Below are positions 1-64,000 of a stretch of 64,000 nt of DNA, piece by piece. The DNA is taken from the NCBI GenBank assembly GCA_964342805.1, contig CAYFHQ010000004.1:5670-69669 (forward strand), read 5' to 3'. A program made the translations under genes and the position numbers. Positions within the stretch are counted from its first letter, which is position 1. Each line of letters opens with the position of its first letter. Source of the stretch: an uncultured Peptostreptococcaceae bacterium (lineage in GTDB: Bacteria > Bacillota > Clostridia > Peptostreptococcales > Acidaminobacteraceae). Under the pieces are notes generated by a model that saw only the letters and a program-made list of their open reading frames with translations, was not told the origin of the DNA and searched no databases.

Positions 1-124
1 ATTCATTTCGGATATTGATATCCCGATTGTCTTTATAAATCCTAAAGAGTTTCTTGCTGTCCATCTCTTTGTAGTTTTCTGTACTACTCGTTCCAGATTC
101 GATTCTCGAAGTCATACTATTCAT
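1..124 (-). CDS. sigma-70 family alternative sigma factor (SigB/SigF-like), N-terminal fragment continuing beyond the window edge
   Basis: Not in the ORF track (no stop inside window). Minus-strand ATG at 124-122 with GGGGG about 8 nt upstream. Reads MNSMTSRIESGTSSTENYKEMDSKKLFRIYKDNRDINIRNE.. It is third after a STAS antagonist and an anti-sigma kinase, the rsbV-rsbW-sigB / spoIIAA-AB-sigF order. Only 41 codons are visible. Confidence 0.4.
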   Translation of the reverse strand, partial: MNSMTSRIESGTSSTENYKEMDSKKLFRIYKDNRDINIRNE

Positions 125-210
125 ATGATATCAGCCCCCGACATGTACGTTTGTCTATCGGCCATTACCGGCAATAGTCTATCTCTCTGTTCTATCGCCC
201 CGCACCCTTC

Positions 211-612
211 TTAAACAGCAAGCTTTTTCATTAGACGAATGGTTGTGCCTTCACCTACCAGTGAATCCACAGAAACCTCATCCATCAATGATTTCATAAT
301 AAATATACCTAAACCATTGCCTTGTGGGTTGCTGAGATCTGGCGCTTCATAATTGTCCAGCTCAAAGCCATTGCCACAATCTTTTACTTCAATGACAAAG
401 GTACCGTCTTCCACTTGGAAACATATATCAAATGTCTCCTTGCAGAAACTGTGTAACACAGCGTTGTTACATGCTTCTCCTACTGCAACCTTAATGTCTT
501 CAATTGCTTCAATATCAAACCCCATATTGTTCGCAACGACCGATGCAGTTAATCTGGCTATACTCACATACTCAGATTTTGTTGGTAGTGAGAGAGAAAT
601 GCAATCCTTCAT
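211..612 (-). CDS. anti-sigma factor serine-protein kinase (RsbW/SpoIIAB family, GHKL fold)
   Basis: 133 aa ORF. Kinase motifs are readable in the translation (N-box-like EACNNAVLH, G1 DCGNGF, G2 GNGLGIFIM). Lies directly downstream of a STAS gene. Confidence 0.85.
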   Translation of the reverse strand: MKDCISLSLPTKSEYVSIARLTASVVANNMGFDIEAIEDIKVAVGEACNNAVLHSFCKETFDICFQVEDGTFVIEVKDCGNGFELDNYEAPDLSNPQGNGLGIFIMKSLMDEVSVDSLVGEGTTIRLMKKLAV

Positions 613-662
613 TGAAATCGTCCACCCTTTACTTTCAAAATCAATGGTCCGCTACCCTTGTA

Positions 663-980
663 TTAGGACTCCATGATAAATATCTTATCTAGGCCCGTAA
701 TACTCAGCAACTTCACAATGTTCGATTGTGCATTCTGAATCATGATTTCATTCTCGTTCTTTTTAACACGTTTCAGAACCCCGATCAATACACCAAGACC
801 CGTCGAATCGATATACGATAAACTCTGACAGTTAATTTTCAAATCAACTTCATGCTTATCAAGAAGTTGGTTCAGCTCTTCTTTCAGTCTGCCAGACGTT
901 TGGATATCCACATCCCCAACCAATTCAACGCTCCAGGTATGCGCGGATTCAACAAATTCTGTATTCATCTTTAGTGACAT
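663..980 (-). CDS. anti-sigma factor antagonist (STAS domain, RsbV/SpoIIAA family)
   Basis: 105 aa. STAS hallmark SYIDSTGLGVLIG with the phosphorylatable Ser. GGGGG RBS before ATG 980. First gene of the antagonist-kinase-sigma operon. Confidence 0.85.
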   Translation of the reverse strand: MSLKMNTEFVESAHTWSVELVGDVDIQTSGRLKEELNQLLDKHEVDLKINCQSLSYIDSTGLGVLIGVLKRVKKNENEIMIQNAQSNIVKLLSITGLDKIFIMES

Positions 981-1031
981 GTGCTGTCCCCCTTTGGTTA
1001 ATATTCTTTATGAATTCAGAAGTCCGATCAA

Positions 1032-1057
1032 ATACCCTATCCTCATACATACCAAAC
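1032..1057 (-). promoter_or_regulatory. candidate SigB-type promoter of the partner-switching operon
   Basis: Minus strand reads GTTTGG (1057-1052), 14 nt spacer, GGGTAT (1037-1032), about 50 nt upstream of the STAS start. The B. subtilis sigma-B consensus is GTTTAA-N12-15-GGGTAT. Confidence 0.4.
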
Positions 1058-1251
1058 AGGGCATCGTACTAAACAGGATTTCGTAATTTCTGTACGTTTC
1101 ATTATACCTGAATTTTTCCAAAGGCTCAAAGGTCTAAGCCATTCTTCCCCATTATTTTCGAATATTAAGATAATTTAATCGATTTACCAAAGGTATTTAT
1201 GGGTTTTTAACATAAATTATGTATATTAGCGTCAACAGAGGGGGAATACAT

Positions 1252-2880
1252 ATGAAACTCAAAAACATATTTCATTGGAAAGTCATTTTTACACTCACCA
1301 TGGTTTTAGTGGTCTTAAGCCTGGCCGGTTTTATCTATGGCCAACAAATGAAGTTACCATCGGAAGACTGGTCTCTAGGCATCCCCATTGACCAATATGA
1401 ACTCAATACGGACTTCGACAGCCTAATTGGTCAAAACACCAAGGCTTTTGGGCTTCCGTCTGGGGAACTTGTTAATACATTTATCTTGGGACAAGATGCG
1501 GTTATCCGTAAGTTCAACGAAGACTTTACCTTAATGGGTGAGCTCACCGTGCCCCTGTCTGGAGTGGCAACCCAGATGAATGGGAAACATTCAGAGTCCA
1601 CTCTGGAACTCACTGCCTTTGTACCGGAAAGTCAGACCCTGCACTTCATAACCTTGGACACTGCTACCATGGAGCTCATAAAAGAAGAAAACACTCCCGT
1701 TGAGGCCAAGAGCGTAAAACTGGCTGAAGACCAAGCGGTTGTTGTTTATGAGGACCGGATAGAGCGCATTATAGACGGCCAAACTCAGGTCTTTGACATT
1801 TCCGCCACAGGCCGGATTGAACTGGCCAATGTCCTACAAACGGGGAGTGAAATCCTTGTTGCCACGGTTCAATTTGAACAGGCCAAGTACAAGATCTACG
1901 CTTCCACACTAACACCAGATGGCGAAGTCCACACGGTTCACCTGGCCGATATCCCATCACGATCCACCATTGTTCCCATCAATATAGAAATGTCCAGCAT
2001 TGGCGACGAACAAACCCTAGTGACTACCAGTAAAGACAACCGATTTGGTGTGAACTATGTCACCTACGCTACCCGCCAATCAGACGGAACCTATAAAGTG
2101 TCAGACTATGAAATATCCACTTACTTGGCGGTCCCCTACTTTGTTCAGAATGGTGACCAGGTCCAGTATCTTATGAATTTCTGGAATGCCAACCTGGGAC
2201 GATCAGAGCTATCTAGAGGGTTTACGAGTTATCAGAATCTCTACCTGATTGATCCTCTAGTGGGCCAGCCCAAACAGCTGACCATCTCCCAGACACCATC
2301 GATCAAGCCCAGCTATTTCAACAATGGAGACTATGCCTACCTGGTCTACAATGAGCATAGGGAGGGGAAAAACACCGTGTATGTTTCCTCTAACAACCCC
2401 GCCCTCATTGACCGGTCGGTGTCCATAACACCTGGGGTTGCAGCAGACGTTTTTTCTAGGACCCTAAGCGTCTACCCAGCCGTCTTGATGAGTGGCTTGG
2501 TGACATCCATGATCTCCATATTCTTTATTGCAGCCTTTGTCCTCCCTGTCATGATGTTCGCCATGAGATGGGCTGAGAACAACAAGCGATTTATTGCCAT
2601 CATGAGCATTGTCCTCTACCTGGGTTCACAGATTTTCTGGTACCACACCGTGGTCTTTAAGGGATTGGCCGAAAACGCAACCTTCCCTGCTTTTATTGGA
2701 AACACGACCACTGGCTGGATCTATTACGGCCTTCTGACAGCCCTCACCTTCTATTGCTTCTGGGACCGATACCAGAGACAGTCGAAAAAGAATGAGTACT
2801 TCCTCAAGAGTATAGGTGCCTTTGTTGTTATGCACCTGCTGGCAACCATTTTCTTCTTCTTGCCCTACTCCATGATCTAA
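1252..2880 (+). CDS. hypothetical polytopic membrane protein (N-terminal TM anchor, about 400 aa extracytoplasmic beta-rich domain, C-terminal multi-TM bundle)
   Basis: ORF 1219..2880. Preferred start is ATG 1252 (MKLKNIF..) just after GAGGGGG. Hydrophobic segment VIFTLTMVLVVLSLAGFIY plus about 4 TM segments in the last 150 aa. No family recognised. Confidence 0.6.
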   Translation: MKLKNIFHWKVIFTLTMVLVVLSLAGFIYGQQMKLPSEDWSLGIPIDQYELNTDFDSLIGQNTKAFGLPSGELVNTFILGQDAVIRKFNEDFTLMGELTVPLSGVATQMNGKHSESTLELTAFVPESQTLHFITLDTATMELIKEENTPVEAKSVKLAEDQAVVVYEDRIERIIDGQTQVFDISATGRIELANVLQTGSEILVATVQFEQAKYKIYASTLTPDGEVHTVHLADIPSRSTIVPINIEMSSIGDEQTLVTTSKDNRFGVNYVTYATRQSDGTYKVSDYEISTYLAVPYFVQNGDQVQYLMNFWNANLGRSELSRGFTSYQNLYLIDPLVGQPKQLTISQTPSIKPSYFNNGDYAYLVYNEHREGKNTVYVSSNNPALIDRSVSITPGVAADVFSRTLSVYPAVLMSGLVTSMISIFFIAAFVLPVMMFAMRWAENNKRFIAIMSIVLYLGSQIFWYHTVVFKGLAENATFPAFIGNTTTGWIYYGLLTALTFYCFWDRYQRQSKKNEYFLKSIGAFVVMHLLATIFFFLPYSMI

Positions 2881-2889
2881 CACAAAAAA

Positions 2890-2920
2890 CCACTTGCCAT
2901 AAGGCAGGTGGTTTTCTTTT
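2890..2920 (+). terminator. rho-independent terminator after the membrane-protein gene
   Basis: Stem CCACTTGCC / GGCAGGTGG (one G-U pair), loop ATAA, tail TTTTCTTTT. Confidence 0.75.
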
Positions 2921-3027
2921 TAGGTTATTTTCAGTTTAATCCAGCATGGTAGCATGGTCCCTTATGAGGAATTCTGACCACAAGCACATAGACAGTCATA
3001 CGTATTGCCCCTCACGGCCTTTTAGGC

Positions 3028-3062
3028 AAAAAAAGAGGAATCCAAAACAATGTCTGGATTCC
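3028..3062 (-). terminator. rho-independent terminator downstream of gyrA (minus strand)
   Basis: Stem GGAATCCA / TGGATTCC (3037-3044 / 3055-3062). The A-run at 3028-3034 on plus is a T-run on the transcribed strand. About 85 nt after the gyrA stop. Confidence 0.6.
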
Positions 3063-3145
3063 GTTTCGAACTTCAGAATCGAATATATTAAAGGGGGCTA
3101 TATTGCTATAATCCCCATTTTTCTAGGGTTTAAACATGGAAAATA

Positions 3146-5656
3146 TTACTCTTCTGTGACAAGCATTTCTTCTGATTGCTCAACCGCTTGATCCTGCTCA
3201 CTTGTCGGATTTTCTTCTCCATCTTCATCATCAAGATCTTTTTCTGCAATCTTGGCCATGGCCACCAGGACATCATCATCCTTGGTCTTCATGAGGGTAA
3301 CACCTGAAGTTGAACGACCCATGGTTGAAATATCGTCTACCATTAGTCGGATCAGAACACCGTAGGAGTTAATCAACATGATTTCATCACCTGGCTCAAC
3401 AATGCGGGCACCAATCAAGTTGCCTGTCTTGCTGGAGATATTGTAAGTCTTAATGCCCTTACCACCACGGGTTTGTGTCCGGTACTCATCTAGGTTGGTC
3501 TGCTTACCATAGCCATTTTCGCTGACTACAAGAAGCTTGGCACCTTCAACTACACGAACCATGGACACAACGCTGTCCCCATGCTCCAGTAGGATACCAC
3601 GAACACCAGTGGCAAGTCGTCCCATTTCCCGTACGTCGGTTTCCTGGAAGCGAATAGCCTTACCCATTTCCGTAATGATCATCAATTCGTCAGCCCCATC
3701 GGATACGCGAACTGAAATCAGTTCATCCCCTTCGTTCAGGTTGATGGCAATCAGACCCGTTTTACGGTTGGTGTCATACTTCTGAAGGGCTGTCTTCTTG
3801 ATCGTACCATTCTTCGTCGTAAAGACCAGGTTACCTGCCGAGAAGTCCTTGATCGGAATCATGGACGTAACAGACTCGTCTTGGTCCAGCTGAACAAGGT
3901 TGACCACATTGGTTCCCTTGGCCGTACGACCAGCCTCTGGGATCTCATAGGCCTTCATCCGGTAGACCTTGCCGAAGTTGGTGAAGATCAGCAAGTAATC
4001 ATGGGTTGAGGTCGTGTAGATTTGCTCAACAAAGTCTTCTTCACGGGTGGTCATACCCTGCTTACCCCGGCCACCTCGGCGCTGGGCTGAGTACTCACTC
4101 ACAGAAACACGTTTGATATAGCCGTTGTGAGTCAACGTAACCACAACTTCTTCTTCATCAATCATGTCCTCGATATTGATTTCATCCATGGAGAAGGAAA
4201 TCTTCGTACGACGGTCGTCGCCATACTTTTCCTTAATCCGGATCAGGTCTTCCTTGATCACTTCTAGGAGCAGCTTTTCGTCTGCCAGAATGGCCTGTAG
4301 CTCTTCAATAACAGCAGTGACCTGCTTGTACTCTTCTTCAATTTTGTCTCGTTCTAGGCCAGTTAGACGCTGGAGACGCATATCTAGGATGGCCTGAGCC
4401 TGAACATCGGAGAAACCGAAGCGCTCCATGAGGCGTTCCTTGGCCACAGCACCATTGGAAGAAGCACGAATGATCTTAATAACTTCGTCAATGTTGTCAA
4501 TGGCAATACGGAAGCCTTCCAAAATGTGCTGGCGACGTAGGGCCTTGTCCAGGTCGAACTGGACCCGGCGGGTTTCCACTTCTTTTTGGTGGTTGATATA
4601 GTGGGTCAGAATCTGGTGTAGGTTCAAGACCTTTGGCTGATTGTCCACCAGGGCAATCATGATAATGGAGAAGGTCACCTGCATTTGCGAATGCTTGTAA
4701 AGCTTGTTGAGGACCACGTTAGGATTGGCGTCCTTGCGGAGTTCAATCACAACCCGGATTCCCTTACGGTCTGACTCGTCCCGAAGGTCGGTAATGCCGT
4801 CAATTTTTTTGTTGCGAACCAGGTCAGCAATACCCTCAATCATTTTCGATTTATTCACCTGGTAAGGGACCTCATTGATAATGATGGCCATTTTACCAGG
4901 GCGGATTTCTTCAATTTCTGTTTTTGAGCGAACCAGAACCCGGCCACGGCCTGTTCTATAGGCTTGCTTGATCATTTCCATACCCATGATTTCCGCACCT
5001 GTTGGGAAGTCAGGGCCATGGATGATTTCAATCAAGTCTTCAACGTCCGTTTCTGGGTCATCGATCATTTTAATGGTACCGTCAATAACCTCATTAAGGT
5101 TATGTGGCGGTATAGACGTGGCAAGGCCAACGGCAATACCATTGGACCCGTTCACTAAAAGGTTGGGGAATCGGGATGGCAGAACCGTAGGTTCTTTTTC
5201 CGTCTCGTCAAAGTTGACGGTGAAATCAACCGTGTTCTTGTCAATGTCCTTGAGGAGTTCATTGGTCAGCTTGGTCATACGGGCTTCCGTATAACGCATG
5301 GCTGCTGCGCCGTCGCCATCTATGGAACCAAAGTTCCCGTGGCCATCCACAAGCATATAGCGGATGGAGAAGTCCTGTGCCATACGTACCATGGCGTTGT
5401 AAACGGAAGAGTCACCGTGGGGGTGATACTTACCCAGTACTTCACCGACAATACGGGCAGACTTTCTGTGCTGCTTTTCAGACGTGAAGCCCAGACCGTG
5501 CATAGCGTATAGGATCCGTCTATGTACTGGCTTGAGACCATCTCTGACATCTGGAAGCGCCCGGCTCACGATTACACTCATGGCGTAATCAATATATGAT
5601 TTTTTCATTTCATCCCGAATATCAATATTCAAGATTTTATCGTTTGTCTGTGTCAT
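3146..5656 (-). CDS. gyrA: DNA gyrase subunit A
   Basis: 836 aa. N-terminal [27 protein letters not shown] and HPHGD motifs, C-terminal repeat domain and acidic tail. Follows gyrB. Confidence 0.98.
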
Positions 5657-5668
5657 CTAGTCGCACCT

Positions 5669-8714
<3,046 letters not shown>

Positions 8715-8722
8715 GGCCGCCT

Positions 8723-8968
8723 CTACGCTTCTTCACTCACCACTTTGATTGGGATCATTTCTGTGATATTTCCCTCTTCGTCAGGGATAAAGACTTCCAC
8801 CTGGTCGCCCTCTCTGATTTTTTTGCCTCTCATGGTGCATATTTCGCCGTTTACCTGCACTAAGCCCTCTTGGATGAATAGTTTAGCCACCCCACCTGAA
8901 TCGACGATCTGAGCGATTTTTAGGAGCTGGTCTAGCTTGATAAACTCTCCCTTGATTTCAATGTTCAT
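8723..8968 (-). CDS. yaaA: S4-domain RNA-binding protein YaaA
   Basis: 81 aa. [31 protein letters not shown] matches the YaaA/S4 pattern. Conserved position between dnaN and recF. Confidence 0.8.
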
Positions 8969-9030
8969 ACTGTTGCCTCCTCTATGTACAGATTGAGTCC
9001 CCGGAAAACTCCGAGGACTCAGTAAATGTC

Positions 9031-10143
9031 TTATGATACGTTTGCAATTCGTACAGGTGTAACAATGTAAATATAGTTGTCTTGGTCAGCTGGTGAAATG
9101 ACACATGGGCTAACTGAACTGGTTAGCTTCACTTCCACTTCCTCAGCGTCGATTACTTTGAGGGCGTCAGTCAGGTACTTCGGATTAAACCCAATTTCTA
9201 GATTTTCACCGCTGAGCTTGATGGCCACCTCTTCAATGACACTTCCCATTTCCGTGTTGGATGTAATGGACATGACATGGTCCCTGATGGTGAGCTTAAT
9301 GGAGTTGTTCTTTCCTTCTCTGGCCATCAGACTTGCCCGTTCAATACCTGCCAGTAGTTCATTGGTGGATACCCGAAGGACCGACTTGAACTCTTTAGGC
9401 TGGATCATTTCATATTGTATGTACTCACCTTCAAGAATTCGTGAAACAACCCGGATGTCTTCAATGGTGAATAGGATATGTTTTTCCGTAAAGGCCACGT
9501 CGATGGTCTCGTCTCCATCATAGCTGCCTAGTATTCGGTTGATTTCTGCCAGGGTTTTTCCTGGAATGACCGCTTGGTTGACGCTGGTGGATTCTAAGGT
9601 TGCCTTTCGAATGGCTAAACGATAGCCATCAATGGAAACCATGGTTAAACCACTTTCTTCAACTTTGACCAGTGACCCCGTCAAGATAGGCTTGGAGTCA
9701 TTTTGGCTAATGGCGAAAATGGTCTGCTTGATCATGTTTTTGAGTAGGTCTTGTGGGATTGCATAAGTATTCATCGCTTCCACTTCAGGGAGTTCTGGAA
9801 ACTCAGCTGCAGGTTGACCCAGAACGCTAAAGTCTGAACGCTCACACAAAACACGAACATTCATGTTCTCATCCACTTCGATTGTTATGTTGGCGTTTGG
9901 TAATTTTCGAATGATCTCCCCAAAGAGTTTAGAGGACACAACAATGCTACCTTCCGTTTGGATCTCAGCAGGAATGGTTGTTTCAATTCCAATACTTAAA
10001 TCATTACCGGTTAATCTCAGTTGCCCATCAGTGGCTTCTAAAAGAATTCCTTTCAAAATAGGAAGTGTTGTTTTTGATGAAACAGCTTTTTGAACAATGT
10101 TGATGGCACTGGACAAATCATGCTGGCTGCAGTTCAGTTTCAT
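9031..10143 (-). CDS. dnaN: DNA polymerase III beta sliding clamp
   Basis: 370 aa. Typical DnaN N-terminus (..[21 protein letters not shown]..). Immediately downstream of dnaA. Confidence 0.97.
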
Positions 10144-10179
10144 GTGGAAAACCTCCTGTCATCACGCAGGTGATGGATG

Positions 10180-10391
10180 TTATTTAGATAGTAATATTAA
10201 TACAGTCATAGTAATAGGGCCTGTGAATTTGTGTAAAAGCAGGTCAAGGCAAGTAAGGGCAGTGGAAGCGGGTGTGAATCATTTGTGGATGACTGGGTGA
10301 TTGATGGCCCCTTTATCCACAAGGTGATGACCCCATGATTCCAGTAAACTTACCCACAGTTTTCATTATGTTATTCACAGGAAAATGTGGA
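10180..10391. other. oriC module in the dnaA-dnaN spacer (DnaA boxes plus AT-rich / DnaA-trio-like unwinding region)
   Basis: Perfect TTATCCACA at 10313-10321. One-mismatch boxes at about 10283 (TGTGGATGA), about 10371 (TTATTCACA) and about 10387 (TGTGGATTA). Weaker box TGTGAATTT at 10226-10234, then GGCC, then TAGTAATAG (10213-10221), then AT-rich TAGATAGTAATATTAATAC. Confidence 0.7.
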
Positions 10392-11726
10392 TTACTCCCC
10401 TTGGATCTCTTTTCTTAGCTTGCTAATGGTTTCAGAAAGGTCATGGTTGGCCCTTTGGTCTTTACTGATTTTTTCGTAGGCATGGATGACCGTTGTATGG
10501 TCTCGTCCGCCAAATTCCTCTCCAATCTTAGGGAGGGACAGGTCGGTCATTTCCCTACTTAGGTACATGGCGATCTGCCGCGGGAAGGAAATGGACCGGG
10601 TTCTCCGCTTGGAGTCAAGGTCTTCTACTTTTAGGGAATAGTACTGGGACACAACGTCTTTAATGAGGCCGATGGTAATTTGCTTGGGCTTAGAAGACGC
10701 AATAATGTCCTTGAGGGCTTCTTGGGACAGATCAACAGTGATTTCTTTATTCGTTAAAGAGGAATAAGCGATCACACGGGTCAAGGCCCCTTCAAGTTCT
10801 CGAATGTTGGACTTGATTTTTTTAGCAATGAATTCATAAACTTCATTTGGAATATCGATATTGTCCAGCTCAGCCTTTTTGCGGAGGATGGCAATTCGAG
10901 TTTCGAAGTCAGGAGCCTGGATATCCGTAATCAGTCCCCATTCAAATCTGGACCGTAGACGGTCTTCCAGGGTTGGAATTTCTTTAGGTGGTCTATCAGA
11001 AGACACGATAATCTGCTTATTGGCTTCATAAAGGGCATTGAATGTATGGAAGAATTCTTCCTGGGTTCTTTCCTTACCAGCGATAAACTGAATATCATCG
11101 ACTAGAAGCACGTCCACATTCCGGTAGCGGTTGCGGAACTCTTCGTTTTTATCATCTTTAATGGAGTTGATCAGTTCGTTGGTGAATTTTTCACTGGAAA
11201 CATAAACGACCTTGGCCATATTGTTCTGGTCCAGGATGTAGTGACCAATGGCATGCATCAGGTGGGTCTTACCTAGACCTACCCCTCCATATATAAATAG
11301 AGGGTTATAGGCACGGGCAGGCGACTCAGCTACGGCCAAGGACGCTGCATGGGCAAAACGGTTGCTGTTGCCAATAACGAACTCGTCAAAGACATACTTG
11401 GGATTCAGGTTTGGAGCTTCAAGTGGTTCTAGCTTGGTCTTGGCTCTGGTTTCCGTTTCAGCATATTGGCTGATTTCCTCTGGAATTATGAACTCAAGTG
11501 TATAATCCTGACCGCTAACCTGCTGGACTGCATTGGCAATCAAAGATACATATCTATTCTCTAGAATTTCCTTATTAAACTGGTTTGGTACAGCCAGAAT
11601 AAATTTCTTTCCTTTAATAGACACAGGCTCTATTGTTTTTAACCAAGTGTTATAACTCACCTCAGTTAGTTCAGAGCGCATCAGTTGTAATGTTTTGTCC
11701 CAAATCTCTTGGACATTGAAATTCAT
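10392..11726 (-). CDS. dnaA: chromosomal replication initiator DnaA
   Basis: ORF 10392..11807. Preferred start is ATG 11726 ([13 protein letters not shown]..) behind a GGGGG RBS, giving 444 aa. AAA+ Walker [11 protein letters not shown] and C-terminal DnaA-box-binding helix (DHTTVIHA). Confidence 0.97.
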
Positions 11727-11831
11727 GTAGCTACCCCCTACATCTATGGTTATTTTTAAAATCAATCCACAACATATACACAGATTTTGTGAATAACTTT
11801 TAAGCATGGTACAATAAGCACGGCTTTTTAG

Positions 11832-12154
11832 TTATACACAGACGAAGAAAATTGATGTGGATGATCGATCTTCTCATTTCATTAGGTCACATCATTCACA
11901 AAATGAAGTTCACAAGTTGTCCACTTATCCTTTGAGTGTTTTCAGTGAATAACAGGCAAAATTCTGGATACTTATTGACATATGCACAGACTTATCCACA
12001 AAATGTGGTGGTTTTACAAAAAGTGAGTCATTAATTCACATATCAACAAGCGATAAATATCCTATCAGAATTTTGTCGGCAATTCAATTATAAACTATGA
12101 TTTATCCACAGGGAAGGTTTTTGTGGATAACTTTTGATGTGGATCTTATTCACA
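11832..12154. other. oriC DnaA-box cluster between dnaA and rpmH
   Basis: Perfect boxes TTATCCACA at 11992-12000 and 12102-12110, and TGTGGATAA at 12122-12130. One-mismatch boxes at 11832-11840, 11856-11864 and 12146-12154. Weaker two-mismatch boxes at 11892-11900, 12032-12040 and 12138-12146. Confidence 0.9.
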
Positions 12155-12335
12155 TGAGGATAAAATTAATGTGTTGTAATTAATGAAGGAATGCAATATA
12201 ATAGTGAAGGTTTGTATCAGCAGTAATGTTCTTGACACCGCAAGGGGTGTAGGATATAATGACTGAGCGATACTTTTGATTGATATGACTAACATCATTC
12301 AAATAAATGAATTTTGTAACAAGGAGGTGTTTGGT

Positions 12336-12470
12336 TTGAAGCGAACGTACCAGCCTAAGAAGCGCCAGCGTAAAGTTGAGCACGGCTTCCGTAAGCGAAT
12401 GAAAACAAAATCCGGCCGTAATGTTCTGAAAAGAAGACGTCTAAGAGGACGTAAGAAATTGGCTGCATAA
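12336..12470 (+). CDS. rpmH: 50S ribosomal protein L34
   Basis: TTG start 12336, in frame with ORF 12276..12470 and 8 nt after AAGGAGG. 44 aa: [43 protein letters not shown]. Confidence 0.95.
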
Positions 12471-12494
12471 GACCGCTGTTAGTGGTCTTTTTTT
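12470..12494 (+). terminator. weak terminator/attenuator between rpmH and rnpA
   Basis: 8-bp stem AGACCGCT / AGTGGTCT (one G-U pair), 3-nt loop, T7 run. Confidence 0.45.
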
Positions 12495-12529
12495 GCAATT
12501 GGAATTAAGATTGTCTGTTGGAGGGATCA

Positions 12530-12853
12530 ATGCCACTGGAAAGCCTACGAACCACTCAGGAATTCCACCGTGTATACAAACGTGGCAAGTCCGTTGTTAA
12601 CCGTCATATTGTTGTGTATTACTTACCGAACAATTTGGGTAAAAACCGAGTGGGGATTTCGGTAAGTAAGAAGGTTGGGAACGCTGTGACACGCAATCGA
12701 GTAAAACGGTTAATTCGTGAAGTTTACAGATTAAACGGGGATGGGATCCGACAAGGATACGATATCGTATTTGTCGCAAGGGTAAGGACAAACAGCGCTA
12801 CTTTTCGTGATATTAAGCGTGCGATGACTGCACTTTTTAAGAAGATTGGGTAG
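12530..12853 (+). CDS. rnpA: ribonuclease P protein component
   Basis: ATG 12530 five nt after GGAGGG (the ORF track starts at TTG 12518). Basic protein with RNR motif region (..[18 protein letters not shown]..). Follows rpmH. Confidence 0.93.
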
Positions 12854-12855
12854 AC

Positions 12856-13065
12856 ATGCGGTATTTCTTTATTTTTTTGATTCGTTTGTACCAAAAATTC
12901 ATATCCCCCTTACTTGGTCCACGCTGCAGGTTCTATCCGTCATGCTCCCAGTATTCACTGGAAGCGTTTCAGAAATACGGAGCCTTTAAGGGTGGCTACT
13001 TATCATTGAGACGAATTTTGAGATGTCATCCATTTCATCCTGGTGGATATGACCCACTGGAGTAG
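12856..13065 (+). CDS. yidD: membrane protein insertion efficiency factor YidD
   Basis: 69 aa. [36 protein letters not shown] is the YidD signature. Confidence 0.9.
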
Positions 13066-13091
13066 AGGATACAGAATAGGAGGAAAGTTCG

Positions 13092-13805
13092 TTGGATTTT
13101 ATCTATCAGTTACTCGGATCTTTACTAGGCATCGTATACAATTTTGTGAATGTATACTGGCTAGCTATCGTGATTATGACAATTATTGTGAAGGTTGCAT
13201 TGGTGCCGCTTTCTTTTAAGCAAATTCAGTCTTCCAAAGCAATGAATGATATTCAACCAAAATTGAAGCAACTTCAAGAAAAGTACAAAAATGATAAAGA
13301 AACATTGAATGTTAAGATGATGGAACTATATAAGGAACACAAAATCAACCCACTGGCTGGATGTCTGCCATTGTTGATTCAGTTTCCAATTCTAATTGGT
13401 CTACTGGGTGTGTTCCGTGAGCCAGCAAAATGGGTATTCGGCAGCGATGTAGCATTGGCAAATGAAGCACTAAGCCAAGGATTCTTCTGGGTTCAAAACT
13501 TGGCAGAGGTAGACTCTCTTGCGAACATTTTCGGAAGTACAGCACCTGAGTTTCTAGCTGGCCTACCTGGTATTTTGCCAATCCTAGCAGCATTGACAAC
13601 TTACATTTCCATGGCTTCCATGAATGGTAAGCAAGCTCAGGCAAATCAGCAGATGAAGACAATGCAAATGGTCATGCCTTTGATGATCCTATGGTTTGGT
13701 AGCACAATGTCTGCTGGTCTAATGATCTACTGGACAGTAAGTAACGTATTCCAAATGGCTCAACAGTACATCATTCCGATGATGACTAAGGAGGCGACCG
13801 AATAA
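13092..13805 (+). CDS. yidC: membrane protein insertase YidC/OxaA (SpoIIIJ-like)
   Basis: 237 aa, TTG start 7 nt after AGGAGGA. Multi-TM protein with MMELYKEHKINPLAGCLPLLIQFPI motif. Conserved rnpA-yidD-yidC-jag order. Confidence 0.92.
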   Translation: MDFIYQLLGSLLGIVYNFVNVYWLAIVIMTIIVKVALVPLSFKQIQSSKAMNDIQPKLKQLQEKYKNDKETLNVKMMELYKEHKINPLAGCLPLLIQFPILIGLLGVFREPAKWVFGSDVALANEALSQGFFWVQNLAEVDSLANIFGSTAPEFLAGLPGILPILAALTTYISMASMNGKQAQANQQMKTMQMVMPLMILWFGSTMSAGLMIYWTVSNVFQMAQQYIIPMMTKEATE

Positions 13806-14446
13806 TGGACTTATTCGAAAACAGGATTGTTGAGAAATCCGGTCGTACGGTTGAGGAAGCAGTCGAACTGGCTTTGATTGCATTGGAAGCTAACCGAGAT
13901 CAGGTAGAAATTGAAGTACTCGAAGAATCGTCAAAAGGATTCCTTGGGATTTTCGGCGGTAAGGAAGCAACGGTCCGAGTTACATACTTGAAGGGCGTTG
14001 AGGAAATTGCCACTGAGTTTTTAACAACAGTTCTCGATGAAATGGGGATTGATGCTTCATTGAATACGGCCTTGAACGACCATGAGTTGTCTGTGGAAAT
14101 GGCAGGCGAGCATATGGCTTTGTTGATTGGACGTAGAGGGCAAACATTGGATTCTTTGCAATACTTGCTCAGTCTTGTGGTGAACAAGAACAGTGATGAT
14201 TATTACCGCGTTATTCTAGATACTGAAGGCTATCGTGCAAAGCGTAAGGATACACTGGAACGTCTTGCAGATCGTCTGGCTAGAAAGGCGAAGAAGACAC
14301 GTAAAGACATCATATTGGAGCCTATGAATCCGTATGAAAGACGTATCATTCATTCATCACTGCAGAATAATCCATATGTAAGCACAAGAAGTGAGGGAGA
14401 AGAGCCTTATCGTAAGGTGATCATTTTCCTGAATAGAAGAAAATAA
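13805..14446 (+). CDS. jag: RNA-binding protein Jag/KhpB (Jag_N, KH, R3H domains)
   Basis: 213 aa. KH-like LIGRRGQTLDSLQYL and R3H-like LEPMNPYERRIIHSSL. Follows yidC. Confidence 0.9.
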   Translation: MDLFENRIVEKSGRTVEEAVELALIALEANRDQVEIEVLEESSKGFLGIFGGKEATVRVTYLKGVEEIATEFLTTVLDEMGIDASLNTALNDHELSVEMAGEHMALLIGRRGQTLDSLQYLLSLVVNKNSDDYYRVILDTEGYRAKRKDTLERLADRLARKAKKTRKDIILEPMNPYERRIIHSSLQNNPYVSTRSEGEEPYRKVIIFLNRRK

Positions 14447-14450
14447 TGAT

Positions 14451-14480
14451 AAAACCCAGTGTAAACAGCTGGGTTTTTAT
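14451..14480 (+). terminator. rho-independent terminator after jag
   Basis: Stem AAAACCCAG / CTGGGTTTT, 9-nt loop, T-run. Confidence 0.6.
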
Positions 14481-14507
14481 TCGTATAAATTGAAAAGGAG
14501 GTGCCCC

Positions 14508-15884
14508 ATGGTAAAGGACACAATTGTGGCTATAGCCACCGCTCCGGGAGAAGGAGCCATAGGAATCGTACGTATGAGTGGCAATCAAGCCCTATCGATA
14601 TTAGACCTGGTATTCCAAGCCAAGTCTAAAAAGTCAGCTCTTGAAATGAAAAACCGGATGCTCTATTACGGACATATCACAGATGAGACCCATGTGATTG
14701 ATGAAGTACTGGTAACGAAGATGCTGGCGCCAAACACATACACCTGTGAGGATGTTGTGGAGATCAACTGCCATGGTGGTATTGTACCTTTGCAAGAAAC
14801 GGTGAAATTGTTGCTCCGCAGGGGGGCTAGAATGGCTGAACCCGGAGAGTTTACCAAACGCGCTTTCTTAAATGGTCGACTAGACTTGGCTCAGGCAGAG
14901 TCTGTAATGGATCTGATTAGCGCGAAGACACCAAGAGGGTTCACAGTGGCCTACCAGCAGCTAGAGGGGGCCCTATCCAAACGGGTGGGACAACTGAGGA
15001 ATGAGCTCCTGAACGTTATGGCCCAGCTTGAAGTGAGTATTGATTATCCAGATGTGGATGAAGAGGAAATCACCTTTGCTGAGATTCGCAAGCGATTTGA
15101 GTCTGTCCAAACAGGGGTAGAAGACTTGCTTGCGTCTTCAGAAACGGGACGCATTATCAGAGACGGCCTGTCCACTGTTATTGTCGGAAAACCCAATGTG
15201 GGCAAGTCTTCCCTTATGAATGCCCTCTTGCGCGAAAGTCGTGCGATCGTAACAGATATTCCTGGAACGACCAGAGATGTGCTTGAAGAGTTTATCAATG
15301 TTAAAGGGGTACCTTTAAGGATCATTGACACTGCAGGCATTCGACAAACAGAGGATGTAGTTGAAAAAATCGGTGTGGAGCGGTCCAAGGAGTTCTTTAA
15401 TAAGGCAGACTTAATTGTCTTTGTTATCAATGCAGCCGAGCCACTTACAGAGGAAGACGAGTCCATTATAGAACTACTGGAAGGACGAAAGGCACTCATT
15501 GTCGTCAACAAGGTTGACCTTCCACGGGTGGTGGACCAAGACCAGTTGGAAGAGAGACTCCCCAACCAAACCTTTGTCTACACGTCAATGATGGACGATA
15601 ATGGGATCGAGGACGTGGAGAACACCATTGCTGAGTTTGTTTTTGGTGGCCATGTCATTCGTAAAGAAAATGCGTATGTGTCGAATATTCGTCATATCAA
15701 TGCTTTAGAACGGACGCAGACAGCATTGAACGCCGCCATAAACGCAGTGGATGGTATGATGCCTTATGATTTTATAGAAGTGGATACAAAGGATGCGTAT
15801 GCATTCTTGGGAGAAATATCTGGTGATACCGTGGAGGACGACCTGGTCACCCGCATTTTCAGTAATTTCTGCCTAGGCAAGTAA
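14508..15884 (+). CDS. mnmE: tRNA modification GTPase MnmE (TrmE/ThdF)
   Basis: ATG 14508 after AAGGAGG. DTIVAIATAPGEGAIGIVRMSG N-terminus, G1 GKPNVGKSS, DTAGIR, C-terminal FCLGK. Confidence 0.96.
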   Translation: MVKDTIVAIATAPGEGAIGIVRMSGNQALSILDLVFQAKSKKSALEMKNRMLYYGHITDETHVIDEVLVTKMLAPNTYTCEDVVEINCHGGIVPLQETVKLLLRRGARMAEPGEFTKRAFLNGRLDLAQAESVMDLISAKTPRGFTVAYQQLEGALSKRVGQLRNELLNVMAQLEVSIDYPDVDEEEITFAEIRKRFESVQTGVEDLLASSETGRIIRDGLSTVIVGKPNVGKSSLMNALLRESRAIVTDIPGTTRDVLEEFINVKGVPLRIIDTAGIRQTEDVVEKIGVERSKEFFNKADLIVFVINAAEPLTEEDESIIELLEGRKALIVVNKVDLPRVVDQDQLEERLPNQTFVYTSMMDDNGIEDVENTIAEFVFGGHVIRKENAYVSNIRHINALERTQTALNAAINAVDGMMPYDFIEVDTKDAYAFLGEISGDTVEDDLVTRIFSNFCLGK

Positions 15885-15899
15885 ATGAAGGAGAGACCT

Positions 15900-17786
15900 A
15901 TGGAAAAATTCCATGCTGGTGACTACGATATTATAGTAATAGGTGCCGGCCATGCCGGTTGTGAAGCTGGTTTAGCTGCTGCACGAATGGGACAAAAGAC
16001 GCTTATGCTGTCCATTAACTTGGACTCCATTGCAATGATGCCATGCAATCCGTCCATTGGTGGAACTGGTAAGGGCCACTTAGTGCGCGAGATCGATGCC
16101 TTGGGTGGTGAAATGGGCCTGAATATCGACAAGTCCTTTATCCAAAGTAAGATGTTGAACCTGCGAAAGGGGCCAGCAGTGCATTCACTGCGAGCTCAGG
16201 CCGACAAGGTCAAGTATCATCAGGAAATGAAAAAAGTCTTGGAGAACACAGAAAATCTCTATATCAAACAGGGCGAAGTGACCCAGTTGACCATGGAAGA
16301 TGGCACAGTCAAAGGTGTTGTTACTGCTACCGGTTCTTGTTATACGGCAAAGGCTGTTATCCTATGTACAGGAACTTACTTGGGAGGAAAGGTCTTCATT
16401 GGGAGTGCTGTCTTTCAGTCAGGACCAAATGGTCTAGCACCTTCCTTGGAACTCACCCAAGACCTTCAGGAACATGCTGTTGATATGAGACGTTTTAAGA
16501 CAGGCACCCCGGCACGTGTGAACAAACGGTCACTAAACTATGATAAGTTAGAGGTGCAGTGGGGCGATCCGGAAATTGAAATGTTCTCCTTTATGAATGA
16601 TGTGGAGGAGTTTGAGGAGCAACCCTGTTGGTTGACCTATACCAATGACACAACCCACCAGGTTATCCTAGACAATATCCATCGATCTGCTATGTATGGG
16701 GGTCAAATTGAGGGGACCGGCCCTCGGTACTGTCCATCCATTGAGGACAAAATCGCCCGATTTGCAGATAAGCCACGACACCAATTATTCATTGAACCAG
16801 AAGGTTTGGATACCAATGAAATGTATGTTCAGGGCATGTCGACAAGTTTACCTGAAGACGTCCAGGTTGCCTTTATGAGAACAATTCCAGGTATGGAGGA
16901 TGTTGAAATCATGCGGCCGGCCTATGCCATTGAGTATGACTGTGTGGATCCCACTCAGTTGAAATTGTCCTTGGAGTTTAAACATGTTGATAACCTGTTT
17001 TCAGCAGGGCAATTCAATGGCTCATCTGGATATGAAGAAGCTGCTGCCCAGGGCCTTATGGCTGGAATCAACGCAGTTCTGAAAATTGAGGGTAAGGACC
17101 CACTTGTTTTGGATAGGTCTGAGGCTTACATTGGCGTTTTAATTGACGACCTAGTGACCAAGGGTACCAACGAACCTTACCGAATGCTAACTTCTCGAGC
17201 GGAGTACCGTCTTTTGCTTAGACAGGATAATGCGGATATTCGGTTGACTGAAATCTCAAATCGAATTGGTTTGGCCGGAGATGACCGATTAAAGCGATTG
17301 AGTGATAAAAAGAAGTGTATTGAGGAAGAAATGGAGCGTTTACATGCCGTAAGGTTGAAAGCGGATCATGTAAATCCCTTGCTGGTTGACTTGGGGAGTT
17401 CTGAAGTGTCTGGTAGCATTACGCTTGCTGACCTCATGAGACGACCAGAGCTTGATTACACCAAGTTAGCACCTGTCGATCCTGACAGACCTGAGCTACG
17501 ATCTGATGTTTGGAAGCAGTGCGAAATTCAGTTGAAGTATGCGGGTTATATAAAGAAGCAGTTGGCTCAAGTGGAGAAGTTTAAAGCCCTAGAGACAATG
17601 GCCTTGGGCCAAGACATTGACTTCAATGGGATTGACGGTTTACGTCTAGAAGCTAGACAAAAACTTTCGGAGATCAAGCCCAAGTCCATAGGACAGGCCT
17701 CACGTATTTCTGGGGTTTCTCCTGCAGATATCTCTGTATTGATGGTCTTCTTAGAGCAGGAAAGAAGGAAAAATGCCAATGGATAA
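15900..17786 (+). CDS. mnmG: tRNA uridine 5-carboxymethylaminomethyl modification enzyme MnmG (GidA)
   Basis: ORF 15885..17786. ATG 15900 preferred (AAGGAGAG RBS). FAD motif [14 protein letters not shown], and [13 protein letters not shown]. Confidence 0.96.
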
Positions 17787-18492
17787 TTTATTGAAAGATG
17801 GCTTAACTGAACTTCATATAGACCATGATCCTAGCCTCCTATCGGACTATGCGATCTATAAAGACCTCTTGGTTGATTGGAATCAAAGGATGAACCTAAC
17901 TGGGATTACAGAAACCAAGGATGTATACATCAAGCACTTCCTAGATTCACTGTCTGCATTTACAGTAGACGTTTTCTCTGAGGGGTGCAAGGTGATAGAT
18001 GTGGGGACAGGAGCGGGTTTTCCTGGACTTCCTATGGCGATACTCAATCGCAGTATTCAAATGACCCTTTTAGATTCCTTAAACAAACGCGTTCATTTTT
18101 TGGAGGCTGTTGCCCAGTCAATTGGACTCAACAATGTAGAATGTATTCACGGCCGAGCTGAGGATTTTGGTCAAAATGAGCAGTTCCGGGAGTTATACGA
18201 TGTAGCTGTGTCACGTGCTGTGGCCCACCTGTCCGTTTTGTCAGAGTATGTCTTGCCTTTCGTTAAGGTAGGAGGTGTATTCCTTGCCTTGAAGGGGCCT
18301 AACGTGACGACTGAGCTAGAGGAAGCAGGAAAAGCCTTGGCTCTTTTGGGAGGTGTAGTGAAGGAAGTAAAAATGGTTCAACTTCCCTTCACTGATATAC
18401 AACATTCCATAGTAGTGATTCAAAAGGTTGAAGCTACGCCAGGTAAGTACCCGAGAAAAGCGGGCAAGCCAACAAAAACACCATTGAAATAA
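17773..18492 (+). CDS. rsmG: 16S rRNA (guanine527-N7)-methyltransferase RsmG (GidB)
   Basis: 239 aa. SAM motif [12 protein letters not shown]. Follows mnmG with a 14-nt overlap. Confidence 0.93.
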
Positions 18493-18508
18493 CAGGGGAG
18501 TATTCAAT

Positions 18509-19294
18509 ATGGCAGTGAAACGTAAACATGAAATTGTACAAGTTAAAATAGAGGATGTAGTACCAAATCCAAACCAGCCACGGGCAATTTTTGAGGATCA
18601 TAGTTTAGAGGAGTTGTGCGCGTCTATTCGAGAATATGGCGTTTTACAGCCAATATCCGTTCGCCAGCGGGGACTCCAATTCGAGCTGGTGATGGGAGAA
18701 AGAAGGTTACGAGCTTCCAAATTGGCTGGAAAACGTACGATACCTGCTATTGTCTTAGAGTCTACAGTTGGTGATTCAGCTGTTATGGCTTTGGTAGAGA
18801 ACCTTCAACGTGTTGATCTGAACTTTGTAGAGGAGGCACAAGGATACCAACGTCTAATTGACTCTCATGGTTTCACTCAAAAGGAAATTTCCTTGAAGAT
18901 TGGAAAAAATCAATCGACCATTTCGAACAAGGTTCGCTTGTTGTCTTTGCCACAAACTGTGCAGGATATATTGGTGCAGCATGCCTTGACTGAACGCCAT
19001 GGCCGCGCCCTTTTAAAATTGACAGACGAAAAAATGCAGATGGATGTGCTTCAACAGGTAATTGATCATGAACTGAATGTAAAGAAGACAGAGAAGCTCA
19101 TTGAAACATACTTGCAGCTCAAGGAAGAAAAGCCTAAGAGAAAGTTTAGGGGTATGGCCAATGTGAAGATTTATGTGAATACGATCAAGCAAGCCTACCA
19201 GGCAATATTGGACAGTGGCCAGGAGGCCGTGTTTAATGAGAAAGATTGTGGTGACTTCGTAGAAGTTACTGTACGAATTCCTAAGGAAAAGTAA
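18509..19294 (+). CDS. noc: nucleoid occlusion protein Noc (ParB-family paralogue)
   Basis: 261 aa. ParB box GERRLRAS, HTH GKNQSTISNKVRLL, C-terminal ..LNVKKTEKLI.. and ..VTVRIPKEK resemble B. subtilis Noc (recalled from memory). rsmG-noc-soj-spo0J order. An in-frame TGA at 18485-18487 rules out a longer N-terminus. Confidence 0.85.
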   Translation: MAVKRKHEIVQVKIEDVVPNPNQPRAIFEDHSLEELCASIREYGVLQPISVRQRGLQFELVMGERRLRASKLAGKRTIPAIVLESTVGDSAVMALVENLQRVDLNFVEEAQGYQRLIDSHGFTQKEISLKIGKNQSTISNKVRLLSLPQTVQDILVQHALTERHGRALLKLTDEKMQMDVLQQVIDHELNVKKTEKLIETYLQLKEEKPKRKFRGMANVKIYVNTIKQAYQAILDSGQEAVFNEKDCGDFVEVTVRIPKEK

Positions 19295-19300
19295 GTAGAG

Positions 19301-19340
19301 ACCCCAAGTCATTTTGGAAGATGGCTTGGGGTTTTGTTTT
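19301..19340 (+). terminator. terminator after noc
   Basis: Stem ACCCCAAG / CTTGGGGT, 16-nt loop, tail TTTGTTTT. Confidence 0.55.
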
Positions 19341-19458
19341 GGGGGATAATGGAAATGTCATAAAAAGGAAAAAAATGTAAAACTCAATACCACTTTGTTT
19401 CCTTTCAAGCTTCAATATGATGTATAATAATATAGAGAATAAAAGCAGAGGTGAGTCG

Positions 19459-20235
19459 ATGGGAAAAGCAATTGCAATTTTCAACCAAAAGGGTGGCGTA
19501 GGTAAAACGACCACCAACGTAAATCTTAGTGCAAGTTTGGCCAAGTTAGGCAAAAGAGTTTTGGTGATTGATAACGACCCCCAGGGAAATAGCACAAGTG
19601 GACTGGGGCTGAATAAGGATACTTTGGAGTATAGTTTATACGACGCTCTTATCGATGAGGTAGAGGTAGACAAGTGTATTGTTCCAACCGCATTCGATGA
19701 TCTGCATATTATCCCTTCTGATGTCCAATTGGCAGGTGCTGAAATTGAAATGATTGAGATCAGCAATCGGGAGCAAAGACTAAAGAAGATCGTTGACCAC
19801 ATAAAGGATGACTATGATTACATATTTATCGATTGTCCTCCGTCCTTAGGGCTACTAACGATTAATTCCTTGGTTGCTGTTGATGGCGTGCTCATACCAA
19901 TTCAATGTGAGTACTATGCCCTTGAGGGTGTTAGTCAACTCATGAATACCTACCAGTTAATTAAGAAGGCCTTGAATCCAAACCTAGAAATCGAAGGGGT
20001 GCTCCTCAGTATGTTTGATGGACGTACAAACTTATCGATTCAAGTTGTTGAAGAAGTAAAAAAGTACTTTAAGGGAAAGGTGTATTCTACGATCATTCCA
20101 AAAAATGTTCGACTGGCAGAAGCTCCAAGTTTCGGAGTACCAGTAATAGAATATGATGCGAAATCTAAAGGTGCCATAGCCTATATGGATTTGGCTGAGG
20201 AGATCGTTGAAATACAGGAGGACCACTATGAGTAA
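19459..20235 (+). CDS. soj: chromosome partitioning ATPase Soj/ParA
   Basis: ATG 19459 (MGKAIAIFNQKGGVGKTTT, deviant Walker A) inside ORF 19417..20235. 258 aa. Confidence 0.95.
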   Translation: MGKAIAIFNQKGGVGKTTTNVNLSASLAKLGKRVLVIDNDPQGNSTSGLGLNKDTLEYSLYDALIDEVEVDKCIVPTAFDDLHIIPSDVQLAGAEIEMIEISNREQRLKKIVDHIKDDYDYIFIDCPPSLGLLTINSLVAVDGVLIPIQCEYYALEGVSQLMNTYQLIKKALNPNLEIEGVLLSMFDGRTNLSIQVVEEVKKYFKGKVYSTIIPKNVRLAEAPSFGVPVIEYDAKSKGAIAYMDLAEEIVEIQEDHYE

Positions 20236-21088
20236 GGCAAAACGGGGACTGGGTCGAGGCCTGGGTGCGCTGATTCCTCAAGAAGAAGTCAAGTCTAATG
20301 AGGTGACAGGTTCCGTTGAGGAAATTGACTTAGATACGATCAAGCCAAATCGTGATCAACCAAGGAAAAATTTTGACCGTGAGTCTATTCAAGTTTTGGC
20401 GGACTCCATTCGTGAGTATGGGGTCATCCAACCAATTGTGCTCAAGAAGATAAAAAATGGTTTTGAACTTATAGCAGGTGAGCGCCGATGGCGTGCAGCT
20501 AAAACCGCTGGATTAAAAACGATTCCTGCAGTTATAAAGGATTTTGATGCTGAAACAACTGCAAAAGTAGCGCTAATCGAGAACTTACAACGTGAAGACC
20601 TTTCACCAATTGAAGAAGCGAGAGCATATACGGATCTCATTGATCAATATAGCTTAACACAAGAACAGGTGGCAAAGTCGGTTGGTAAAAGCAGGACCTA
20701 TGTAACCAATACCCTGCGACTCCTTAAACTAGACATACAGATCCTTGAGTTAATTGATGAAATGAAAATTTCAAGCGGTCATGGACGTGCCTTACTAATG
20801 ATAGAAGATCAAGATATGCGATGGAAGATCGCTGAAATGATTGTTTCCAAACAGTTGTCCGTTAGAGAAGTAGAAAAAATTGCAGCGGACGCTAAGAAAA
20901 TATCTGTTCAACCTATCAGTAGAAAACCTGAAAGAGATGCAGAAATGATGATGTTTGAATCAAGATTGAAAGGCTTTTTCGGCACAAAAGTGAATATTAA
21001 AGCTGGAAAAAAGAAAGGAAAAATCGAAATCGAATATTATAATGAGGATGATTTAAACCGAATTTTGTCTTTGATCGAGTTGGATTAA
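20228..21088 (+). CDS. spo0J: chromosome partitioning protein Spo0J/ParB
   Basis: ATG 20228 (MSKAKRGLGRGLGALI) overlaps the soj stop by 8 nt. ParB box GERRWRAA, HTH GKSRTYVTNTLRLL. Confidence 0.95.
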   Translation: MSKAKRGLGRGLGALIPQEEVKSNEVTGSVEEIDLDTIKPNRDQPRKNFDRESIQVLADSIREYGVIQPIVLKKIKNGFELIAGERRWRAAKTAGLKTIPAVIKDFDAETTAKVALIENLQREDLSPIEEARAYTDLIDQYSLTQEQVAKSVGKSRTYVTNTLRLLKLDIQILELIDEMKISSGHGRALLMIEDQDMRWKIAEMIVSKQLSVREVEKIAADAKKISVQPISRKPERDAEMMMFESRLKGFFGTKVNIKAGKKKGKIEIEYYNEDDLNRILSLIELD

Positions 21089-21097
21089 GCCCTTTAG

Positions 21098-21127
21098 CCA
21101 TGTTTCACGTGAAACATGGTTTTTTTT
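21098..21127 (+). terminator. terminator of soj-spo0J whose stem is the first parS palindrome
   Basis: 22-nt perfect palindrome CCATGTTTCACGTGAAACATGG (21098-21119) followed by T8. Confidence 0.7.
21101..21116. promoter_or_regulatory. parS site 1 (perfect consensus)
   Basis: TGTTTCACGTGAAACA, a 16/16 match to the Firmicutes parS consensus TGTTNCACGTGAAACA, 13 nt after the spo0J stop. Confidence 0.9.
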
Positions 21128-21142
21128 ATGTCTAGTCATAGA

Positions 21143-21158
21143 TGTTTCACGTGAAACA
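21143..21158. promoter_or_regulatory. parS site 2 (perfect consensus)
   Basis: Second identical TGTTTCACGTGAAACA, 42 nt (centre to centre) from site 1. Confidence 0.9.
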
Positions 21159-21416
21159 TGAAAAATGGCATTTTAGGTGAAGACATATAGGCTGAGACCC
21201 CTTAAATGGCCCTCTAAGCTATTTGGACAGGAGGGTGCTAGTCTTATATGAATATCCAAAGAACGTCTGATAGGGAAAGAAAGCTCTGTAACTCAGTGGA
21301 ATCAAGGCTTTGGTCTAGGTAACTAGAAAAAGTCCTATAAAGGTAGAGTTGTTCCCCCCGTGAGTAAAGTTGTATAATAGAAGTAGTCAAATTCAGCAGG
21401 TAGAAAGAGATAACTC

Positions 21417-22310
21417 ATGCGAAAAATTCGATTTATTATAAATCCCGTAGCAGGTGATGGGTCAAGTAAGTTGTTATTATCAAAGATAAAAGAAAAAATG
21501 AGTAGTCAAAGTGCAGTAATAGACTTCAAAATATCCAGTCATAAAGGTCACATAACTGAGCTGGCTGAGGAAGCCGTCCATGAAAAATTCACAGATTTAA
21601 TTGTTGCCGGTGGTGATGGGACAATTATTGAGGCAGTGAATGGTATATTAGGTGCTCCAATCCGGCTAGGAATTTTACCCTCTGGAACGGGTAACGACTA
21701 CGCAAGAAGTGTAGGAATTTCTTCAGATTTTGATGAAGCAATGGAAAATATTCTTGAGACCGATATAGTTTTAAGTGACATTGGGTTGGTTAATGGAGAA
21801 GCTTTTTTGAACTCTGTGGGCGTAGGCATCGATAGTGATGTGGTTGAAACGACGCAAAAAATCAAAAACATGTTTCCGGGTAGTATGGCATATGCCTTAA
21901 GCACGGTCAAATCAATTCTTACTTATCGAGCAAAGCATGTACGAATTCACTTGGATGATGTTGTCCTTGAGAGGAAAGTCATGTTGATCGCAATCGGAAA
22001 TGGAAAGTACATTGGTGGAGGAATGAAGATTACTCCCAATGCCAAGGTTGACAGTGGTGATTTCGAAATTTGTATTGTCCGAGATATTAGTAAGCCACGA
22101 TTCCTGAAACTGTTTCCATCTGTTTTTAAAGGAGACCATGTAGGAATAGCAGAAGTTGAAATGTTCCAAGCGAAGTCCATACAGATTGAGTCCCTAGACA
22201 AACCACTGAGTGTGAATGCAGATGGGTCAATTGTGGGTAGTACACCAGCAAAAGTCAGCATGAATCATTACAAGATGCAAATTTTAAGAAAAACTAGCGA
22301 TAATACATAA
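21417..22310 (+). CDS. diacylglycerol/lipid kinase family protein (YegS/BmrU/DagK type)
   Basis: 297 aa. IINPVAGDG.., GGDGT (VAGGDGTIIEAVN) and LPSGTGNDYAR motifs. Confidence 0.85.
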   Translation: MRKIRFIINPVAGDGSSKLLLSKIKEKMSSQSAVIDFKISSHKGHITELAEEAVHEKFTDLIVAGGDGTIIEAVNGILGAPIRLGILPSGTGNDYARSVGISSDFDEAMENILETDIVLSDIGLVNGEAFLNSVGVGIDSDVVETTQKIKNMFPGSMAYALSTVKSILTYRAKHVRIHLDDVVLERKVMLIAIGNGKYIGGGMKITPNAKVDSGDFEICIVRDISKPRFLKLFPSVFKGDHVGIAEVEMFQAKSIQIESLDKPLSVNADGSIVGSTPAKVSMNHYKMQILRKTSDNT

Positions 22311-22411
22311 AATGTAAAATAGTGATTAATATGCAACAAACTGCGCCGCTCAGAATGCTTTATATGACGCTTTTGTTGTGAATTGGTGTCAATATATGCG
22401 CAAGCACAAAA

Positions 22412-23800
22412 ATGCAGTACGGGCTAAAATATGGCTTTAAAACAGACCTGGTAGAAAAAGTAAAGGTAGAGAACATGATCAATCAAAAAACAATTAGAGA
22501 AGCCAGAAAACTCTATCTAGAGAGGGGATCTCTCAGGAGAAATGACATTAGAGAGATCATAACCTACTCGTGGGTGAGAAGTCGCCTTCTGGGATTAAAA
22601 GGAAACGAAAAGCCGATACCCAGTTTCTCAAAATCGATCATACCTGATCAAGTAAAAAAGAAACTCCACATTTTGAATGATCAAAATCCAGGCGTTCAGT
22701 TTGTACTTTGTGATCAAAAAGGTCGAGTTGTCTATCATGCAAACACAGCAGTGCCAACTACAAATTTTTCTGAAGATATGATCGGTACCAATGGTATTGG
22801 CCTTGCCGCTATTGATGGAAAAAATCGTCACGTTGTTGGTCATGAACATTATAATGACCACTTGGCAGACTATACGACTGTGGGCCTTGTAGCGATTGAT
22901 GCCTTTAATGGCTTTCTTCTTGGATGTATCTTGTCTGTAGGATATGAAAATTTCGACTTGGCAGAGCTTGAACAATGGGTCATAAATACTTTGTCTGTTA
23001 GTCCAGATTTATCAAACACCTTAGGCAGGTGGCCTGTAAGTAACAAAGATCATCAAAGCAATGAAACAAGCCAGTCCGTTGAAAGACAGCAGACGATTCA
23101 TTCAAGTCAATCTAGAGCGGTAGAGCCAGCAGAGTCCAACCCTATCCCTGTAGAAAGCCCTACACAGCCTAGGCTAGTTTACCTGGCAGATCCATTAGAC
23201 CTTGTTTTGGATGCTGCTTGGAAAAGCCATGGGACGGAAATTCGCGGCTTCTTTTATGTGGATTTTAAAAGGGTTTCCTATAATCAGTTTTTTATTCAAT
23301 GGTTTGAGGAGCGATTGATAGAGGCCTATGAGCGAGAACATAAGTTCACAATGACATGTGTCAATATGGGACACTTCACAGGAGAAAGCACAAGTCACAT
23401 TGACTTAATTGAAGACTGTAAGCGTGTTTACAGAAAGCTAGCTAAAGCCTCTGAATCAAAGGCTTTAGACGTATCAATATTCATCAAAAGTGACAATGAG
23501 TTAACCAACAAAGAGTTAACTGGTTTACAGACTAGTTTACATCAACTTACAGAAAAAAGGGACCGATTGGAGTCGAGTGTAAAGCAAGAAAAAGAACAAG
23601 TGTCCCAAAATGAGACGCTCGACATAGGAGGGGATGACTCTCCACTTATTGATAGTGAGGTGTACTGTTTACGGACACTTGAGGAGCAGGCCATTGAACG
23701 TGCTATCCAGGTTTCCAATGGGAACTTGGTACAAGCGGCTAAGCTATTGGAAATCAGTCGTAGCACCCTATACAGGAAATTGGACAAGATGAGTCAGTAG
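22412..23800 (+). CDS. GAF-like sensor / Fis-type HTH transcriptional regulator lacking a recognisable sigma-54 AAA+ core
   Basis: 462 aa (an alternative start at ATG 22475 is possible). AcoR/PrpR-style N-terminus (IREIITYSWVRSRLLG; GTNGIGLAAIDGKNRHVVGHEHY). C-terminal Fis HTH (LEEQAIERAIQVSNGNLVQAAKLLEISRSTLYRKL). No GxxGxGK[ST] or GAFTGA anywhere. Confidence 0.6.
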   Translation: MQYGLKYGFKTDLVEKVKVENMINQKTIREARKLYLERGSLRRNDIREIITYSWVRSRLLGLKGNEKPIPSFSKSIIPDQVKKKLHILNDQNPGVQFVLCDQKGRVVYHANTAVPTTNFSEDMIGTNGIGLAAIDGKNRHVVGHEHYNDHLADYTTVGLVAIDAFNGFLLGCILSVGYENFDLAELEQWVINTLSVSPDLSNTLGRWPVSNKDHQSNETSQSVERQQTIHSSQSRAVEPAESNPIPVESPTQPRLVYLADPLDLVLDAAWKSHGTEIRGFFYVDFKRVSYNQFFIQWFEERLIEAYEREHKFTMTCVNMGHFTGESTSHIDLIEDCKRVYRKLAKASESKALDVSIFIKSDNELTNKELTGLQTSLHQLTEKRDRLESSVKQEKEQVSQNETLDIGGDDSPLIDSEVYCLRTLEEQAIERAIQVSNGNLVQAAKLLEISRSTLYRKLDKMSQ

Positions 23801-23826
23801 AAAATTACAGTCAAAGATTGTACGAA

Positions 23827-23857
23827 AGTGGGACAGTGTCCCACTTTTATTTTTTTG
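23827..23857 (+). terminator. rho-independent terminator after the regulator
   Basis: Stem AGTGGGAC / GTCCCACT, loop AGT, tail TTTATTTTTTT. Confidence 0.75.
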
Positions 23858-24039
23858 ATACAAAGACCTCTGACAAGGAGTTGAAAAAAAAAGAAAGAGA
23901 ATACGGTGTTGTAAATTGATTTACACCACAAAGTTGACTAAAATTAAAAGTATGAAAAGGATATTCTATGAACCGCATAGAAATCAATGAGAGAGTCCGT
24001 TAACAGTAAATTAACTAACCAATTGGAGGTGGAGATTAA

Positions 24040-24570
24040 ATGAAGATCAGTCAAGTAGCTGAAACATTACATATCGAAACCTACGTTGTCTATGAGAACT
24101 TACGCCTACATGAAGAAGAACTTCAAGCACATGTTCATAAAAAGAATGGTATTGTCCACTTAGATGAGCATGGCGTATCAAAACTAAAGCGTATACTTAA
24201 GGGTGAAGTAATTGAACTGGACGACGTAAAAAAGAGCACACATCAAAAAGCTGACCAAGAAGTCCACGTCGACGGCGAAATCATGGAATCGGAGGAGTGG
24301 CTAACTACAGAGGAAGCTATTTTACTACATGATGAAAAAAACAAGATCCGCGACCAAATCCGTGCCTTAAGAAATGAAATGCTGCAACTGGAACATGAGG
24401 GTCAACGTTTGGATGAATCGATTAACCACTATGTACAGCAACTAGTTGAGTCAAGTGATAAAGTGCAACCGGTTGAGGAGGAGACTAAAAAAGAAAGTAA
24501 AACGTCTCCAGCAGATATTTTATTGAATGACGATGGGGACAAGGGGATATTGTCCTTCTTAAAACGGTAG
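24040..24570 (+). CDS. hypothetical HTH (MerR/excisionase-like) plus coiled-coil protein, paralogue 1
   Basis: 176 aa, GGAGGTGGAG RBS. N-terminal ISQVAETLHIETYVVYENLRLHEEELQAHVHKKNGIVHLDEHGV. Heptad-rich, acidic C-terminus. Confidence 0.55.
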   Translation: MKISQVAETLHIETYVVYENLRLHEEELQAHVHKKNGIVHLDEHGVSKLKRILKGEVIELDDVKKSTHQKADQEVHVDGEIMESEEWLTTEEAILLHDEKNKIRDQIRALRNEMLQLEHEGQRLDESINHYVQQLVESSDKVQPVEEETKKESKTSPADILLNDDGDKGILSFLKR

Positions 24571-24579
24571 GTGGTGGGT

Positions 24580-25005
24580 ATGGAAGAAAAACTCTATCGC
24601 GTGATCGAGGCCGCTAATATTCTAGGTGTCAGTAAAGTCACGATCTACAAAAAACTTTCCAAGTATAAAAAAGAGCTGCGAGCACATGTGATTAAAAGAA
24701 GCAACATCACCTATTTACAGGAAGAGGCCATTAATTTCATTAGGGAGTCCTTGATTGACAATGCAGTCATTGTCCCGAATGAAGGTCAATCTCAGGAAGT
24801 CATTCGATTAAAGCAAGACCAAGAAATCATGCACATGAATTTGGCAAAGGTGAACGACGCTCTTTTAGATGTACATACTGAACACATAGAAGACCTACAA
24901 TGGATTGTTCAGGTGGTTCAAAAGCAAGTTCAAATAAAGAAACGGCAAAATGAGCAAAAGAAGCAAATGATTCTAAAGTTGAAAGATTTAGTGAAGCAAG
25001 CGTAG
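24580..25005 (+). CDS. hypothetical HTH (MerR/excisionase-like) plus coiled-coil protein, paralogue 2
   Basis: ATG 24580 (the ORF track starts at GTG 24571, immediately after the upstream stop). LYRVIEAANILGVSKVTIYKKLSKYKKELRAHVIKRSNITYLQEEAI parallels the N-terminus of the upstream gene. K/Q-rich helical tail. Confidence 0.55.
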   Translation: MEEKLYRVIEAANILGVSKVTIYKKLSKYKKELRAHVIKRSNITYLQEEAINFIRESLIDNAVIVPNEGQSQEVIRLKQDQEIMHMNLAKVNDALLDVHTEHIEDLQWIVQVVQKQVQIKKRQNEQKKQMILKLKDLVKQA

Positions 25006-25084
25006 GCATACTTGGCTATCAAAATCGGCATCGAATCGTGTAAACGGTACCCAATAGATGCACAGAGAAATGGAGGAATGACAG

Positions 25085-25765
25085 GTGGTTGGTAAAAAGT
25101 CAATCTTTGAAAAGTTAGGACTGGTTGAACCAGTTGAAGAAAATGAAAATCCTGTTATAGCAGAAACAGAAGAAGAAATTGTGGTGGAGGAGCAAGTGAT
25201 TCCGTCATTTACACCCGAAGTGGAAGAAACAAAACCCCTTACTGAAGCATTGCAAGAGGTAGAGCAACAAGCAGAGTTGGGGCGTGAAGAAGCATCCATG
25301 CAGATTGAAGACAAATTAGAAGAACTAATCGGTGCTTATGAGAAAAACAAACTCCTTACTATAGAAGATATCTATAGAACGAACCGCATGGAAACAGACG
25401 CAAAAAGAACGATCTTTATGGCAGACGTACTAAAAAACACTCTACCAGATAACCTACCGATTGACATGAAGCGCGAATCTGTACTGAACATCATGAACGT
25501 GTCTCAAATCAATATGGATCAGTTGCTGAATGATGCCTACAAGCGGATTGATGCCTTGAACAAGGTAATGGAGGACACAGCTCAAACAACCGAGGACGTT
25601 GTGCAGAAGAACGAAGCTTCCATTCGTGAGTTAGAGTCAAGAATCCGTGAGTTAAGAGAAATGGTGACAACACGTCAGAAGTTTACTGAAGATCAAAACT
25701 CCTTGATCGAATATGAGATCCAACGGGTGATTGGTATTGTTGACTTCATAAAGCCAAAGAAATAG
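25085..25765 (+). CDS. hypothetical acidic coiled-coil protein with short amphipathic N-terminus
   Basis: 226 aa, GTG start 7 nt after GGAGGA. N-terminus KKSIFEKLGLVE, then an E/V/P-rich acidic linker, then a helical C-terminal half. No family recognised. Confidence 0.5.
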   Translation: MVGKKSIFEKLGLVEPVEENENPVIAETEEEIVVEEQVIPSFTPEVEETKPLTEALQEVEQQAELGREEASMQIEDKLEELIGAYEKNKLLTIEDIYRTNRMETDAKRTIFMADVLKNTLPDNLPIDMKRESVLNIMNVSQINMDQLLNDAYKRIDALNKVMEDTAQTTEDVVQKNEASIRELESRIRELREMVTTRQKFTEDQNSLIEYEIQRVIGIVDFIKPKK

Positions 25766-25792
25766 GGTTTAGCGTAGGGGATGTGAGAAAGC

Positions 25793-26524
25793 ATGAAACG
25801 AAAATACAGAGTGACGACAAGAGGGTGGATTGTATTCTCCCTGACAGCACTGCTCATTCTTTACGCCATTGTCCAAGGTGTCCAGTTCTTAAGTAGTCCT
25901 CCACAAAATCAGGAAGGGCTAGGTGAACAAGTCAATCCAGGACAGAGTGTTGAAGGATCACCAAATACGATCACAGAAAACACGAACGTGGCCCAGGAAC
26001 CTGAGGTGGAAGTTCAAGAAGAAATCACACCAGAAGAGGACACCAAAGGAACCACAAGTGAAGTAATTTCACCGGAAGACCAAGCTGGATCGTCGGGTCA
26101 ACCTGAAAATTTAGAAAAGAACATTGAGATAGATTTATCAGAGGATATGATCACCATATACTTTGAACCCGATAGTTATCGTATATTGGACGCTTTTGTT
26201 GCGGACCTACGTCAGTTTGCAGAAACAGCAAAATCCCATTCGGACCAGTTAATTGTTATTGAAGGAAATCAAAATAGCATTGGTGATGATGTGGAAAAAG
26301 ACAAAATTTATGGTGACGACTTATCTCAAATTCGGGCAAAAAAAATTGAGCAATTCCTGCTCGATGCGGGTATTGAAAAAGGACAGCTTACCATTGTTAG
26401 CAATGGCAATACCAAACCGATACATAATAGTTTAAATCCTGAGGATGTGAGGCTGAATCGAAGGGTGGATGTTTATTTTCTTCATTTTCCACCAAAAGAG
26501 TCTGACATGCCAAATAACAAATAG
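25793..26524 (+). CDS. membrane-anchored OmpA/MotB-like peptidoglycan-binding protein
   Basis: 243 aa. N-terminal TM (WIVFSLTALLILYAIV), E/P/Q-rich linker, C-terminal OmpA_C pattern (IYFEPDSYRILD.., IEGNQNSIG, LSQIRAKKIEQFL, NRRVDVYF). Confidence 0.75.
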   Translation: MKRKYRVTTRGWIVFSLTALLILYAIVQGVQFLSSPPQNQEGLGEQVNPGQSVEGSPNTITENTNVAQEPEVEVQEEITPEEDTKGTTSEVISPEDQAGSSGQPENLEKNIEIDLSEDMITIYFEPDSYRILDAFVADLRQFAETAKSHSDQLIVIEGNQNSIGDDVEKDKIYGDDLSQIRAKKIEQFLLDAGIEKGQLTIVSNGNTKPIHNSLNPEDVRLNRRVDVYFLHFPPKESDMPNNK

Positions 26525-26525
26525 T

Positions 26526-26541
26526 TATTTCCCGGGAAATA
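26526..26541. promoter_or_regulatory. Noc-binding site (NBS) palindrome, perfect consensus
   Basis: TATTTCCCGGGAAATA. The B. subtilis NBS consensus is (T)ATTTCCCGGGAAAT(A). Lies between the OmpA-like gene stop and tRNA-Arg. Confidence 0.75.
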
Positions 26542-26548
26542 TAAACCC

Positions 26549-26625
26549 GCACCTGTAGCTCAGCAGGATAGAGCAGCCGCCTCCTAAGCGGCAGGTCGAA
26601 GGTTCGACTCCTTTCAGGTGCGCCA
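26549..26625 (+). tRNA. tRNA-Arg (anticodon CCT)
   Basis: Hand-folded cloverleaf. Acceptor GCACCTG/CAGGTGC, D stem GCTC/GAGC, anticodon stem GCCGC/GCGGC with loop CTCCTAA, T loop TTCGACT, encoded CCA. Confidence 0.95.
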
Positions 26626-26630
26626 AAGAA

Positions 26631-26671
26631 CAGGAACTCTCACTTTGTGAAAGTTCCTGATTTTTTTTTTT
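26631..26671 (+). terminator. rho-independent terminator after tRNA-Arg
   Basis: Stem CAGGAACT / AGTTCCTG, then a T11 run. Confidence 0.75.
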
Positions 26672-26679
26672 GAAAATCC

Positions 26680-26708
26680 TTGCGAATGAAGTTCGGGTAT
26701 TGTATAAT
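26680..26708 (+). promoter_or_regulatory. sigma-A-type promoter for tadA / tRNA-Ser / SRP RNA
   Basis: TTGCGA (26680-26685), 17 nt spacer, TATAAT (26703-26708). Confidence 0.55.
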
Positions 26709-26739
26709 CAATTTTGTCGGTAACGAACGGAGCGATCCT

Positions 26740-27189
26740 ATGCATGAAAAGTTCATGGCACTTGCTTTAGAAGAAGCACAAAAAGCAGCTGCAATCGGAG
26801 AAGTTCCAATTGGAGCAGTCATTGTTCAAAATGGCATTGTTGTTGGAAGAGGTCATAACCTTAGAGAAACAACAAAAGATCCAACTGCCCATGCCGAAAT
26901 GATTGCCATTCAAGACGCTGCAAAGCAATTAGGTGGTTGGCGATTGATTCAGTGTGAAATGTATGTTACCATTGAGCCATGTCCCATGTGTGCTGGTGCC
27001 ATATTCCAATCAAGAATCGACAAGCTATACATCGGTTCGATGGATCCCAAGGGTGGTGCTGTAGGTTCTCTCTACAACATTGTTCAAGACCAGCGACTCA
27101 ACCATCAGGTTGAAGTAGAAACAGGGATATTACAAGAAGCTTGCTCCAGTGTAATGAAAGAATTTTTCAGAGCACTGCGCAATAAATAG
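26740..27189 (+). CDS. tadA: tRNA adenosine(34) deaminase TadA
   Basis: ATG 26740 inside ORF 26680..27189. CDA zinc motifs HAEMIAI and PCPMCAG. 149 aa. Confidence 0.93.
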   Translation: MHEKFMALALEEAQKAAAIGEVPIGAVIVQNGIVVGRGHNLRETTKDPTAHAEMIAIQDAAKQLGGWRLIQCEMYVTIEPCPMCAGAIFQSRIDKLYIGSMDPKGGAVGSLYNIVQDQRLNHQVEVETGILQEACSSVMKEFFRALRNK

Positions 27190-27193
27190 AAGT

Positions 27194-27282
27194 GGAGAGG
27201 TGTCCGAGTTGGCTAAGGGGCACGCCTGGAAAGCGTGTAATCCCGCAAGGGACCGCGGGTTCGAGTCCCGCCCTCTCCGCCA
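27194..27282 (+). tRNA. tRNA-Ser (anticodon GGA)
   Basis: Acceptor GGAGAGG/CCTCTCC, anticodon stem CACGC/GCGTG with loop CTGGAAA, long variable arm, T loop TTCGAGT, encoded CCA. Starts 4 nt after the tadA stop. Confidence 0.95.
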
Positions 27283-27299
27283 TTTTTATACCCAAATTT

Positions 27300-27573
27300 A
27301 AGTCTGCCGTGCTAGACGGGGAGGTAGCGGTGCCCTGTAACCTGCAATCCGCTATAGCAGGGTTGATGCTCAGCTGAGGGATTTTCCTGTGAGGTCTGCC
27401 CAGAACAAGTGGTGTTGAAAATTGGGTCCTGCGCAATAGAAACTTGTGAACCCTGTCAGGTCCGGAAGGAAGCAGCAGTAAGCGAGACCTTCTATGTGCC
27501 GCGGGGGTGCCTGATTTGAGCTAACGATTCTGGTAACGTTTGTAGGATTGTTTCGAAGCTGAGTGCACGGTTT
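27300..27573 (+). ncRNA. ffs: signal recognition particle RNA, large Bacillus type (scRNA with Alu domain)
   Basis: GCCGTGCTAGACGGGGAGGTAGCGGTGCCCTGTAACCTGCAATCCGC (Alu-domain 5' part), the invariant domain IV GTCAGGTCCGGAAGGAAGCAGC, and 3' ..GTGCACGGT pairing with the 5' end. Closely parallels B. subtilis scRNA (recalled from memory). Classic tadA-scr-dnaX context. Ends are approximate (+/-10 nt). Confidence 0.9.
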
Positions 27574-27681
27574 GAATTGAAACTCAAAGTCTGTTATGCA
27601 GGCTTTTTTTGTTTTTTGAAATTCTTTCGCAATCTATCCGAGTGCCTTATAATAGAAGATAGGGCCCATTGGAGGAAGATC

Positions 27682-30318
27682 ATGTCGAAAAAACAACTGC
27701 AAATATGTATTGCTGCCTACCTTCTGGCAATGATCATTCCAATCACGTTTTTAAATGTAATGATTCATCAGGAACAGGTTGCCTACAACAAGTATTTTTC
27801 AGAAACCTTGGTTGCCGATCAAATGGATCGTAAACAAGGCCAGTTTATGGAATGGATTAACCAAAAGAAAAAATATGTTGAGCAGACAAGCCTGGCCCTT
27901 GAAAACTATGTGCGGTTTTACGGATATAACGATACCCTCATTCCTCTACTTACGAGCATTAGCAAATCAGATCCTTCGCTCTTGCAGGTGTACCTCACAT
28001 CTGAATCAGGGCGTAACTTCATCTCAGAATATAAGACGCCTCGGGTCGATGGCCGAACACGACCTTGGTACATCCAAGCTATTCAGCAGGACCCATCCAG
28101 CGCGACTATATCAGAAATCTATCAGGATGTGATCACAAAAGATCGTGTCATTACTTTTTCAATCCCAATTGTCAATGCTGCCAAGGAAGCAACAGGGGTA
28201 ATTGGCTATGATATTACTCTTAATGAAGTTATCCAAACCCTTGAGGAAGACTCTCTAACAGCCATAGTCATCATTGATGAATATGGCAATGAACTCTACC
28301 ATTCATCCCTTGCAGACCAACTCAACTATTCCATACATTATGAGGACAAGGGGAACTATACCATTCAACATGACCAGGAGACCCTTTGGCATCAAAGTGC
28401 TTATGTTCTCACTGACTTAGGAGCGACTCTATTTTTTGTCCAGCCAATTGCTCAAATAGACAGGACTTACAAGGCTTCATCACAAGTGGATCAAGTGGCT
28501 CATTTCGCCTTGATTGCCCTACTTACAATCCTTTTAGTTAAGGTATTAACAGATCATTTAGGCAGACACATGGCAGTCATTACGAAAAGTGTAAACCAAT
28601 TAACCCCACCAGACCTTTCTGTCATAGCCATTCAGTTCCCAGGAGTGGATCAGGTTAGGAAACTGTTAAGTGACTTACGTGGTGAAATGGCTTTGGAAAT
28701 GAATGAATGGAAGGCCTTGGTCCAACATCAAAAGAGGATCGGTGAGGAGGCTGACCTTATTCAGTCAGCCATAGACGACAAAAATGAGGAAAAGCAGATC
28801 CTTAAAGAAGAGTTGGATAAGCTCCAAATCATATCGCGTACACTGGTTGAAAGCCTGCCAGACTACATTATTGTTTTTGACTTACACGGCCGTATATTGA
28901 ATATGAACCAGAAATTGAAGCAAGCCCTATGGAGTAGTGAAGAGGTGAATCCTCAGGAGTACACGGTAAGTCGGGTGTTTAAAGAGGCTCAAGGGGAGGC
29001 CCTTGAGGACTTCATGACCGTTTTAACCTCACGGGAATACAATGACTTAGAGCTGAATTTGCAGTTGGATCAACTAGCGCTTACAGAAGTGAAAGTCAAG
29101 ACCCACCGCTTAATGACAGACGAACGTATGATAGGCATACAAGCCATTTGTAAGGACATGTCGCAAAATCGTCAAATTCATCAGGAGATCTATCAGAGGA
29201 ACAAGGAAATCGAAATTGTGAATGATGTATCCAAACTCCTTGCTGCCTCAGATGATTTGGATAAGACCCTCCAGCGAATTGTAGACAAGGTCAGTTTGTT
29301 TTTGCATGCCTCTCTTTGTACCATTCGATTACTAACCCCTGACCAAAAACTCGTTCTCCATGCCTTTGCAGGCAGTACAGAACGAATGATCATCCAGGAC
29401 ACGCCAAGTAGTGAAGGGTCCCATATGGGGTGGTCCATCGCCCATAATGAAGTTTTACGCTTATATAGTCAATCAGACATGAAGTTCCATGACCCTGCCC
29501 TGGCAGATGCCATGGAAGAACTCCATGTGGTCGTGTATGTTCCTTTGGTTGCTCAAGGACAGTCTTATGGCGTTTTGGCTGTGACCAGTGATCATGACAT
29601 TTCCGATGAAGAAATTGAAATCCTTCAGTCACTGGCTGACCAAGCGGCCATTGCCATTGATAGAAAAAGGGTCTTTGATGAGCTTCGGTCACATTACTTC
29701 AAGACCATCGAAGCATTGGCAACAGCTGTAGAAGCCAAGGTACCAAACATGTCAGGCCACACAAAACGTGTTTCAGAGTTAGCGACGATGGTTGGCAAGA
29801 AACTCTATCTACGGCGGGACCAGCTGAGTGAGGTCCACATAGCAGGCCTTCTCCATGACATTGGTAAAATTGGCATCGAGGATCATGTCTTGTTATCAGG
29901 AGACACAGAGGACTCAGATACAATTGCGATTATTGACGCTCACCCTGCACAGTCAAAGAGCATACTATCGTCCATTGGTATTTCTGACACGATATTGCAG
30001 GGTATTTACTATCACCATAAACGTTATGATCTTAAGGGTTTCCCCTATGAGGACACAAGCATTACCTCCCAGCCCCTATTGGCACGCATTATCCAGGTTG
30101 TCGATAACTTGGACAGTATATTACTTCATGACCAAGACCAAGTGAGGATGGAGACTTTAGAGATGGCCTACCAGCGCTTGCAAAAAGAAAGTGGTACAGC
30201 CTATTGCCCTGAGATCATCAAAGTTGTTGGTGAACTCATTGCTGAGAGCCCTCTTGATATTTTGCAGTTGTATGCTGTTGAGAGTATAAAGGAGGGCATG
30301 CGGCATGAAATTTCGTAA
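27682..30318 (+). CDS. membrane sensor protein: dCache-HAMP-PAS-GAF-HD-GYP (variant GFP motif) cyclic-di-GMP phosphodiesterase family
   Basis: ATG 27682 after GGAGGA (the ORF track start 27577 would overlap the SRP RNA 3' region). Cache motif DGRTRPWY. HD domain HTKRVSEL..LLHDIGKIGI..YHHKRYDLKGFPYED, so the canonical HHExxDGxGYP reads DL-KGFP. Confidence 0.85.
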   Translation: MSKKQLQICIAAYLLAMIIPITFLNVMIHQEQVAYNKYFSETLVADQMDRKQGQFMEWINQKKKYVEQTSLALENYVRFYGYNDTLIPLLTSISKSDPSLLQVYLTSESGRNFISEYKTPRVDGRTRPWYIQAIQQDPSSATISEIYQDVITKDRVITFSIPIVNAAKEATGVIGYDITLNEVIQTLEEDSLTAIVIIDEYGNELYHSSLADQLNYSIHYEDKGNYTIQHDQETLWHQSAYVLTDLGATLFFVQPIAQIDRTYKASSQVDQVAHFALIALLTILLVKVLTDHLGRHMAVITKSVNQLTPPDLSVIAIQFPGVDQVRKLLSDLRGEMALEMNEWKALVQHQKRIGEEADLIQSAIDDKNEEKQILKEELDKLQIISRTLVESLPDYIIVFDLHGRILNMNQKLKQALWSSEEVNPQEYTVSRVFKEAQGEALEDFMTVLTSREYNDLELNLQLDQLALTEVKVKTHRLMTDERMIGIQAICKDMSQNRQIHQEIYQRNKEIEIVNDVSKLLAASDDLDKTLQRIVDKVSLFLHASLCTIRLLTPDQKLVLHAFAGSTERMIIQDTPSSEGSHMGWSIAHNEVLRLYSQSDMKFHDPALADAMEELHVVVYVPLVAQGQSYGVLAVTSDHDISDEEIEILQSLADQAAIAIDRKRVFDELRSHYFKTIEALATAVEAKVPNMSGHTKRVSELATMVGKKLYLRRDQLSEVHIAGLLHDIGKIGIEDHVLLSGDTEDSDTIAIIDAHPAQSKSILSSIGISDTILQGIYYHHKRYDLKGFPYEDTSITSQPLLARIIQVVDNLDSILLHDQDQVRMETLEMAYQRLQKESGTAYCPEIIKVVGELIAESPLDILQLYAVESIKEGMRHEIS

Positions 30319-32806
30319 TCGATTAATGCTTGTTCTCTTTATTGTTGCTTTGGTTCCAACTCTTTTAGTAGGTTTTTACCAATATAATGAGATGGTTGAA
30401 AATCGAAGACACCAGCAACTCTTTTTAATGAAGGACCAATGGGGCCACAGGTTAGAGCCCATTAAACATTGGACAGAAGAACTATCTGCTAATTTAGAAA
30501 GTTTTTTGACCAGCTATGATTTTCTCCAGCAATATGGAACAAGGGCTCAAGAACCCTTTGTAGAGTCATTTCAAGGACAATCGGAGGATAAAATTGAGTA
30601 CTGGCTAGAAGGCCAGGGGAAGGCACCCGTGTGGGTATTGGAGGAAATGTCACAAGCCCCCTACTGGATTGGACCCTTTCAAGGAGACACCTTTGACTCC
30701 AAGGTCTTCTATTATGTCCATGAACGAACGATCACTGTTCAAAAAAAACGAATGGCAGCTGCCTATCAAGTCCATGAAAAAAGATTCGAAAGTTTGTTGG
30801 GGCCAGCAACAAGTGACTACCTGGTCTTGCTTATGGTGAACGGGGAGCCGGTTTATGGTGATCCGAAGGCCTTTGAGGCCAAAGACCAATTCAAGTATGC
30901 TGGAAACCGCGTAGTTCCGTTGGAAGACAATCATTATGGCTACTATAGAGGGTTTTCAAGTGGCGCCATTGACGTGTACATGACTGGAGAGGGATTGATT
31001 CAAGCTTCGACATTTGCACAAACTGCAACACGACTGATCAATGTCCTATTCATTCCCCTTTGTTTGGCTGGCCTGGTAGCTTACGCTTTAACGACTATTC
31101 TCTTTTGGCCCTTGCGCCGCTTGGTTCAATGGGTTCAGCGGGTGAACAATAAGGATTATCGCCTGGAGGCCGCATCATCATTTGGCCTTTTTCAAGAGAT
31201 CGCCATAGACGTAGAACAAGCGACAATCAGCTATCAACAAGGCCAACAGGCCTTACAAAGCCAAATAGACATCATTGAGAGTGCCACTGAGGCCTTCAAG
31301 CAAGTGGAGCTACACCATGGTGAAGTGAAAAAGAAGCTCTCTGAGATCAAGCGGTCTCTAGGCCTGCAAAGTAGTTCCTTCTACGCCCTACTCCAATCCT
31401 TGGACGACATGGTTTGGATTACAGACGAAAACGGCAAAATCATTTATATCACAGACAAAGTAGAGCAAATGTTGGGATATCCCGCAGAACACTTAGTTGA
31501 TCAGTCCATCAATGAGCTGATAGCCCTACCCAATGTGGAAATAGCATTACAGTCAGATATTATCAACCAAACCTTAGATATGAAATGTAAAAACGGAATG
31601 GTTGAATCCTTTGTAACCAATACCATACGAATTCAAATCGAAAACCAGTCTGACATCATTTTGGGAATTGGTCGATCGGACAAGCACCTTGTAAATATGC
31701 AACGCCGGGCAAGGCGGAGGACAAAGGAACTCAAAAACATCCGAGCCATCACTAGACAGCTGGCAAGTAAACATGAAATGGATGACTTATTGGATGTTGT
31801 TCTCGTTACGATCAGTGACCTTTATGACATTGCTGCCGTAAACATACACATGTTGGATGAAAACAAGATGCTCTCTCATGTGAAGACCGCAGGCCCCTTT
31901 GTCAATGAAGTGCCTGAATCCAGTATTGATCCTGATGCGGATATCCGTGGCACAGCCATGATAGATCAAAAGTTAATGGTTGAAAAACAACTCATGGAGA
32001 TCATGTTCTCGGACCCACTCCTCATGAAGCCCTTCCTTCGACATGTTGGGTCGGCCGCATTTATTCCCATCATCATTGATGGAGAAGGTGTTGGCGTCAT
32101 ATCCATCTGGTTTAGGACAACCATCGGAGAGTCAGATTTAGACATGCTCAATGCCTTGGCGATTCAATCAACGATTGCAATTGAAAAATCAAGACTCTAT
32201 AGCAAGCAGCAAGAGGAGTTTGTAAAGACCATCGGGGTGCTGGCGACTGCCATTGATGCCAAAGACGCCTATACGGTTGGCCACTCCCACCGGGTGTCGC
32301 AGTTCGCCCTAACGGTAGGCAGAAAGTTAGGGCTAGACGCAGAAACCCTAGTGGATGTTGAAATTGCTGGCATTTTACACGATATAGGAAAGATTGGTAT
32401 TCCTGACTCCATCCTTGCTAAAGAAGGGAAACTCACTGGAGCGGAGTTTGCTGTCATTAAGGAGCACCCAGAAATCGGTAGTCGAATCCTCTCTCCAATC
32501 GGTTTCTCTGACAACATTACGCTTGGGGTCCTGCTACACCATAAACGATACGATGGAACAGGCTATCCTGAAACGGTTGACAGTGGTCAACCACCATTGA
32601 TATCCTTCATTATAGGTGCAGCCGATGCCCTCGACGCCATGACCAGCAACCGGTCATATACGGTTGCAAGGAGTCTAGGAGCAGCAGTAGAGGAACTCAA
32701 GCGGTGCAGCGGTACACAGTTCCATCCAGAGGTTATAAAAGTCATTGATCATATGTATCAAAATGAACCTGACATACTCCAGGAAATCATAGCTGGGAAA
32801 GGATAA
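30305..32806 (+). CDS. membrane sensor HD-GYP cyclic-di-GMP phosphodiesterase (TM-sensor-HAMP-PAS-GAF-HD-GYP)
   Basis: 833 aa. Overlaps the upstream paralogue by 14 nt. HSHRVSQF..ILHDIGKIGIPDSIL..LLHHKRYDGTGYP is a canonical HD-GYP. Confidence 0.88.
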   Translation: MKFRNRLMLVLFIVALVPTLLVGFYQYNEMVENRRHQQLFLMKDQWGHRLEPIKHWTEELSANLESFLTSYDFLQQYGTRAQEPFVESFQGQSEDKIEYWLEGQGKAPVWVLEEMSQAPYWIGPFQGDTFDSKVFYYVHERTITVQKKRMAAAYQVHEKRFESLLGPATSDYLVLLMVNGEPVYGDPKAFEAKDQFKYAGNRVVPLEDNHYGYYRGFSSGAIDVYMTGEGLIQASTFAQTATRLINVLFIPLCLAGLVAYALTTILFWPLRRLVQWVQRVNNKDYRLEAASSFGLFQEIAIDVEQATISYQQGQQALQSQIDIIESATEAFKQVELHHGEVKKKLSEIKRSLGLQSSSFYALLQSLDDMVWITDENGKIIYITDKVEQMLGYPAEHLVDQSINELIALPNVEIALQSDIINQTLDMKCKNGMVESFVTNTIRIQIENQSDIILGIGRSDKHLVNMQRRARRRTKELKNIRAITRQLASKHEMDDLLDVVLVTISDLYDIAAVNIHMLDENKMLSHVKTAGPFVNEVPESSIDPDADIRGTAMIDQKLMVEKQLMEIMFSDPLLMKPFLRHVGSAAFIPIIIDGEGVGVISIWFRTTIGESDLDMLNALAIQSTIAIEKSRLYSKQQEEFVKTIGVLATAIDAKDAYTVGHSHRVSQFALTVGRKLGLDAETLVDVEIAGILHDIGKIGIPDSILAKEGKLTGAEFAVIKEHPEIGSRILSPIGFSDNITLGVLLHHKRYDGTGYPETVDSGQPPLISFIIGAADALDAMTSNRSYTVARSLGAAVEELKRCSGTQFHPEVIKVIDHMYQNEPDILQEIIAGKG

Positions 32807-32810
32807 GAAT

Positions 32811-34538
32811 GTGAGTTATCAAGCACTCTATCGGGCATGGAGACCGAAAGTCTTCCATGAGGTGATTGGACAAGGTCACATCACGGAAACCATCAAAAAT
32901 CAGATCAAGAACAACAATATCGCCCATGCGTATCTCTTCAGCGGAACCCGGGGGACTGGAAAAACGTCTACAGCCAAAATCATGGCCAGGGCAATCAATT
33001 GCCTGAGTCCTGTTGGGGAAGACCCCTGTAACACCTGTGAGATCTGTACGGGTATGTTAGACGAGAGCCTCATGGATATTGTGGAAATCGATGCGGCTTC
33101 CAACAATGGTGTCGATGATATTCGAGAACTGAGGGAGAATGTTAAGTATCCGCCTGCTCGGGCCAAGTATAAGGTCTACATTGTCGACGAGGTTCACATG
33201 CTCTCCCAAGGGGCCTTCAATGCCCTCCTAAAAACCCTAGAAGAACCACCCTCTTATGTGGTCTTCATCTTGGCGACGACAGAACCGCATAAAATCCCTG
33301 CTACCATCCATTCGCGGTGTCAGCGGTATGACTTTAAACGAATTAACGGCAATGATATCGTGGGTCATTTGGACCACATCTGCAAGGACAATGGGATCGA
33401 GGCAGAAGAAGCTGCCTTGAAGCTGATTGTTCGTAATGCCGATGGGGCCATGCGTGACGCCATCAGTATTCTAGACCAGTGTACAGCCTTTGTTGACGGA
33501 ACCTTGAAGGTTGACGACGTTATTCACACCCTAGGAATGACAACCGAGCATTGGTTGTTCAAAGTAACGGACCAAGTGATTGAAGGTCAAACCGCATCGG
33601 TGATGAAAATGATCGATGAGTTGGTGGCAGAAGGCAAGGACATCCACCAGTTTATCCGAAGTTTAACCAATCACTTTCGCAGCCTCATGCTGGCCCGGTC
33701 AGGTGCAGACCTTGAATACTTGCTAGACGCGACAGATGACGCCATTGCAGACATCCAGAGCCAGTCTGAGAGATTGTCCATGGCCCAAGTCCTAAGAGGG
33801 CTTGAAATCCTGTCAGCCTTGGAGGCAGCCAGTAAGTGGGCAACACAGCCACGAATTCACCTTGAAATGGGTTTAATCAAGCTCATGCAGCCTGAGGTAG
33901 ACCAGTCGGTTGAGGCCCTGTTGGCGAGGATTGAACGCCTGGAGTCAGGGGCTGTTTCTGTGGTTCAACGGCCAAATTCTGCTCCTGTTACGACGGTTTC
34001 AAATCCTCTACCAACAAAGACTTCGTCGGAAAGTGTAAGCAGGGTTAACAAGCAGACGGCACCTGTGCCACAAGCCAGTCAACCGGTTACAAAAACAGAA
34101 ACAAACCCACCGATTGCAGATGCGCCTATTGCCGACGAACCGGTGGCGACCTTTGTTCCAGCTCCAGCCGACGCGTCGGTGAAAGCCATCCAGGAAAAAT
34201 GGTCACAGGTTTTGGACGGCGTGAGAAAACGAAAAGTGTCTGTAAAGGGCTTCTTAATTGAAGGGGAACCGGCCTTTATTGAAAATGGCACCCTGATGAT
34301 TGCCTTTAAAGACGGTTATGGTTTCCATATGGACATGATTGAACGGGCGGAGCACCGGGCTATTGTAGAAGAAGTGATCCAGTCCATATTGGGTTACTCC
34401 CTGCGGGTGAAGTGTGAGTATGATTACAACTTAAAGAGAGAAACGTCAGACACTGAAGTTGTTGAGCAATCTGAAGAGGACCAAATGAAGGCCTTTTTAG
34501 GGGTTCATGCAGACAAGCTTACCATTGTCGACGAGTAA
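32811..34538 (+). CDS. dnaX: DNA polymerase III subunits gamma/tau
   Basis: GTG start 5 nt after the upstream stop. MSYQALYRAWRPKVFHEVIGQ, Walker A GTRGTGKTS, zinc module CNTCEIC, Walker B YIVDEVHMLS. Confidence 0.96.
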   Translation: MSYQALYRAWRPKVFHEVIGQGHITETIKNQIKNNNIAHAYLFSGTRGTGKTSTAKIMARAINCLSPVGEDPCNTCEICTGMLDESLMDIVEIDAASNNGVDDIRELRENVKYPPARAKYKVYIVDEVHMLSQGAFNALLKTLEEPPSYVVFILATTEPHKIPATIHSRCQRYDFKRINGNDIVGHLDHICKDNGIEAEEAALKLIVRNADGAMRDAISILDQCTAFVDGTLKVDDVIHTLGMTTEHWLFKVTDQVIEGQTASVMKMIDELVAEGKDIHQFIRSLTNHFRSLMLARSGADLEYLLDATDDAIADIQSQSERLSMAQVLRGLEILSALEAASKWATQPRIHLEMGLIKLMQPEVDQSVEALLARIERLESGAVSVVQRPNSAPVTTVSNPLPTKTSSESVSRVNKQTAPVPQASQPVTKTETNPPIADAPIADEPVATFVPAPADASVKAIQEKWSQVLDGVRKRKVSVKGFLIEGEPAFIENGTLMIAFKDGYGFHMDMIERAEHRAIVEEVIQSILGYSLRVKCEYDYNLKRETSDTEVVEQSEEDQMKAFLGVHADKLTIVDE

Positions 34539-34590
34539 CAACATGATATAATAGGAACGATTATAAAGGAATTTGAATGGAGGACTAACC

Positions 34591-34929
34591 ATGGCAAAAG
34601 GAAGAAAGCCAATGATGCCTGGCAATATGGGTAACATGATGAAGCAAGTGCAGAAAATGCAAAAGGAAATGGAAAAGGCCCAGGCTGAAGCAGAAACAAA
34701 GGAATTTGAAGCTTCTGCTGGAGGCGGTGCAGTTACTGCTAAAGTAAATGGTAAAAAAGAACTGGTGAACATCACAATCGATGAAGATGTTGTTGATCCA
34801 GATGACGTGGAAATGCTACAAGATCTGATTATTGCCTCAGTAAATGAAGCCCTACGCATGGCGGACGACGCTACAGCAAAGACAATGGGTAAGTTAACGG
34901 GTGGTATGAACATCCCAGGCTTATTCTAA
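34591..34929 (+). CDS. ybaB: nucleoid-associated protein YbaB/EbfC (YaaK)
   Basis: ATG 34591 after [45 protein letters not shown] is the typical YbaB pattern. dnaX-ybaB-recR order. Confidence 0.93.
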
Positions 34930-34939
34930 GGAGGCGACC

Positions 34940-35539
34940 ATGTCGCATTTTGCGGCCCCTATAGCACGGCTGATTGAAGAGTTCAGTCGTCTTCCTGGGA
35001 TTGGTCGAAAGACAGCCCAGCGATTGGCCTTTCATGTGATCAACAGCCGTGAGGACTACGCTGTAAGTCTGTCAGAAGCCATTCTTGAAGCCAAGAAGAA
35101 AATGAAGTACTGTAGCCAGTGTTTCAACTTGACGGACGTGGAGCTATGTCCCATATGTGCGGACCCCAAGCGGGACCAGAGCATGATTTGTGTAGTGGAG
35201 GACCCCAAGGACTTAATCGCCATTGAGCGAACCAAGGAGTTCCACGGCGTTTATCATGTCCTACATGGTTCCATATCACCCATGGACGGAATTGGCCCAG
35301 ACGACATCAAGCTACGGGAGCTGATCATCCGTGTTCAGTCCAGCGACGTGTCAGAGGTGATCCTGGCAACTAACCCCACGATAGAAGGGGAGGCAACTTC
35401 CATGTATATTTCAAAACTCCTAAGCCCTGCGGGGATATTAGTAACGCGACTGGCCCACGGGGTTCCCGTTGGCGGAGACTTGGAATATGCTGACGAAGTA
35501 ACCTTGTCTAAGGCCCTTGAGGGCAGACGAAAGCTATAA
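34940..35539 (+). CDS. recR: recombination protein RecR
   Basis: 199 aa. Hh[16 protein letters not shown], zinc finger [16 protein letters not shown], Toprim VVEDPKD. Confidence 0.96.
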
Positions 35540-35564
35540 TGAAATACCAGATTAATGACAGTGG

Positions 35565-35597
35565 TCCCCTGCTCTTTGGCAGGGGATTTTCATTTTC
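35565..35597 (+). terminator. rho-independent terminator after recR
   Basis: Stem TCCCCTGC / GCAGGGGA, loop TCTTTG, tail TTTTCATTTT. Confidence 0.7.
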
Positions 35598-35679
35598 TTG
35601 GAAAATTCTTTATTTTTCTGTGAGTTCAATGTTTTGGTGGGGTAGGAATACTCTATCACGTTTGATAGGGGGAATAAGA

Positions 35680-36321
35680 ATGAAAAGAGAAACGTTACAA
35701 TCTTCAATGCGAAATGAACATGGTAGTGGAATTGCAAGAAAACTACGTCGTGAAGGTAAAATACCTGCAGTACTCTATGGACATGGCAGCGAAACAAAGA
35801 GCCTTATGCTTGATGGTAGCCAAATCGAACATTTCTTAGTACACCATGGTGTAGGAGCTACTGTTGATTTAAATATTGACGGTATTAGTGTTTTTGCAAT
35901 GGTAAAGGACTATCAGCGAACCAACCTCACAAGAGACTTACTACATATTGATTTCCAGGAGCTTCACAAGGGAGAAAAAGTGCGCTTGAATGTGCCTATC
36001 CATTTCTTGAACAAGGAAGCCGTGGAAGACGCAAAATCAGTGATCGTGGAGCAAATCCATGAAATTGAAATGACCGTTCTTCCTAAGGACCTCATTGAGA
36101 TCATCAACCTGGATGTAAGCACCATGAACCATGGAGAGGCCATCCGTGTAATGGATTTGGATATCTTCAAGGACGATCGTTTTGATGTCTTCAATGATCC
36201 GGACACAGTTGTTGTAAGCTTGACAGCTGCAGGCACCAAGGTGACCGAAGAAACACCTGCTGATGAACCCCTGTCCGTTTCAGTGGAGATGGTTGATCAG
36301 GCATCCAATGGGGATGAATAA
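35680..36321 (+). CDS. ctc: 50S ribosomal protein L25 / general stress protein Ctc
   Basis: ATG 35680 after AGGGGGA (the ORF track start 35539 runs through the recR terminator). GSGIARKLRREGKIPAVLYGHG.., long Ctc-type C-terminal domain, acidic tail. Confidence 0.9.
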   Translation: MKRETLQSSMRNEHGSGIARKLRREGKIPAVLYGHGSETKSLMLDGSQIEHFLVHHGVGATVDLNIDGISVFAMVKDYQRTNLTRDLLHIDFQELHKGEKVRLNVPIHFLNKEAVEDAKSVIVEQIHEIEMTVLPKDLIEIINLDVSTMNHGEAIRVMDLDIFKDDRFDVFNDPDTVVVSLTAAGTKVTEETPADEPLSVSVEMVDQASNGDE

Positions 36322-36337
36322 GACAAATTGTAACGAG

Positions 36338-36367
36338 GAGCCAGCATTGAGCTGGCTCTTTTTTTTA
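36338..36367 (+). terminator. rho-independent terminator after ctc
   Basis: Perfect 8-bp stem GAGCCAGC / GCTGGCTC, 5-nt loop, T9 run. Confidence 0.85.
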
Positions 36368-36376
36368 TGGGAATGC

Positions 36377-36405
36377 TTGACAATTACTTCCATTATACAT
36401 ATATT
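36377..36405 (+). promoter_or_regulatory. near-consensus sigma-A promoter of the Tad-like locus
   Basis: TTGACA (36377-36382), 17 nt spacer, TATATT (36400-36405). GGAGG RBS lies 10 nt before ATG 36429. Confidence 0.6.
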
Positions 36406-36428
36406 GGGAATGTGGAGGTTGTTAAAAA

Positions 36429-37814
36429 ATGACAAATGAAAGCAGGTACACACTTATTGTAGCGCCTCACCAGCAGAGTATTGAGGACTTACGGGAGGCC
36501 ATGATTCATCGGTATCGCCATTATGGCATCCACAGTCGTTTGATTGTTAGGCACACGATTGAAGGGGCCTATCAGATCCTTGAACACGAGCAGATTGACT
36601 ATTTCATCGTGTTTGACGATGTACTCGGAGCCAGACAGTTGGCCTGTCAGCCTATCCCAACGGTCCTCATTACTAGTGGCATGTCCAACCAAGACATGGA
36701 TGCCTGGAACAAGTCCAAGGACCACTTGAAGGTGGCGCAAGAGGTGGAGCTCAAGGGGGAGGATATTGTTGACTTGCTTATGGTAGACGGGGTGTCCACA
36801 GGTCGGATGCCAGTGGACAAACAGTTGGCCACCATGGTGAACCAATATATCAGTCGGTCCTCCCTTGACACCAAGTCTGATTATGATTGGATGAGCCGTT
36901 ATCTTGAGGATTCTGATAGGAAAAAGCTCAAAGACCTCCTACCCACAGCCATAAAAAGCCAACTCAGTAAGAGTGTCGTGCGGACATTTGAGACCAATGA
37001 GAGAGGCCTATATACCATATGGGATCAACCGATTTTCGCCAGCGACTTGGCCTACATATTGGCTAAGGCAACAAAAAAACGTGTTCTCCTGATTGATGCC
37101 AACCGCCTAGAACCCAGCTTAGACTTACATTTGGGTGTTGACGCCCATGCCGGTCAATTAAAGTTGAACTTCGGCCAACCCTACGCCTCCGGTTTGAAGC
37201 TGGCCTTTGAAGCCATGGGGAAGAGGATGATGAACCGGGCCCTCCTGGAACGGGTCAGTAACCGGGTAGGGAGGGAGACTTTGTGGGTTCTTACTGGCGC
37301 AGAAGCCATACATGATTTTGAGTACTATGATCGTGAGCGTTTTGAACGACTCTTGCAATTGTCACGAATGAGCTTTGACTTTGTATTTGTGGCGACCAGT
37401 GGATTTATGTATGACCTATTTACCTGTGTGGCCATGTATGAGGCTGACCGGTGCCTGGTCCCCTTTGAAGGGAAACTCGATCGGGTCCGAGCTTTGAACA
37501 GAACCCTGATGTTTTTAGAGGAAAAGCAAAAGATTTCCTATAACAAACACGTGTTTTGTGCCTATAACTATGACCGGAAGGTGGACTTGTCCATGGATGT
37601 ACTCAATGACGTCTTCAATGGCCAAGTGGGGACACAAATTCCCTATAACATCAAAAGAGAAATCTATAGAAGCAAAAAAAGAAGACATATGGGTTTACTC
37701 AAGGAAAAGGACGTGAAAGGGTATGTCAAAGTGTTAATGGAGTTGGGCATACCGGGTCACAAGCGCTTGGGCAAGCTTTATAGAAAGGGGTTTGGATATG
37801 AGCTTGGTGACTAG
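36429..37814 (+). CDS. TadZ/CpaE-like protein: receiver-like N-domain plus ParA/MinD-like domain without a P-loop
   Basis: 461 aa. The N-terminal ~120 aa has an alternating strand/helix pattern (TLIVAPH.., DYFIVFDDV). The ParA-like part keeps ..KKRVLLIDAN.. and DFVFVATSG. Where KGGxGK[ST] is expected it reads IWDQPIFASDLAYILA. First gene of a cpaF/tadB/tadC cluster. Confidence 0.55.
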   Translation: MTNESRYTLIVAPHQQSIEDLREAMIHRYRHYGIHSRLIVRHTIEGAYQILEHEQIDYFIVFDDVLGARQLACQPIPTVLITSGMSNQDMDAWNKSKDHLKVAQEVELKGEDIVDLLMVDGVSTGRMPVDKQLATMVNQYISRSSLDTKSDYDWMSRYLEDSDRKKLKDLLPTAIKSQLSKSVVRTFETNERGLYTIWDQPIFASDLAYILAKATKKRVLLIDANRLEPSLDLHLGVDAHAGQLKLNFGQPYASGLKLAFEAMGKRMMNRALLERVSNRVGRETLWVLTGAEAIHDFEYYDRERFERLLQLSRMSFDFVFVATSGFMYDLFTCVAMYEADRCLVPFEGKLDRVRALNRTLMFLEEKQKISYNKHVFCAYNYDRKVDLSMDVLNDVFNGQVGTQIPYNIKREIYRSKKRRHMGLLKEKDVKGYVKVLMELGIPGHKRLGKLYRKGFGYELGD

Positions 37815-39000
37815 CCATCATGATCCCATGTTTGAAAGGCCTGTCCATGTGACAAAGGACATCACTGAATTGGTGGGCTTTATTACCAGTGACATTCTAA
37901 AGGAGAGTCCTGCCTTGGTTGCTGACACGGAAGCGGGGCTAACGCCTAAGACTTTACTGGAAGAGGACATCGTCAAACGTCTAGATCGCTATCAGCAGTC
38001 CCTGAATCGTTCCCAACTGACCAAGGCAGTGATGGATTTCATGTTTGGGTATGGGATTCTGCAGGAGTATATCGAGGATGAGACCATCACGGATATCGAT
38101 GGTATGGCCAAGGACTATTTCACATGCAAGCGGGGGAGAGAGGTTCAAAGGCTACCTGTGGCCTTTCCCACCGAAGAAGCCTTTGAAAACTATTGCAAGT
38201 TACTGGTGATCAGAAATGGGGGCATTATCAATGAAAATGACACCCATGCCAGGGTTGCAGACAGCAAGTACAGGCTACGGATCAATGTGTCCATAGCACC
38301 AAGGAATCTAACGGGGCCCTCCATTAATATCCGAAAACATCGTTTATCCAGTTATGGCTTAAAGGACTTGGAGACCCTGGGCATGCTAACTGTGGACCAG
38401 GCCGCCTTTTTTAGGGAGGTTGCCAGGGGGGACCAAAGGGTTCTCATAGTAGGCAAGGGCGGTGCCGGAAAAACAACCCTCCTAAGGGCACTCTTGGAGG
38501 AGGTCCCCGACCACAAGAGAATCCTGGTTTGTGAGTCGGATAGTGAGTTGTACCCCAAACGAGAAAATACGATTGTTCAGCGGATAAAGAAGGCCCATGA
38601 AGGTGGACGACCTGTGACCCTGCAAGACATTGTCCGTGATGGTTTGACCATGTCCCTAGACGGTTACTGTGTGGGTGAGATTACTGGACCCGAGGCGTGG
38701 GACTTTGTACGGGCAGGCTTTACAGACCATCAAACCTGGGGGACCATCCACGGTGTGGGCACATCGGAAGGTTTGGAGCGATTACTGACCCTCATGGACC
38801 AGGACCAAACCCATATGGGTGTAGAACGGATTTGTCAGGTTATATCCAAGAGCATTGATCTTGTTGTCTACCTCAAGGGCTTTCAAGTTCAGGAGGTCGC
38901 GAGGGTCGTTGCTGGACGTGGGGACTTTCTTGTTCAGCCCCTCGACCACCTTTCTCCTGTAGTGCCCACCGGGGAAACAGTCTGCGGTGAAAGGATATGA
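37792..39000 (+). CDS. CpaF/TadA-family type II/IV secretion ATPase
   Basis: 402 aa. Overlaps the upstream gene by 23 nt. Walker A VGKGGAGKTTLL, Asp box VCESDSEL, Walker B DGYCVGE, His box TDHQTWGTIHG. Upstream region GPSINIRKH parallels the CpaF TIRKF. Confidence 0.8.
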   Translation: MDMSLVTSHHDPMFERPVHVTKDITELVGFITSDILKESPALVADTEAGLTPKTLLEEDIVKRLDRYQQSLNRSQLTKAVMDFMFGYGILQEYIEDETITDIDGMAKDYFTCKRGREVQRLPVAFPTEEAFENYCKLLVIRNGGIINENDTHARVADSKYRLRINVSIAPRNLTGPSINIRKHRLSSYGLKDLETLGMLTVDQAAFFREVARGDQRVLIVGKGGAGKTTLLRALLEEVPDHKRILVCESDSELYPKRENTIVQRIKKAHEGGRPVTLQDIVRDGLTMSLDGYCVGEITGPEAWDFVRAGFTDHQTWGTIHGVGTSEGLERLLTLMDQDQTHMGVERICQVISKSIDLVVYLKGFQVQEVARVVAGRGDFLVQPLDHLSPVVPTGETVCGERI

Positions 39001-39971
39001 ACCCCATGCTGTTAATTGGTTTACAAGTAGTAACTGCCCTGTTTATTGGTTGTTACCTCACCACGTGGCTCAGCCGAATACGTATTCATGTAACCTTGAA
39101 AGACCTTCTAGTCCAAGGGGGCCAGGGTCGTCATGGTCCAGAGGGTGACTATACAGACCTTTACTTGTTGAACAAGCAAATATCCGGATGGACAATTGAA
39201 GGTGGCTGGCTGGAGGACCTGGAAAATCGCTTGCTTGTTCGTTCCGGTCTAAGGCAAAGGTTCCCTTGGATCAACATACAGGTCGTCCTGGGTTTTGAAC
39301 TTGCCCTTGCCTGCCTGACCGGGGTGTCTGTTTATTGGGGGACTGGGGTATGGATGATAGCTGTTATAGCTACCTTGATCAGTACGGCCTTCCCACCCAT
39401 GATGATTGGAATACTGGCCTTCCTTAGAGCCCAGAGACTCCGTATGGAATTGGCCGACTTTTTAGCGGTCTTACACCGTGGCGTTTGTGTGAAAGCGGAC
39501 GTCCTATATGCCTTTGAACAATCCCTGGACAGTGGTCTTAAGGACCCCCTAAGGTCTTTGATACATGCCTTTGTTGTCCAAGTCAAGCGGGGCATGCCTG
39601 TGGAAGACGCCCTGGAACTCTTAACTTACTATGTAGACCAACCCCACTTTCGAACGGCTATGCTCAGCATCCGTCAGACCCTGGTCTACCGAGGAGACGT
39701 GGTCACCATGTTGGAAAACCTCAGCTGGGAGGCCTTCCGCCTGGAGGACGAGTACAATCGCAGGCGGATTTCCACCCTGAAAGACCGATTTCTCCTATTG
39801 GGTGTCTCCCTGGGTTGCCTCCTTGCAGTTGGGGGCTATATGGCCCTCAATGGGCGCGTGAAAGCCTTCTATTTTCAGACGCCGTTGGGTACAACGATTG
39901 CTGTTGTTGCGGGGGTGGCTTTTCTATTGGGTCTAGTGATCGCCATGCAAATGGGCCGATTCAAATACTGA
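38997..39971 (+). CDS. type II secretion system F-family platform protein (TadB-like)
   Basis: 324 aa. 4-nt overlap with the ATPase gene. TM-cytoplasmic helical domain-TM layout (..LADFLAVLHRGVCVKADVLYAFEQSL..). Confidence 0.7.
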   Translation: MNPMLLIGLQVVTALFIGCYLTTWLSRIRIHVTLKDLLVQGGQGRHGPEGDYTDLYLLNKQISGWTIEGGWLEDLENRLLVRSGLRQRFPWINIQVVLGFELALACLTGVSVYWGTGVWMIAVIATLISTAFPPMMIGILAFLRAQRLRMELADFLAVLHRGVCVKADVLYAFEQSLDSGLKDPLRSLIHAFVVQVKRGMPVEDALELLTYYVDQPHFRTAMLSIRQTLVYRGDVVTMLENLSWEAFRLEDEYNRRRISTLKDRFLLLGVSLGCLLAVGGYMALNGRVKAFYFQTPLGTTIAVVAGVAFLLGLVIAMQMGRFKY

Positions 39972-39972
39972 G

Positions 39973-40821
39973 GTGACCATGAAAGAAATTATCCAATTAC
40001 TCATGATCGTGTCAACAGCCTACCTGGCCAATCTGGTGATCAAGGCGACTGTAGACCGGTGGGGGCTACCCCTAAGGGGCGTACGTTATGGAGCAAAAAT
40101 GGCCCGACAAAGCCACTGGGATCCCCTAAAAGACGTGCAAGGGGAATGGCTTGAGTCCATCAGGCACAAAATGCGCCAAGCGGGCTATGAAGCGCCGTGG
40201 ATGCCCTTTTTATATCTCATGCTCATGACCCTGGTCCCCCTTGTACTTTCTGGTCTAGCCCTGGCTACCAGATGGCCTGACCCAAGGGGAGCCATGATCC
40301 TGCTCCTCATGATACCCACCTTGACCACAGTTCACTTCAAAGAGTCTGAACGGAAAATCAGTAAGCAGTTTGAAAAGGATATCTACAAGGTCTTTAAGTA
40401 TCTCCACCACCAAACGGAAGCGGGTATACTGCCCACAGATAGCCTTCGGGGTATTTATCAGGTTGTTGAGGAGCCCATACTCAAAAAAAGGTTGATCAAG
40501 TTGTCGGCAACGTATGGCCAGACCCTTGACCTTGAGACCGCTTTAAACCAGTTTAAAGAGGGATATGGGACCCGGTCAGCTGAAAGTCTCTGCATTGCCA
40601 TTCGTCAAGGTATTCAGACTGGAGAAAATGTAACCTTGCTCCGCCATCAGGAGCGGGTCATGTTTCAAAAGTACTTTCATTATATTCAAGAGGAAACCAA
40701 TCGAATGCGGTCTTTGACCTTTGCCATCGTAGCCATTGATTGTACCATTGTGGTCCTCATGATTGGCATCCCCTTGTGGATGGAAACGGCCAGGGCACTC
40801 ACAAGATTATTTCAACAATAG
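39973..40821 (+). CDS. type II secretion system F-family platform protein (TadC-like)
   Basis: 282 aa (GTG 39973, or ATG 39979). Same TM-helical-TM layout (..DIYKVFKYLHHQTEAGILPTDSLRGIY..). Starts 1 nt after the upstream stop. Confidence 0.7.
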   Translation: MTMKEIIQLLMIVSTAYLANLVIKATVDRWGLPLRGVRYGAKMARQSHWDPLKDVQGEWLESIRHKMRQAGYEAPWMPFLYLMLMTLVPLVLSGLALATRWPDPRGAMILLLMIPTLTTVHFKESERKISKQFEKDIYKVFKYLHHQTEAGILPTDSLRGIYQVVEEPILKKRLIKLSATYGQTLDLETALNQFKEGYGTRSAESLCIAIRQGIQTGENVTLLRHQERVMFQKYFHYIQEETNRMRSLTFAIVAIDCTIVVLMIGIPLWMETARALTRLFQQ

Positions 40822-40838
40822 TTGCAAAGGAGGAAATC

Positions 40839-41048
40839 ATGCTGTTATATATTCAAATGAAACTAAGGGAAGTCTGGAATAACTATAAAGGGGAATTTGG
40901 TATTGGAGCAGTCTTAAGCATTGCCATCGCCTTGATCGTGTCGGCCTTCATCTTGATTCCGGGCGTTCAGACTTTCGCTCGATCAGTCGTGGCCAGTTTA
41001 CAAGGCTGGTGGTCGACCTTCTCAACCAAGATTTTTACTACCAGTTAA
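40839..41048 (+). CDS. small hydrophobic pilin-like protein (candidate major subunit of the Tad-like system)
   Basis: ATG 40839, 5 nt after AAGGAGG (inside ORF 40740..41048). 69 aa: MLLYIQMKLREVWNNYKGEFGIGAVLSIAIALIVSAFILIPG.. A charged leader, Gly, then a 22-aa hydrophobic helix. Sits where flp sits in Tad loci. Confidence 0.45.
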   Translation: MLLYIQMKLREVWNNYKGEFGIGAVLSIAIALIVSAFILIPGVQTFARSVVASLQGWWSTFSTKIFTTS

Positions 41049-41069
41049 GGCCACGAAGAGGAGGGGACG

Positions 41070-41681
41070 ATGATCAGTAAAAAGATGCGGTTTGTAGCAA
41101 GTCTTGTGGTGACCCTACTCTTGTTGGGTATTCAAGTGTGGCTTGTTAATCAAGCCAACACCCCTGTCGCCCATACGACCCTTTATTATCTAAAAGAAGA
41201 TGTACGGGTGGGAATGCCACTTGGCCAAGAACATGTAGGGTCCATGGAGGTCGTGGCCAAAAACTTGGACGACAGTTGGCTAAGGCAAGAGTCAGATATT
41301 ATAGGCCATTATGTCAAAAGTAGTTTGAGACCGGGTCAAATCATCAGTAAAGAGGATCGTGCATCAACAGTGGTCCAGGCTTTGGGGGCAGCAGTACCTG
41401 CAGATCGTAGACGAATTACTTTGGAACTTCGTCCCCACCAAGCCAATGGTTGGCTCCTGGAAGAGGGAGACACTATCGAAGTGGCCCTTCTGACAGAAGA
41501 TCAGCCCGGTCAGACTTTTCAAGGCCAAGTACTGGCTATTTTAAATGAACAGCTGGTCGTCTTATCAGGTGCCCCTTGGTCCAGCCAGCCGAGATATCTA
41601 CAGGTTACTGTAGAAAAAGAAGACGCTCTAACCATTTTGGAGAAACTCAGGTTTAGTGAGGTGCAAATCCTCCTTCCATAG
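41070..41681 (+). CDS. CpaB/RcpC-like Flp pilus assembly protein (TM anchor plus SAF domain)
   Basis: 203 aa. N-terminal TM (FVASLVVTLLLLGIQVWL), SAF-like ..LKEDVRVGMPLGQEHV.. and ..SSLRPGQIISKEDR.., C-terminal ..RRITLEL..LLEEGDTIEV.. pattern. Confidence 0.6.
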   Translation: MISKKMRFVASLVVTLLLLGIQVWLVNQANTPVAHTTLYYLKEDVRVGMPLGQEHVGSMEVVAKNLDDSWLRQESDIIGHYVKSSLRPGQIISKEDRASTVVQALGAAVPADRRRITLELRPHQANGWLLEEGDTIEVALLTEDQPGQTFQGQVLAILNEQLVVLSGAPWSSQPRYLQVTVEKEDALTILEKLRFSEVQILLP

Positions 41682-41690
41682 ACGGGTTTG

Positions 41691-41717
41691 TTGATTCCCT
41701 AGTACTAGTGGTATAAT
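41691..41717 (+). promoter_or_regulatory. candidate promoter with extended -10 for the hybrid sensor gene
   Basis: TTGATT (41691-41696), 15 nt spacer containing TGg, TATAAT (41712-41717). Confidence 0.4.
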
Positions 41718-41768
41718 TGCTTTGAATGTAGTGAAAATTCTATCAACTGACTAGGGGGCAATTTGTTC

Positions 41769-43376
41769 ATGACTACGCTGAGTATGGAACAGCTCAAGGA
41801 AGAACTCACCAAGGCGAATCAACGAATTGAACAGTTGGAAATTCAACTCAAAGACAATGAACAAGAAAAAATCAAAGAAATTTTAGACCTCATACCGGAT
41901 ATGATCTTAATCGTCGACACTGATATGAAAGTGAGATGGGCCAATCGTTCTGCATTGGAAAAGAGAAAGGATGCTCTAGGCCAACATTGTTACAAGGCCT
42001 ATAGGGGGCTCAATAGTCCCTGTACGGACTGTCCTTGTGCCATTGCCCTTCAAACGGGTGAAAAGGTCTCCGGTGTCATCGCCTTACAGGACCCGGACAG
42101 CGACACCGTGACCCACTGGGAGAACTTTGGTATCCCCTTGGTTGACCACAGGGGTGAGGTGACGGGTATCCTGGAAATCAGCCGAGACGTGACGGCCTTG
42201 GTGGAGTACAACCAAAAAATCCATGAATATACGGAAGCCTTAGAGCTGACGCGTAAGGAATTGGAGTCTTCCAATAGTGTGAAGACGGAGTTTTTAGGTA
42301 ATCTTGCTCAAGATCTAGCTGTTCCTGTCAACAGTGTGGTTGGCATGGTTCAAATGCTAGAAGGCTCTTCGTTAGATAACAGGCAACAAGAGTACTTGGA
42401 TGTATTGGGTCAATCAACAGACAAAATAAAGTCCATTACCCAAAACATTGAGGACATGTCCCGTCTTGAAACGGGGAAGATTTCATTGAAACATGAACCC
42501 TTTCACTTAAATCAGATTTTTGAGGAACTGTCTGCTATTTATGGAAAGAAGGCAAAAGCCAAGGACATCATATTTGAGTCCACATCCGCTGTTGACCAAC
42601 AAGTCTACATGGGTGATGGTCGACGGCTCCGCCAAGCCTTACTCAACTTGCTCAACCATGCAATGAAGCAAAATGAAAATGGTCGTGTGAAGTTTTCCAT
42701 GAAGCGAATAGAAAATGGATATGACTATGGGGTGATTTCCTTCACGATTGAGGATGGGAGTCAACAACGATCGTCTATGCCCGTTCACTTTGACCATGGA
42801 TTGGTATTGGAAAACCAACTGGAAAAGCACTACGCTACGGCTGAAATCGGGATTGCCATTACTTATCAGATCATTGACCTGATGAATGGGGATATCATTG
42901 TCCAGCAAGATAATACGGCCGGTTCAACCATTAGTGTGCAGTTGCGTTTTGACAAACAAATGACCAAGGCTGTGGAAACGACCACTGATCCTCAACCTGC
43001 AAAACGTACGAGTAAGCTTCGTATTCTTATTGCTGAAGACGAGATTGTAGGACGAGTCACCTACAAATTAATGCTGAGGGACCGTTATGATATTGTCTTT
43101 GCTAAGAATGGGGAGGAAGCCGTTCAGTTGTACTTTGATGTGGAACCTGATCTTGTATTGCTGGATGTAATGATGCCTATCCTCAATGGTTTTGAAGCCT
43201 TTGATGCCATTGACTCCAAAGCCATTAGTCGCGTCCCCATTATAGCCGTGTCGTCTAGGGTAATAAGTACAGAAAAAGAGTACTTGACCAGCTATGGTTT
43301 TGATGATTATTTGGCCAAGCCATTTGAAAATAAGGACTTGGAGCGGATTATCCATACCCATGGGAAGAAGCGATAA
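41769..43376 (+). CDS. hybrid PAS / HisKA-like / HATPase-like / receiver protein with degenerate kinase motifs (pseudo-histidine kinase)
   Basis: ATG 41769 (the ORF track starts at TTG 41763). PAS with HCY..C..C.C. The H-box reads EFLGNLAQDLAVPVN (Gln where the phospho-His is expected). N-box LLNLLNHAMK. G1/G2 are not recognisable (IEDGSQQ; TAEIGIAIT). The receiver looks intact (ILIAEDE.., LVLLDVMMP, YLAKPF). Confidence 0.8.
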   Translation: MTTLSMEQLKEELTKANQRIEQLEIQLKDNEQEKIKEILDLIPDMILIVDTDMKVRWANRSALEKRKDALGQHCYKAYRGLNSPCTDCPCAIALQTGEKVSGVIALQDPDSDTVTHWENFGIPLVDHRGEVTGILEISRDVTALVEYNQKIHEYTEALELTRKELESSNSVKTEFLGNLAQDLAVPVNSVVGMVQMLEGSSLDNRQQEYLDVLGQSTDKIKSITQNIEDMSRLETGKISLKHEPFHLNQIFEELSAIYGKKAKAKDIIFESTSAVDQQVYMGDGRRLRQALLNLLNHAMKQNENGRVKFSMKRIENGYDYGVISFTIEDGSQQRSSMPVHFDHGLVLENQLEKHYATAEIGIAITYQIIDLMNGDIIVQQDNTAGSTISVQLRFDKQMTKAVETTTDPQPAKRTSKLRILIAEDEIVGRVTYKLMLRDRYDIVFAKNGEEAVQLYFDVEPDLVLLDVMMPILNGFEAFDAIDSKAISRVPIIAVSSRVISTEKEYLTSYGFDDYLAKPFENKDLERIIHTHGKKR

Positions 43377-43401
43377 GTAAAACAGACAAATACGATACAA
43401 A

Positions 43402-43442
43402 CGCTTGGGAAGTCATCTTGCTTCCCAGGCGTTGTTTTTTTG
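43402..43442 (+). terminator. rho-independent terminator after the hybrid sensor gene
   Basis: 11-bp stem CGCTTGGGAAG / CTTCCCAGGCG (one G-U pair), 8-nt loop, tail TTGTTTTTTTT. Confidence 0.8.
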
Positions 43443-43453
43443 TGGAAAAACAT

Positions 43454-43482
43454 TTGACAAAGCCCTATCAAATAGGTAAGAT
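43454..43482 (+). promoter_or_regulatory. sigma-A-type promoter of the DUF2325-like gene
   Basis: TTGACA (43454-43459), 17 nt spacer, TAAGAT (43477-43482). Confidence 0.5.
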
Positions 43483-43487
43483 ATAAA

Positions 43488-43502
43488 TGATAATGATTAT
43501 CA
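43488..43502. promoter_or_regulatory. Fur box (perfect 7-1-7 motif)
   Basis: TGATAATGATTATCA equals the B. subtilis Fur 7-1-7 consensus TGATAATnATTATCA. It starts 6 nt after the -10 hexamer and ends 1 nt before the AGGAGG RBS. Confidence 0.75.
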
Positions 43503-43516
43503 ATAGGAGGTTGAAA

Positions 43517-43834
43517 ATGAATGCGTTATTGATCGGAGCAGATCGCTTGGGGAATATTCCATCTTTACTCACTTCCCATGGGATTGCAGACTATACCCAT
43601 TGGGATGGTCGAAAAAAGGGCATGCGTAAAATGAAAATTCCGACAGATACAGATCTTGTGATCATTTTTACGGATTTCATAGAGCACCGCCTGACAGAAC
43701 GAATAAAAAGCGAATCCAAACAAATGAATATTCCCTGTATATTCTCCAGGAGAGCGGTATCAGATTTATCGGTTCAACTGGACTTTTGTAAAAAGTGTGG
43801 TCTTTGCGATTTTGGAGACCCCCAATTGGGATGA
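43517..43834 (+). CDS. DUF2325-like small protein with C-terminal Cys cluster
   Basis: ATG 43517 after AGGAGG. 105 aa: MNALLIGADRLGNIPSLLTSHGI..HWDGRKKG..DLVIIFTDFIEH.. fits my recollection of DUF2325. C-terminal CKKCGLCD. Confidence 0.55.
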   Translation: MNALLIGADRLGNIPSLLTSHGIADYTHWDGRKKGMRKMKIPTDTDLVIIFTDFIEHRLTERIKSESKQMNIPCIFSRRAVSDLSVQLDFCKKCGLCDFGDPQLG

Positions 43835-43849
43835 AAAGCAAATCACCTG

Positions 43850-43881
43850 AAGGTCTTCTGATAAAACGGAGGACCTTTTTT
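43850..43881 (+). terminator. rho-independent terminator after the DUF2325-like gene
   Basis: 11-bp stem AAGGTCTTCTG / CGGAGGACCTT (two G-U pairs), loop ATAAAA, T-run. Confidence 0.65.
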
Positions 43882-43947
43882 ATATTCTAGGAGTTGGTGG
43901 GGTCATCATGATACAATAGGGGCAACAAAGTAGAATTGGAGAAAAAC

Positions 43948-45132
43948 ATGAAATACAATATGATTGCTACTGCCGCTTTTGGTATTGAAGCTGTGGTTGG
44001 ACAAGAAATAAAAGAGTTGGGATTCGAAAACGTTCAAGTGGAAAATGGTCGGGTTCGATTTACAACAGATGAAGCGGGGATTTGTAAGGCAAATCTTTGG
44101 ATCCGGTGCGCAGAACGGGTATTTGTTGAAGTGGCTTCGTTCAAGGCGAGAACCTTTGAACAGCTATTCGACAAGACCTATGCCGTAGATTGGGCCAAGT
44201 ATATTCCAGCTGACGGTGAGTTTCCGGTGAATGCAAAGTCCGTCAAGTCGCAGTTGTTCAGTCTATCAGATATCCAGCGGATCTGTAAAAAAGCCTCATC
44301 CAAAAAACTAGGCCAAGCCTATAAGATGGACTGGCTGCCGGAGAACGGTGCCAAGTACCCCATCTTGGTGGGTATCCTAAAGGATGAAGTGACCATAAGC
44401 ATTGACACCAGTGGAACAGGACTCCACAAGCGGGGCTACAGAGCCATGGGCAACGAAGCACCCTTAAAAGAAACCCTAGCTGCGGCCCTCCTTCGGATAA
44501 GCCGGTGGAAACCCTTTATCCCACTGATCGACCCCATGTGTGGTACAGGCACCATAGCCATTGAAGCTGCAATGATGGGTCGAAACATCGCTCCAGGACT
44601 AAACAGAAACTTTGTGAGCGAGGATTGGGACTGGATCCCCGATGACTTATGGAAAGAAGCTAAAAAAGAAGCTTACGCGGCCATTGATTTTGATGTGGAA
44701 ATGGATATTCAGGCCTACGATATTAATGGCAGGACCATCAAAATTGCCCGAGACAATGCTGAAAAAGCAGGTGTTGAAGAGGACATCCACTTCCAACAGC
44801 GTGACGCCAAAGACCTGAACTCAAAGAAAAAGTATGGATATATCATATCTAACCCACCTTATGGTGAACGGCTCAGCGATAAAAAATCTGCAGAGGCCCT
44901 GTATAAAATGATGGGCAAAGTGTATGAAGATCTGGACACTTGGAGTAAGTATATCCTCACCTCCCATGAAGAGTTTGAGCCGTGTTATGGAAAGAAGTCC
45001 ACAAAAAACCGCAAGTTATACAATGGCAGGATCAAGTGCTACTTCTATCAATACTTTGGGCCTAAACCACCACGGCGGCCAAGACCGACCCCTGAGGGAG
45101 AACAACGTCAAAATGGAAAAACCACAGATTAG
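43948..45132 (+). CDS. THUMP-domain class I SAM-dependent RNA methyltransferase (YpsC/RlmL-N-like)
   Basis: ATG 43948. FGIEAVVGQEIKELGF.. (THUMP), SAM motif DPMCGTGTIAIEAA, catalytic NPPYGERL. Confidence 0.85.
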   Translation: MKYNMIATAAFGIEAVVGQEIKELGFENVQVENGRVRFTTDEAGICKANLWIRCAERVFVEVASFKARTFEQLFDKTYAVDWAKYIPADGEFPVNAKSVKSQLFSLSDIQRICKKASSKKLGQAYKMDWLPENGAKYPILVGILKDEVTISIDTSGTGLHKRGYRAMGNEAPLKETLAAALLRISRWKPFIPLIDPMCGTGTIAIEAAMMGRNIAPGLNRNFVSEDWDWIPDDLWKEAKKEAYAAIDFDVEMDIQAYDINGRTIKIARDNAEKAGVEEDIHFQQRDAKDLNSKKKYGYIISNPPYGERLSDKKSAEALYKMMGKVYEDLDTWSKYILTSHEEFEPCYGKKSTKNRKLYNGRIKCYFYQYFGPKPPRRPRPTPEGEQRQNGKTTD

Positions 45133-46201
45133 CAAGTTCTATTCCGACATTTTAACGGGCATGAAGGACTATGTTCGCGTAATCGACCCCAATGGCAAGG
45201 TGCTCTATCAAAACAAACCCATGACTGAACGGATGGGTGATTTTGTGGGGCGTCACTGCTACGAGTTGTTAAAGCAAGATCGCAGATGCGAAAAATGTGT
45301 TTGCCAAAGCCGTTTGTCCGGTGACCTAAGTGCCACTAGGAATGTGCAAATCGATGAGCGAACATACTCAGTCGTCAGTGCACCTGTACAGGATCAAAAA
45401 GGGTCGGCCGTTGAGGTCTTCCACGATGTGACAGAGCTAACCGATATCCGTGACCAGCTACAGCGGCAAAACCGCCAACATGAACGGGATTTGGAGTTTG
45501 CAAAAGCCCTACAACACAAATTGTTGCCAGCCAATCGCCTGTATAACGACCGGGTTCGTTGTAGGTCCGTTTATGCGTCTGCTGACCTCTTAGGTGGAGA
45601 TATTTATGACATTTTTGAGCTAGAAGAAGGGCGGGTTGGTTTTTACATCGCCGACGTCTCTGGCCATGGGGTAACCAGCTCTATGATCACCATGTTCATT
45701 AACCGGACCCTGAGGAACATGGGTGAAGAAGCCCAGTTTCCCTGTAAGGCCTTGGCCTATCTCCATGAAGAATATGAACAGCTAAATATGTTTGACCAAA
45801 AATACATTACCATCCTGTATGGTGTCTATGATCCAAGCGACCAAGTCCTGCGCCTGGCAAATGGAGGCCACAATTGTCCGCCGGTTTTGCAAGGCCCTGA
45901 GGGGCTCAATGAAGTGTCCGTTTCTGGTCTGCCCATTAGTGAACTGTATGGCTTGGTACCTTGCCAAGTGGTAGAGGTAGGAGTGAAGCCCGGGGACCGT
46001 TTGTTCTTGTACACCGATGGAATAATCGAAGCGAAGAATCACAGTGGTGTTCAATATGGTGAACGATTTATAAAGCTGCTGGACAAAAGCAAAGACAAGT
46101 CATCTGAAGAGGTGAATGCGTCCATAATGTCTGCTGTAAACCGGTTTACTGGAAATGTAATCAGCGATGATATGGCAATAGTTGCCCTAGATTTTTTATA
46201 A
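45113..46201 (+). CDS. PAS-domain PP2C-type serine phosphatase (SpoIIE/RsbU/RsbP family)
   Basis: ATG 45113 inside ORF 44924..46201 (overlaps the methyltransferase end by 20 nt). PAS with HCY..C..C.C. PPM motifs LLGGDIYDIF, ADVSGHGVTSSM, LYTDGIIEA, SDDMAIVAL. Confidence 0.85.
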   Translation: MEKPQISKFYSDILTGMKDYVRVIDPNGKVLYQNKPMTERMGDFVGRHCYELLKQDRRCEKCVCQSRLSGDLSATRNVQIDERTYSVVSAPVQDQKGSAVEVFHDVTELTDIRDQLQRQNRQHERDLEFAKALQHKLLPANRLYNDRVRCRSVYASADLLGGDIYDIFELEEGRVGFYIADVSGHGVTSSMITMFINRTLRNMGEEAQFPCKALAYLHEEYEQLNMFDQKYITILYGVYDPSDQVLRLANGGHNCPPVLQGPEGLNEVSVSGLPISELYGLVPCQVVEVGVKPGDRLFLYTDGIIEAKNHSGVQYGERFIKLLDKSKDKSSEEVNASIMSAVNRFTGNVISDDMAIVALDFL

Positions 46202-46209
46202 GACGATAG

Positions 46210-46255
46210 CGCCTGTCATTGTATGATCACATGTCTACAAGGACGGGCGTTTTTT
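46210..46255 (+). terminator. possible terminator after the phosphatase gene
   Basis: Stem CGCCTGTC / GACGGGCG (one G-U pair) with a long 24-nt loop, then T6. Confidence 0.45.
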
Positions 46256-46264
46256 GGAGGGAAT

Positions 46265-46984
46265 ATGAACGCATCCCAGAGTCTAATGAAATATATTGCC
46301 TATGAAGGCAGACCCTTGGTGGTTGCCCTGGTAGGTGCCGGTGGAAAGACTACCACTATGTACCAGCTGGCCCACCTATGTAAGGAAAGAAACCTCCGGG
46401 TCCTGATTACCACCACAACTAAAATTCGACCGCCTAGCCAGGGGCAGGTGGACCGGGTTCACTTGACTTCTCAAGCCTTTGCACCTATCGCAAAAGGAGA
46501 AATCCTAGGCGTCACCCATGGCTTAGAGACAGATGGTAAGTGGTCTGGCGTGTCTCCCAGTGTCATTGACAAATGGAAAAAAGACTACCACTTTGATGTC
46601 TTGATTTGTGAGGCAGACGGGGCCAAGGAAAAGTCGCTAAAAGCCCCTCGACAAGGAGAACCCCTTGTCCCAGACTTAACCGACCTAGTCATGGGTTTTA
46701 TGGGTTTGAGTGTTGTGGGTATGGCTGCCGGAGAAGCGGTCATTCATCGGTTTTCACTCTTCCAGCAGCTGACACCTATCCAGGAGAATGACGCCATTGA
46801 ATTGGACCACTTGGCGGCCGTAGCCCTCCACCCCAATGGCTTGTTCAGGGGTGTTGGAAGGTCCAGTAAGAAACTGGTTTGCCTGACCAAACAAGGACGA
46901 CCAGACGGGGATCAGTTGGCCCAGGCCTTCATGAAAGCCTTAGATATAGGAGAACCCATGATGGTAGAGGTGTTAGGTAGATGA
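46265..46984 (+). CDS. yqeC: selenium-dependent hydroxylase accessory protein YqeC family
   Basis: ATG 46265. P-loop ALVGAGGKTTTM and CEADGAKEKSLKAP..EP..P pattern typical of YqeC. Confidence 0.75.
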   Translation: MNASQSLMKYIAYEGRPLVVALVGAGGKTTTMYQLAHLCKERNLRVLITTTTKIRPPSQGQVDRVHLTSQAFAPIAKGEILGVTHGLETDGKWSGVSPSVIDKWKKDYHFDVLICEADGAKEKSLKAPRQGEPLVPDLTDLVMGFMGLSVVGMAAGEAVIHRFSLFQQLTPIQENDAIELDHLAAVALHPNGLFRGVGRSSKKLVCLTKQGRPDGDQLAQAFMKALDIGEPMMVEVLGR

Positions 46985-47625
46985 AGGTGATTACACTCAT
47001 ATTTATGGCGTCGGGTTTTTCACGGCGGATGGGGGAAAACAAGCTGATCAAGTCATTCGCAGGAAAACCCTTGATCCAGTGGTGCTTGGAAGCCACAAAG
47101 GGTCTGGAAGAGTTGGAGGGGCTCCGGGTAGAACGCCTGGTTGTCTACCAGGACGATACTGTCAAAGAATTGGCTGAAAACAATGGTTGTAAAGTGGTTT
47201 ACAATCCGAATTCCCATGAGGGTCAAAGTGCATCTATTGGCTTGGGCATTGGCCATAGTCAAGTGGACACAGATGCATATATCTTTCTTACAGGAGACCA
47301 ACCCTTCATTACCATGGAAACCCTGCTGGGGTTAATAGAAGCTCATGGTCAAGCGCCAAAGGGCATTATCCAGCCCTATTACAATGGTCGTAAGGGTGCA
47401 CCGGTCTTGTTTTCTGCATATTATAGGGAAGAACTGGCCACCCTTGACGGGGACCAAGGAGGCCGTCAGGTCATTCGAAGGCATCCTCAAGCCCTAGTCC
47501 GGGTAGACCGTCCCGAATTAGAGGGGGTCGATATGGATACTCAGGAGGATTTCCAATACTGGGAAAGGGAATTCATTGCGGGCAGATTGGATATTCGTTA
47601 CAATAGGAAGCAAGAAAAGTACTAG
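46981..47625 (+). CDS. molybdenum cofactor cytidylyltransferase-like nucleotidyltransferase (MocA/YgfJ family)
   Basis: 214 aa. MASGFSRRMGENKL.., ..LTGDQPFI.. 4-nt overlap with yqeC. Confidence 0.75.
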   Translation: MKVITLIFMASGFSRRMGENKLIKSFAGKPLIQWCLEATKGLEELEGLRVERLVVYQDDTVKELAENNGCKVVYNPNSHEGQSASIGLGIGHSQVDTDAYIFLTGDQPFITMETLLGLIEAHGQAPKGIIQPYYNGRKGAPVLFSAYYREELATLDGDQGGRQVIRRHPQALVRVDRPELEGVDMDTQEDFQYWEREFIAGRLDIRYNRKQEKY

Positions 47626-47634
47626 GAGGACAGT

Positions 47635-48774
47635 GTGTCTGCAAAGGGTAGAAAAAGAAGAAAAAAACAGGCACCAGGTGTTGTCCTGCTTTCAGTCCTA
47701 TTATTGGTAGCCAGTGGCTATGGGGTTATTCAAGGTGAAGTCTTGCTTGCGGATGTCTTGTCCGGAGGCACAACAAGTGGTTCTGACCTGCGAATTCCCT
47801 ATAACCAAGACGCTTCCTTAGAGGCCAGTGGCTCGGTTCACGTACTTCCCGGTGGGATTGTTCGCTGTGATCAAGGAGAGTTAACCTTGTTTACAGACCA
47901 AGGAGATCCCCTTTGGAAAAAGCAGTTGAACGGGCGTGAGGTTCTGATTGATGGAACTGCCAGGGCCTTTGCCGTTGTGGAACCAGCTGGAGGCGACGTA
48001 TATGTACTGGACTATGAAGGTACAGTACAGGCAAGAACCTTTGGCATGGGTAGAATAGACCGTATGGCCTTTAACAAGGATGGCATGATCGTAGTTTATC
48101 TTGCAGGAAACCATGAAGTGGTTTTACTGGATGATGGATTAATGGAACTGAAACGAATTCCTTTACCAGAAGGAAATGTCTTGGACATGGCAGTTTCAAA
48201 GTCAAAGTCTTTATTGGCTATTTCTATGTTTCGCATGGACAATGAAAAATACCACAGTCAGATCCTCACCTGGACACTGGATGGGCAGTTGATTGGTGTC
48301 ATTAACCGGGAGGCCAGTATCATTCTTGACATGAAGGTGGTAGACAACGAAGTTATAGCCATTTATGACAATGGCGTTGCAAAATACAATAGTGACAATT
48401 CGGAATTATGGTGGACAGAAGTCGACCGCAAGATATATCGTGGAACCATAGGTTCAGAAGGAACGACGGTTCTGAACGTCCTTAAATCCGATGTAGACCC
48501 ATCAGACCAGCGACCTGAAAACGCCCTCCTTTATATTGACGCAAATGGTAACGTTCTACGGGAACAAGCCATGGTCAAGACCATTAATGATGTCAGCTAC
48601 CGGGGTGGGCTCACTGGGATTTATACGGACCAAAGGGTGTCCATTATTGACGAAAAAGGCAAGATGATACGGAACGAAGAACTTTCTGCAACTGTGTCTT
48701 CTATGGTATGGTTAGAGAAAGGCCAGTTGGGGATATTACTCCCTGACGAATTGGTGATTGTTCCATTCCAATAA
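47635..48774 (+). CDS. hypothetical membrane-anchored repeat (beta-propeller-like) protein
   Basis: GTG start after AGGAGGA. K/R-rich N-terminus plus TM (VVLLSVLLLVASGYGVI). The remainder is beta-rich with repeated ~40-aa units. No family assigned with confidence. Confidence 0.55.
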   Translation: MSAKGRKRRKKQAPGVVLLSVLLLVASGYGVIQGEVLLADVLSGGTTSGSDLRIPYNQDASLEASGSVHVLPGGIVRCDQGELTLFTDQGDPLWKKQLNGREVLIDGTARAFAVVEPAGGDVYVLDYEGTVQARTFGMGRIDRMAFNKDGMIVVYLAGNHEVVLLDDGLMELKRIPLPEGNVLDMAVSKSKSLLAISMFRMDNEKYHSQILTWTLDGQLIGVINREASIILDMKVVDNEVIAIYDNGVAKYNSDNSELWWTEVDRKIYRGTIGSEGTTVLNVLKSDVDPSDQRPENALLYIDANGNVLREQAMVKTINDVSYRGGLTGIYTDQRVSIIDEKGKMIRNEELSATVSSMVWLEKGQLGILLPDELVIVPFQ

Positions 48775-48786
48775 GTGGAGGGCAAA

Positions 48787-49524
48787 ATGACCTATAATTA
48801 TGTAGACATCGGAATTGCACTTATTTTATTGTTCACCTTGGTGGAAGGCTATATTAGGGGATTTATTCGGTCCATGTTGGGCATACTGGGTTATATTGCA
48901 GCCTTTCTAGTTGCCCAGACCTATGCCGCAACCGTGGCGGATTATGCCTTAACCCACTTTGAACAGGTCCGTCAAATGAAGGCCAATATCGCTGAACGGG
49001 TGATCAGTACCTTTAATAGTAACGTTTCCATGAGTACGGCCCTGGAAAGTGGCTCCAATGCCCAAATCTCACAGGCTCTTGAGAATGGAAATGTCATGGA
49101 ACAGCTCCAGCTTCCTGAGGGCATCCAGTCTCAGCTTTTATCCTTTGCCAACAATGCAGACTTGGCCAACAGCCAAAGTAATGCGGTTAACGCCCTGGCT
49201 GAGAATATCGCCAGTGGTGTCATCTATGGCTTGAGTTTTATTGCTGTAGTCATTGGGGTGCTTCTGGTGATCAAAATAGGTGGCCTCATCCTTGAAGGCA
49301 TTGCCAAGTTGCCAGTTTTGAAACAAGCCAATAAACTAGGTGGTGTAATCTTTGGTCTAGTGAAGGGACTTTTATTGATTTTCCTATTCATGGCCCTAGC
49401 GGCTTTTACTGCGCCACTGACGACAAATCTGGACTTAATCCCAACCATCCAGCAATCTACGCTGGGGGTCTGGTTTTATAACAATAATGTACTATTGATC
49501 CTTTTAGAGTTTTTTCTGCGGTAA
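48787..49524 (+). CDS. cvpA: CvpA-family membrane protein
   Basis: ATG 48787. N-terminal DIGIALILLFTLVEGYIRGFIRSMLGILGYIAAFLVA is CvpA-like. Further TM segments near the C-terminus. Confidence 0.7.
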   Translation: MTYNYVDIGIALILLFTLVEGYIRGFIRSMLGILGYIAAFLVAQTYAATVADYALTHFEQVRQMKANIAERVISTFNSNVSMSTALESGSNAQISQALENGNVMEQLQLPEGIQSQLLSFANNADLANSQSNAVNALAENIASGVIYGLSFIAVVIGVLLVIKIGGLILEGIAKLPVLKQANKLGGVIFGLVKGLLLIFLFMALAAFTAPLTTNLDLIPTIQQSTLGVWFYNNNVLLILLEFFLR

Positions 49525-49546
49525 GTAACGCGGAAAGGAGTTTCAT

Positions 49547-50143
49547 ATGAAGAAAGAAGTAGATGCAAGAGGACTGGAATGTCCCAAACCAGTTATTCAA
49601 ACGAAAAAGGCACTGGAGAACCTAAAAGAGGGTAGTGTGGTGACGATCGTGGATAATGAAATTGCAAAAGAGAATGTTTCAAAACTAGCGAAGGGCATGA
49701 ACCTTCATTATAATGTACGGGCGGAAGGCGAATTCTTCTACATTGATATTTTCAAGGGAGAAGAGTCACTGGGTCCAGATATTTTAGCTGAGCAAAAACC
49801 AGCCCTGAATGACTTGGTCATCCTTGTGGGTACAGACACCCTGGGCGAGGGTAGCGAGGAACTGGGCCAGGTTCTCATGAATGGGTATATGTATACCCTG
49901 ACAGAAGTAGAACCCTTTCCAAAGGCAGTCATCTTCCTGAATGCTGGCGTCAAGCTCACATCAGAAGGTTCTGCAGTCATTGACCACCTTCGAATACTGG
50001 AAGCTGGTGGTGTGGAGATCCTGTCCTGCGGCACATGTCTAGACTACTACAATGTCAAAGACAAGCTCCAGGTTGGCGGTGTCAGCAACATGTATACCAT
50101 CGTTGAAACCATGAACAAGGCGAAGAACACGGTAAAACTATAA
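49547..50143 (+). CDS. yedF: selenium metabolism protein YedF (SirA/TusA-like plus DsrE-like domains)
   Basis: 198 aa. DARGLECPKPVIQTKKAL (TusA motif). C-terminal ..VIFLNAGVKL..SCGTCLDYY. Confidence 0.8.
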   Translation: MKKEVDARGLECPKPVIQTKKALENLKEGSVVTIVDNEIAKENVSKLAKGMNLHYNVRAEGEFFYIDIFKGEESLGPDILAEQKPALNDLVILVGTDTLGEGSEELGQVLMNGYMYTLTEVEPFPKAVIFLNAGVKLTSEGSAVIDHLRILEAGGVEILSCGTCLDYYNVKDKLQVGGVSNMYTIVETMNKAKNTVKL

Positions 50144-50412
50144 TGAAAGAGCAAACATTTTATATCATTGCCTTTGACTCAACCCATGAGGCCATTCGCA
50201 TGGAACGGATGCTGAAGCAGGTCATGGATGTGACCATGATCCCGACTCCAAGAGAGCTAACGGTGTCATGCGGATTGTCCATTAAGCTGACAGAGGAACA
50301 GGTTGAGCATGTGAAGGCCAGTCTAAAAAACATTGACGAAGACCGCATAAAGCTCTTCTTCATTGACCGAAGTGGGGAAGAAACCACAGCGACACAAATG
50401 TCTTGGAGGTAA
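50143..50412 (+). CDS. DUF3343 (putative Se/S carrier-like) protein
   Basis: 89 aa. ..IAFDSTHEAIRMERMLK..IPTPRELTVSCGLSIK.. ATG overlaps the yedF stop. Confidence 0.7.
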   Translation: MKEQTFYIIAFDSTHEAIRMERMLKQVMDVTMIPTPRELTVSCGLSIKLTEEQVEHVKASLKNIDEDRIKLFFIDRSGEETTATQMSWR

Positions 50413-50415
50413 CCC

Positions 50416-50616
50416 ATGCCATTGGATTTACAAGTGGGAGACAAAATCGAAACGAAAAAAAGCCATCCTTGTGGGGGTAATGAGTTCGAGATTCTCCGGG
50501 CGGGAATGGACTTTCGCATTCGTTGCACGACATGCGAAAAGCAGATATGGATTGAACGGCCTAAACTGGAAAAACGCATAAAGAAAATCCAGCGGGGCGA
50601 CGACCAGATCAAATAA
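50416..50616 (+). CDS. DUF951 family protein (YyzM-like)
   Basis: 66 aa. ..VGDKIETKKSHPCGGNEFEILRAGMDFRIRCTTCEKQIWIERPKLEKRIKKI closely parallels B. subtilis YyzM (recalled from memory). Confidence 0.85.
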   Translation: MPLDLQVGDKIETKKSHPCGGNEFEILRAGMDFRIRCTTCEKQIWIERPKLEKRIKKIQRGDDQIK

Positions 50617-50627
50617 TGAAGAACATG

Positions 50628-50681
50628 AGGAGCAGGGCAAGTGGAATCAGGCATTCCATTTTGCATCTGCTCCTTTTTTTC
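50628..50681 (+). terminator. terminator after the DUF951 gene
   Basis: Outer stem AGGAGCAG / CTGCTCCT with inner hairpin GGAAT/ATTCC, then T7. Confidence 0.5.
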
Positions 50682-50739
50682 GTATAATAAGACCGGGCAA
50701 ACCTTTTCCGATCGAACAAAATGGAGGTGCATTTTGGAG

Positions 50740-51927
50740 ATGGCAGTAAGTTTTGCAAGTCGAATGGAGCAACTAAAGGCGTCTGAAATTCGTGAAATCC
50801 TCAAACTAACACAGCAGCCAAATATCATTTCCTTTGCAGGGGGACTACCAGCACCAGAGCTTTTCCCTGTGGAAGAAATGCGCGTGATTAGTGACCGAGT
50901 GCTCAGCGAAAGTGGTCGCCAAGCCATGCAGTATTCCACAACAGAGGGCTATGAGCCCCTACGGGAGAAAATTGCGGGTCGTATGAACCGGGTAGGTGTG
51001 TTAGCTACGGCTGAAGACATCCTAGTTATCAGTGGGTCCCAGCAGGGTCTTGATTTCTCCGGCAAGATATTCCTAGATCCAGACGATGTTGTGGTCTGTG
51101 AAAGCCCAAGCTACTTGGGCGCAATCAACGCATTTAAGGCCTACCAGTGCCAGTTCGTTGAAGTAGAGACCGACAATGATGGCATGATCCTAGAAGATCT
51201 TGAGGAAAAACTGAAGAAGACGGACAAGGTAAAGATGATCTACGTCATTCCAGACTTCCAGAACCCGTCGGGTCGTACCTGGACACTGGAAAGACGGAAG
51301 GGTCTCCTGGACCTGGCCAGCAAGTTTGATCTTCCTATTGTTGAAGACAATCCCTATGGTGAGCTACGATTTGAAGGTGAACATGTACCTTCTCTTCGGT
51401 CCATGGACACAGAAGGCCGAGTAGTCTTCCTGGGTTCCTTCTCAAAAACCTTTAGCCCAGGCCTACGAATTGGTTGGGTCAACGCAGCACCAGAGTTACT
51501 ACAAAAGTATATCCTGGTTAAGCAAGGGGCTGACCTACAGGCAAACTCCATGGCGCAAAGACAGTTGGACTTGTATATGGACCAGTATGATCTGGACAAT
51601 CATATTGAGAAAATCAAGGACGTCTATAAAAAGCGCCGCGACTTGATGATGGCAACCATCGAAAAAGAGTTTCCAAAGGAAGCTGTATGTACACACCCTG
51701 AGGGCGGCCTGTTCACATGGGTTGAACTCCCAGAGCATATTAACACCAGAGACCTGATGAAGATTGCTGTGGAGCGGGAAGTGGCCTTCGTACCGGGTGG
51801 GTCTTTCTACCCCAACGGCGGAAGAGAAAATGCAATGCGGATTAACTATTCCAACATGCCAGAAGACAAAATCGTTATTGGTATTGAGCGACTAGGGGAA
51901 GTATTGCGTGAAGCATTAAAGAAATAA
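50740..51927 (+). CDS. PLP-dependent aminotransferase (class I/II, 2-aminoadipate/aromatic aminotransferase-like)
   Basis: ATG 50740 inside ORF 50641..51927. ..LKASEIREILKLT..ISFAGGLPAPELFP.., ..YVIPDFQNPSG.., ..GSFSKTFSPGLRIGW.. (PLP Lys). Confidence 0.85.
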   Translation: MAVSFASRMEQLKASEIREILKLTQQPNIISFAGGLPAPELFPVEEMRVISDRVLSESGRQAMQYSTTEGYEPLREKIAGRMNRVGVLATAEDILVISGSQQGLDFSGKIFLDPDDVVVCESPSYLGAINAFKAYQCQFVEVETDNDGMILEDLEEKLKKTDKVKMIYVIPDFQNPSGRTWTLERRKGLLDLASKFDLPIVEDNPYGELRFEGEHVPSLRSMDTEGRVVFLGSFSKTFSPGLRIGWVNAAPELLQKYILVKQGADLQANSMAQRQLDLYMDQYDLDNHIEKIKDVYKKRRDLMMATIEKEFPKEAVCTHPEGGLFTWVELPEHINTRDLMKIAVEREVAFVPGGSFYPNGGRENAMRINYSNMPEDKIVIGIERLGEVLREALKK

Positions 51928-51964
51928 AGGCCAGAACCCAGAGCGGGAATGGTAGAAAACCACT

Positions 51965-52001
51965 GGAGCAGGTTACCCCGAGGTAGCCTTGCTCCTTTTT
52001 T
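51965..52001 (+). terminator. terminator after the aminotransferase gene
   Basis: GGAGCA..TGCTCC stem, then T6. Confidence 0.6.
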
Positions 52002-52169
52002 CATTTCATTAGGAAGACCCCCTTTAAGGAGGTCTCTTTCAGATTAAAGGAGCACTCCTTCTAAGGTGACCAGATAGCTGTAAGACACGTCATGTTAGCC
52101 AATGCCAAGGCCTTGGTCTACCAGGAAAAATAGGCAGAAGCGCATCCTTTGCAAAAAGGCAAAAATGCC

Positions 52170-52198
52170 TTGTACTCCATTATAAGAAGTGATATACT
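52170..52198 (+). promoter_or_regulatory. sigma-A-type promoter of rpsF-ssb-rpsR
   Basis: TTGTAC (52170-52175), 17 nt spacer, TATACT (52193-52198). Leaves a ~80-nt leader. Confidence 0.5.
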
Positions 52199-52280
52199 CT
52201 TTTGATGTACGGTAGGGAATTGGCCTTACCGCTCTCTGCTCGACAAGTGTCGGGCCAAACGACCGTAGGGAGGTGTAGAG

Positions 52281-52565
52281 ATGAACAAGTACGAAGTGCT
52301 CTTTATTCTTAAGCCAAATATGGAAGAAGAACAAAGAACGCAAGCCGTTGAGAAGTTCAAGTCCATCATCGAATCCGCTGGTGAAGTGGAAAAGGTTGAT
52401 GAGTGGGGCCTGAAAAAGCTTGCTTATGAAATTGAGAAGCTTAAGGAAGGTTACTACTACCTGATCGACTTCAGTGCTTCTCCAGAGCTGCCAATGGAAC
52501 TAGAGCGTAACTTCCGCATTAGCGATGCCGTTCTTCGATTCATGGTAACTCGTAAAGAAGCGTAA
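52281..52565 (+). CDS. rpsF: 30S ribosomal protein S6
   Basis: 94 aa. MNKYEVLFILKPN.. canonical S6. Confidence 0.97.
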   Translation: MNKYEVLFILKPNMEEEQRTQAVEKFKSIIESAGEVEKVDEWGLKKLAYEIEKLKEGYYYLIDFSASPELPMELERNFRISDAVLRFMVTRKEA

Positions 52566-52589
52566 TTGCCATAGCGAGAGGAGAACAGA

Positions 52590-53036
52590 ATGAATCATGT
52601 AGTCCTAATTGGAAGACTTGTAAGAGATCCGGAACTCCGTTTTATCGCTGGCAGTGGGCGAGCAGTCGCCAACTTCACCCTCGCAATAGACCGTAATGGT
52701 CTTTCCCGCGAGAAAAAAGCAGAACTGCAGGCTCAGGGCAAACCAACTGCGGACTTTATCCGTATTGTTGCTTGGGGCAAGCAGGCCGAGTTGTGTGGAA
52801 ACTACCTAACAAAAGGTCGCCAAGTTGCGATCGAAGGTAGCATTCAGACGGGTTCTTACCAGACACAGTCTGGCGAGACGCGTTACACAACCGATGTTGT
52901 TGCCAATCGTGTTGAGTTTATTGGCTCACGTGATGGTGACAGTCGACCTCAAAAGCAAGAGGATAACTTCAGCATGGGCGGTATGGATCCAGCTGATTTC
53001 CAAGCGATTGAAGACGACGACGATATTCCATTCTAA
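52590..53036 (+). CDS. ssb: single-stranded DNA-binding protein
   Basis: 148 aa. MNHVVLIGRLVRDPELRF.. OB fold and C-terminal DDDIPF tip. Confidence 0.97.
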   Translation: MNHVVLIGRLVRDPELRFIAGSGRAVANFTLAIDRNGLSREKKAELQAQGKPTADFIRIVAWGKQAELCGNYLTKGRQVAIEGSIQTGSYQTQSGETRYTTDVVANRVEFIGSRDGDSRPQKQEDNFSMGGMDPADFQAIEDDDDIPF

Positions 53037-53057
53037 AGAAAAGGGAGGGAAATTCTC

Positions 53058-53285
53058 ATGGCTTTCCAAAAACGACGTAAGAAGCGTAAGTTCTGTCAGT
53101 TCTGTGCTGACAAAGCTACTCAGATCGATTACAAAGACACGAAGAAGCTTGGTCGTTACCTATCCGACCGAGGTAAGATCCTACCTCGCCGTGTGACTGG
53201 TAACTGCGCGAAGCACCAGCGTGCTCTTACAATCGCGGTTAAGCGTGCTCGTATTGTTGCGCTTATTCCATTCATCAAAGAATAA
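53058..53285 (+). CDS. rpsR: 30S ribosomal protein S18
   Basis: 75 aa. ..[43 protein letters not shown].. Confidence 0.97.
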
Positions 53286-53292
53286 TCAAAAT

Positions 53293-53321
53293 GCAGACTC
53301 CTTTGGGGTCTGCTTTTATTT
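53293..53321 (+). terminator. rho-independent terminator after rpsR
   Basis: 9-bp stem GCAGACTCC / GGGGTCTGC (one G-U pair), loop TTT, tail TTTTATTTT. Confidence 0.7.
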
Positions 53322-53349
53322 TGCAGCAATTTGCCATGTTGCACCCCAA

Positions 53350-53379
53350 TTACACAAACAGCGTATTCTATTGTATAAT
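53350..53379 (+). promoter_or_regulatory. candidate promoter of yybS-gdpP-rplI
   Basis: TTACAC (53350-53355), 18 nt spacer, TATAAT (53374-53379). Confidence 0.45.
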
Positions 53380-53410
53380 TAAGGGTAATGTAAAGAAAGG
53401 GGTGCGTTTC

Positions 53411-54352
53411 GTGCAACCAATAGATCCACAAAAAATGTGGAGAGACGTGATTTTGTACAGTGTCCTCATGATGGGCCTCCACTTGTTGGGCCTGACCATG
53501 GTGGATGGACAAATTCTCTGGCTCTTTCTACCCATCTTCCCCACCCTCCTGTGGGTGAACTACGGCTATCGCGCGAGCTTGGTCAGCATACTGACCATGG
53601 GCTTTGCAGGAGTTATCCTGTTCGGTCCCGGGAACATGCTCGTTTTACTGGCATATATACTTATGACTACCCTTGCCCTAGGACTTGGCCTCCGGCAAAA
53701 GATGCGGTCTAGCGTCATTCTACTCATGCTGACCGGTGTCTTTCTCTTGCTGAGTGTGTTCGTCCTACGGAGCCAGGCCCTACAAATGGGTCTGTCCATG
53801 ACCCAGTTGGTTACTAACCTGATGGAGGATTCCAAGTCGGTCTTTGTGGCCACCTACGGCATGGATAACGCAGAAGCCATGTGGAAACAGTTGGTCTACA
53901 CAGCCCAGTTGTCCTTTCCGTCCATGATCATGATGATGTCGGCCTTATTGGCTGGTGGTTATTTTGTTGTCGTCCGGTCGGTGATGAAGATCATGAAGCA
54001 CCCGTTAACACCGGTGGACCACTTTAAGGACTTCTGCCTGCCTCGCAACATGGGGCTAGGCTTGCTGATCATGTTGGCCATGGCTTATATATTCGGGGCG
54101 CTCGGTTGGGCTGACCAAACGGCACTCATGTACAATGTCTTTACGCCTGTAGCCTCCCTGCTCAGCGTTCAGACCCTGGCAGTACTGGCTTATTATCTGC
54201 AGGAAAAACTGCCCAAGCCAGTGGCCGTCTTGATTTTGACCACTTGTGTGCTTTTCATGGGGATATTGATTCATCCATTTATCCTTGTGGGGATTTTAGA
54301 TTTGCAATTTGACTTTAGAAAACGGATGACCCGGGTGGGTCAGGAGGACTAA
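53411..54352 (+). CDS. yybS: YybS-family (DUF2232) polytopic membrane protein
   Basis: ORF 53291..54352 begins inside the rpsR terminator and the promoter. GTG 53411 after AAAGGGG is preferred (313 aa). Multi-TM. Conserved yybS-gdpP-rplI-dnaB order. Confidence 0.6.
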   Translation: MQPIDPQKMWRDVILYSVLMMGLHLLGLTMVDGQILWLFLPIFPTLLWVNYGYRASLVSILTMGFAGVILFGPGNMLVLLAYILMTTLALGLGLRQKMRSSVILLMLTGVFLLLSVFVLRSQALQMGLSMTQLVTNLMEDSKSVFVATYGMDNAEAMWKQLVYTAQLSFPSMIMMMSALLAGGYFVVVRSVMKIMKHPLTPVDHFKDFCLPRNMGLGLLIMLAMAYIFGALGWADQTALMYNVFTPVASLLSVQTLAVLAYYLQEKLPKPVAVLILTTCVLFMGILIHPFILVGILDLQFDFRKRMTRVGQED

Positions 54353-54356
54353 ATTC

Positions 54357-56345
54357 ATGGGCAACAATCGTTCCTCAAAACTCTTTCCAAGTGAAAACGG
54401 CTTGTATTTATGGATTATTGCTTTCCTGGTTCTTTTGCTGACCCTTTTTGAGCCCCTCCTGGGGATTGCAGGTTTGGGCCTTCTGGGCTACCTGAATTTC
54501 CACAACTGGCGACAGGGCAAGCAGAGAAGCAAGCGGTGGCAAAAATACATAGAGTCCTTGTCCAGTGATATTGATTCAGCGGCCCGGTATGCCATTTTAA
54601 ACTTGCCTATTCCCCTTACCCTGGTGGATTTAGACGGCAAGATTTCCTGGTATAACTCCAAGTTTTCAGAGATGGTCGATAAAAAAGATATCCTGGGTCA
54701 GGACTTAAAGAGCCTGGTGCCACAAATGGATGTGGAGGATATTATTGAGGATGATGATGTCCGGGAAATCCGCCTGGGAGATCGCTATTATCATGTGCTT
54801 CATAACCTGGTGAAACTGGGAGATGAAGAGGACGACCGTCTGATCATGATGCTTTACTGGATTGATCAAACAGAGTTTGTCAGTGTCCAGGAGAAGTATG
54901 ACGATGAACGTCCTATTGTAGCCCTGGTCCAGGTGGACAACTACGATGATGTTCTTAACGATTCTAAAGAAGAGAAGCGTCCTGTGATCAAGGCTGAAAT
55001 TGATCAGAAAATCAAACTCTGGGCCACTCGAATGAACGGCCTGATGAAGAAGTTTGGGGACGATAAATACTTAGTCATTTTTGAGAGCAAGTTCCTGGAG
55101 AACTTAGAAGCCAAGCGCTTTACTATCTTGGACGAACTGCGGGAAATTGAAGTGGGCAACCGCTTCCCCATTACCCTGTCCATAGGGGTTGGGGTCAATG
55201 GCAGAAGTTTTAGCCAGCTGGAAGAACACGCCTATTCCTCCTTGGAACTGGCCCTGGGCCGTGGTGGTGACCAGGCTGTGGTTCGTAAAAAGGGCAACTT
55301 TGAGTTTTACGGTGGTAAAACCAAGGCAGTTGAAAAGCGCAATAGGGTTAAGGCCCGGGTCATTGCCCATGCATTTAGACCCCTAATTGATGAGTCTTCC
55401 AAGGTCTTTATTATGGGTCACAAGTATCCGGACATGGACGCCTTTGGTGCAGCCATTGGGGTTTACCGGGCAGTCATGAACCGGGGTAAGGACGGCTATA
55501 TTGTCCTTAACGAAGTCAATGAGTCAATACTCAACGTCTATAACGTCTTTGGGGATGATCCCAACTACAAGTTTATTACTACAGAAGAAGCCCTGGAACT
55601 TTTGGATTTTAACACCCTGCTGGTCGTGGTGGACACCCACCGGCCAAGTTTTACTGAAGCACCTGAACTCCTGGACTCCAAGCTAAAAGTGGTCCTTTTT
55701 GACCATCACCGCAGGGGAACAGAGTTTATTGATAATGCTGTACTGAAGTACACAGAACCCTATGCCTCGTCCACCAGTGAACTGGTTACGGAAATCCTGC
55801 AGTACATGGAAAACAACATGTACTTGAACAAGCAGGAGGCGGAAGCCCTCTTGGCTGGTATTACCGTGGACACCAAGAGTTTTACCTTTAAAACCGGCGT
55901 GAGGACCTTTGAGGCAGCCTCTTTACTTAGACGGTTTGGAGCCGACACTACAGCGGTACGTCAGCTCTTCCAAGACGACTTGTCGACCTTTATTCACAAG
56001 TCGCAAATTGTCTCCAGTGCGACCATTTACAATAATGAGATCGCCATATCCGTCTATGCTGATGACATTCCCAATGCCCAGTTGGTAGCGGCCCAAAGTG
56101 CCGACGCCCTCCTCAACATTCGGGGGATTACCACCTCCTTTGTGATTGGGCGTAAGCTGGAGGGAGAGGTCTTCATCAGTGGTCGGTCCTTGGGAGACGT
56201 TAATGTCCAGGTGGTCCTGGAGAAAATCGGTGGTGGTGGCCATATGGAAGTGGCCGGTGCCCAGTTTAGAGACAAATCAATGGACGAGGTGAAGGACCTA
56301 CTCATCGAAGCCATTAATGCATATGTCAGCGAGGAAGGAGAATAA
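54357..56345 (+). CDS. gdpP: cyclic-di-AMP phosphodiesterase GdpP (YybT): 2 TM, PAS-like, degenerate GGDEF, DHH/DHHA1
   Basis: 662 aa. DHH motifs (GHKYPDMDAFGAA, VVDTHRP, LFDHHR) and DHHA1 GGGGH. Confidence 0.9.
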   Translation: MGNNRSSKLFPSENGLYLWIIAFLVLLLTLFEPLLGIAGLGLLGYLNFHNWRQGKQRSKRWQKYIESLSSDIDSAARYAILNLPIPLTLVDLDGKISWYNSKFSEMVDKKDILGQDLKSLVPQMDVEDIIEDDDVREIRLGDRYYHVLHNLVKLGDEEDDRLIMMLYWIDQTEFVSVQEKYDDERPIVALVQVDNYDDVLNDSKEEKRPVIKAEIDQKIKLWATRMNGLMKKFGDDKYLVIFESKFLENLEAKRFTILDELREIEVGNRFPITLSIGVGVNGRSFSQLEEHAYSSLELALGRGGDQAVVRKKGNFEFYGGKTKAVEKRNRVKARVIAHAFRPLIDESSKVFIMGHKYPDMDAFGAAIGVYRAVMNRGKDGYIVLNEVNESILNVYNVFGDDPNYKFITTEEALELLDFNTLLVVVDTHRPSFTEAPELLDSKLKVVLFDHHRRGTEFIDNAVLKYTEPYASSTSELVTEILQYMENNMYLNKQEAEALLAGITVDTKSFTFKTGVRTFEAASLLRRFGADTTAVRQLFQDDLSTFIHKSQIVSSATIYNNEIAISVYADDIPNAQLVAAQSADALLNIRGITTSFVIGRKLEGEVFISGRSLGDVNVQVVLEKIGGGGHMEVAGAQFRDKSMDEVKDLLIEAINAYVSEEGE

Positions 56346-56347
56346 CC

Positions 56348-56791
56348 ATGAAAGTCATTCTACTAAAAGACATTAAAGGAACAGGTAAAAAAGGTGATGT
56401 AATCAATGCAAGTGATGGACACGCTCGAAACTACTTAATTCCAAGAGGTCTAGCTAAGGAAGCAACAGACGGCAATGTAAGTGCCATGCAGCACCAAAAG
56501 GCTTCCCTTGATAAGCGTAACCTAGAGGTTCTAGACGCAGCAAAAGAACTACAGAAAAAAATTGAAACCCTAACTGTCAAGTTCCAGGCAAAGTCCGGAG
56601 ACGCAGGTAAGCTCTTTGGTTCCATTACCAACAAGGACGTAGCGAAAATGCTCAAGCAGCAGTATGGTGTGGAAGTGGAAAAGAAGAAGATCAAGATGGA
56701 CCAGATCAAAACACTGGGGACAACCAATGTAGAGATCAAGCTTCACCCCAAGGTGACTGCCAAGCTGAAGGTAGAAGTTACTGAGCAATAA
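56348..56791 (+). CDS. rplI: 50S ribosomal protein L9
   Basis: 147 aa. MKVILLKDIKGTGKKGDVINASDGHARNYLIPRGLA.. Confidence 0.97.
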   Translation: MKVILLKDIKGTGKKGDVINASDGHARNYLIPRGLAKEATDGNVSAMQHQKASLDKRNLEVLDAAKELQKKIETLTVKFQAKSGDAGKLFGSITNKDVAKMLKQQYGVEVEKKKIKMDQIKTLGTTNVEIKLHPKVTAKLKVEVTEQ

Positions 56792-56834
56792 AAGCATACT
56801 TTTTGCAAGCAATTCGACCCTGTCGGATAACGAG

Positions 56835-56862
56835 GCCTCCCGGTTAACTGGGAGGCTTTTTT
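56835..56862 (+). terminator. rho-independent terminator after rplI
   Basis: Stem GCCTCCC / GGGAGGC, 8-nt loop, T6. Confidence 0.8.
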
Positions 56863-57041
56863 CGTGGGAAGATTCATGTGGACCTTGATTTGACTGGCTT
56901 GCGGCGGATTGTCCTGGGGCTTGTTCCCTTGGTTTCATACGTATCATTACGAAATTGTAAATTTGAAAGGGCAGGGTTTAGGGGTGCCTTTATCCAATAG
57001 AATAACAAAGCTGAATATTCTAAAAATTTACGAATTGGGAC

Positions 57042-57983
57042 ATGGAGGAGAGCATGCACGAAAAATTGGTTGGGAATATAGGAAAAGTAATCATCGGAAA
57101 AGATGACGTTGTAATGAAACTCATGACGGCTCTGTTGGCTGGAGGCCACGTCCTCATAGAAGATGTACCGGGGGTAGGAAAGACAACCATGGCCAAGGCC
57201 TTGGCCAAGTCCATAGACTTGAGCTTTCAGCGGATTCAGTTTACACCGGACTTGTTACCTTCAGATATCTTAGGGGTGTCTATTTATAATCGAGAGGCAG
57301 ACGCCTTTGTCTATAAAAAAGGGCCAATCTTTAGTCAGATTATCCTGGCAGACGAGATCAACCGTGCGTCACCCAAGACCCAGTCCTCCTTACTGGAGGC
57401 CATGGAAGAGCGCCAGGTAACCATGGACGGGGTGACCCACACCATGGAGGAGCCCTTTATGGTTTTGGCCACTCAGAACCCCATTGAGTACGAGGGGACC
57501 TTCCCCCTTCCTGAGGCCCAGTTGGACCGATTTATCATGAAACTGTCCATAGGGTATCCGGACAAGTCACAAGAGATGGACATCCTGGCCAAGTTACAGG
57601 GTCGAGACCACCTGTCCTTGATTAGTTCGGTTTTGGCCGGGGCAGATGTACTGGCCATGCGGGAAGAAGTGGACCAAATCCATGTGGAGCCGGCGATTTG
57701 GGAGTATATTGTCGACATTACAAGACGAACTAGAGAGTCCGACGAGATCGTACTGGGTGCGTCACCCCGAGCTAGCTTGGCCCTCTATAAGACAGCGCGG
57801 GCCCATGCCTACTTGGCAGGTCGAACCTATGTCTTGCCTGAGGATGTCAAAGCCTTGGCGCCAGATGTCCTGTCCCACCGTTTGATTATTAAACCAGAGG
57901 TTCGCTATAAGGGTCGTACACCAAAGACGGTTATTGAGGACATTCTTCAGTTTGTGCGTGTACCCAAGGTGATGGATAAATGA
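57042..57983 (+). CDS. MoxR-family AAA+ ATPase
   Basis: 313 aa (alternative start ATG 57054). GHVLIEDVPGVGKTTMAKALA (Walker A), ILADEINRASPKTQSSLLEAMEE (Walker B / sensor). Confidence 0.9.
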   Translation: MEESMHEKLVGNIGKVIIGKDDVVMKLMTALLAGGHVLIEDVPGVGKTTMAKALAKSIDLSFQRIQFTPDLLPSDILGVSIYNREADAFVYKKGPIFSQIILADEINRASPKTQSSLLEAMEERQVTMDGVTHTMEEPFMVLATQNPIEYEGTFPLPEAQLDRFIMKLSIGYPDKSQEMDILAKLQGRDHLSLISSVLAGADVLAMREEVDQIHVEPAIWEYIVDITRRTRESDEIVLGASPRASLALYKTARAHAYLAGRTYVLPEDVKALAPDVLSHRLIIKPEVRYKGRTPKTVIEDILQFVRVPKVMDK

Positions 57984-59176
57984 GAAACAGAATAGTATTT
58001 CTACTGGGGCTTGGGGTCGCCATAACCATGGCACTGCTCACCGGTGGACGCTTTCTGTATTTGATTGCCGTTTCCATGATGTTGGTGTATGTGGGATCGT
58101 GGCTGATTCTCAAAATTAACGCACGAAATTTATTCCTCTTTTTCAATGTGTCCGGAGAAGTCCTTTCCGTTGGTGACTCCATCCGCATTGAATACAAGTT
58201 ATCCAATATGCGTATGCTACCGGTGGCCTATGGTCGCATGGCCTTCCATGTGTCCAGACGCCTGGGGGACATGGAGTTTCCTTCGGAGACGGCCTATTTT
58301 GGTCCCTACCAAATGATCAGCATTCGCAAGGACGTGGTCTGTAAAAACCGGGGCTATTATGACGTTGGACGCCTAGACGTCTTGCTCAAGGACCCTCTTG
58401 GCTTATTTGAGCACCACATGAGTTTTGACAAGGCCATTGATCTTACGGTTTATCCAACCGTCCACCCCATTGAACGTTATGACCTGCCTTCAAGAGAATT
58501 CTTTGGCCGGGTGAGTGTGCCCTTTACAACCCATGAGGACTATACGAGCCTCAAGAAGATCAGGCCCTTTAACGAAGGGGACAACCTCAAAAAGGTCCAC
58601 TGGAAGTTGTCCGGTAAGATGGACCAGCTCATGGTTAAGGAGTTTGAGTTGGCGGCCTCGACCAAGGTCTATATTTTAGTTGATGGCTATAAAGAGACCA
58701 TTGGTATGAAGGAAATGAATATCCAAGACGGCTTGGCTGAGATTGCGGTCTCCCTGAGCCACTATTTCCTCATGCGCCAAATTGAAGTGTCCATGTTGCT
58801 GGGCACCCATAACCGGTCCAAGTTAGATGGGAAGGACATGGGCCAGTTCACCATGTTCCTGGAGGAACTGACCGGTTATGCCCCCGATGGGCTACTACCT
58901 TATCCCAAGTTTGTTCATTCTGAAGCCAGCAAACTTTACTATGGGTCAACCATTATTAATGTGACAGACAAATTGACAGAACCCCTTTTCCAAACCCTCC
59001 TAGGACTCCTGGACAAGCGAACCGATGCCCAGGTCATCCTGTTTGGGAGTGAAACAGAACCAGGTGAGGAAGAGCGAATTGCATACTTGAACTCCAAGGG
59101 TGTTCGGACAGTCCGAATACCAGAGCGTTCAATGATTTCACAGTTATTGGAGGCGACCTATGCGCAAGCGAATTGA
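57980..59176 (+). CDS. DUF58 domain protein (MoxR partner)
   Basis: 398 aa. N-terminal 2 TM. DUF58 motif ..IRPFNEGDNLKKVHWKLSGKMDQLMVKEFE.. 4-nt overlap with the MoxR gene. Confidence 0.85.
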   Translation: MRNRIVFLLGLGVAITMALLTGGRFLYLIAVSMMLVYVGSWLILKINARNLFLFFNVSGEVLSVGDSIRIEYKLSNMRMLPVAYGRMAFHVSRRLGDMEFPSETAYFGPYQMISIRKDVVCKNRGYYDVGRLDVLLKDPLGLFEHHMSFDKAIDLTVYPTVHPIERYDLPSREFFGRVSVPFTTHEDYTSLKKIRPFNEGDNLKKVHWKLSGKMDQLMVKEFELAASTKVYILVDGYKETIGMKEMNIQDGLAEIAVSLSHYFLMRQIEVSMLLGTHNRSKLDGKDMGQFTMFLEELTGYAPDGLLPYPKFVHSEASKLYYGSTIINVTDKLTEPLFQTLLGLLDKRTDAQVILFGSETEPGEEERIAYLNSKGVRTVRIPERSMISQLLEATYAQAN

Positions 59177-61415
59177 TCAAGTGGAATGGTTAGCTGGCGC
59201 CTTGATGTTGGGCTCTTTGTCCATGACGGTTGCCCTGGCCCTAAGAATGGAACTTTCCTTGTTCCGTGTGTTTTTTATCACCATCGGCCTTTGGTTGGTC
59301 CAGCACCTCCTGTGGCCCCTACGCAAAAAACTAACCCCTCTTCTTTGGATGGGCATGGCCCTCTTAACGCCTTTAGGCCTGCATTATTTGCCGGACCAGT
59401 ACCAGACAGGCGTTCGCCTTCGTCATGAGGGTTATATGATATGGGGGGATTACCTGGTGGAGACCTTGCACCTGGAGTCAATCCCCGACTTTGTTAGTTG
59501 GTTTGTGGACGCCTTTTATGCCCGGGCTGAAGGGTCTTTTGCGGCTTTTGAGTCCGTATTGATCTTGCTCCTGTCCCTGGTTGTTATTACGGTGACCTAC
59601 CGCCTGATCTTTAAGGGACGGCACTTTGGCTGGTTCTTGTTCCCCATCGCCTTTTACATGCAACAGTGGTACAACTACACAGAGGGGATTTCCCTGCTCT
59701 TTAGTATGTACTTTGTTGGTTTCTTGGCCATAGCAGGCTCCCAAGTCCAATGGAAGTACCTGCAGAAAGACGAGTCAGACAAGGTGGTTTTGGTCAACTA
59801 CCGCAAACACAAGCTCCAGCGATACCTGCTGGTCTTTGGCTTAGTCTTTGTGGTCCTGGGGAACTTGGTGACTGCAGTGGTTCCAGTGGGGTCCATCAAC
59901 TCAGCACTTTCTGAGTTGGTCCCCAATATTGTGGACGTGAGAACGGGTTACGCCAAGCCATCCATGCAACTCTTTAGTTTTGGAAAGACCATGTATGAGC
60001 CCTACCCAGGCAGCCTGGGTGGACCTGTTGAGCCAGACACCCGCCTACTCATCCTTAAAGTATTTTCAGACCGTCCTACCCAGTATTTAAGGGGACGGGC
60101 CATGACCAGATACAATGGGGAACGGTGGTTCAACGAAAACACGGCTTATACCAACTACAATGATTTTCCCGAAAGGCTAGGGGAGTCCTATGACCTGGAT
60201 GATCGTTTTGAAATCACGGTCCTCCCCCAAAATATTCAAACCATGACCCTCTTCGCCCCCCTAGGGGTTGCAGAAATTGACCTCAATGAAGACCAGGTCT
60301 TCTCCAACTCAGACGACGCCCTGTATTACAAGCGGAAGTCCTTTGAAGGGGGCCTCTTAAGTTATACGGTACGCAGTGTCGGTTCCTCCATGTTACTGGA
60401 AGACCGAGACCGGTATTTGGAACTTCCCAGGAGTTATGATAACCGAATTAAGACCCTTGCAGCAGATATAACCAAGGGACTTGAGACGGACAGGGAAAAG
60501 ATGACCGCCCTGACCAACTACCTGCGGGAGACCTATCCCTACAACCTAAATGTGAGTGTTCCACCCCCAGGCGTGGATTTTGTGGCTCATTTCCTCTTTG
60601 ACGAAAAGCAGGGTTATTGTACCTACTTTGCCACTGCTCTGTCGACCATGGGGAGAAGTGTTGGGGTACCAACCCGCTATGTAAATGGCTACTTGCTTCC
60701 CAATAAAAAGGCCCGTGACGGCACCTACGACGTATATGGCGACCGGGCCCATGCCTGGACAGAGGCCTATATTGAAGGAGAAGGGTGGCAGATATTCGAG
60801 GCGACACCGGCCTATGCAGCATTATCTGTAGGCACGGGCGCATCGGAAAATGAAATTGAAGCGGCAGCTCAGGAGGAAACAGGAGAGTCCACTGGTGGTC
60901 AGGTCAACCCAGGGGAGCTGCCAGAAAACCTAGACTTCAAAGAAGGCCTTCTGGAGGACGAGTTTGAAGGGATTGACTTCTCAGGTGGACTCCAGCAAGA
61001 GGAACAGGCAGACTACACAGGTATTATGCTGGTGGTCTTGTATGGTGCCTTGGGTCTGGGTGCCCTGGCAGGTTTGGTTATTGTTGTGATGACCAAGCGT
61101 TATTTCGACTTTGGCCCCCTACGCAAGCGGGCTGTGCGTTACATTTATTATGTGGACCAACTCATTGAGGAAGACGGCTTGTCTCAGTCACCTGGATCGC
61201 GACTCCGAGCCTACCTAATCAATATGCCTGAGCATCGACGACCATTTTCTGTGGGCAGCATAGGTGGTATAATAGACAAGATCAACAAACTGTTATATGG
61301 CCAGGGGCAATTGAATGCCCAGGATATGATAGAACTACAGAAAATCGCGAAAGCCGTGGAGCGAAACCAAGGAGCCATGTTCGGAAAAATGAGCTATTGG
61401 ATGAGCAAGCGGTAG
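59160..61415 (+). CDS. transglutaminase-like domain membrane protein (TgpA/YebA-like)
   Basis: 751 aa. Multi-TM N-terminus. Transglutaminase core GYCTYFATAL..HAWTEAYIEGEGWQIFEATP (Cys-His-Glu/Asp). Confidence 0.85.
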   Translation: MRKRIDQVEWLAGALMLGSLSMTVALALRMELSLFRVFFITIGLWLVQHLLWPLRKKLTPLLWMGMALLTPLGLHYLPDQYQTGVRLRHEGYMIWGDYLVETLHLESIPDFVSWFVDAFYARAEGSFAAFESVLILLLSLVVITVTYRLIFKGRHFGWFLFPIAFYMQQWYNYTEGISLLFSMYFVGFLAIAGSQVQWKYLQKDESDKVVLVNYRKHKLQRYLLVFGLVFVVLGNLVTAVVPVGSINSALSELVPNIVDVRTGYAKPSMQLFSFGKTMYEPYPGSLGGPVEPDTRLLILKVFSDRPTQYLRGRAMTRYNGERWFNENTAYTNYNDFPERLGESYDLDDRFEITVLPQNIQTMTLFAPLGVAEIDLNEDQVFSNSDDALYYKRKSFEGGLLSYTVRSVGSSMLLEDRDRYLELPRSYDNRIKTLAADITKGLETDREKMTALTNYLRETYPYNLNVSVPPPGVDFVAHFLFDEKQGYCTYFATALSTMGRSVGVPTRYVNGYLLPNKKARDGTYDVYGDRAHAWTEAYIEGEGWQIFEATPAYAALSVGTGASENEIEAAAQEETGESTGGQVNPGELPENLDFKEGLLEDEFEGIDFSGGLQQEEQADYTGIMLVVLYGALGLGALAGLVIVVMTKRYFDFGPLRKRAVRYIYYVDQLIEEDGLSQSPGSRLRAYLINMPEHRRPFSVGSIGGIIDKINKLLYGQGQLNAQDMIELQKIAKAVERNQGAMFGKMSYWMSKR

Positions 61416-61424
61416 GAGGCAAGC

Positions 61425-62750
61425 ATGGAAGGTTTGGGCAAAATCCCACCACATAGTATAGAAGCAGAACAGTCGGTACTTGGTGCCATGATCCTTGACA
61501 AGGACGCCATTACGGAAGTTACCGATGTTATTAAAACTGACGATTTTTATAAGGAAGGGCACCGGATTATTTACGGTGCCATTCTTTCCTTGTACAACCG
61601 CAATGAACCCGTGGACATGGTTACCATGTCAGACCAACTGATCCAGGACGCCATGTTGGAGTCTGTTGGCGGCCTTGACTACCTGTCCCACTTGACCAGT
61701 GCCGGGGTTGTAACGACCAATGCCCGCCACTATGCCATGATCATTGAGGAAAAGGCCATTCTGCGCCGCTTGATCAAGGCGTCCAGTGAGATTATTGAGC
61801 AGGGCTATGACTCCAAAAAGGCAGACGCCCTACTGGAGATGGCGGAAAAGTCCATCTTTGATATTTCTCAGAACAAGAACCGTGAAGGCCTAGAGTCCAT
61901 CAAAGACGTCCTGTTTGTAGCCTACGAAAACATTGAGAAAATGTATGGCCACGACGGCGGACTGACGGGGATCACCACCGGCTTTATTGACCTGGACGGC
62001 AAGACGTCTGGTCTACAGCGGTCTGACCTCATTCTTGTGGCAGCCCGTCCGTCCATGGGGAAGACAGCCTTTTCCCTGAACCTGTGTCAGAATGTGGCTC
62101 TCAAGGGCAAGGGGGTTGTAGCCATCTACTCTCTGGAAATGTCCAATGAGCAGCTGGTTCAGCGTATGCTCAGTGCCGAGTCCCACATTCCCCTAGGCAA
62201 GATCCGTAATGGAGAACTGGAAGACCAAGACTGGGTGGATTTGACCCGGGGCATGGGCAACTTGTCCCAGGCCAAGATCTTTATTGATGATACACCTGCC
62301 ATTTCTGTTATGGAAATGCGGGCCAAGTGCCGGCGTTTGAAAATGGAACATGGTCTAGACATGATCATGATTGACTACCTCCAGCTTATGACGGGTGAAG
62401 GGGAGTCCAGACAGCAGGAAATCTCTAATATTTCCCGGTCCCTCAAGGCCCTGGCCCGTGAGATGGACTGTCCTGTAGTGGCCCTGTCCCAGCTGTCCCG
62501 TGCACCAGAACTCCGTGCAGACCATAGGCCTATCCTGTCTGACCTTCGTGAATCCGGCGCCATCGAGCAGGATGCCGATATCGTTATGTTCCTCTACCGG
62601 GATGAGTACTACTTCCCGGACTCAGAGAAAAAAGGAATTGGCGAGATCATTATCGCCAAGCAGCGTAACGGTGAAACGGGTACTGTAGAGCTAACGTGGC
62701 TTGGCCAATTTACCAAGTTTGTAAATTTAGAACGAGAGTTTAATAACTAA
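61425..62750 (+). CDS. dnaB: replicative DNA helicase DnaB (DnaC in B. subtilis nomenclature)
   Basis: 441 aa. PPHSIEAEQSVLGAMIL, Walker A ARPSMGKTAF, IMIDYLQLM, SQLSR. No intein. Confidence 0.97.
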   Translation: MEGLGKIPPHSIEAEQSVLGAMILDKDAITEVTDVIKTDDFYKEGHRIIYGAILSLYNRNEPVDMVTMSDQLIQDAMLESVGGLDYLSHLTSAGVVTTNARHYAMIIEEKAILRRLIKASSEIIEQGYDSKKADALLEMAEKSIFDISQNKNREGLESIKDVLFVAYENIEKMYGHDGGLTGITTGFIDLDGKTSGLQRSDLILVAARPSMGKTAFSLNLCQNVALKGKGVVAIYSLEMSNEQLVQRMLSAESHIPLGKIRNGELEDQDWVDLTRGMGNLSQAKIFIDDTPAISVMEMRAKCRRLKMEHGLDMIMIDYLQLMTGEGESRQQEISNISRSLKALAREMDCPVVALSQLSRAPELRADHRPILSDLRESGAIEQDADIVMFLYRDEYYFPDSEKKGIGEIIIAKQRNGETGTVELTWLGQFTKFVNLEREFNN

Positions 62751-62806
62751 GATCATTCCAGTAGACAATGCACCTAGGCCAGTCTTTATCACAGGGGACC
62801 TACTTT

Positions 62807-63382
62807 ATGGCATTACAGATCCGGCGCATGCGCCGCAATGACTTGGAACAATTGACAAGGTGGGGCAAGCATAATGACCCGAGATTCTACCACTATAGTT
62901 TCCCCTACCGGGAGCCTGCTGACTTGGACTTGTGGTTTCGAAAGAAGCAGCGGCCTGTCAGCCGATTTATCTATGCCATTGACGTGGACGGCCGGGTGGT
63001 TGGCTTTGTGACCCTGAAGAATATCCAGTGGTTTAAACTCATGGGGGAAATGGGGATCACCCTTGACCCCAATTACCTGGACCGGGGAATTGGTACCAAG
63101 GCCATTGTCCTGTATCTGAATCATGTTTTTCGATTCATTGGCCTGCAACGGATTTGGTTGCGAACAGCCATCTTTAATAAGAGGGCCATTCGGACTTATG
63201 AAAAAGTAGGGTTTGAAGTTTATGAGCACAGAGAAGAAGCTTATGAGGAACAAGCCTTTATCAATGAGATTTATGGCCGATTTGACCATTTTCGTTTGGC
63301 TAAAAAGCAACTGATGACAGACTATGTTTATATGGAAATGACCAAGCAGGCCTTTGACAGTCAGTATGGCAAGGTGAAATAA
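62807..63382 (+). CDS. GNAT family N-acetyltransferase (RimJ/RimL-like)
   Basis: ATG 62807 inside ORF 62768..63382. ..LDRGIGTKAIVLYLNHVF..LQRIWLRTAIFNKRAIRTYEKVGF.. acetyl-CoA-binding pattern. Confidence 0.8.
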   Translation: MALQIRRMRRNDLEQLTRWGKHNDPRFYHYSFPYREPADLDLWFRKKQRPVSRFIYAIDVDGRVVGFVTLKNIQWFKLMGEMGITLDPNYLDRGIGTKAIVLYLNHVFRFIGLQRIWLRTAIFNKRAIRTYEKVGFEVYEHREEAYEEQAFINEIYGRFDHFRLAKKQLMTDYVYMEMTKQAFDSQYGKVK

Positions 63383-63388
63383 GTCACA

Positions 63389-63424
63389 ACAGCACGCATC
63401 TATATGCGTGCTGTATTAATTTTA
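63389..63424 (+). terminator. terminator-like hairpin after the GNAT gene
   Basis: Perfect 11-bp stem ACAGCACGCAT / ATGCGTGCTGT, loop CTAT. The tail ATTAATTTTA is a weak T-run. Confidence 0.55.
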
Positions 63425-63515
63425 TACAATGTACGTGCTTAGAACCGAACGTTAATGAGGTGGAACGTTGAAAACGTACCAAAAGCACGTTGACGAAGTA
63501 GGGTTCCTTTGGTAG

Positions 63516-64000
<485 letters not shown>

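Follow-up and report, generated by a model that had tools for sequence, protein, structure and literature searches.

Which kind of machine is encoded by a compact run of six co-directional genes in an uncultured monoderm Clostridia lineage, and how far does it depart from the type IV filament systems that it resembles? The genes lie ~24.5 kb from dnaA within the 64-kb stretch of DNA that was analyzed (hereafter the window), and they had been read as a Tad/Flp-like locus for a type IV filament, compact and diverged, within an origin-proximal housekeeping block. This core reading stands, and the locus is a reduced member of a large, apparently undescribed Clostridia group of Tad/Flp-type clusters, for which no description was found in the searchable literature.

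All six ORFs are found at the predicted place, and genes called independently on the metagenome contig of origin agree with them. The features of the locus are as follows.

36335–36370, + strand: terminator-like hairpin (36335–36361; 11-bp stem, 6 GC pairs) and T-run after ctc (L25), the stem being followed by TTTTTTATGG
36377–36405, + strand: sigma-70-type promoter-like site TTGACA-17-TATATT (11/12 consensus matches)
36414–36418, + strand: GGAGG ribosome-binding site preceding the TadZ-like ATG at 36429
36429–37814, + strand: TadZ-like gene (461 aa)
37798–39000, + strand: CpaF gene (400 aa; alternative TTG start at 37792 in the ORF list)
38997–39971, + strand: TadB-like gene (324 aa)
39979–40821, + strand: TadC-like gene (280 aa)
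40839–41048, + strand: pilin-like gene (69 aa)
41070–41681, + strand: SAF/CpaB-like gene (203 aa)

The junctions between the six genes (in order −17, −4, +7, +17, and +21 nt) bear out the tight packing, with overlaps or gaps below 25 nt, that had been described. Every ORF is intact, with strong ribosome-binding sites (AAGGAGG for the pilin-like gene) and coupled stop and start codons. The near-consensus promoter of the original prediction is present; the match alone is not significant, given that 10 sites of this type are seen in the region and 11 are expected by chance, but its location immediately after the ctc terminator lends it credibility as a plausible promoter. The ctc hairpin would isolate the operon from the upstream ctc (L25) gene. 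As predicted, the GC content of the locus (0.47–0.51) exceeds that of the 21–26 kb block (0.39–0.41); the locus is nevertheless not compositionally anomalous, because the same values are reached at 3–8 kb, 32–34 kb, and 57–63 kb of the window. An identical reduced layout occurs in two independent assemblies (ENA ERZ27290035 and Logan ERR868484), and ~80 Clostridia species share the gene order tadZ-like, cpaF, tadB, tadC, pilin, (DUF4320-like), (TadE-like), cpaB, which together argue that the arrangement is not due to chance.

The ATPase is, by its sequence, clearly of the CpaF/TadA type with every catalytic motif intact. The Walker A motif VGKGGAGKTTLL, the Asp box VCESDSEL, the Walker B/Glu motif DGYCVGE, and the His box TDHQTWGTIHG are all found in the translation as originally quoted, and the key residues are invariant over 33 homologues. 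The protein scores 74.3 bits against Pfam T2SSE (gathering score 24.9); its best NCBIfam match is the TadA-family model TIGR03819 (120 bits, under its cut-off), and its best PDB matches are Caulobacter CpaF (8rkd/9e24, E = 1e-26), followed by VirB11 (4e-13) and FlaI (1e-7). It shares ~50% identity with hundreds of proteins from Clostridia, some of which are labeled CpaF at their source. Among the six proteins it alone passes a curated Pfam or NCBIfam threshold, with T2SSF, SAF, RcpC, and AAA_31 all sub-threshold for the remaining window proteins.

The predicted platform and SAF/CpaB-like proteins hold as assignments at the family level. The TadB-like protein of the window matches T2SSF below the gathering score (E = 9e-4, 19.7 bits), while 27 of its 31 orthologues match the same profile (best 1e-8) and the family profile weakly matches PilC (3jc8, E = 0.01); at that level only, it is a predicted inner-membrane platform protein of the T2SSF/GspF family. 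The TadC-like protein, likewise under the gathering score (E = 8e-3, 16.5 bits) and with T2SSF matched by 24 of 31 orthologues (best 2.4e-10), is a second putative platform protein of the T2SSF family, again at family level only; its family profile has no significant relative in the PDB. For the CpaB/RcpC-like protein, which has a membrane anchor at its N-terminus and, behind it, SAF and RcpC beta-clip domains, TIGR03177 (pilus_cpaB) is matched at E = 5e-9 but under its cut-off and Pfam RcpC and SAF are both sub-threshold, so that this putative assignment too holds at family level only, where the profile recovers RcpC (9gzr, E = 3.7e-6) and FlgA (4.6e-6).

Because five of the six window proteins fall below curated thresholds and the TadC-like profile lacks a significant PDB relative, the weak matches might be thought misleading and the locus something other than a type IV filament system. 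This is highly improbable in view of the CpaF-type ATPase, the recovery of T2SSF by most orthologues of both platform proteins, the RcpC profile match, the prepilin motif in the pilin family (see below), and the canonical tad gene order; the family-level profile results effectively refute a non-type IV identity. The locus shares with the Tad/Cpa type IVc systems (Aggregatibacter tad and Caulobacter cpa) a CpaF/TadA motor, two paralogous T2SSF platform proteins, a ParA/MinD-fold gene directly 5′ of the ATPase gene, an Flp-sized pilin right after the platform genes, an anchored CpaB/RcpC-like protein, and an identical gene order. It differs in the absence of a secretin, a pilotin, and TadD, as expected in a monoderm. 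As judged from sequence, the six genes are a Tad/Flp-like (type IVc) filament operon with its own near-consensus promoter. They belong to the same broad class as the Tad-like loci of Gram-positive Clostridia, for which Flp-like pilins without Tyr+6, divergent tad operons, and loci of unusual composition have been described (Imam et al., 2011, PMC3244431).

The protein at the TadZ position comprises an orphan N-terminus (residues ~1–190), a MinD/ParA-fold domain that lacks a Walker A motif (~190–445), and a C-terminal helix. The N-terminus had been called receiver-like, which finds no support: it has no Pfam match at E ≤ 1, an hhalign probability below 1%, and an AlphaFold pLDDT below 50, and the region has no detectable relatives. 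The ParA-like assignment, in contrast, is sustained at the level of the family. Pfam AAA_31 gives a sub-threshold match that starts at profile position 20, the family profile matches ParA/MinD structures (E ~1e-4), and a Foldseek search with the AF2 model returns 3ea0 (E = 1e-11, TMt 0.74) and the TadZ of E. rectale (3fkq, E = 2e-6). The reported loss of the P-loop is confirmed and is common to the whole family: a Walker A motif occurs in none of the locus homologues and in only 2 of 156 family representatives, the KGGxGK[ST] loop being replaced family-wide by W-D-x-x-x-F-(G/A)-x-E, so that ATP-driven dimerization and switching are not expected. The protein thus resembles MinD/ParA positioning ATPases in the fold of residues ~190–445 (Foldseek E = 1e-11 to 1e-8), in the conserved Walker A′ and Walker B-like Asp residues, and, as in MinD, in a basic amphipathic C-terminal helix (KRLGKLYRKGF, hydrophobic moment 0.80), but lacks their signature loop. 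The TadZ/CpaE proteins of Tad/Cpa systems have a deviant Walker A that still binds ATP (PMC13170226), whereas the protein in the window has none. The TadZ of E. rectale (PDB 3FKQ) combines an atypical receiver with an ATP-binding domain; in the present family no P-loop is left, and the N-terminus is formed by a Hanks kinase in a sister clade and by an orphan domain in the window.

The 69-aa protein had been considered a pilin candidate without the Flp G/xxxxEY motif. That motif, with its E5-Y6, is indeed missing, as is any acidic residue at position +5, yet the protein belongs to a family conserved in 65 non-redundant loci, of which no member is matched by a Pfam or NCBIfam model. The classical cleavage motif (G|FxxxE), in the form G|F(G/A)xx(E/D), is present in 49 of the 65 members (75%), and a clade-specific variant, (K/R)G|(E/D/Q)F(G/A)xxx, in another 14, including the window. 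Behind its basic leader and the site KG|EFGIG come a hydrophobic helix, a break at Pro-Gly, and an amphipathic helix that carries a WW motif; cleavage is predicted to leave ~51 aa, and AF2 places helices at residues 2–18, 22–39, and 41–67 (pLDDT 80). A family with a textbook prepilin site in three quarters of its members, together with the variant in the window, makes it very probable that this is a genuine class III signal-peptide protein.

The predicted absence of a prepilin peptidase and of TadE/F/G-type minor pilins from the 64 kb was also borne out. The A24 motif G-x-G-D-x-K occurs in no ORF of the window. Those of its multi-TM ORFs that were compared with Pfam are YidC, CvpA, DUF2232, and TgpA, and two more are without a match (553 aa at 1219–2880 and 173 aa at 19281–19802, minus strand, the latter likely spurious). 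DUF4320-like and TadE-like profiles built from the relatives gave no match to the window in any reading frame, and minor pilins of the TadE/F or CpaJ/K/L type, found in Tad/Cpa systems, are missing, as is a linked TadV/CpaA. Most Gram-positive tad loci include tadV (Imam et al., 2011, PMC3244431), but no member of this family has a prepilin peptidase within 10 kb. Lack of the P-loop and of a linked peptidase is thus common to a family of at least 80 Clostridia loci with the same order and no oddity of the window. Particular to the window is that the DUF4320-like and TadE-like genes, present between the pilin gene and cpaB in nearly every relative, have been lost; among ~70 loci with the region available, only here does the pilin gene abut cpaB (21-nt gap).

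Two readings of this gap appear unlikely. The minor pilins and peptidase may be encoded elsewhere as a split system, in which case the Tad pilus would be complete and of the ordinary type for this Clostridia family. Prepilin peptidase genes frequently lie apart from the system that they serve, or serve more than one (PMC6668835); none of the relatives carries a linked one, and only ~97 kb of the genome is known. The accessory genes, however, lie within the operon in roughly 60 scorable relatives, so that moving both would be unusual, and nothing like them is found in the 64 kb. To a similar degree doubtful is a recently disabled remnant, in which the two-gene deletion stopped assembly and the rest is as yet undecayed. 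The uniqueness of the gap among ~70 loci, the requirement for minor pilins for Tad pilus production in Caulobacter (PMC13170226), and the orphan TadZ-like N-terminus fit this account; against it, the ORFs, ribosome-binding sites, and translational coupling are intact, CpaF retains its catalytic residues, cpaB is left with a good ribosome-binding site by a precise deletion, the layout recurs in independent samples, and the missing genes may be located in another part of the genome.

A midpoint-rooted neighbor-joining tree of CpaF splits the family cleanly into a clade in which the TadZ-position protein is fused to a Hanks-type kinase and a kinase-less clade that contains the window. The latter retains recR/rlmL synteny and has a hybrid histidine kinase after the CpaB-like gene. 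In the window, the corresponding features are as follows.

41769–43376, + strand: hybrid histidine kinase with Pfam domains PAS-HisKA-HATPase_c-REC (535 aa)
43400–43443, + strand: strong intrinsic-terminator-like hairpin (14-bp stem, 7 GC pairs, then GTTTTTTTGT), where the transcription unit likely ends

A homologue of this kinase lies 10–100 nt past the SAF gene in 15 of the 17 kinase-less relatives for which sequence was available and in none of the 36 kinase-fused relatives, a correlation that comes down to about one split in evolution; in the closest relative (L003), this position is occupied by EcsC. No terminator-like site separates the SAF and histidine kinase genes, and the latter is probably a regulatory seventh gene of the locus in this clade.

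The neighborhood also bears on the possibility that the machine, with a single pilin species and neither priming nor tip proteins, is a short pseudopilus or piston for secretion through the wall or for DNA uptake, as with the tad-encoded Flp pilus of Micrococcus luteus, and no longer builds an external adhesive pilus. Here the TadE-like and DUF4320-like genes are gone with the motor, platform, and CpaB genes intact, ybaB and recR adjoin the locus across the clade, and natural transformation that depends on an Flp pilus has been documented in a monoderm (PMC4322843), through a tad-type locus whose pilin is small and Flp-like and whose accessory genes are few. We nonetheless regard this reading as rather unlikely: the annotated neighbors include no comEA/comEC-type DNA-receptor or channel genes and no obvious secreted substrates, and the recR synteny occurs also in relatives that keep the minor pilins and is thus uninformative on the reduced form. 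No competence genes are seen near the window locus, for which the M. luteus system is a possible functional analogue only.

The explanation we favor, with about even confidence, is a chromosomal, vertically inherited, reduced Tad/Flp-type (type IVc) filament machine. The proposed mechanism is modeled on Caulobacter Cpa and Aggregatibacter Tad, with the roles of CpaE, CpaB, and the minor pilins taken from PMC13170226. The 69-aa prepilin would enter the membrane, where an A24 prepilin peptidase encoded away from the locus would cut it behind the Gly of KG|EFGIG, and a CpaF hexamer on the TadB/TadC platform would polymerize the ~51-aa two-helix pilin into a filament assembled without DUF4320-like and TadE-like genes. 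The membrane-anchored CpaB/RcpC-like protein may form an alignment cage on the outward-facing side of the membrane. Without a P-loop, the ParA/MinD-fold protein cannot form an ATP-sandwich dimer and would probably act as a nucleotide-independent, membrane-tethered scaffold around CpaF. Several observations weigh against this explanation, namely that both intervening genes are absent from the window and minor pilins are required in Caulobacter (PMC13170226), that the pilin lacks the +5 acidic residue, that five of the six proteins are sub-threshold, and that no prepilin peptidase is visible. In the favored reading, the hybrid histidine kinase would set the activity or expression of the machine, a role that would fall in the sister clade to the scaffold-fused Hanks kinase. 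The conserved recR/ctc…rlmL synteny and the unremarkable GC content argue for vertical inheritance and a maintained function of the locus in this lineage.

The original prediction placed six co-directional genes of Tad/Flp type at 36377–41681, and six open reading frames (ORFs), all in one direction, are present there; independent gene calls on the source contig (ENA ERZ27290035 k119_1408554, 96.8 kb) concur.

Genes of the locus (ORFs and gene calls) and the gene directly 3′ of it.
36429–37814, TadZ-like gene
37798–39000, cpaF
38997–39971, tadB-like gene
39979–40821, tadC-like gene
40839–41048, 69-aa pilin-like gene
41070–41681, SAF/CpaB-like gene
41769–43376, hybrid histidine kinase (PAS-HisKA-HATPase_c-REC), directly 3′ of the SAF gene

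The junctions between the six genes are, in order, −17, −4, +7, +17 and +21 nt, and strong ribosome-binding sites precede the pilin and SAF genes. The proposed promoter, TTGACA-17-TATATT, lies at 36377–36405, after a terminator-like hairpin (36335–36361) that closes the upstream ctc (L25) gene. The next convincing terminator (43400–43433) is situated 3′ of the histidine kinase gene. The 260-aa longest-ORF reading of ctc (35539–36321) is probably over-extended, the call on the source contig being 213 aa with L25 and TL5_C domains. The 87-nt gap between the SAF and histidine kinase genes contains a TTGATT-15-TATAAT site (41691–41717), with a spacer below the range of our scan, that could be a weak internal promoter for the kinase. 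An antisense promoter-like site within the tadB/tadC junction (TTGACA-16-GATAAT, 39988–40015, minus strand; 11 of 12 matches) is probably meaningless, as such sites occur in the region at chance number.

The locus had been described as origin-proximal, and dnaA is found in the window with dnaN, gyrB and yidC beside it, at the minimum of the cumulative GC skew (∼9–10 kb). The replication-origin region spans 3146–13805.

Genes of the origin region (Pfam assignments, except the two candidates, which are assigned by position only).
3146–5656, ORF, candidate gyrA
5669–7585, minus, gyrB
7557–8714, ORF, candidate recF
9031–10143, minus, dnaN
10392–11807, minus, dnaA
13092–13805, plus, yidC

Other features of the window include a 553-aa ORF (1219–2880) that is predicted to cross the membrane three times and matches no Pfam family at E ≤ 1e-4, and a 462-aa ORF (22412–23800) whose sole Pfam match at that threshold is a C-terminal Fis-type HTH_8, leaving ∼400 N-terminal residues without a family. 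Genes for tRNA-Arg(CCT), tRNA-Ser(GGA) and the large bacterial SRP RNA (27307–27570, 226 bits) occupy 26549–27570, and two large signaling proteins follow in tandem directly upstream of dnaX (27577–30318 and 30305–32806), one with dCache/GAF/HD-type and the other with PAS/GAF/HD-type domains. The GC content of the locus (0.47–0.51) does exceed that of the 21–26 kb block (0.39–0.41), as hand counts had indicated; because equally high values occur in several other stretches of the window, composition shows no sign of foreign origin.

The ATPase is the sole protein of the locus above a curated threshold (Pfam/NCBIfam). The remaining five give sub-threshold matches (T2SSF twice, RcpC/SAF/TIGR03177 and AAA_31) or, for the 69-aa protein, none. 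The ATPase scores 74.3 bits against Pfam T2SSE (gathering score 24.9), and its top NCBIfam match is the TadA-family model, under the equivalog cut-off of that model. Its closest solved relative is Caulobacter CpaF (E = 1e-26), with VirB11, an archaeal GspE-type ATPase and FlaI far lower, and hundreds of Clostridia proteins share ∼50% identity with it, several of which their sources call CpaF. The residues previously assigned to Walker A, the Asp-box, Walker B/Glu and the His-box are invariant in 33 homologues. The locus therefore contains the CpaF/TadA-type T2SSE ATPase of a Tad/Flp (type IVc) system.

The platform and alignment proteins are recognized at the level of their families, using orthologues drawn from 80 GTDB species loci. 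In the window, the TadB-like and TadC-like proteins score 19.7 and 16.5 bits, respectively, against a Pfam T2SSF threshold of 25.2. T2SSF is matched at E ≤ 0.01 by 27 of 31 TadB-like orthologues (best 1e-8) and 24 of 31 TadC-like orthologues (best 2.4e-10), consistent with two paralogous T2SSF platform proteins, TadB and TadC; the TadC-like family profile gave no significant match against the PDB. The SAF/CpaB-like protein matches TIGR03177 with E = 5e-9, below the cut-off, and its family profile matches the RcpC structure 9gzr (E = 3.7e-6), as expected of an RcpC/CpaB alignment protein.

The protein in the TadZ position combines a familiar fold with an unfamiliar active site. The family profile of its C-terminal domain matches ParA/MinD structures, and an AF2 model (pLDDT 70–87 over residues 190–440) has the MinD/ParA alpha/beta fold, with Foldseek matches to 3ea0 (E = 1e-11, TMt 0.74), MinD (1e-9) and the E. 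rectale TadZ 3fkq (E = 2e-6). Both this fold and the operon position are those of TadZ/CpaE; the Walker A motif is absent. TadZ/CpaE proteins of Tad systems pair an atypical receiver with a ParA-like domain that carries a deviant but ATP-binding Walker A motif, whereas the window protein has WDQPIFAS in place of KGGxGK[ST] and lacks the signature lysine. The original prediction of a TadZ homologue without a P-loop holds beyond the window, as the motif is missing in every locus homologue and in 154 of the 156 family sequences retrieved (of 304 found), only the other two having anything like it. At this position the family consensus reads I-T-V-W-D-N-x-E-F-G-C-E instead of KGGxGKT.

The N-terminus of the same protein matches nothing in Pfam at E ≤ 1, aligns with receiver domains at 0.4–0.5% probability (hhalign), and is modeled with pLDDT <50 over residues 1–188, where only a loose beta-alpha pattern is visible. 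Neither Response_reg nor TadZ_N is found at E ≤ 0.001 in any of 110 family members, and the ∼190 residues have no relatives among the 156 family proteins; by sequence comparison, they are an orphan region. At the other end, the segment KRLGKLYRKGF is strongly amphipathic and basic, with a hydrophobic moment (0.80) in the top 0.5% of the 11-mers of the protein, and the predicted helix resembles the membrane-targeting helix of MinD/CpaE. The family is small: a word-indexed search with the single sequence returned the self match alone, the same search with a profile of 33 locus-derived domains returned only 9 proteins, and HMMER, run exhaustively against 1.84 billion representative proteins, yielded 304 members at E ≤ 1e-3.

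Taken together, the family-level T2SSF, RcpC and ParA/MinD profile matches and the AlphaFold superposition make the Tad-type reading of the locus sound, and the alternative of something other than a type IV filament system is effectively excluded. Under the published MacSyFinder TFF-SF rules (PMC6668835), the locus would probably be called ‘generic TFF’ and not ‘Tad’, owing to the missing flp, tadV, tadE and tadZ profile matches.

The 69-aa protein is kept in 65 non-redundant loci, with a median predicted mature length of 51 aa. In 49 of these (75%) the N-terminus reads G↓F(G/A)xx(E/D) (the arrow marks cleavage), the classical site at which prepilins are cleaved (Phe+1, acidic residue at +5); the protein is type IV prepilin-like and not a canonical Flp. 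Another 14 members, including that of the window and all from the histidine-kinase clade (see below), have (K/R)G↓(E/D/Q)F(G/A)xxx, mostly without the acidic +5. In agreement with the reported absence of the Flp G/xxxxEY motif, the window sequence is KG↓EFGIGAV, with no E5-Y6. None of 30 family members matches Flp_Fap or Flp1_like, no member tested matches any Pfam or NCBIfam model, and Foldseek with the structural model returned no matches. In the AlphaFold model (pLDDT 80), a leader helix ends in a break at the G-E-F site, and the hydrophobic helix beyond it is separated by a Pro-Gly break from an amphipathic one; as modeled, this is the shape expected of a Flp-type pilin. The protein is thus very probably a pilin with a class III signal peptide, which would call for a prepilin peptidase that is not linked to the locus. 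Clostridia have already been described as having divergent tad loci and “Flp-like” pilins that lack Tyr+6 (Imam et al., PMC3244431). Further class III signal proteins were sought in the window, and only ordinary N-terminal anchors were found.

All 80 GTDB loci belong to Clostridia and nearly all derive from MAGs (Acetivibrionales, Oscillospiraceae, Hungateiclostridiaceae, Peptostreptococcales and others), together with two cultured Fusibacter species. Their common order is TadZ-like, cpaF, tadB, tadC, small pilin-like, a ∼125-aa gene, a ∼155–250-aa gene, and SAF/CpaB. The gene after the pilin encodes a small bitopic protein akin to DUF4320, a family that 11 of 21 members match (best E 1.5e-4). 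The next encodes a ∼160-aa protein with a (K/R)GS↓xxx(E/D) TadE-like N-terminus followed by a hydrophobic helix, and matches Pfam TadE in only 1 of 21 cases. In the window, 21 nt separate the pilin stop from the cpaB start, with neither accessory gene between, and profiles of both families find no counterpart in any frame of the 64 kb. TadE/F/G-type minor pilins are therefore absent, as first noted, and the window has no TadE/TadF-type pseudopilin. This double absence is unique to the window. The identical layout in a second, independent assembly (L002, from Logan ERR868484) rules out an assembly artefact. In two metagenome scans for closer relatives, meant to show whether the reduced layout characterizes the lineage, no match exceeded 52% CpaF identity; the only relatives at 62–64% identity sit on 1.9-kb contigs, and the six window proteins are unnamed singletons at 90% identity.

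The loss of both accessory genes is the main uncertainty about function. That the locus is a recently disabled remnant is improbable: its ORFs and catalytic motifs are intact, translation is coupled and synteny is conserved, all of which stands against decay. We likewise consider it unlikely that the reduced machine forms a pseudopilus for secretion or DNA uptake.

The claimed lack of a prepilin peptidase of the A24 family also stands, as no TadV/CpaA was found in the 64 kb. Among 86 related loci, the A24 G-x-G-D-x-K motif is absent within 10 kb (motif scan), and no multi-TM ORF outside TadB/C recurs, the largest cluster having 3 members. A linked but unrecognized peptidase in the relatives is ruled out on these grounds. 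Related loci likewise lack the P-loop and a linked peptidase, so neither absence is a peculiarity of the window. A prepilin peptidase may have its gene away from the system it serves, or serve more than one system (Denise et al., PMC6668835). A split system, in which the minor pilins as well as the peptidase are encoded elsewhere in the genome, is, in our judgment, a doubtful account.

Comparison of the related loci suggests how the system may be controlled. Most carry an N-terminal Hanks-type Ser/Thr kinase domain on the first gene, as in locus L005 (8280–10001), where the kinase (Pkinase E = 3e-48) is fused to the P-loop-less ParA-like protein; ∼55 other loci (e.g., L008–L013 and L015–L042) have the same fusion, and 21 of 110 TadZ-like family representatives contain the kinase domain. 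Across ∼55 related loci, the presence of a histidine kinase alternates with the fused Hanks kinase. Counting non-redundant loci with downstream sequence, all 36 kinase-fused loci lack both an adjacent histidine kinase and recR/rlmL synteny, and a homologue of the hybrid kinase found in the window lies 10–100 nt after the SAF gene in 15 of 17 kinase-less loci, the window among them. Most kinase-less loci with upstream sequence are placed between recR (with or without ctc) and rlmL. This conserved synteny, together with a GC content within the range of the window, rules out a horizontal-transfer island.

The two groups separate cleanly in a midpoint-rooted NJ tree of CpaF, in which the window is sister to L003 and L007, its closest relatives (51–52% CpaF identity). 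These two loci share with it the order dnaX, ybaB, recR, ctc, locus, DUF2325, rlmL, yqeC, and have EcsC where the window has the histidine kinase. Because the clade split is essentially one evolutionary event, the kinase correlation is suggestive and not statistical proof; the histidine kinase is a probable seventh gene of the system. The DUF2325 gene (43487–43834) has its own promoter-like site (TTGACA-17-TAAGAT, 43454–43482), and its position 3′ of the locus is kept in the window, L003 and the related locus L014.

The model that we favor is a pilus machine in which the processed ∼51-aa pilin would be polymerized by the CpaF hexamer on the TadB/TadC platform and pass through a CpaB cage. Around CpaF, the ParA-fold protein without a P-loop would serve as a scaffold tethered to the membrane and independent of nucleotide; control would come from the hybrid histidine kinase, and pilin processing would need an unlinked A24 peptidase. 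Taken with all of its steps, this model has, in our estimation, about an even chance of being correct. A broader and more tentative proposal is that the family may represent an undescribed Tad-derived machine, vertically inherited in Clostridia, with a nucleotide-blind TadZ scaffold wired to phospho-signaling through a fused Hanks kinase or a dedicated hybrid histidine kinase, according to clade. On this view, the window would hold a minimal version that arose naturally, with a motor, two platform proteins, a single pilin and CpaB, and that either builds a filament without priming minor pilins or has been repurposed as a piston-like device.

That Clostridia have Tad-like loci is already known in outline (PMC3244431, PMC6668835). 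In the literature searched, we found no description of a family with a P-loop-less TadZ, of the fusion of a Hanks kinase with such a ParA-like protein, of the alternation between fused Hanks and adjacent histidine kinase, of the unmodeled pilin family or of the minimal gene set of the window, and nothing specific on DUF4320, kinase-TadZ fusions or P-loop-less TadZ.

Tad pili are widespread colonization and surface-sensing organelles, and to our knowledge almost all mechanistic understanding of them comes from diderm Proteobacteria. Judged from sequence, a large group of Clostridia appears to keep a Tad-type motor with a TadZ/CpaE organizer that is predicted to be unable to use ATP and may be coupled instead to Ser/Thr or His kinase signaling, offering a concrete clue to the switching of pilus assembly in monoderms. 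That a conserved Flp-sized pilin family is missed by Pfam and NCBIfam means that systems of this kind are under-annotated in gut, digester and sediment metagenomes. Although the analysis is wholly in silico and concerns an uncultured organism, the locus is a solid lead on monoderm Tad regulation and a natural “no minor pilins” case. Cultured relatives in the clade of the window, Fusibacter bizertensis and F. tunisiensis, make these questions testable. In the window, nature has provided a deletion of these minor pilin genes. If the system there is functional, it would challenge the assumption that type IV filament assembly always requires priming minor pilins.
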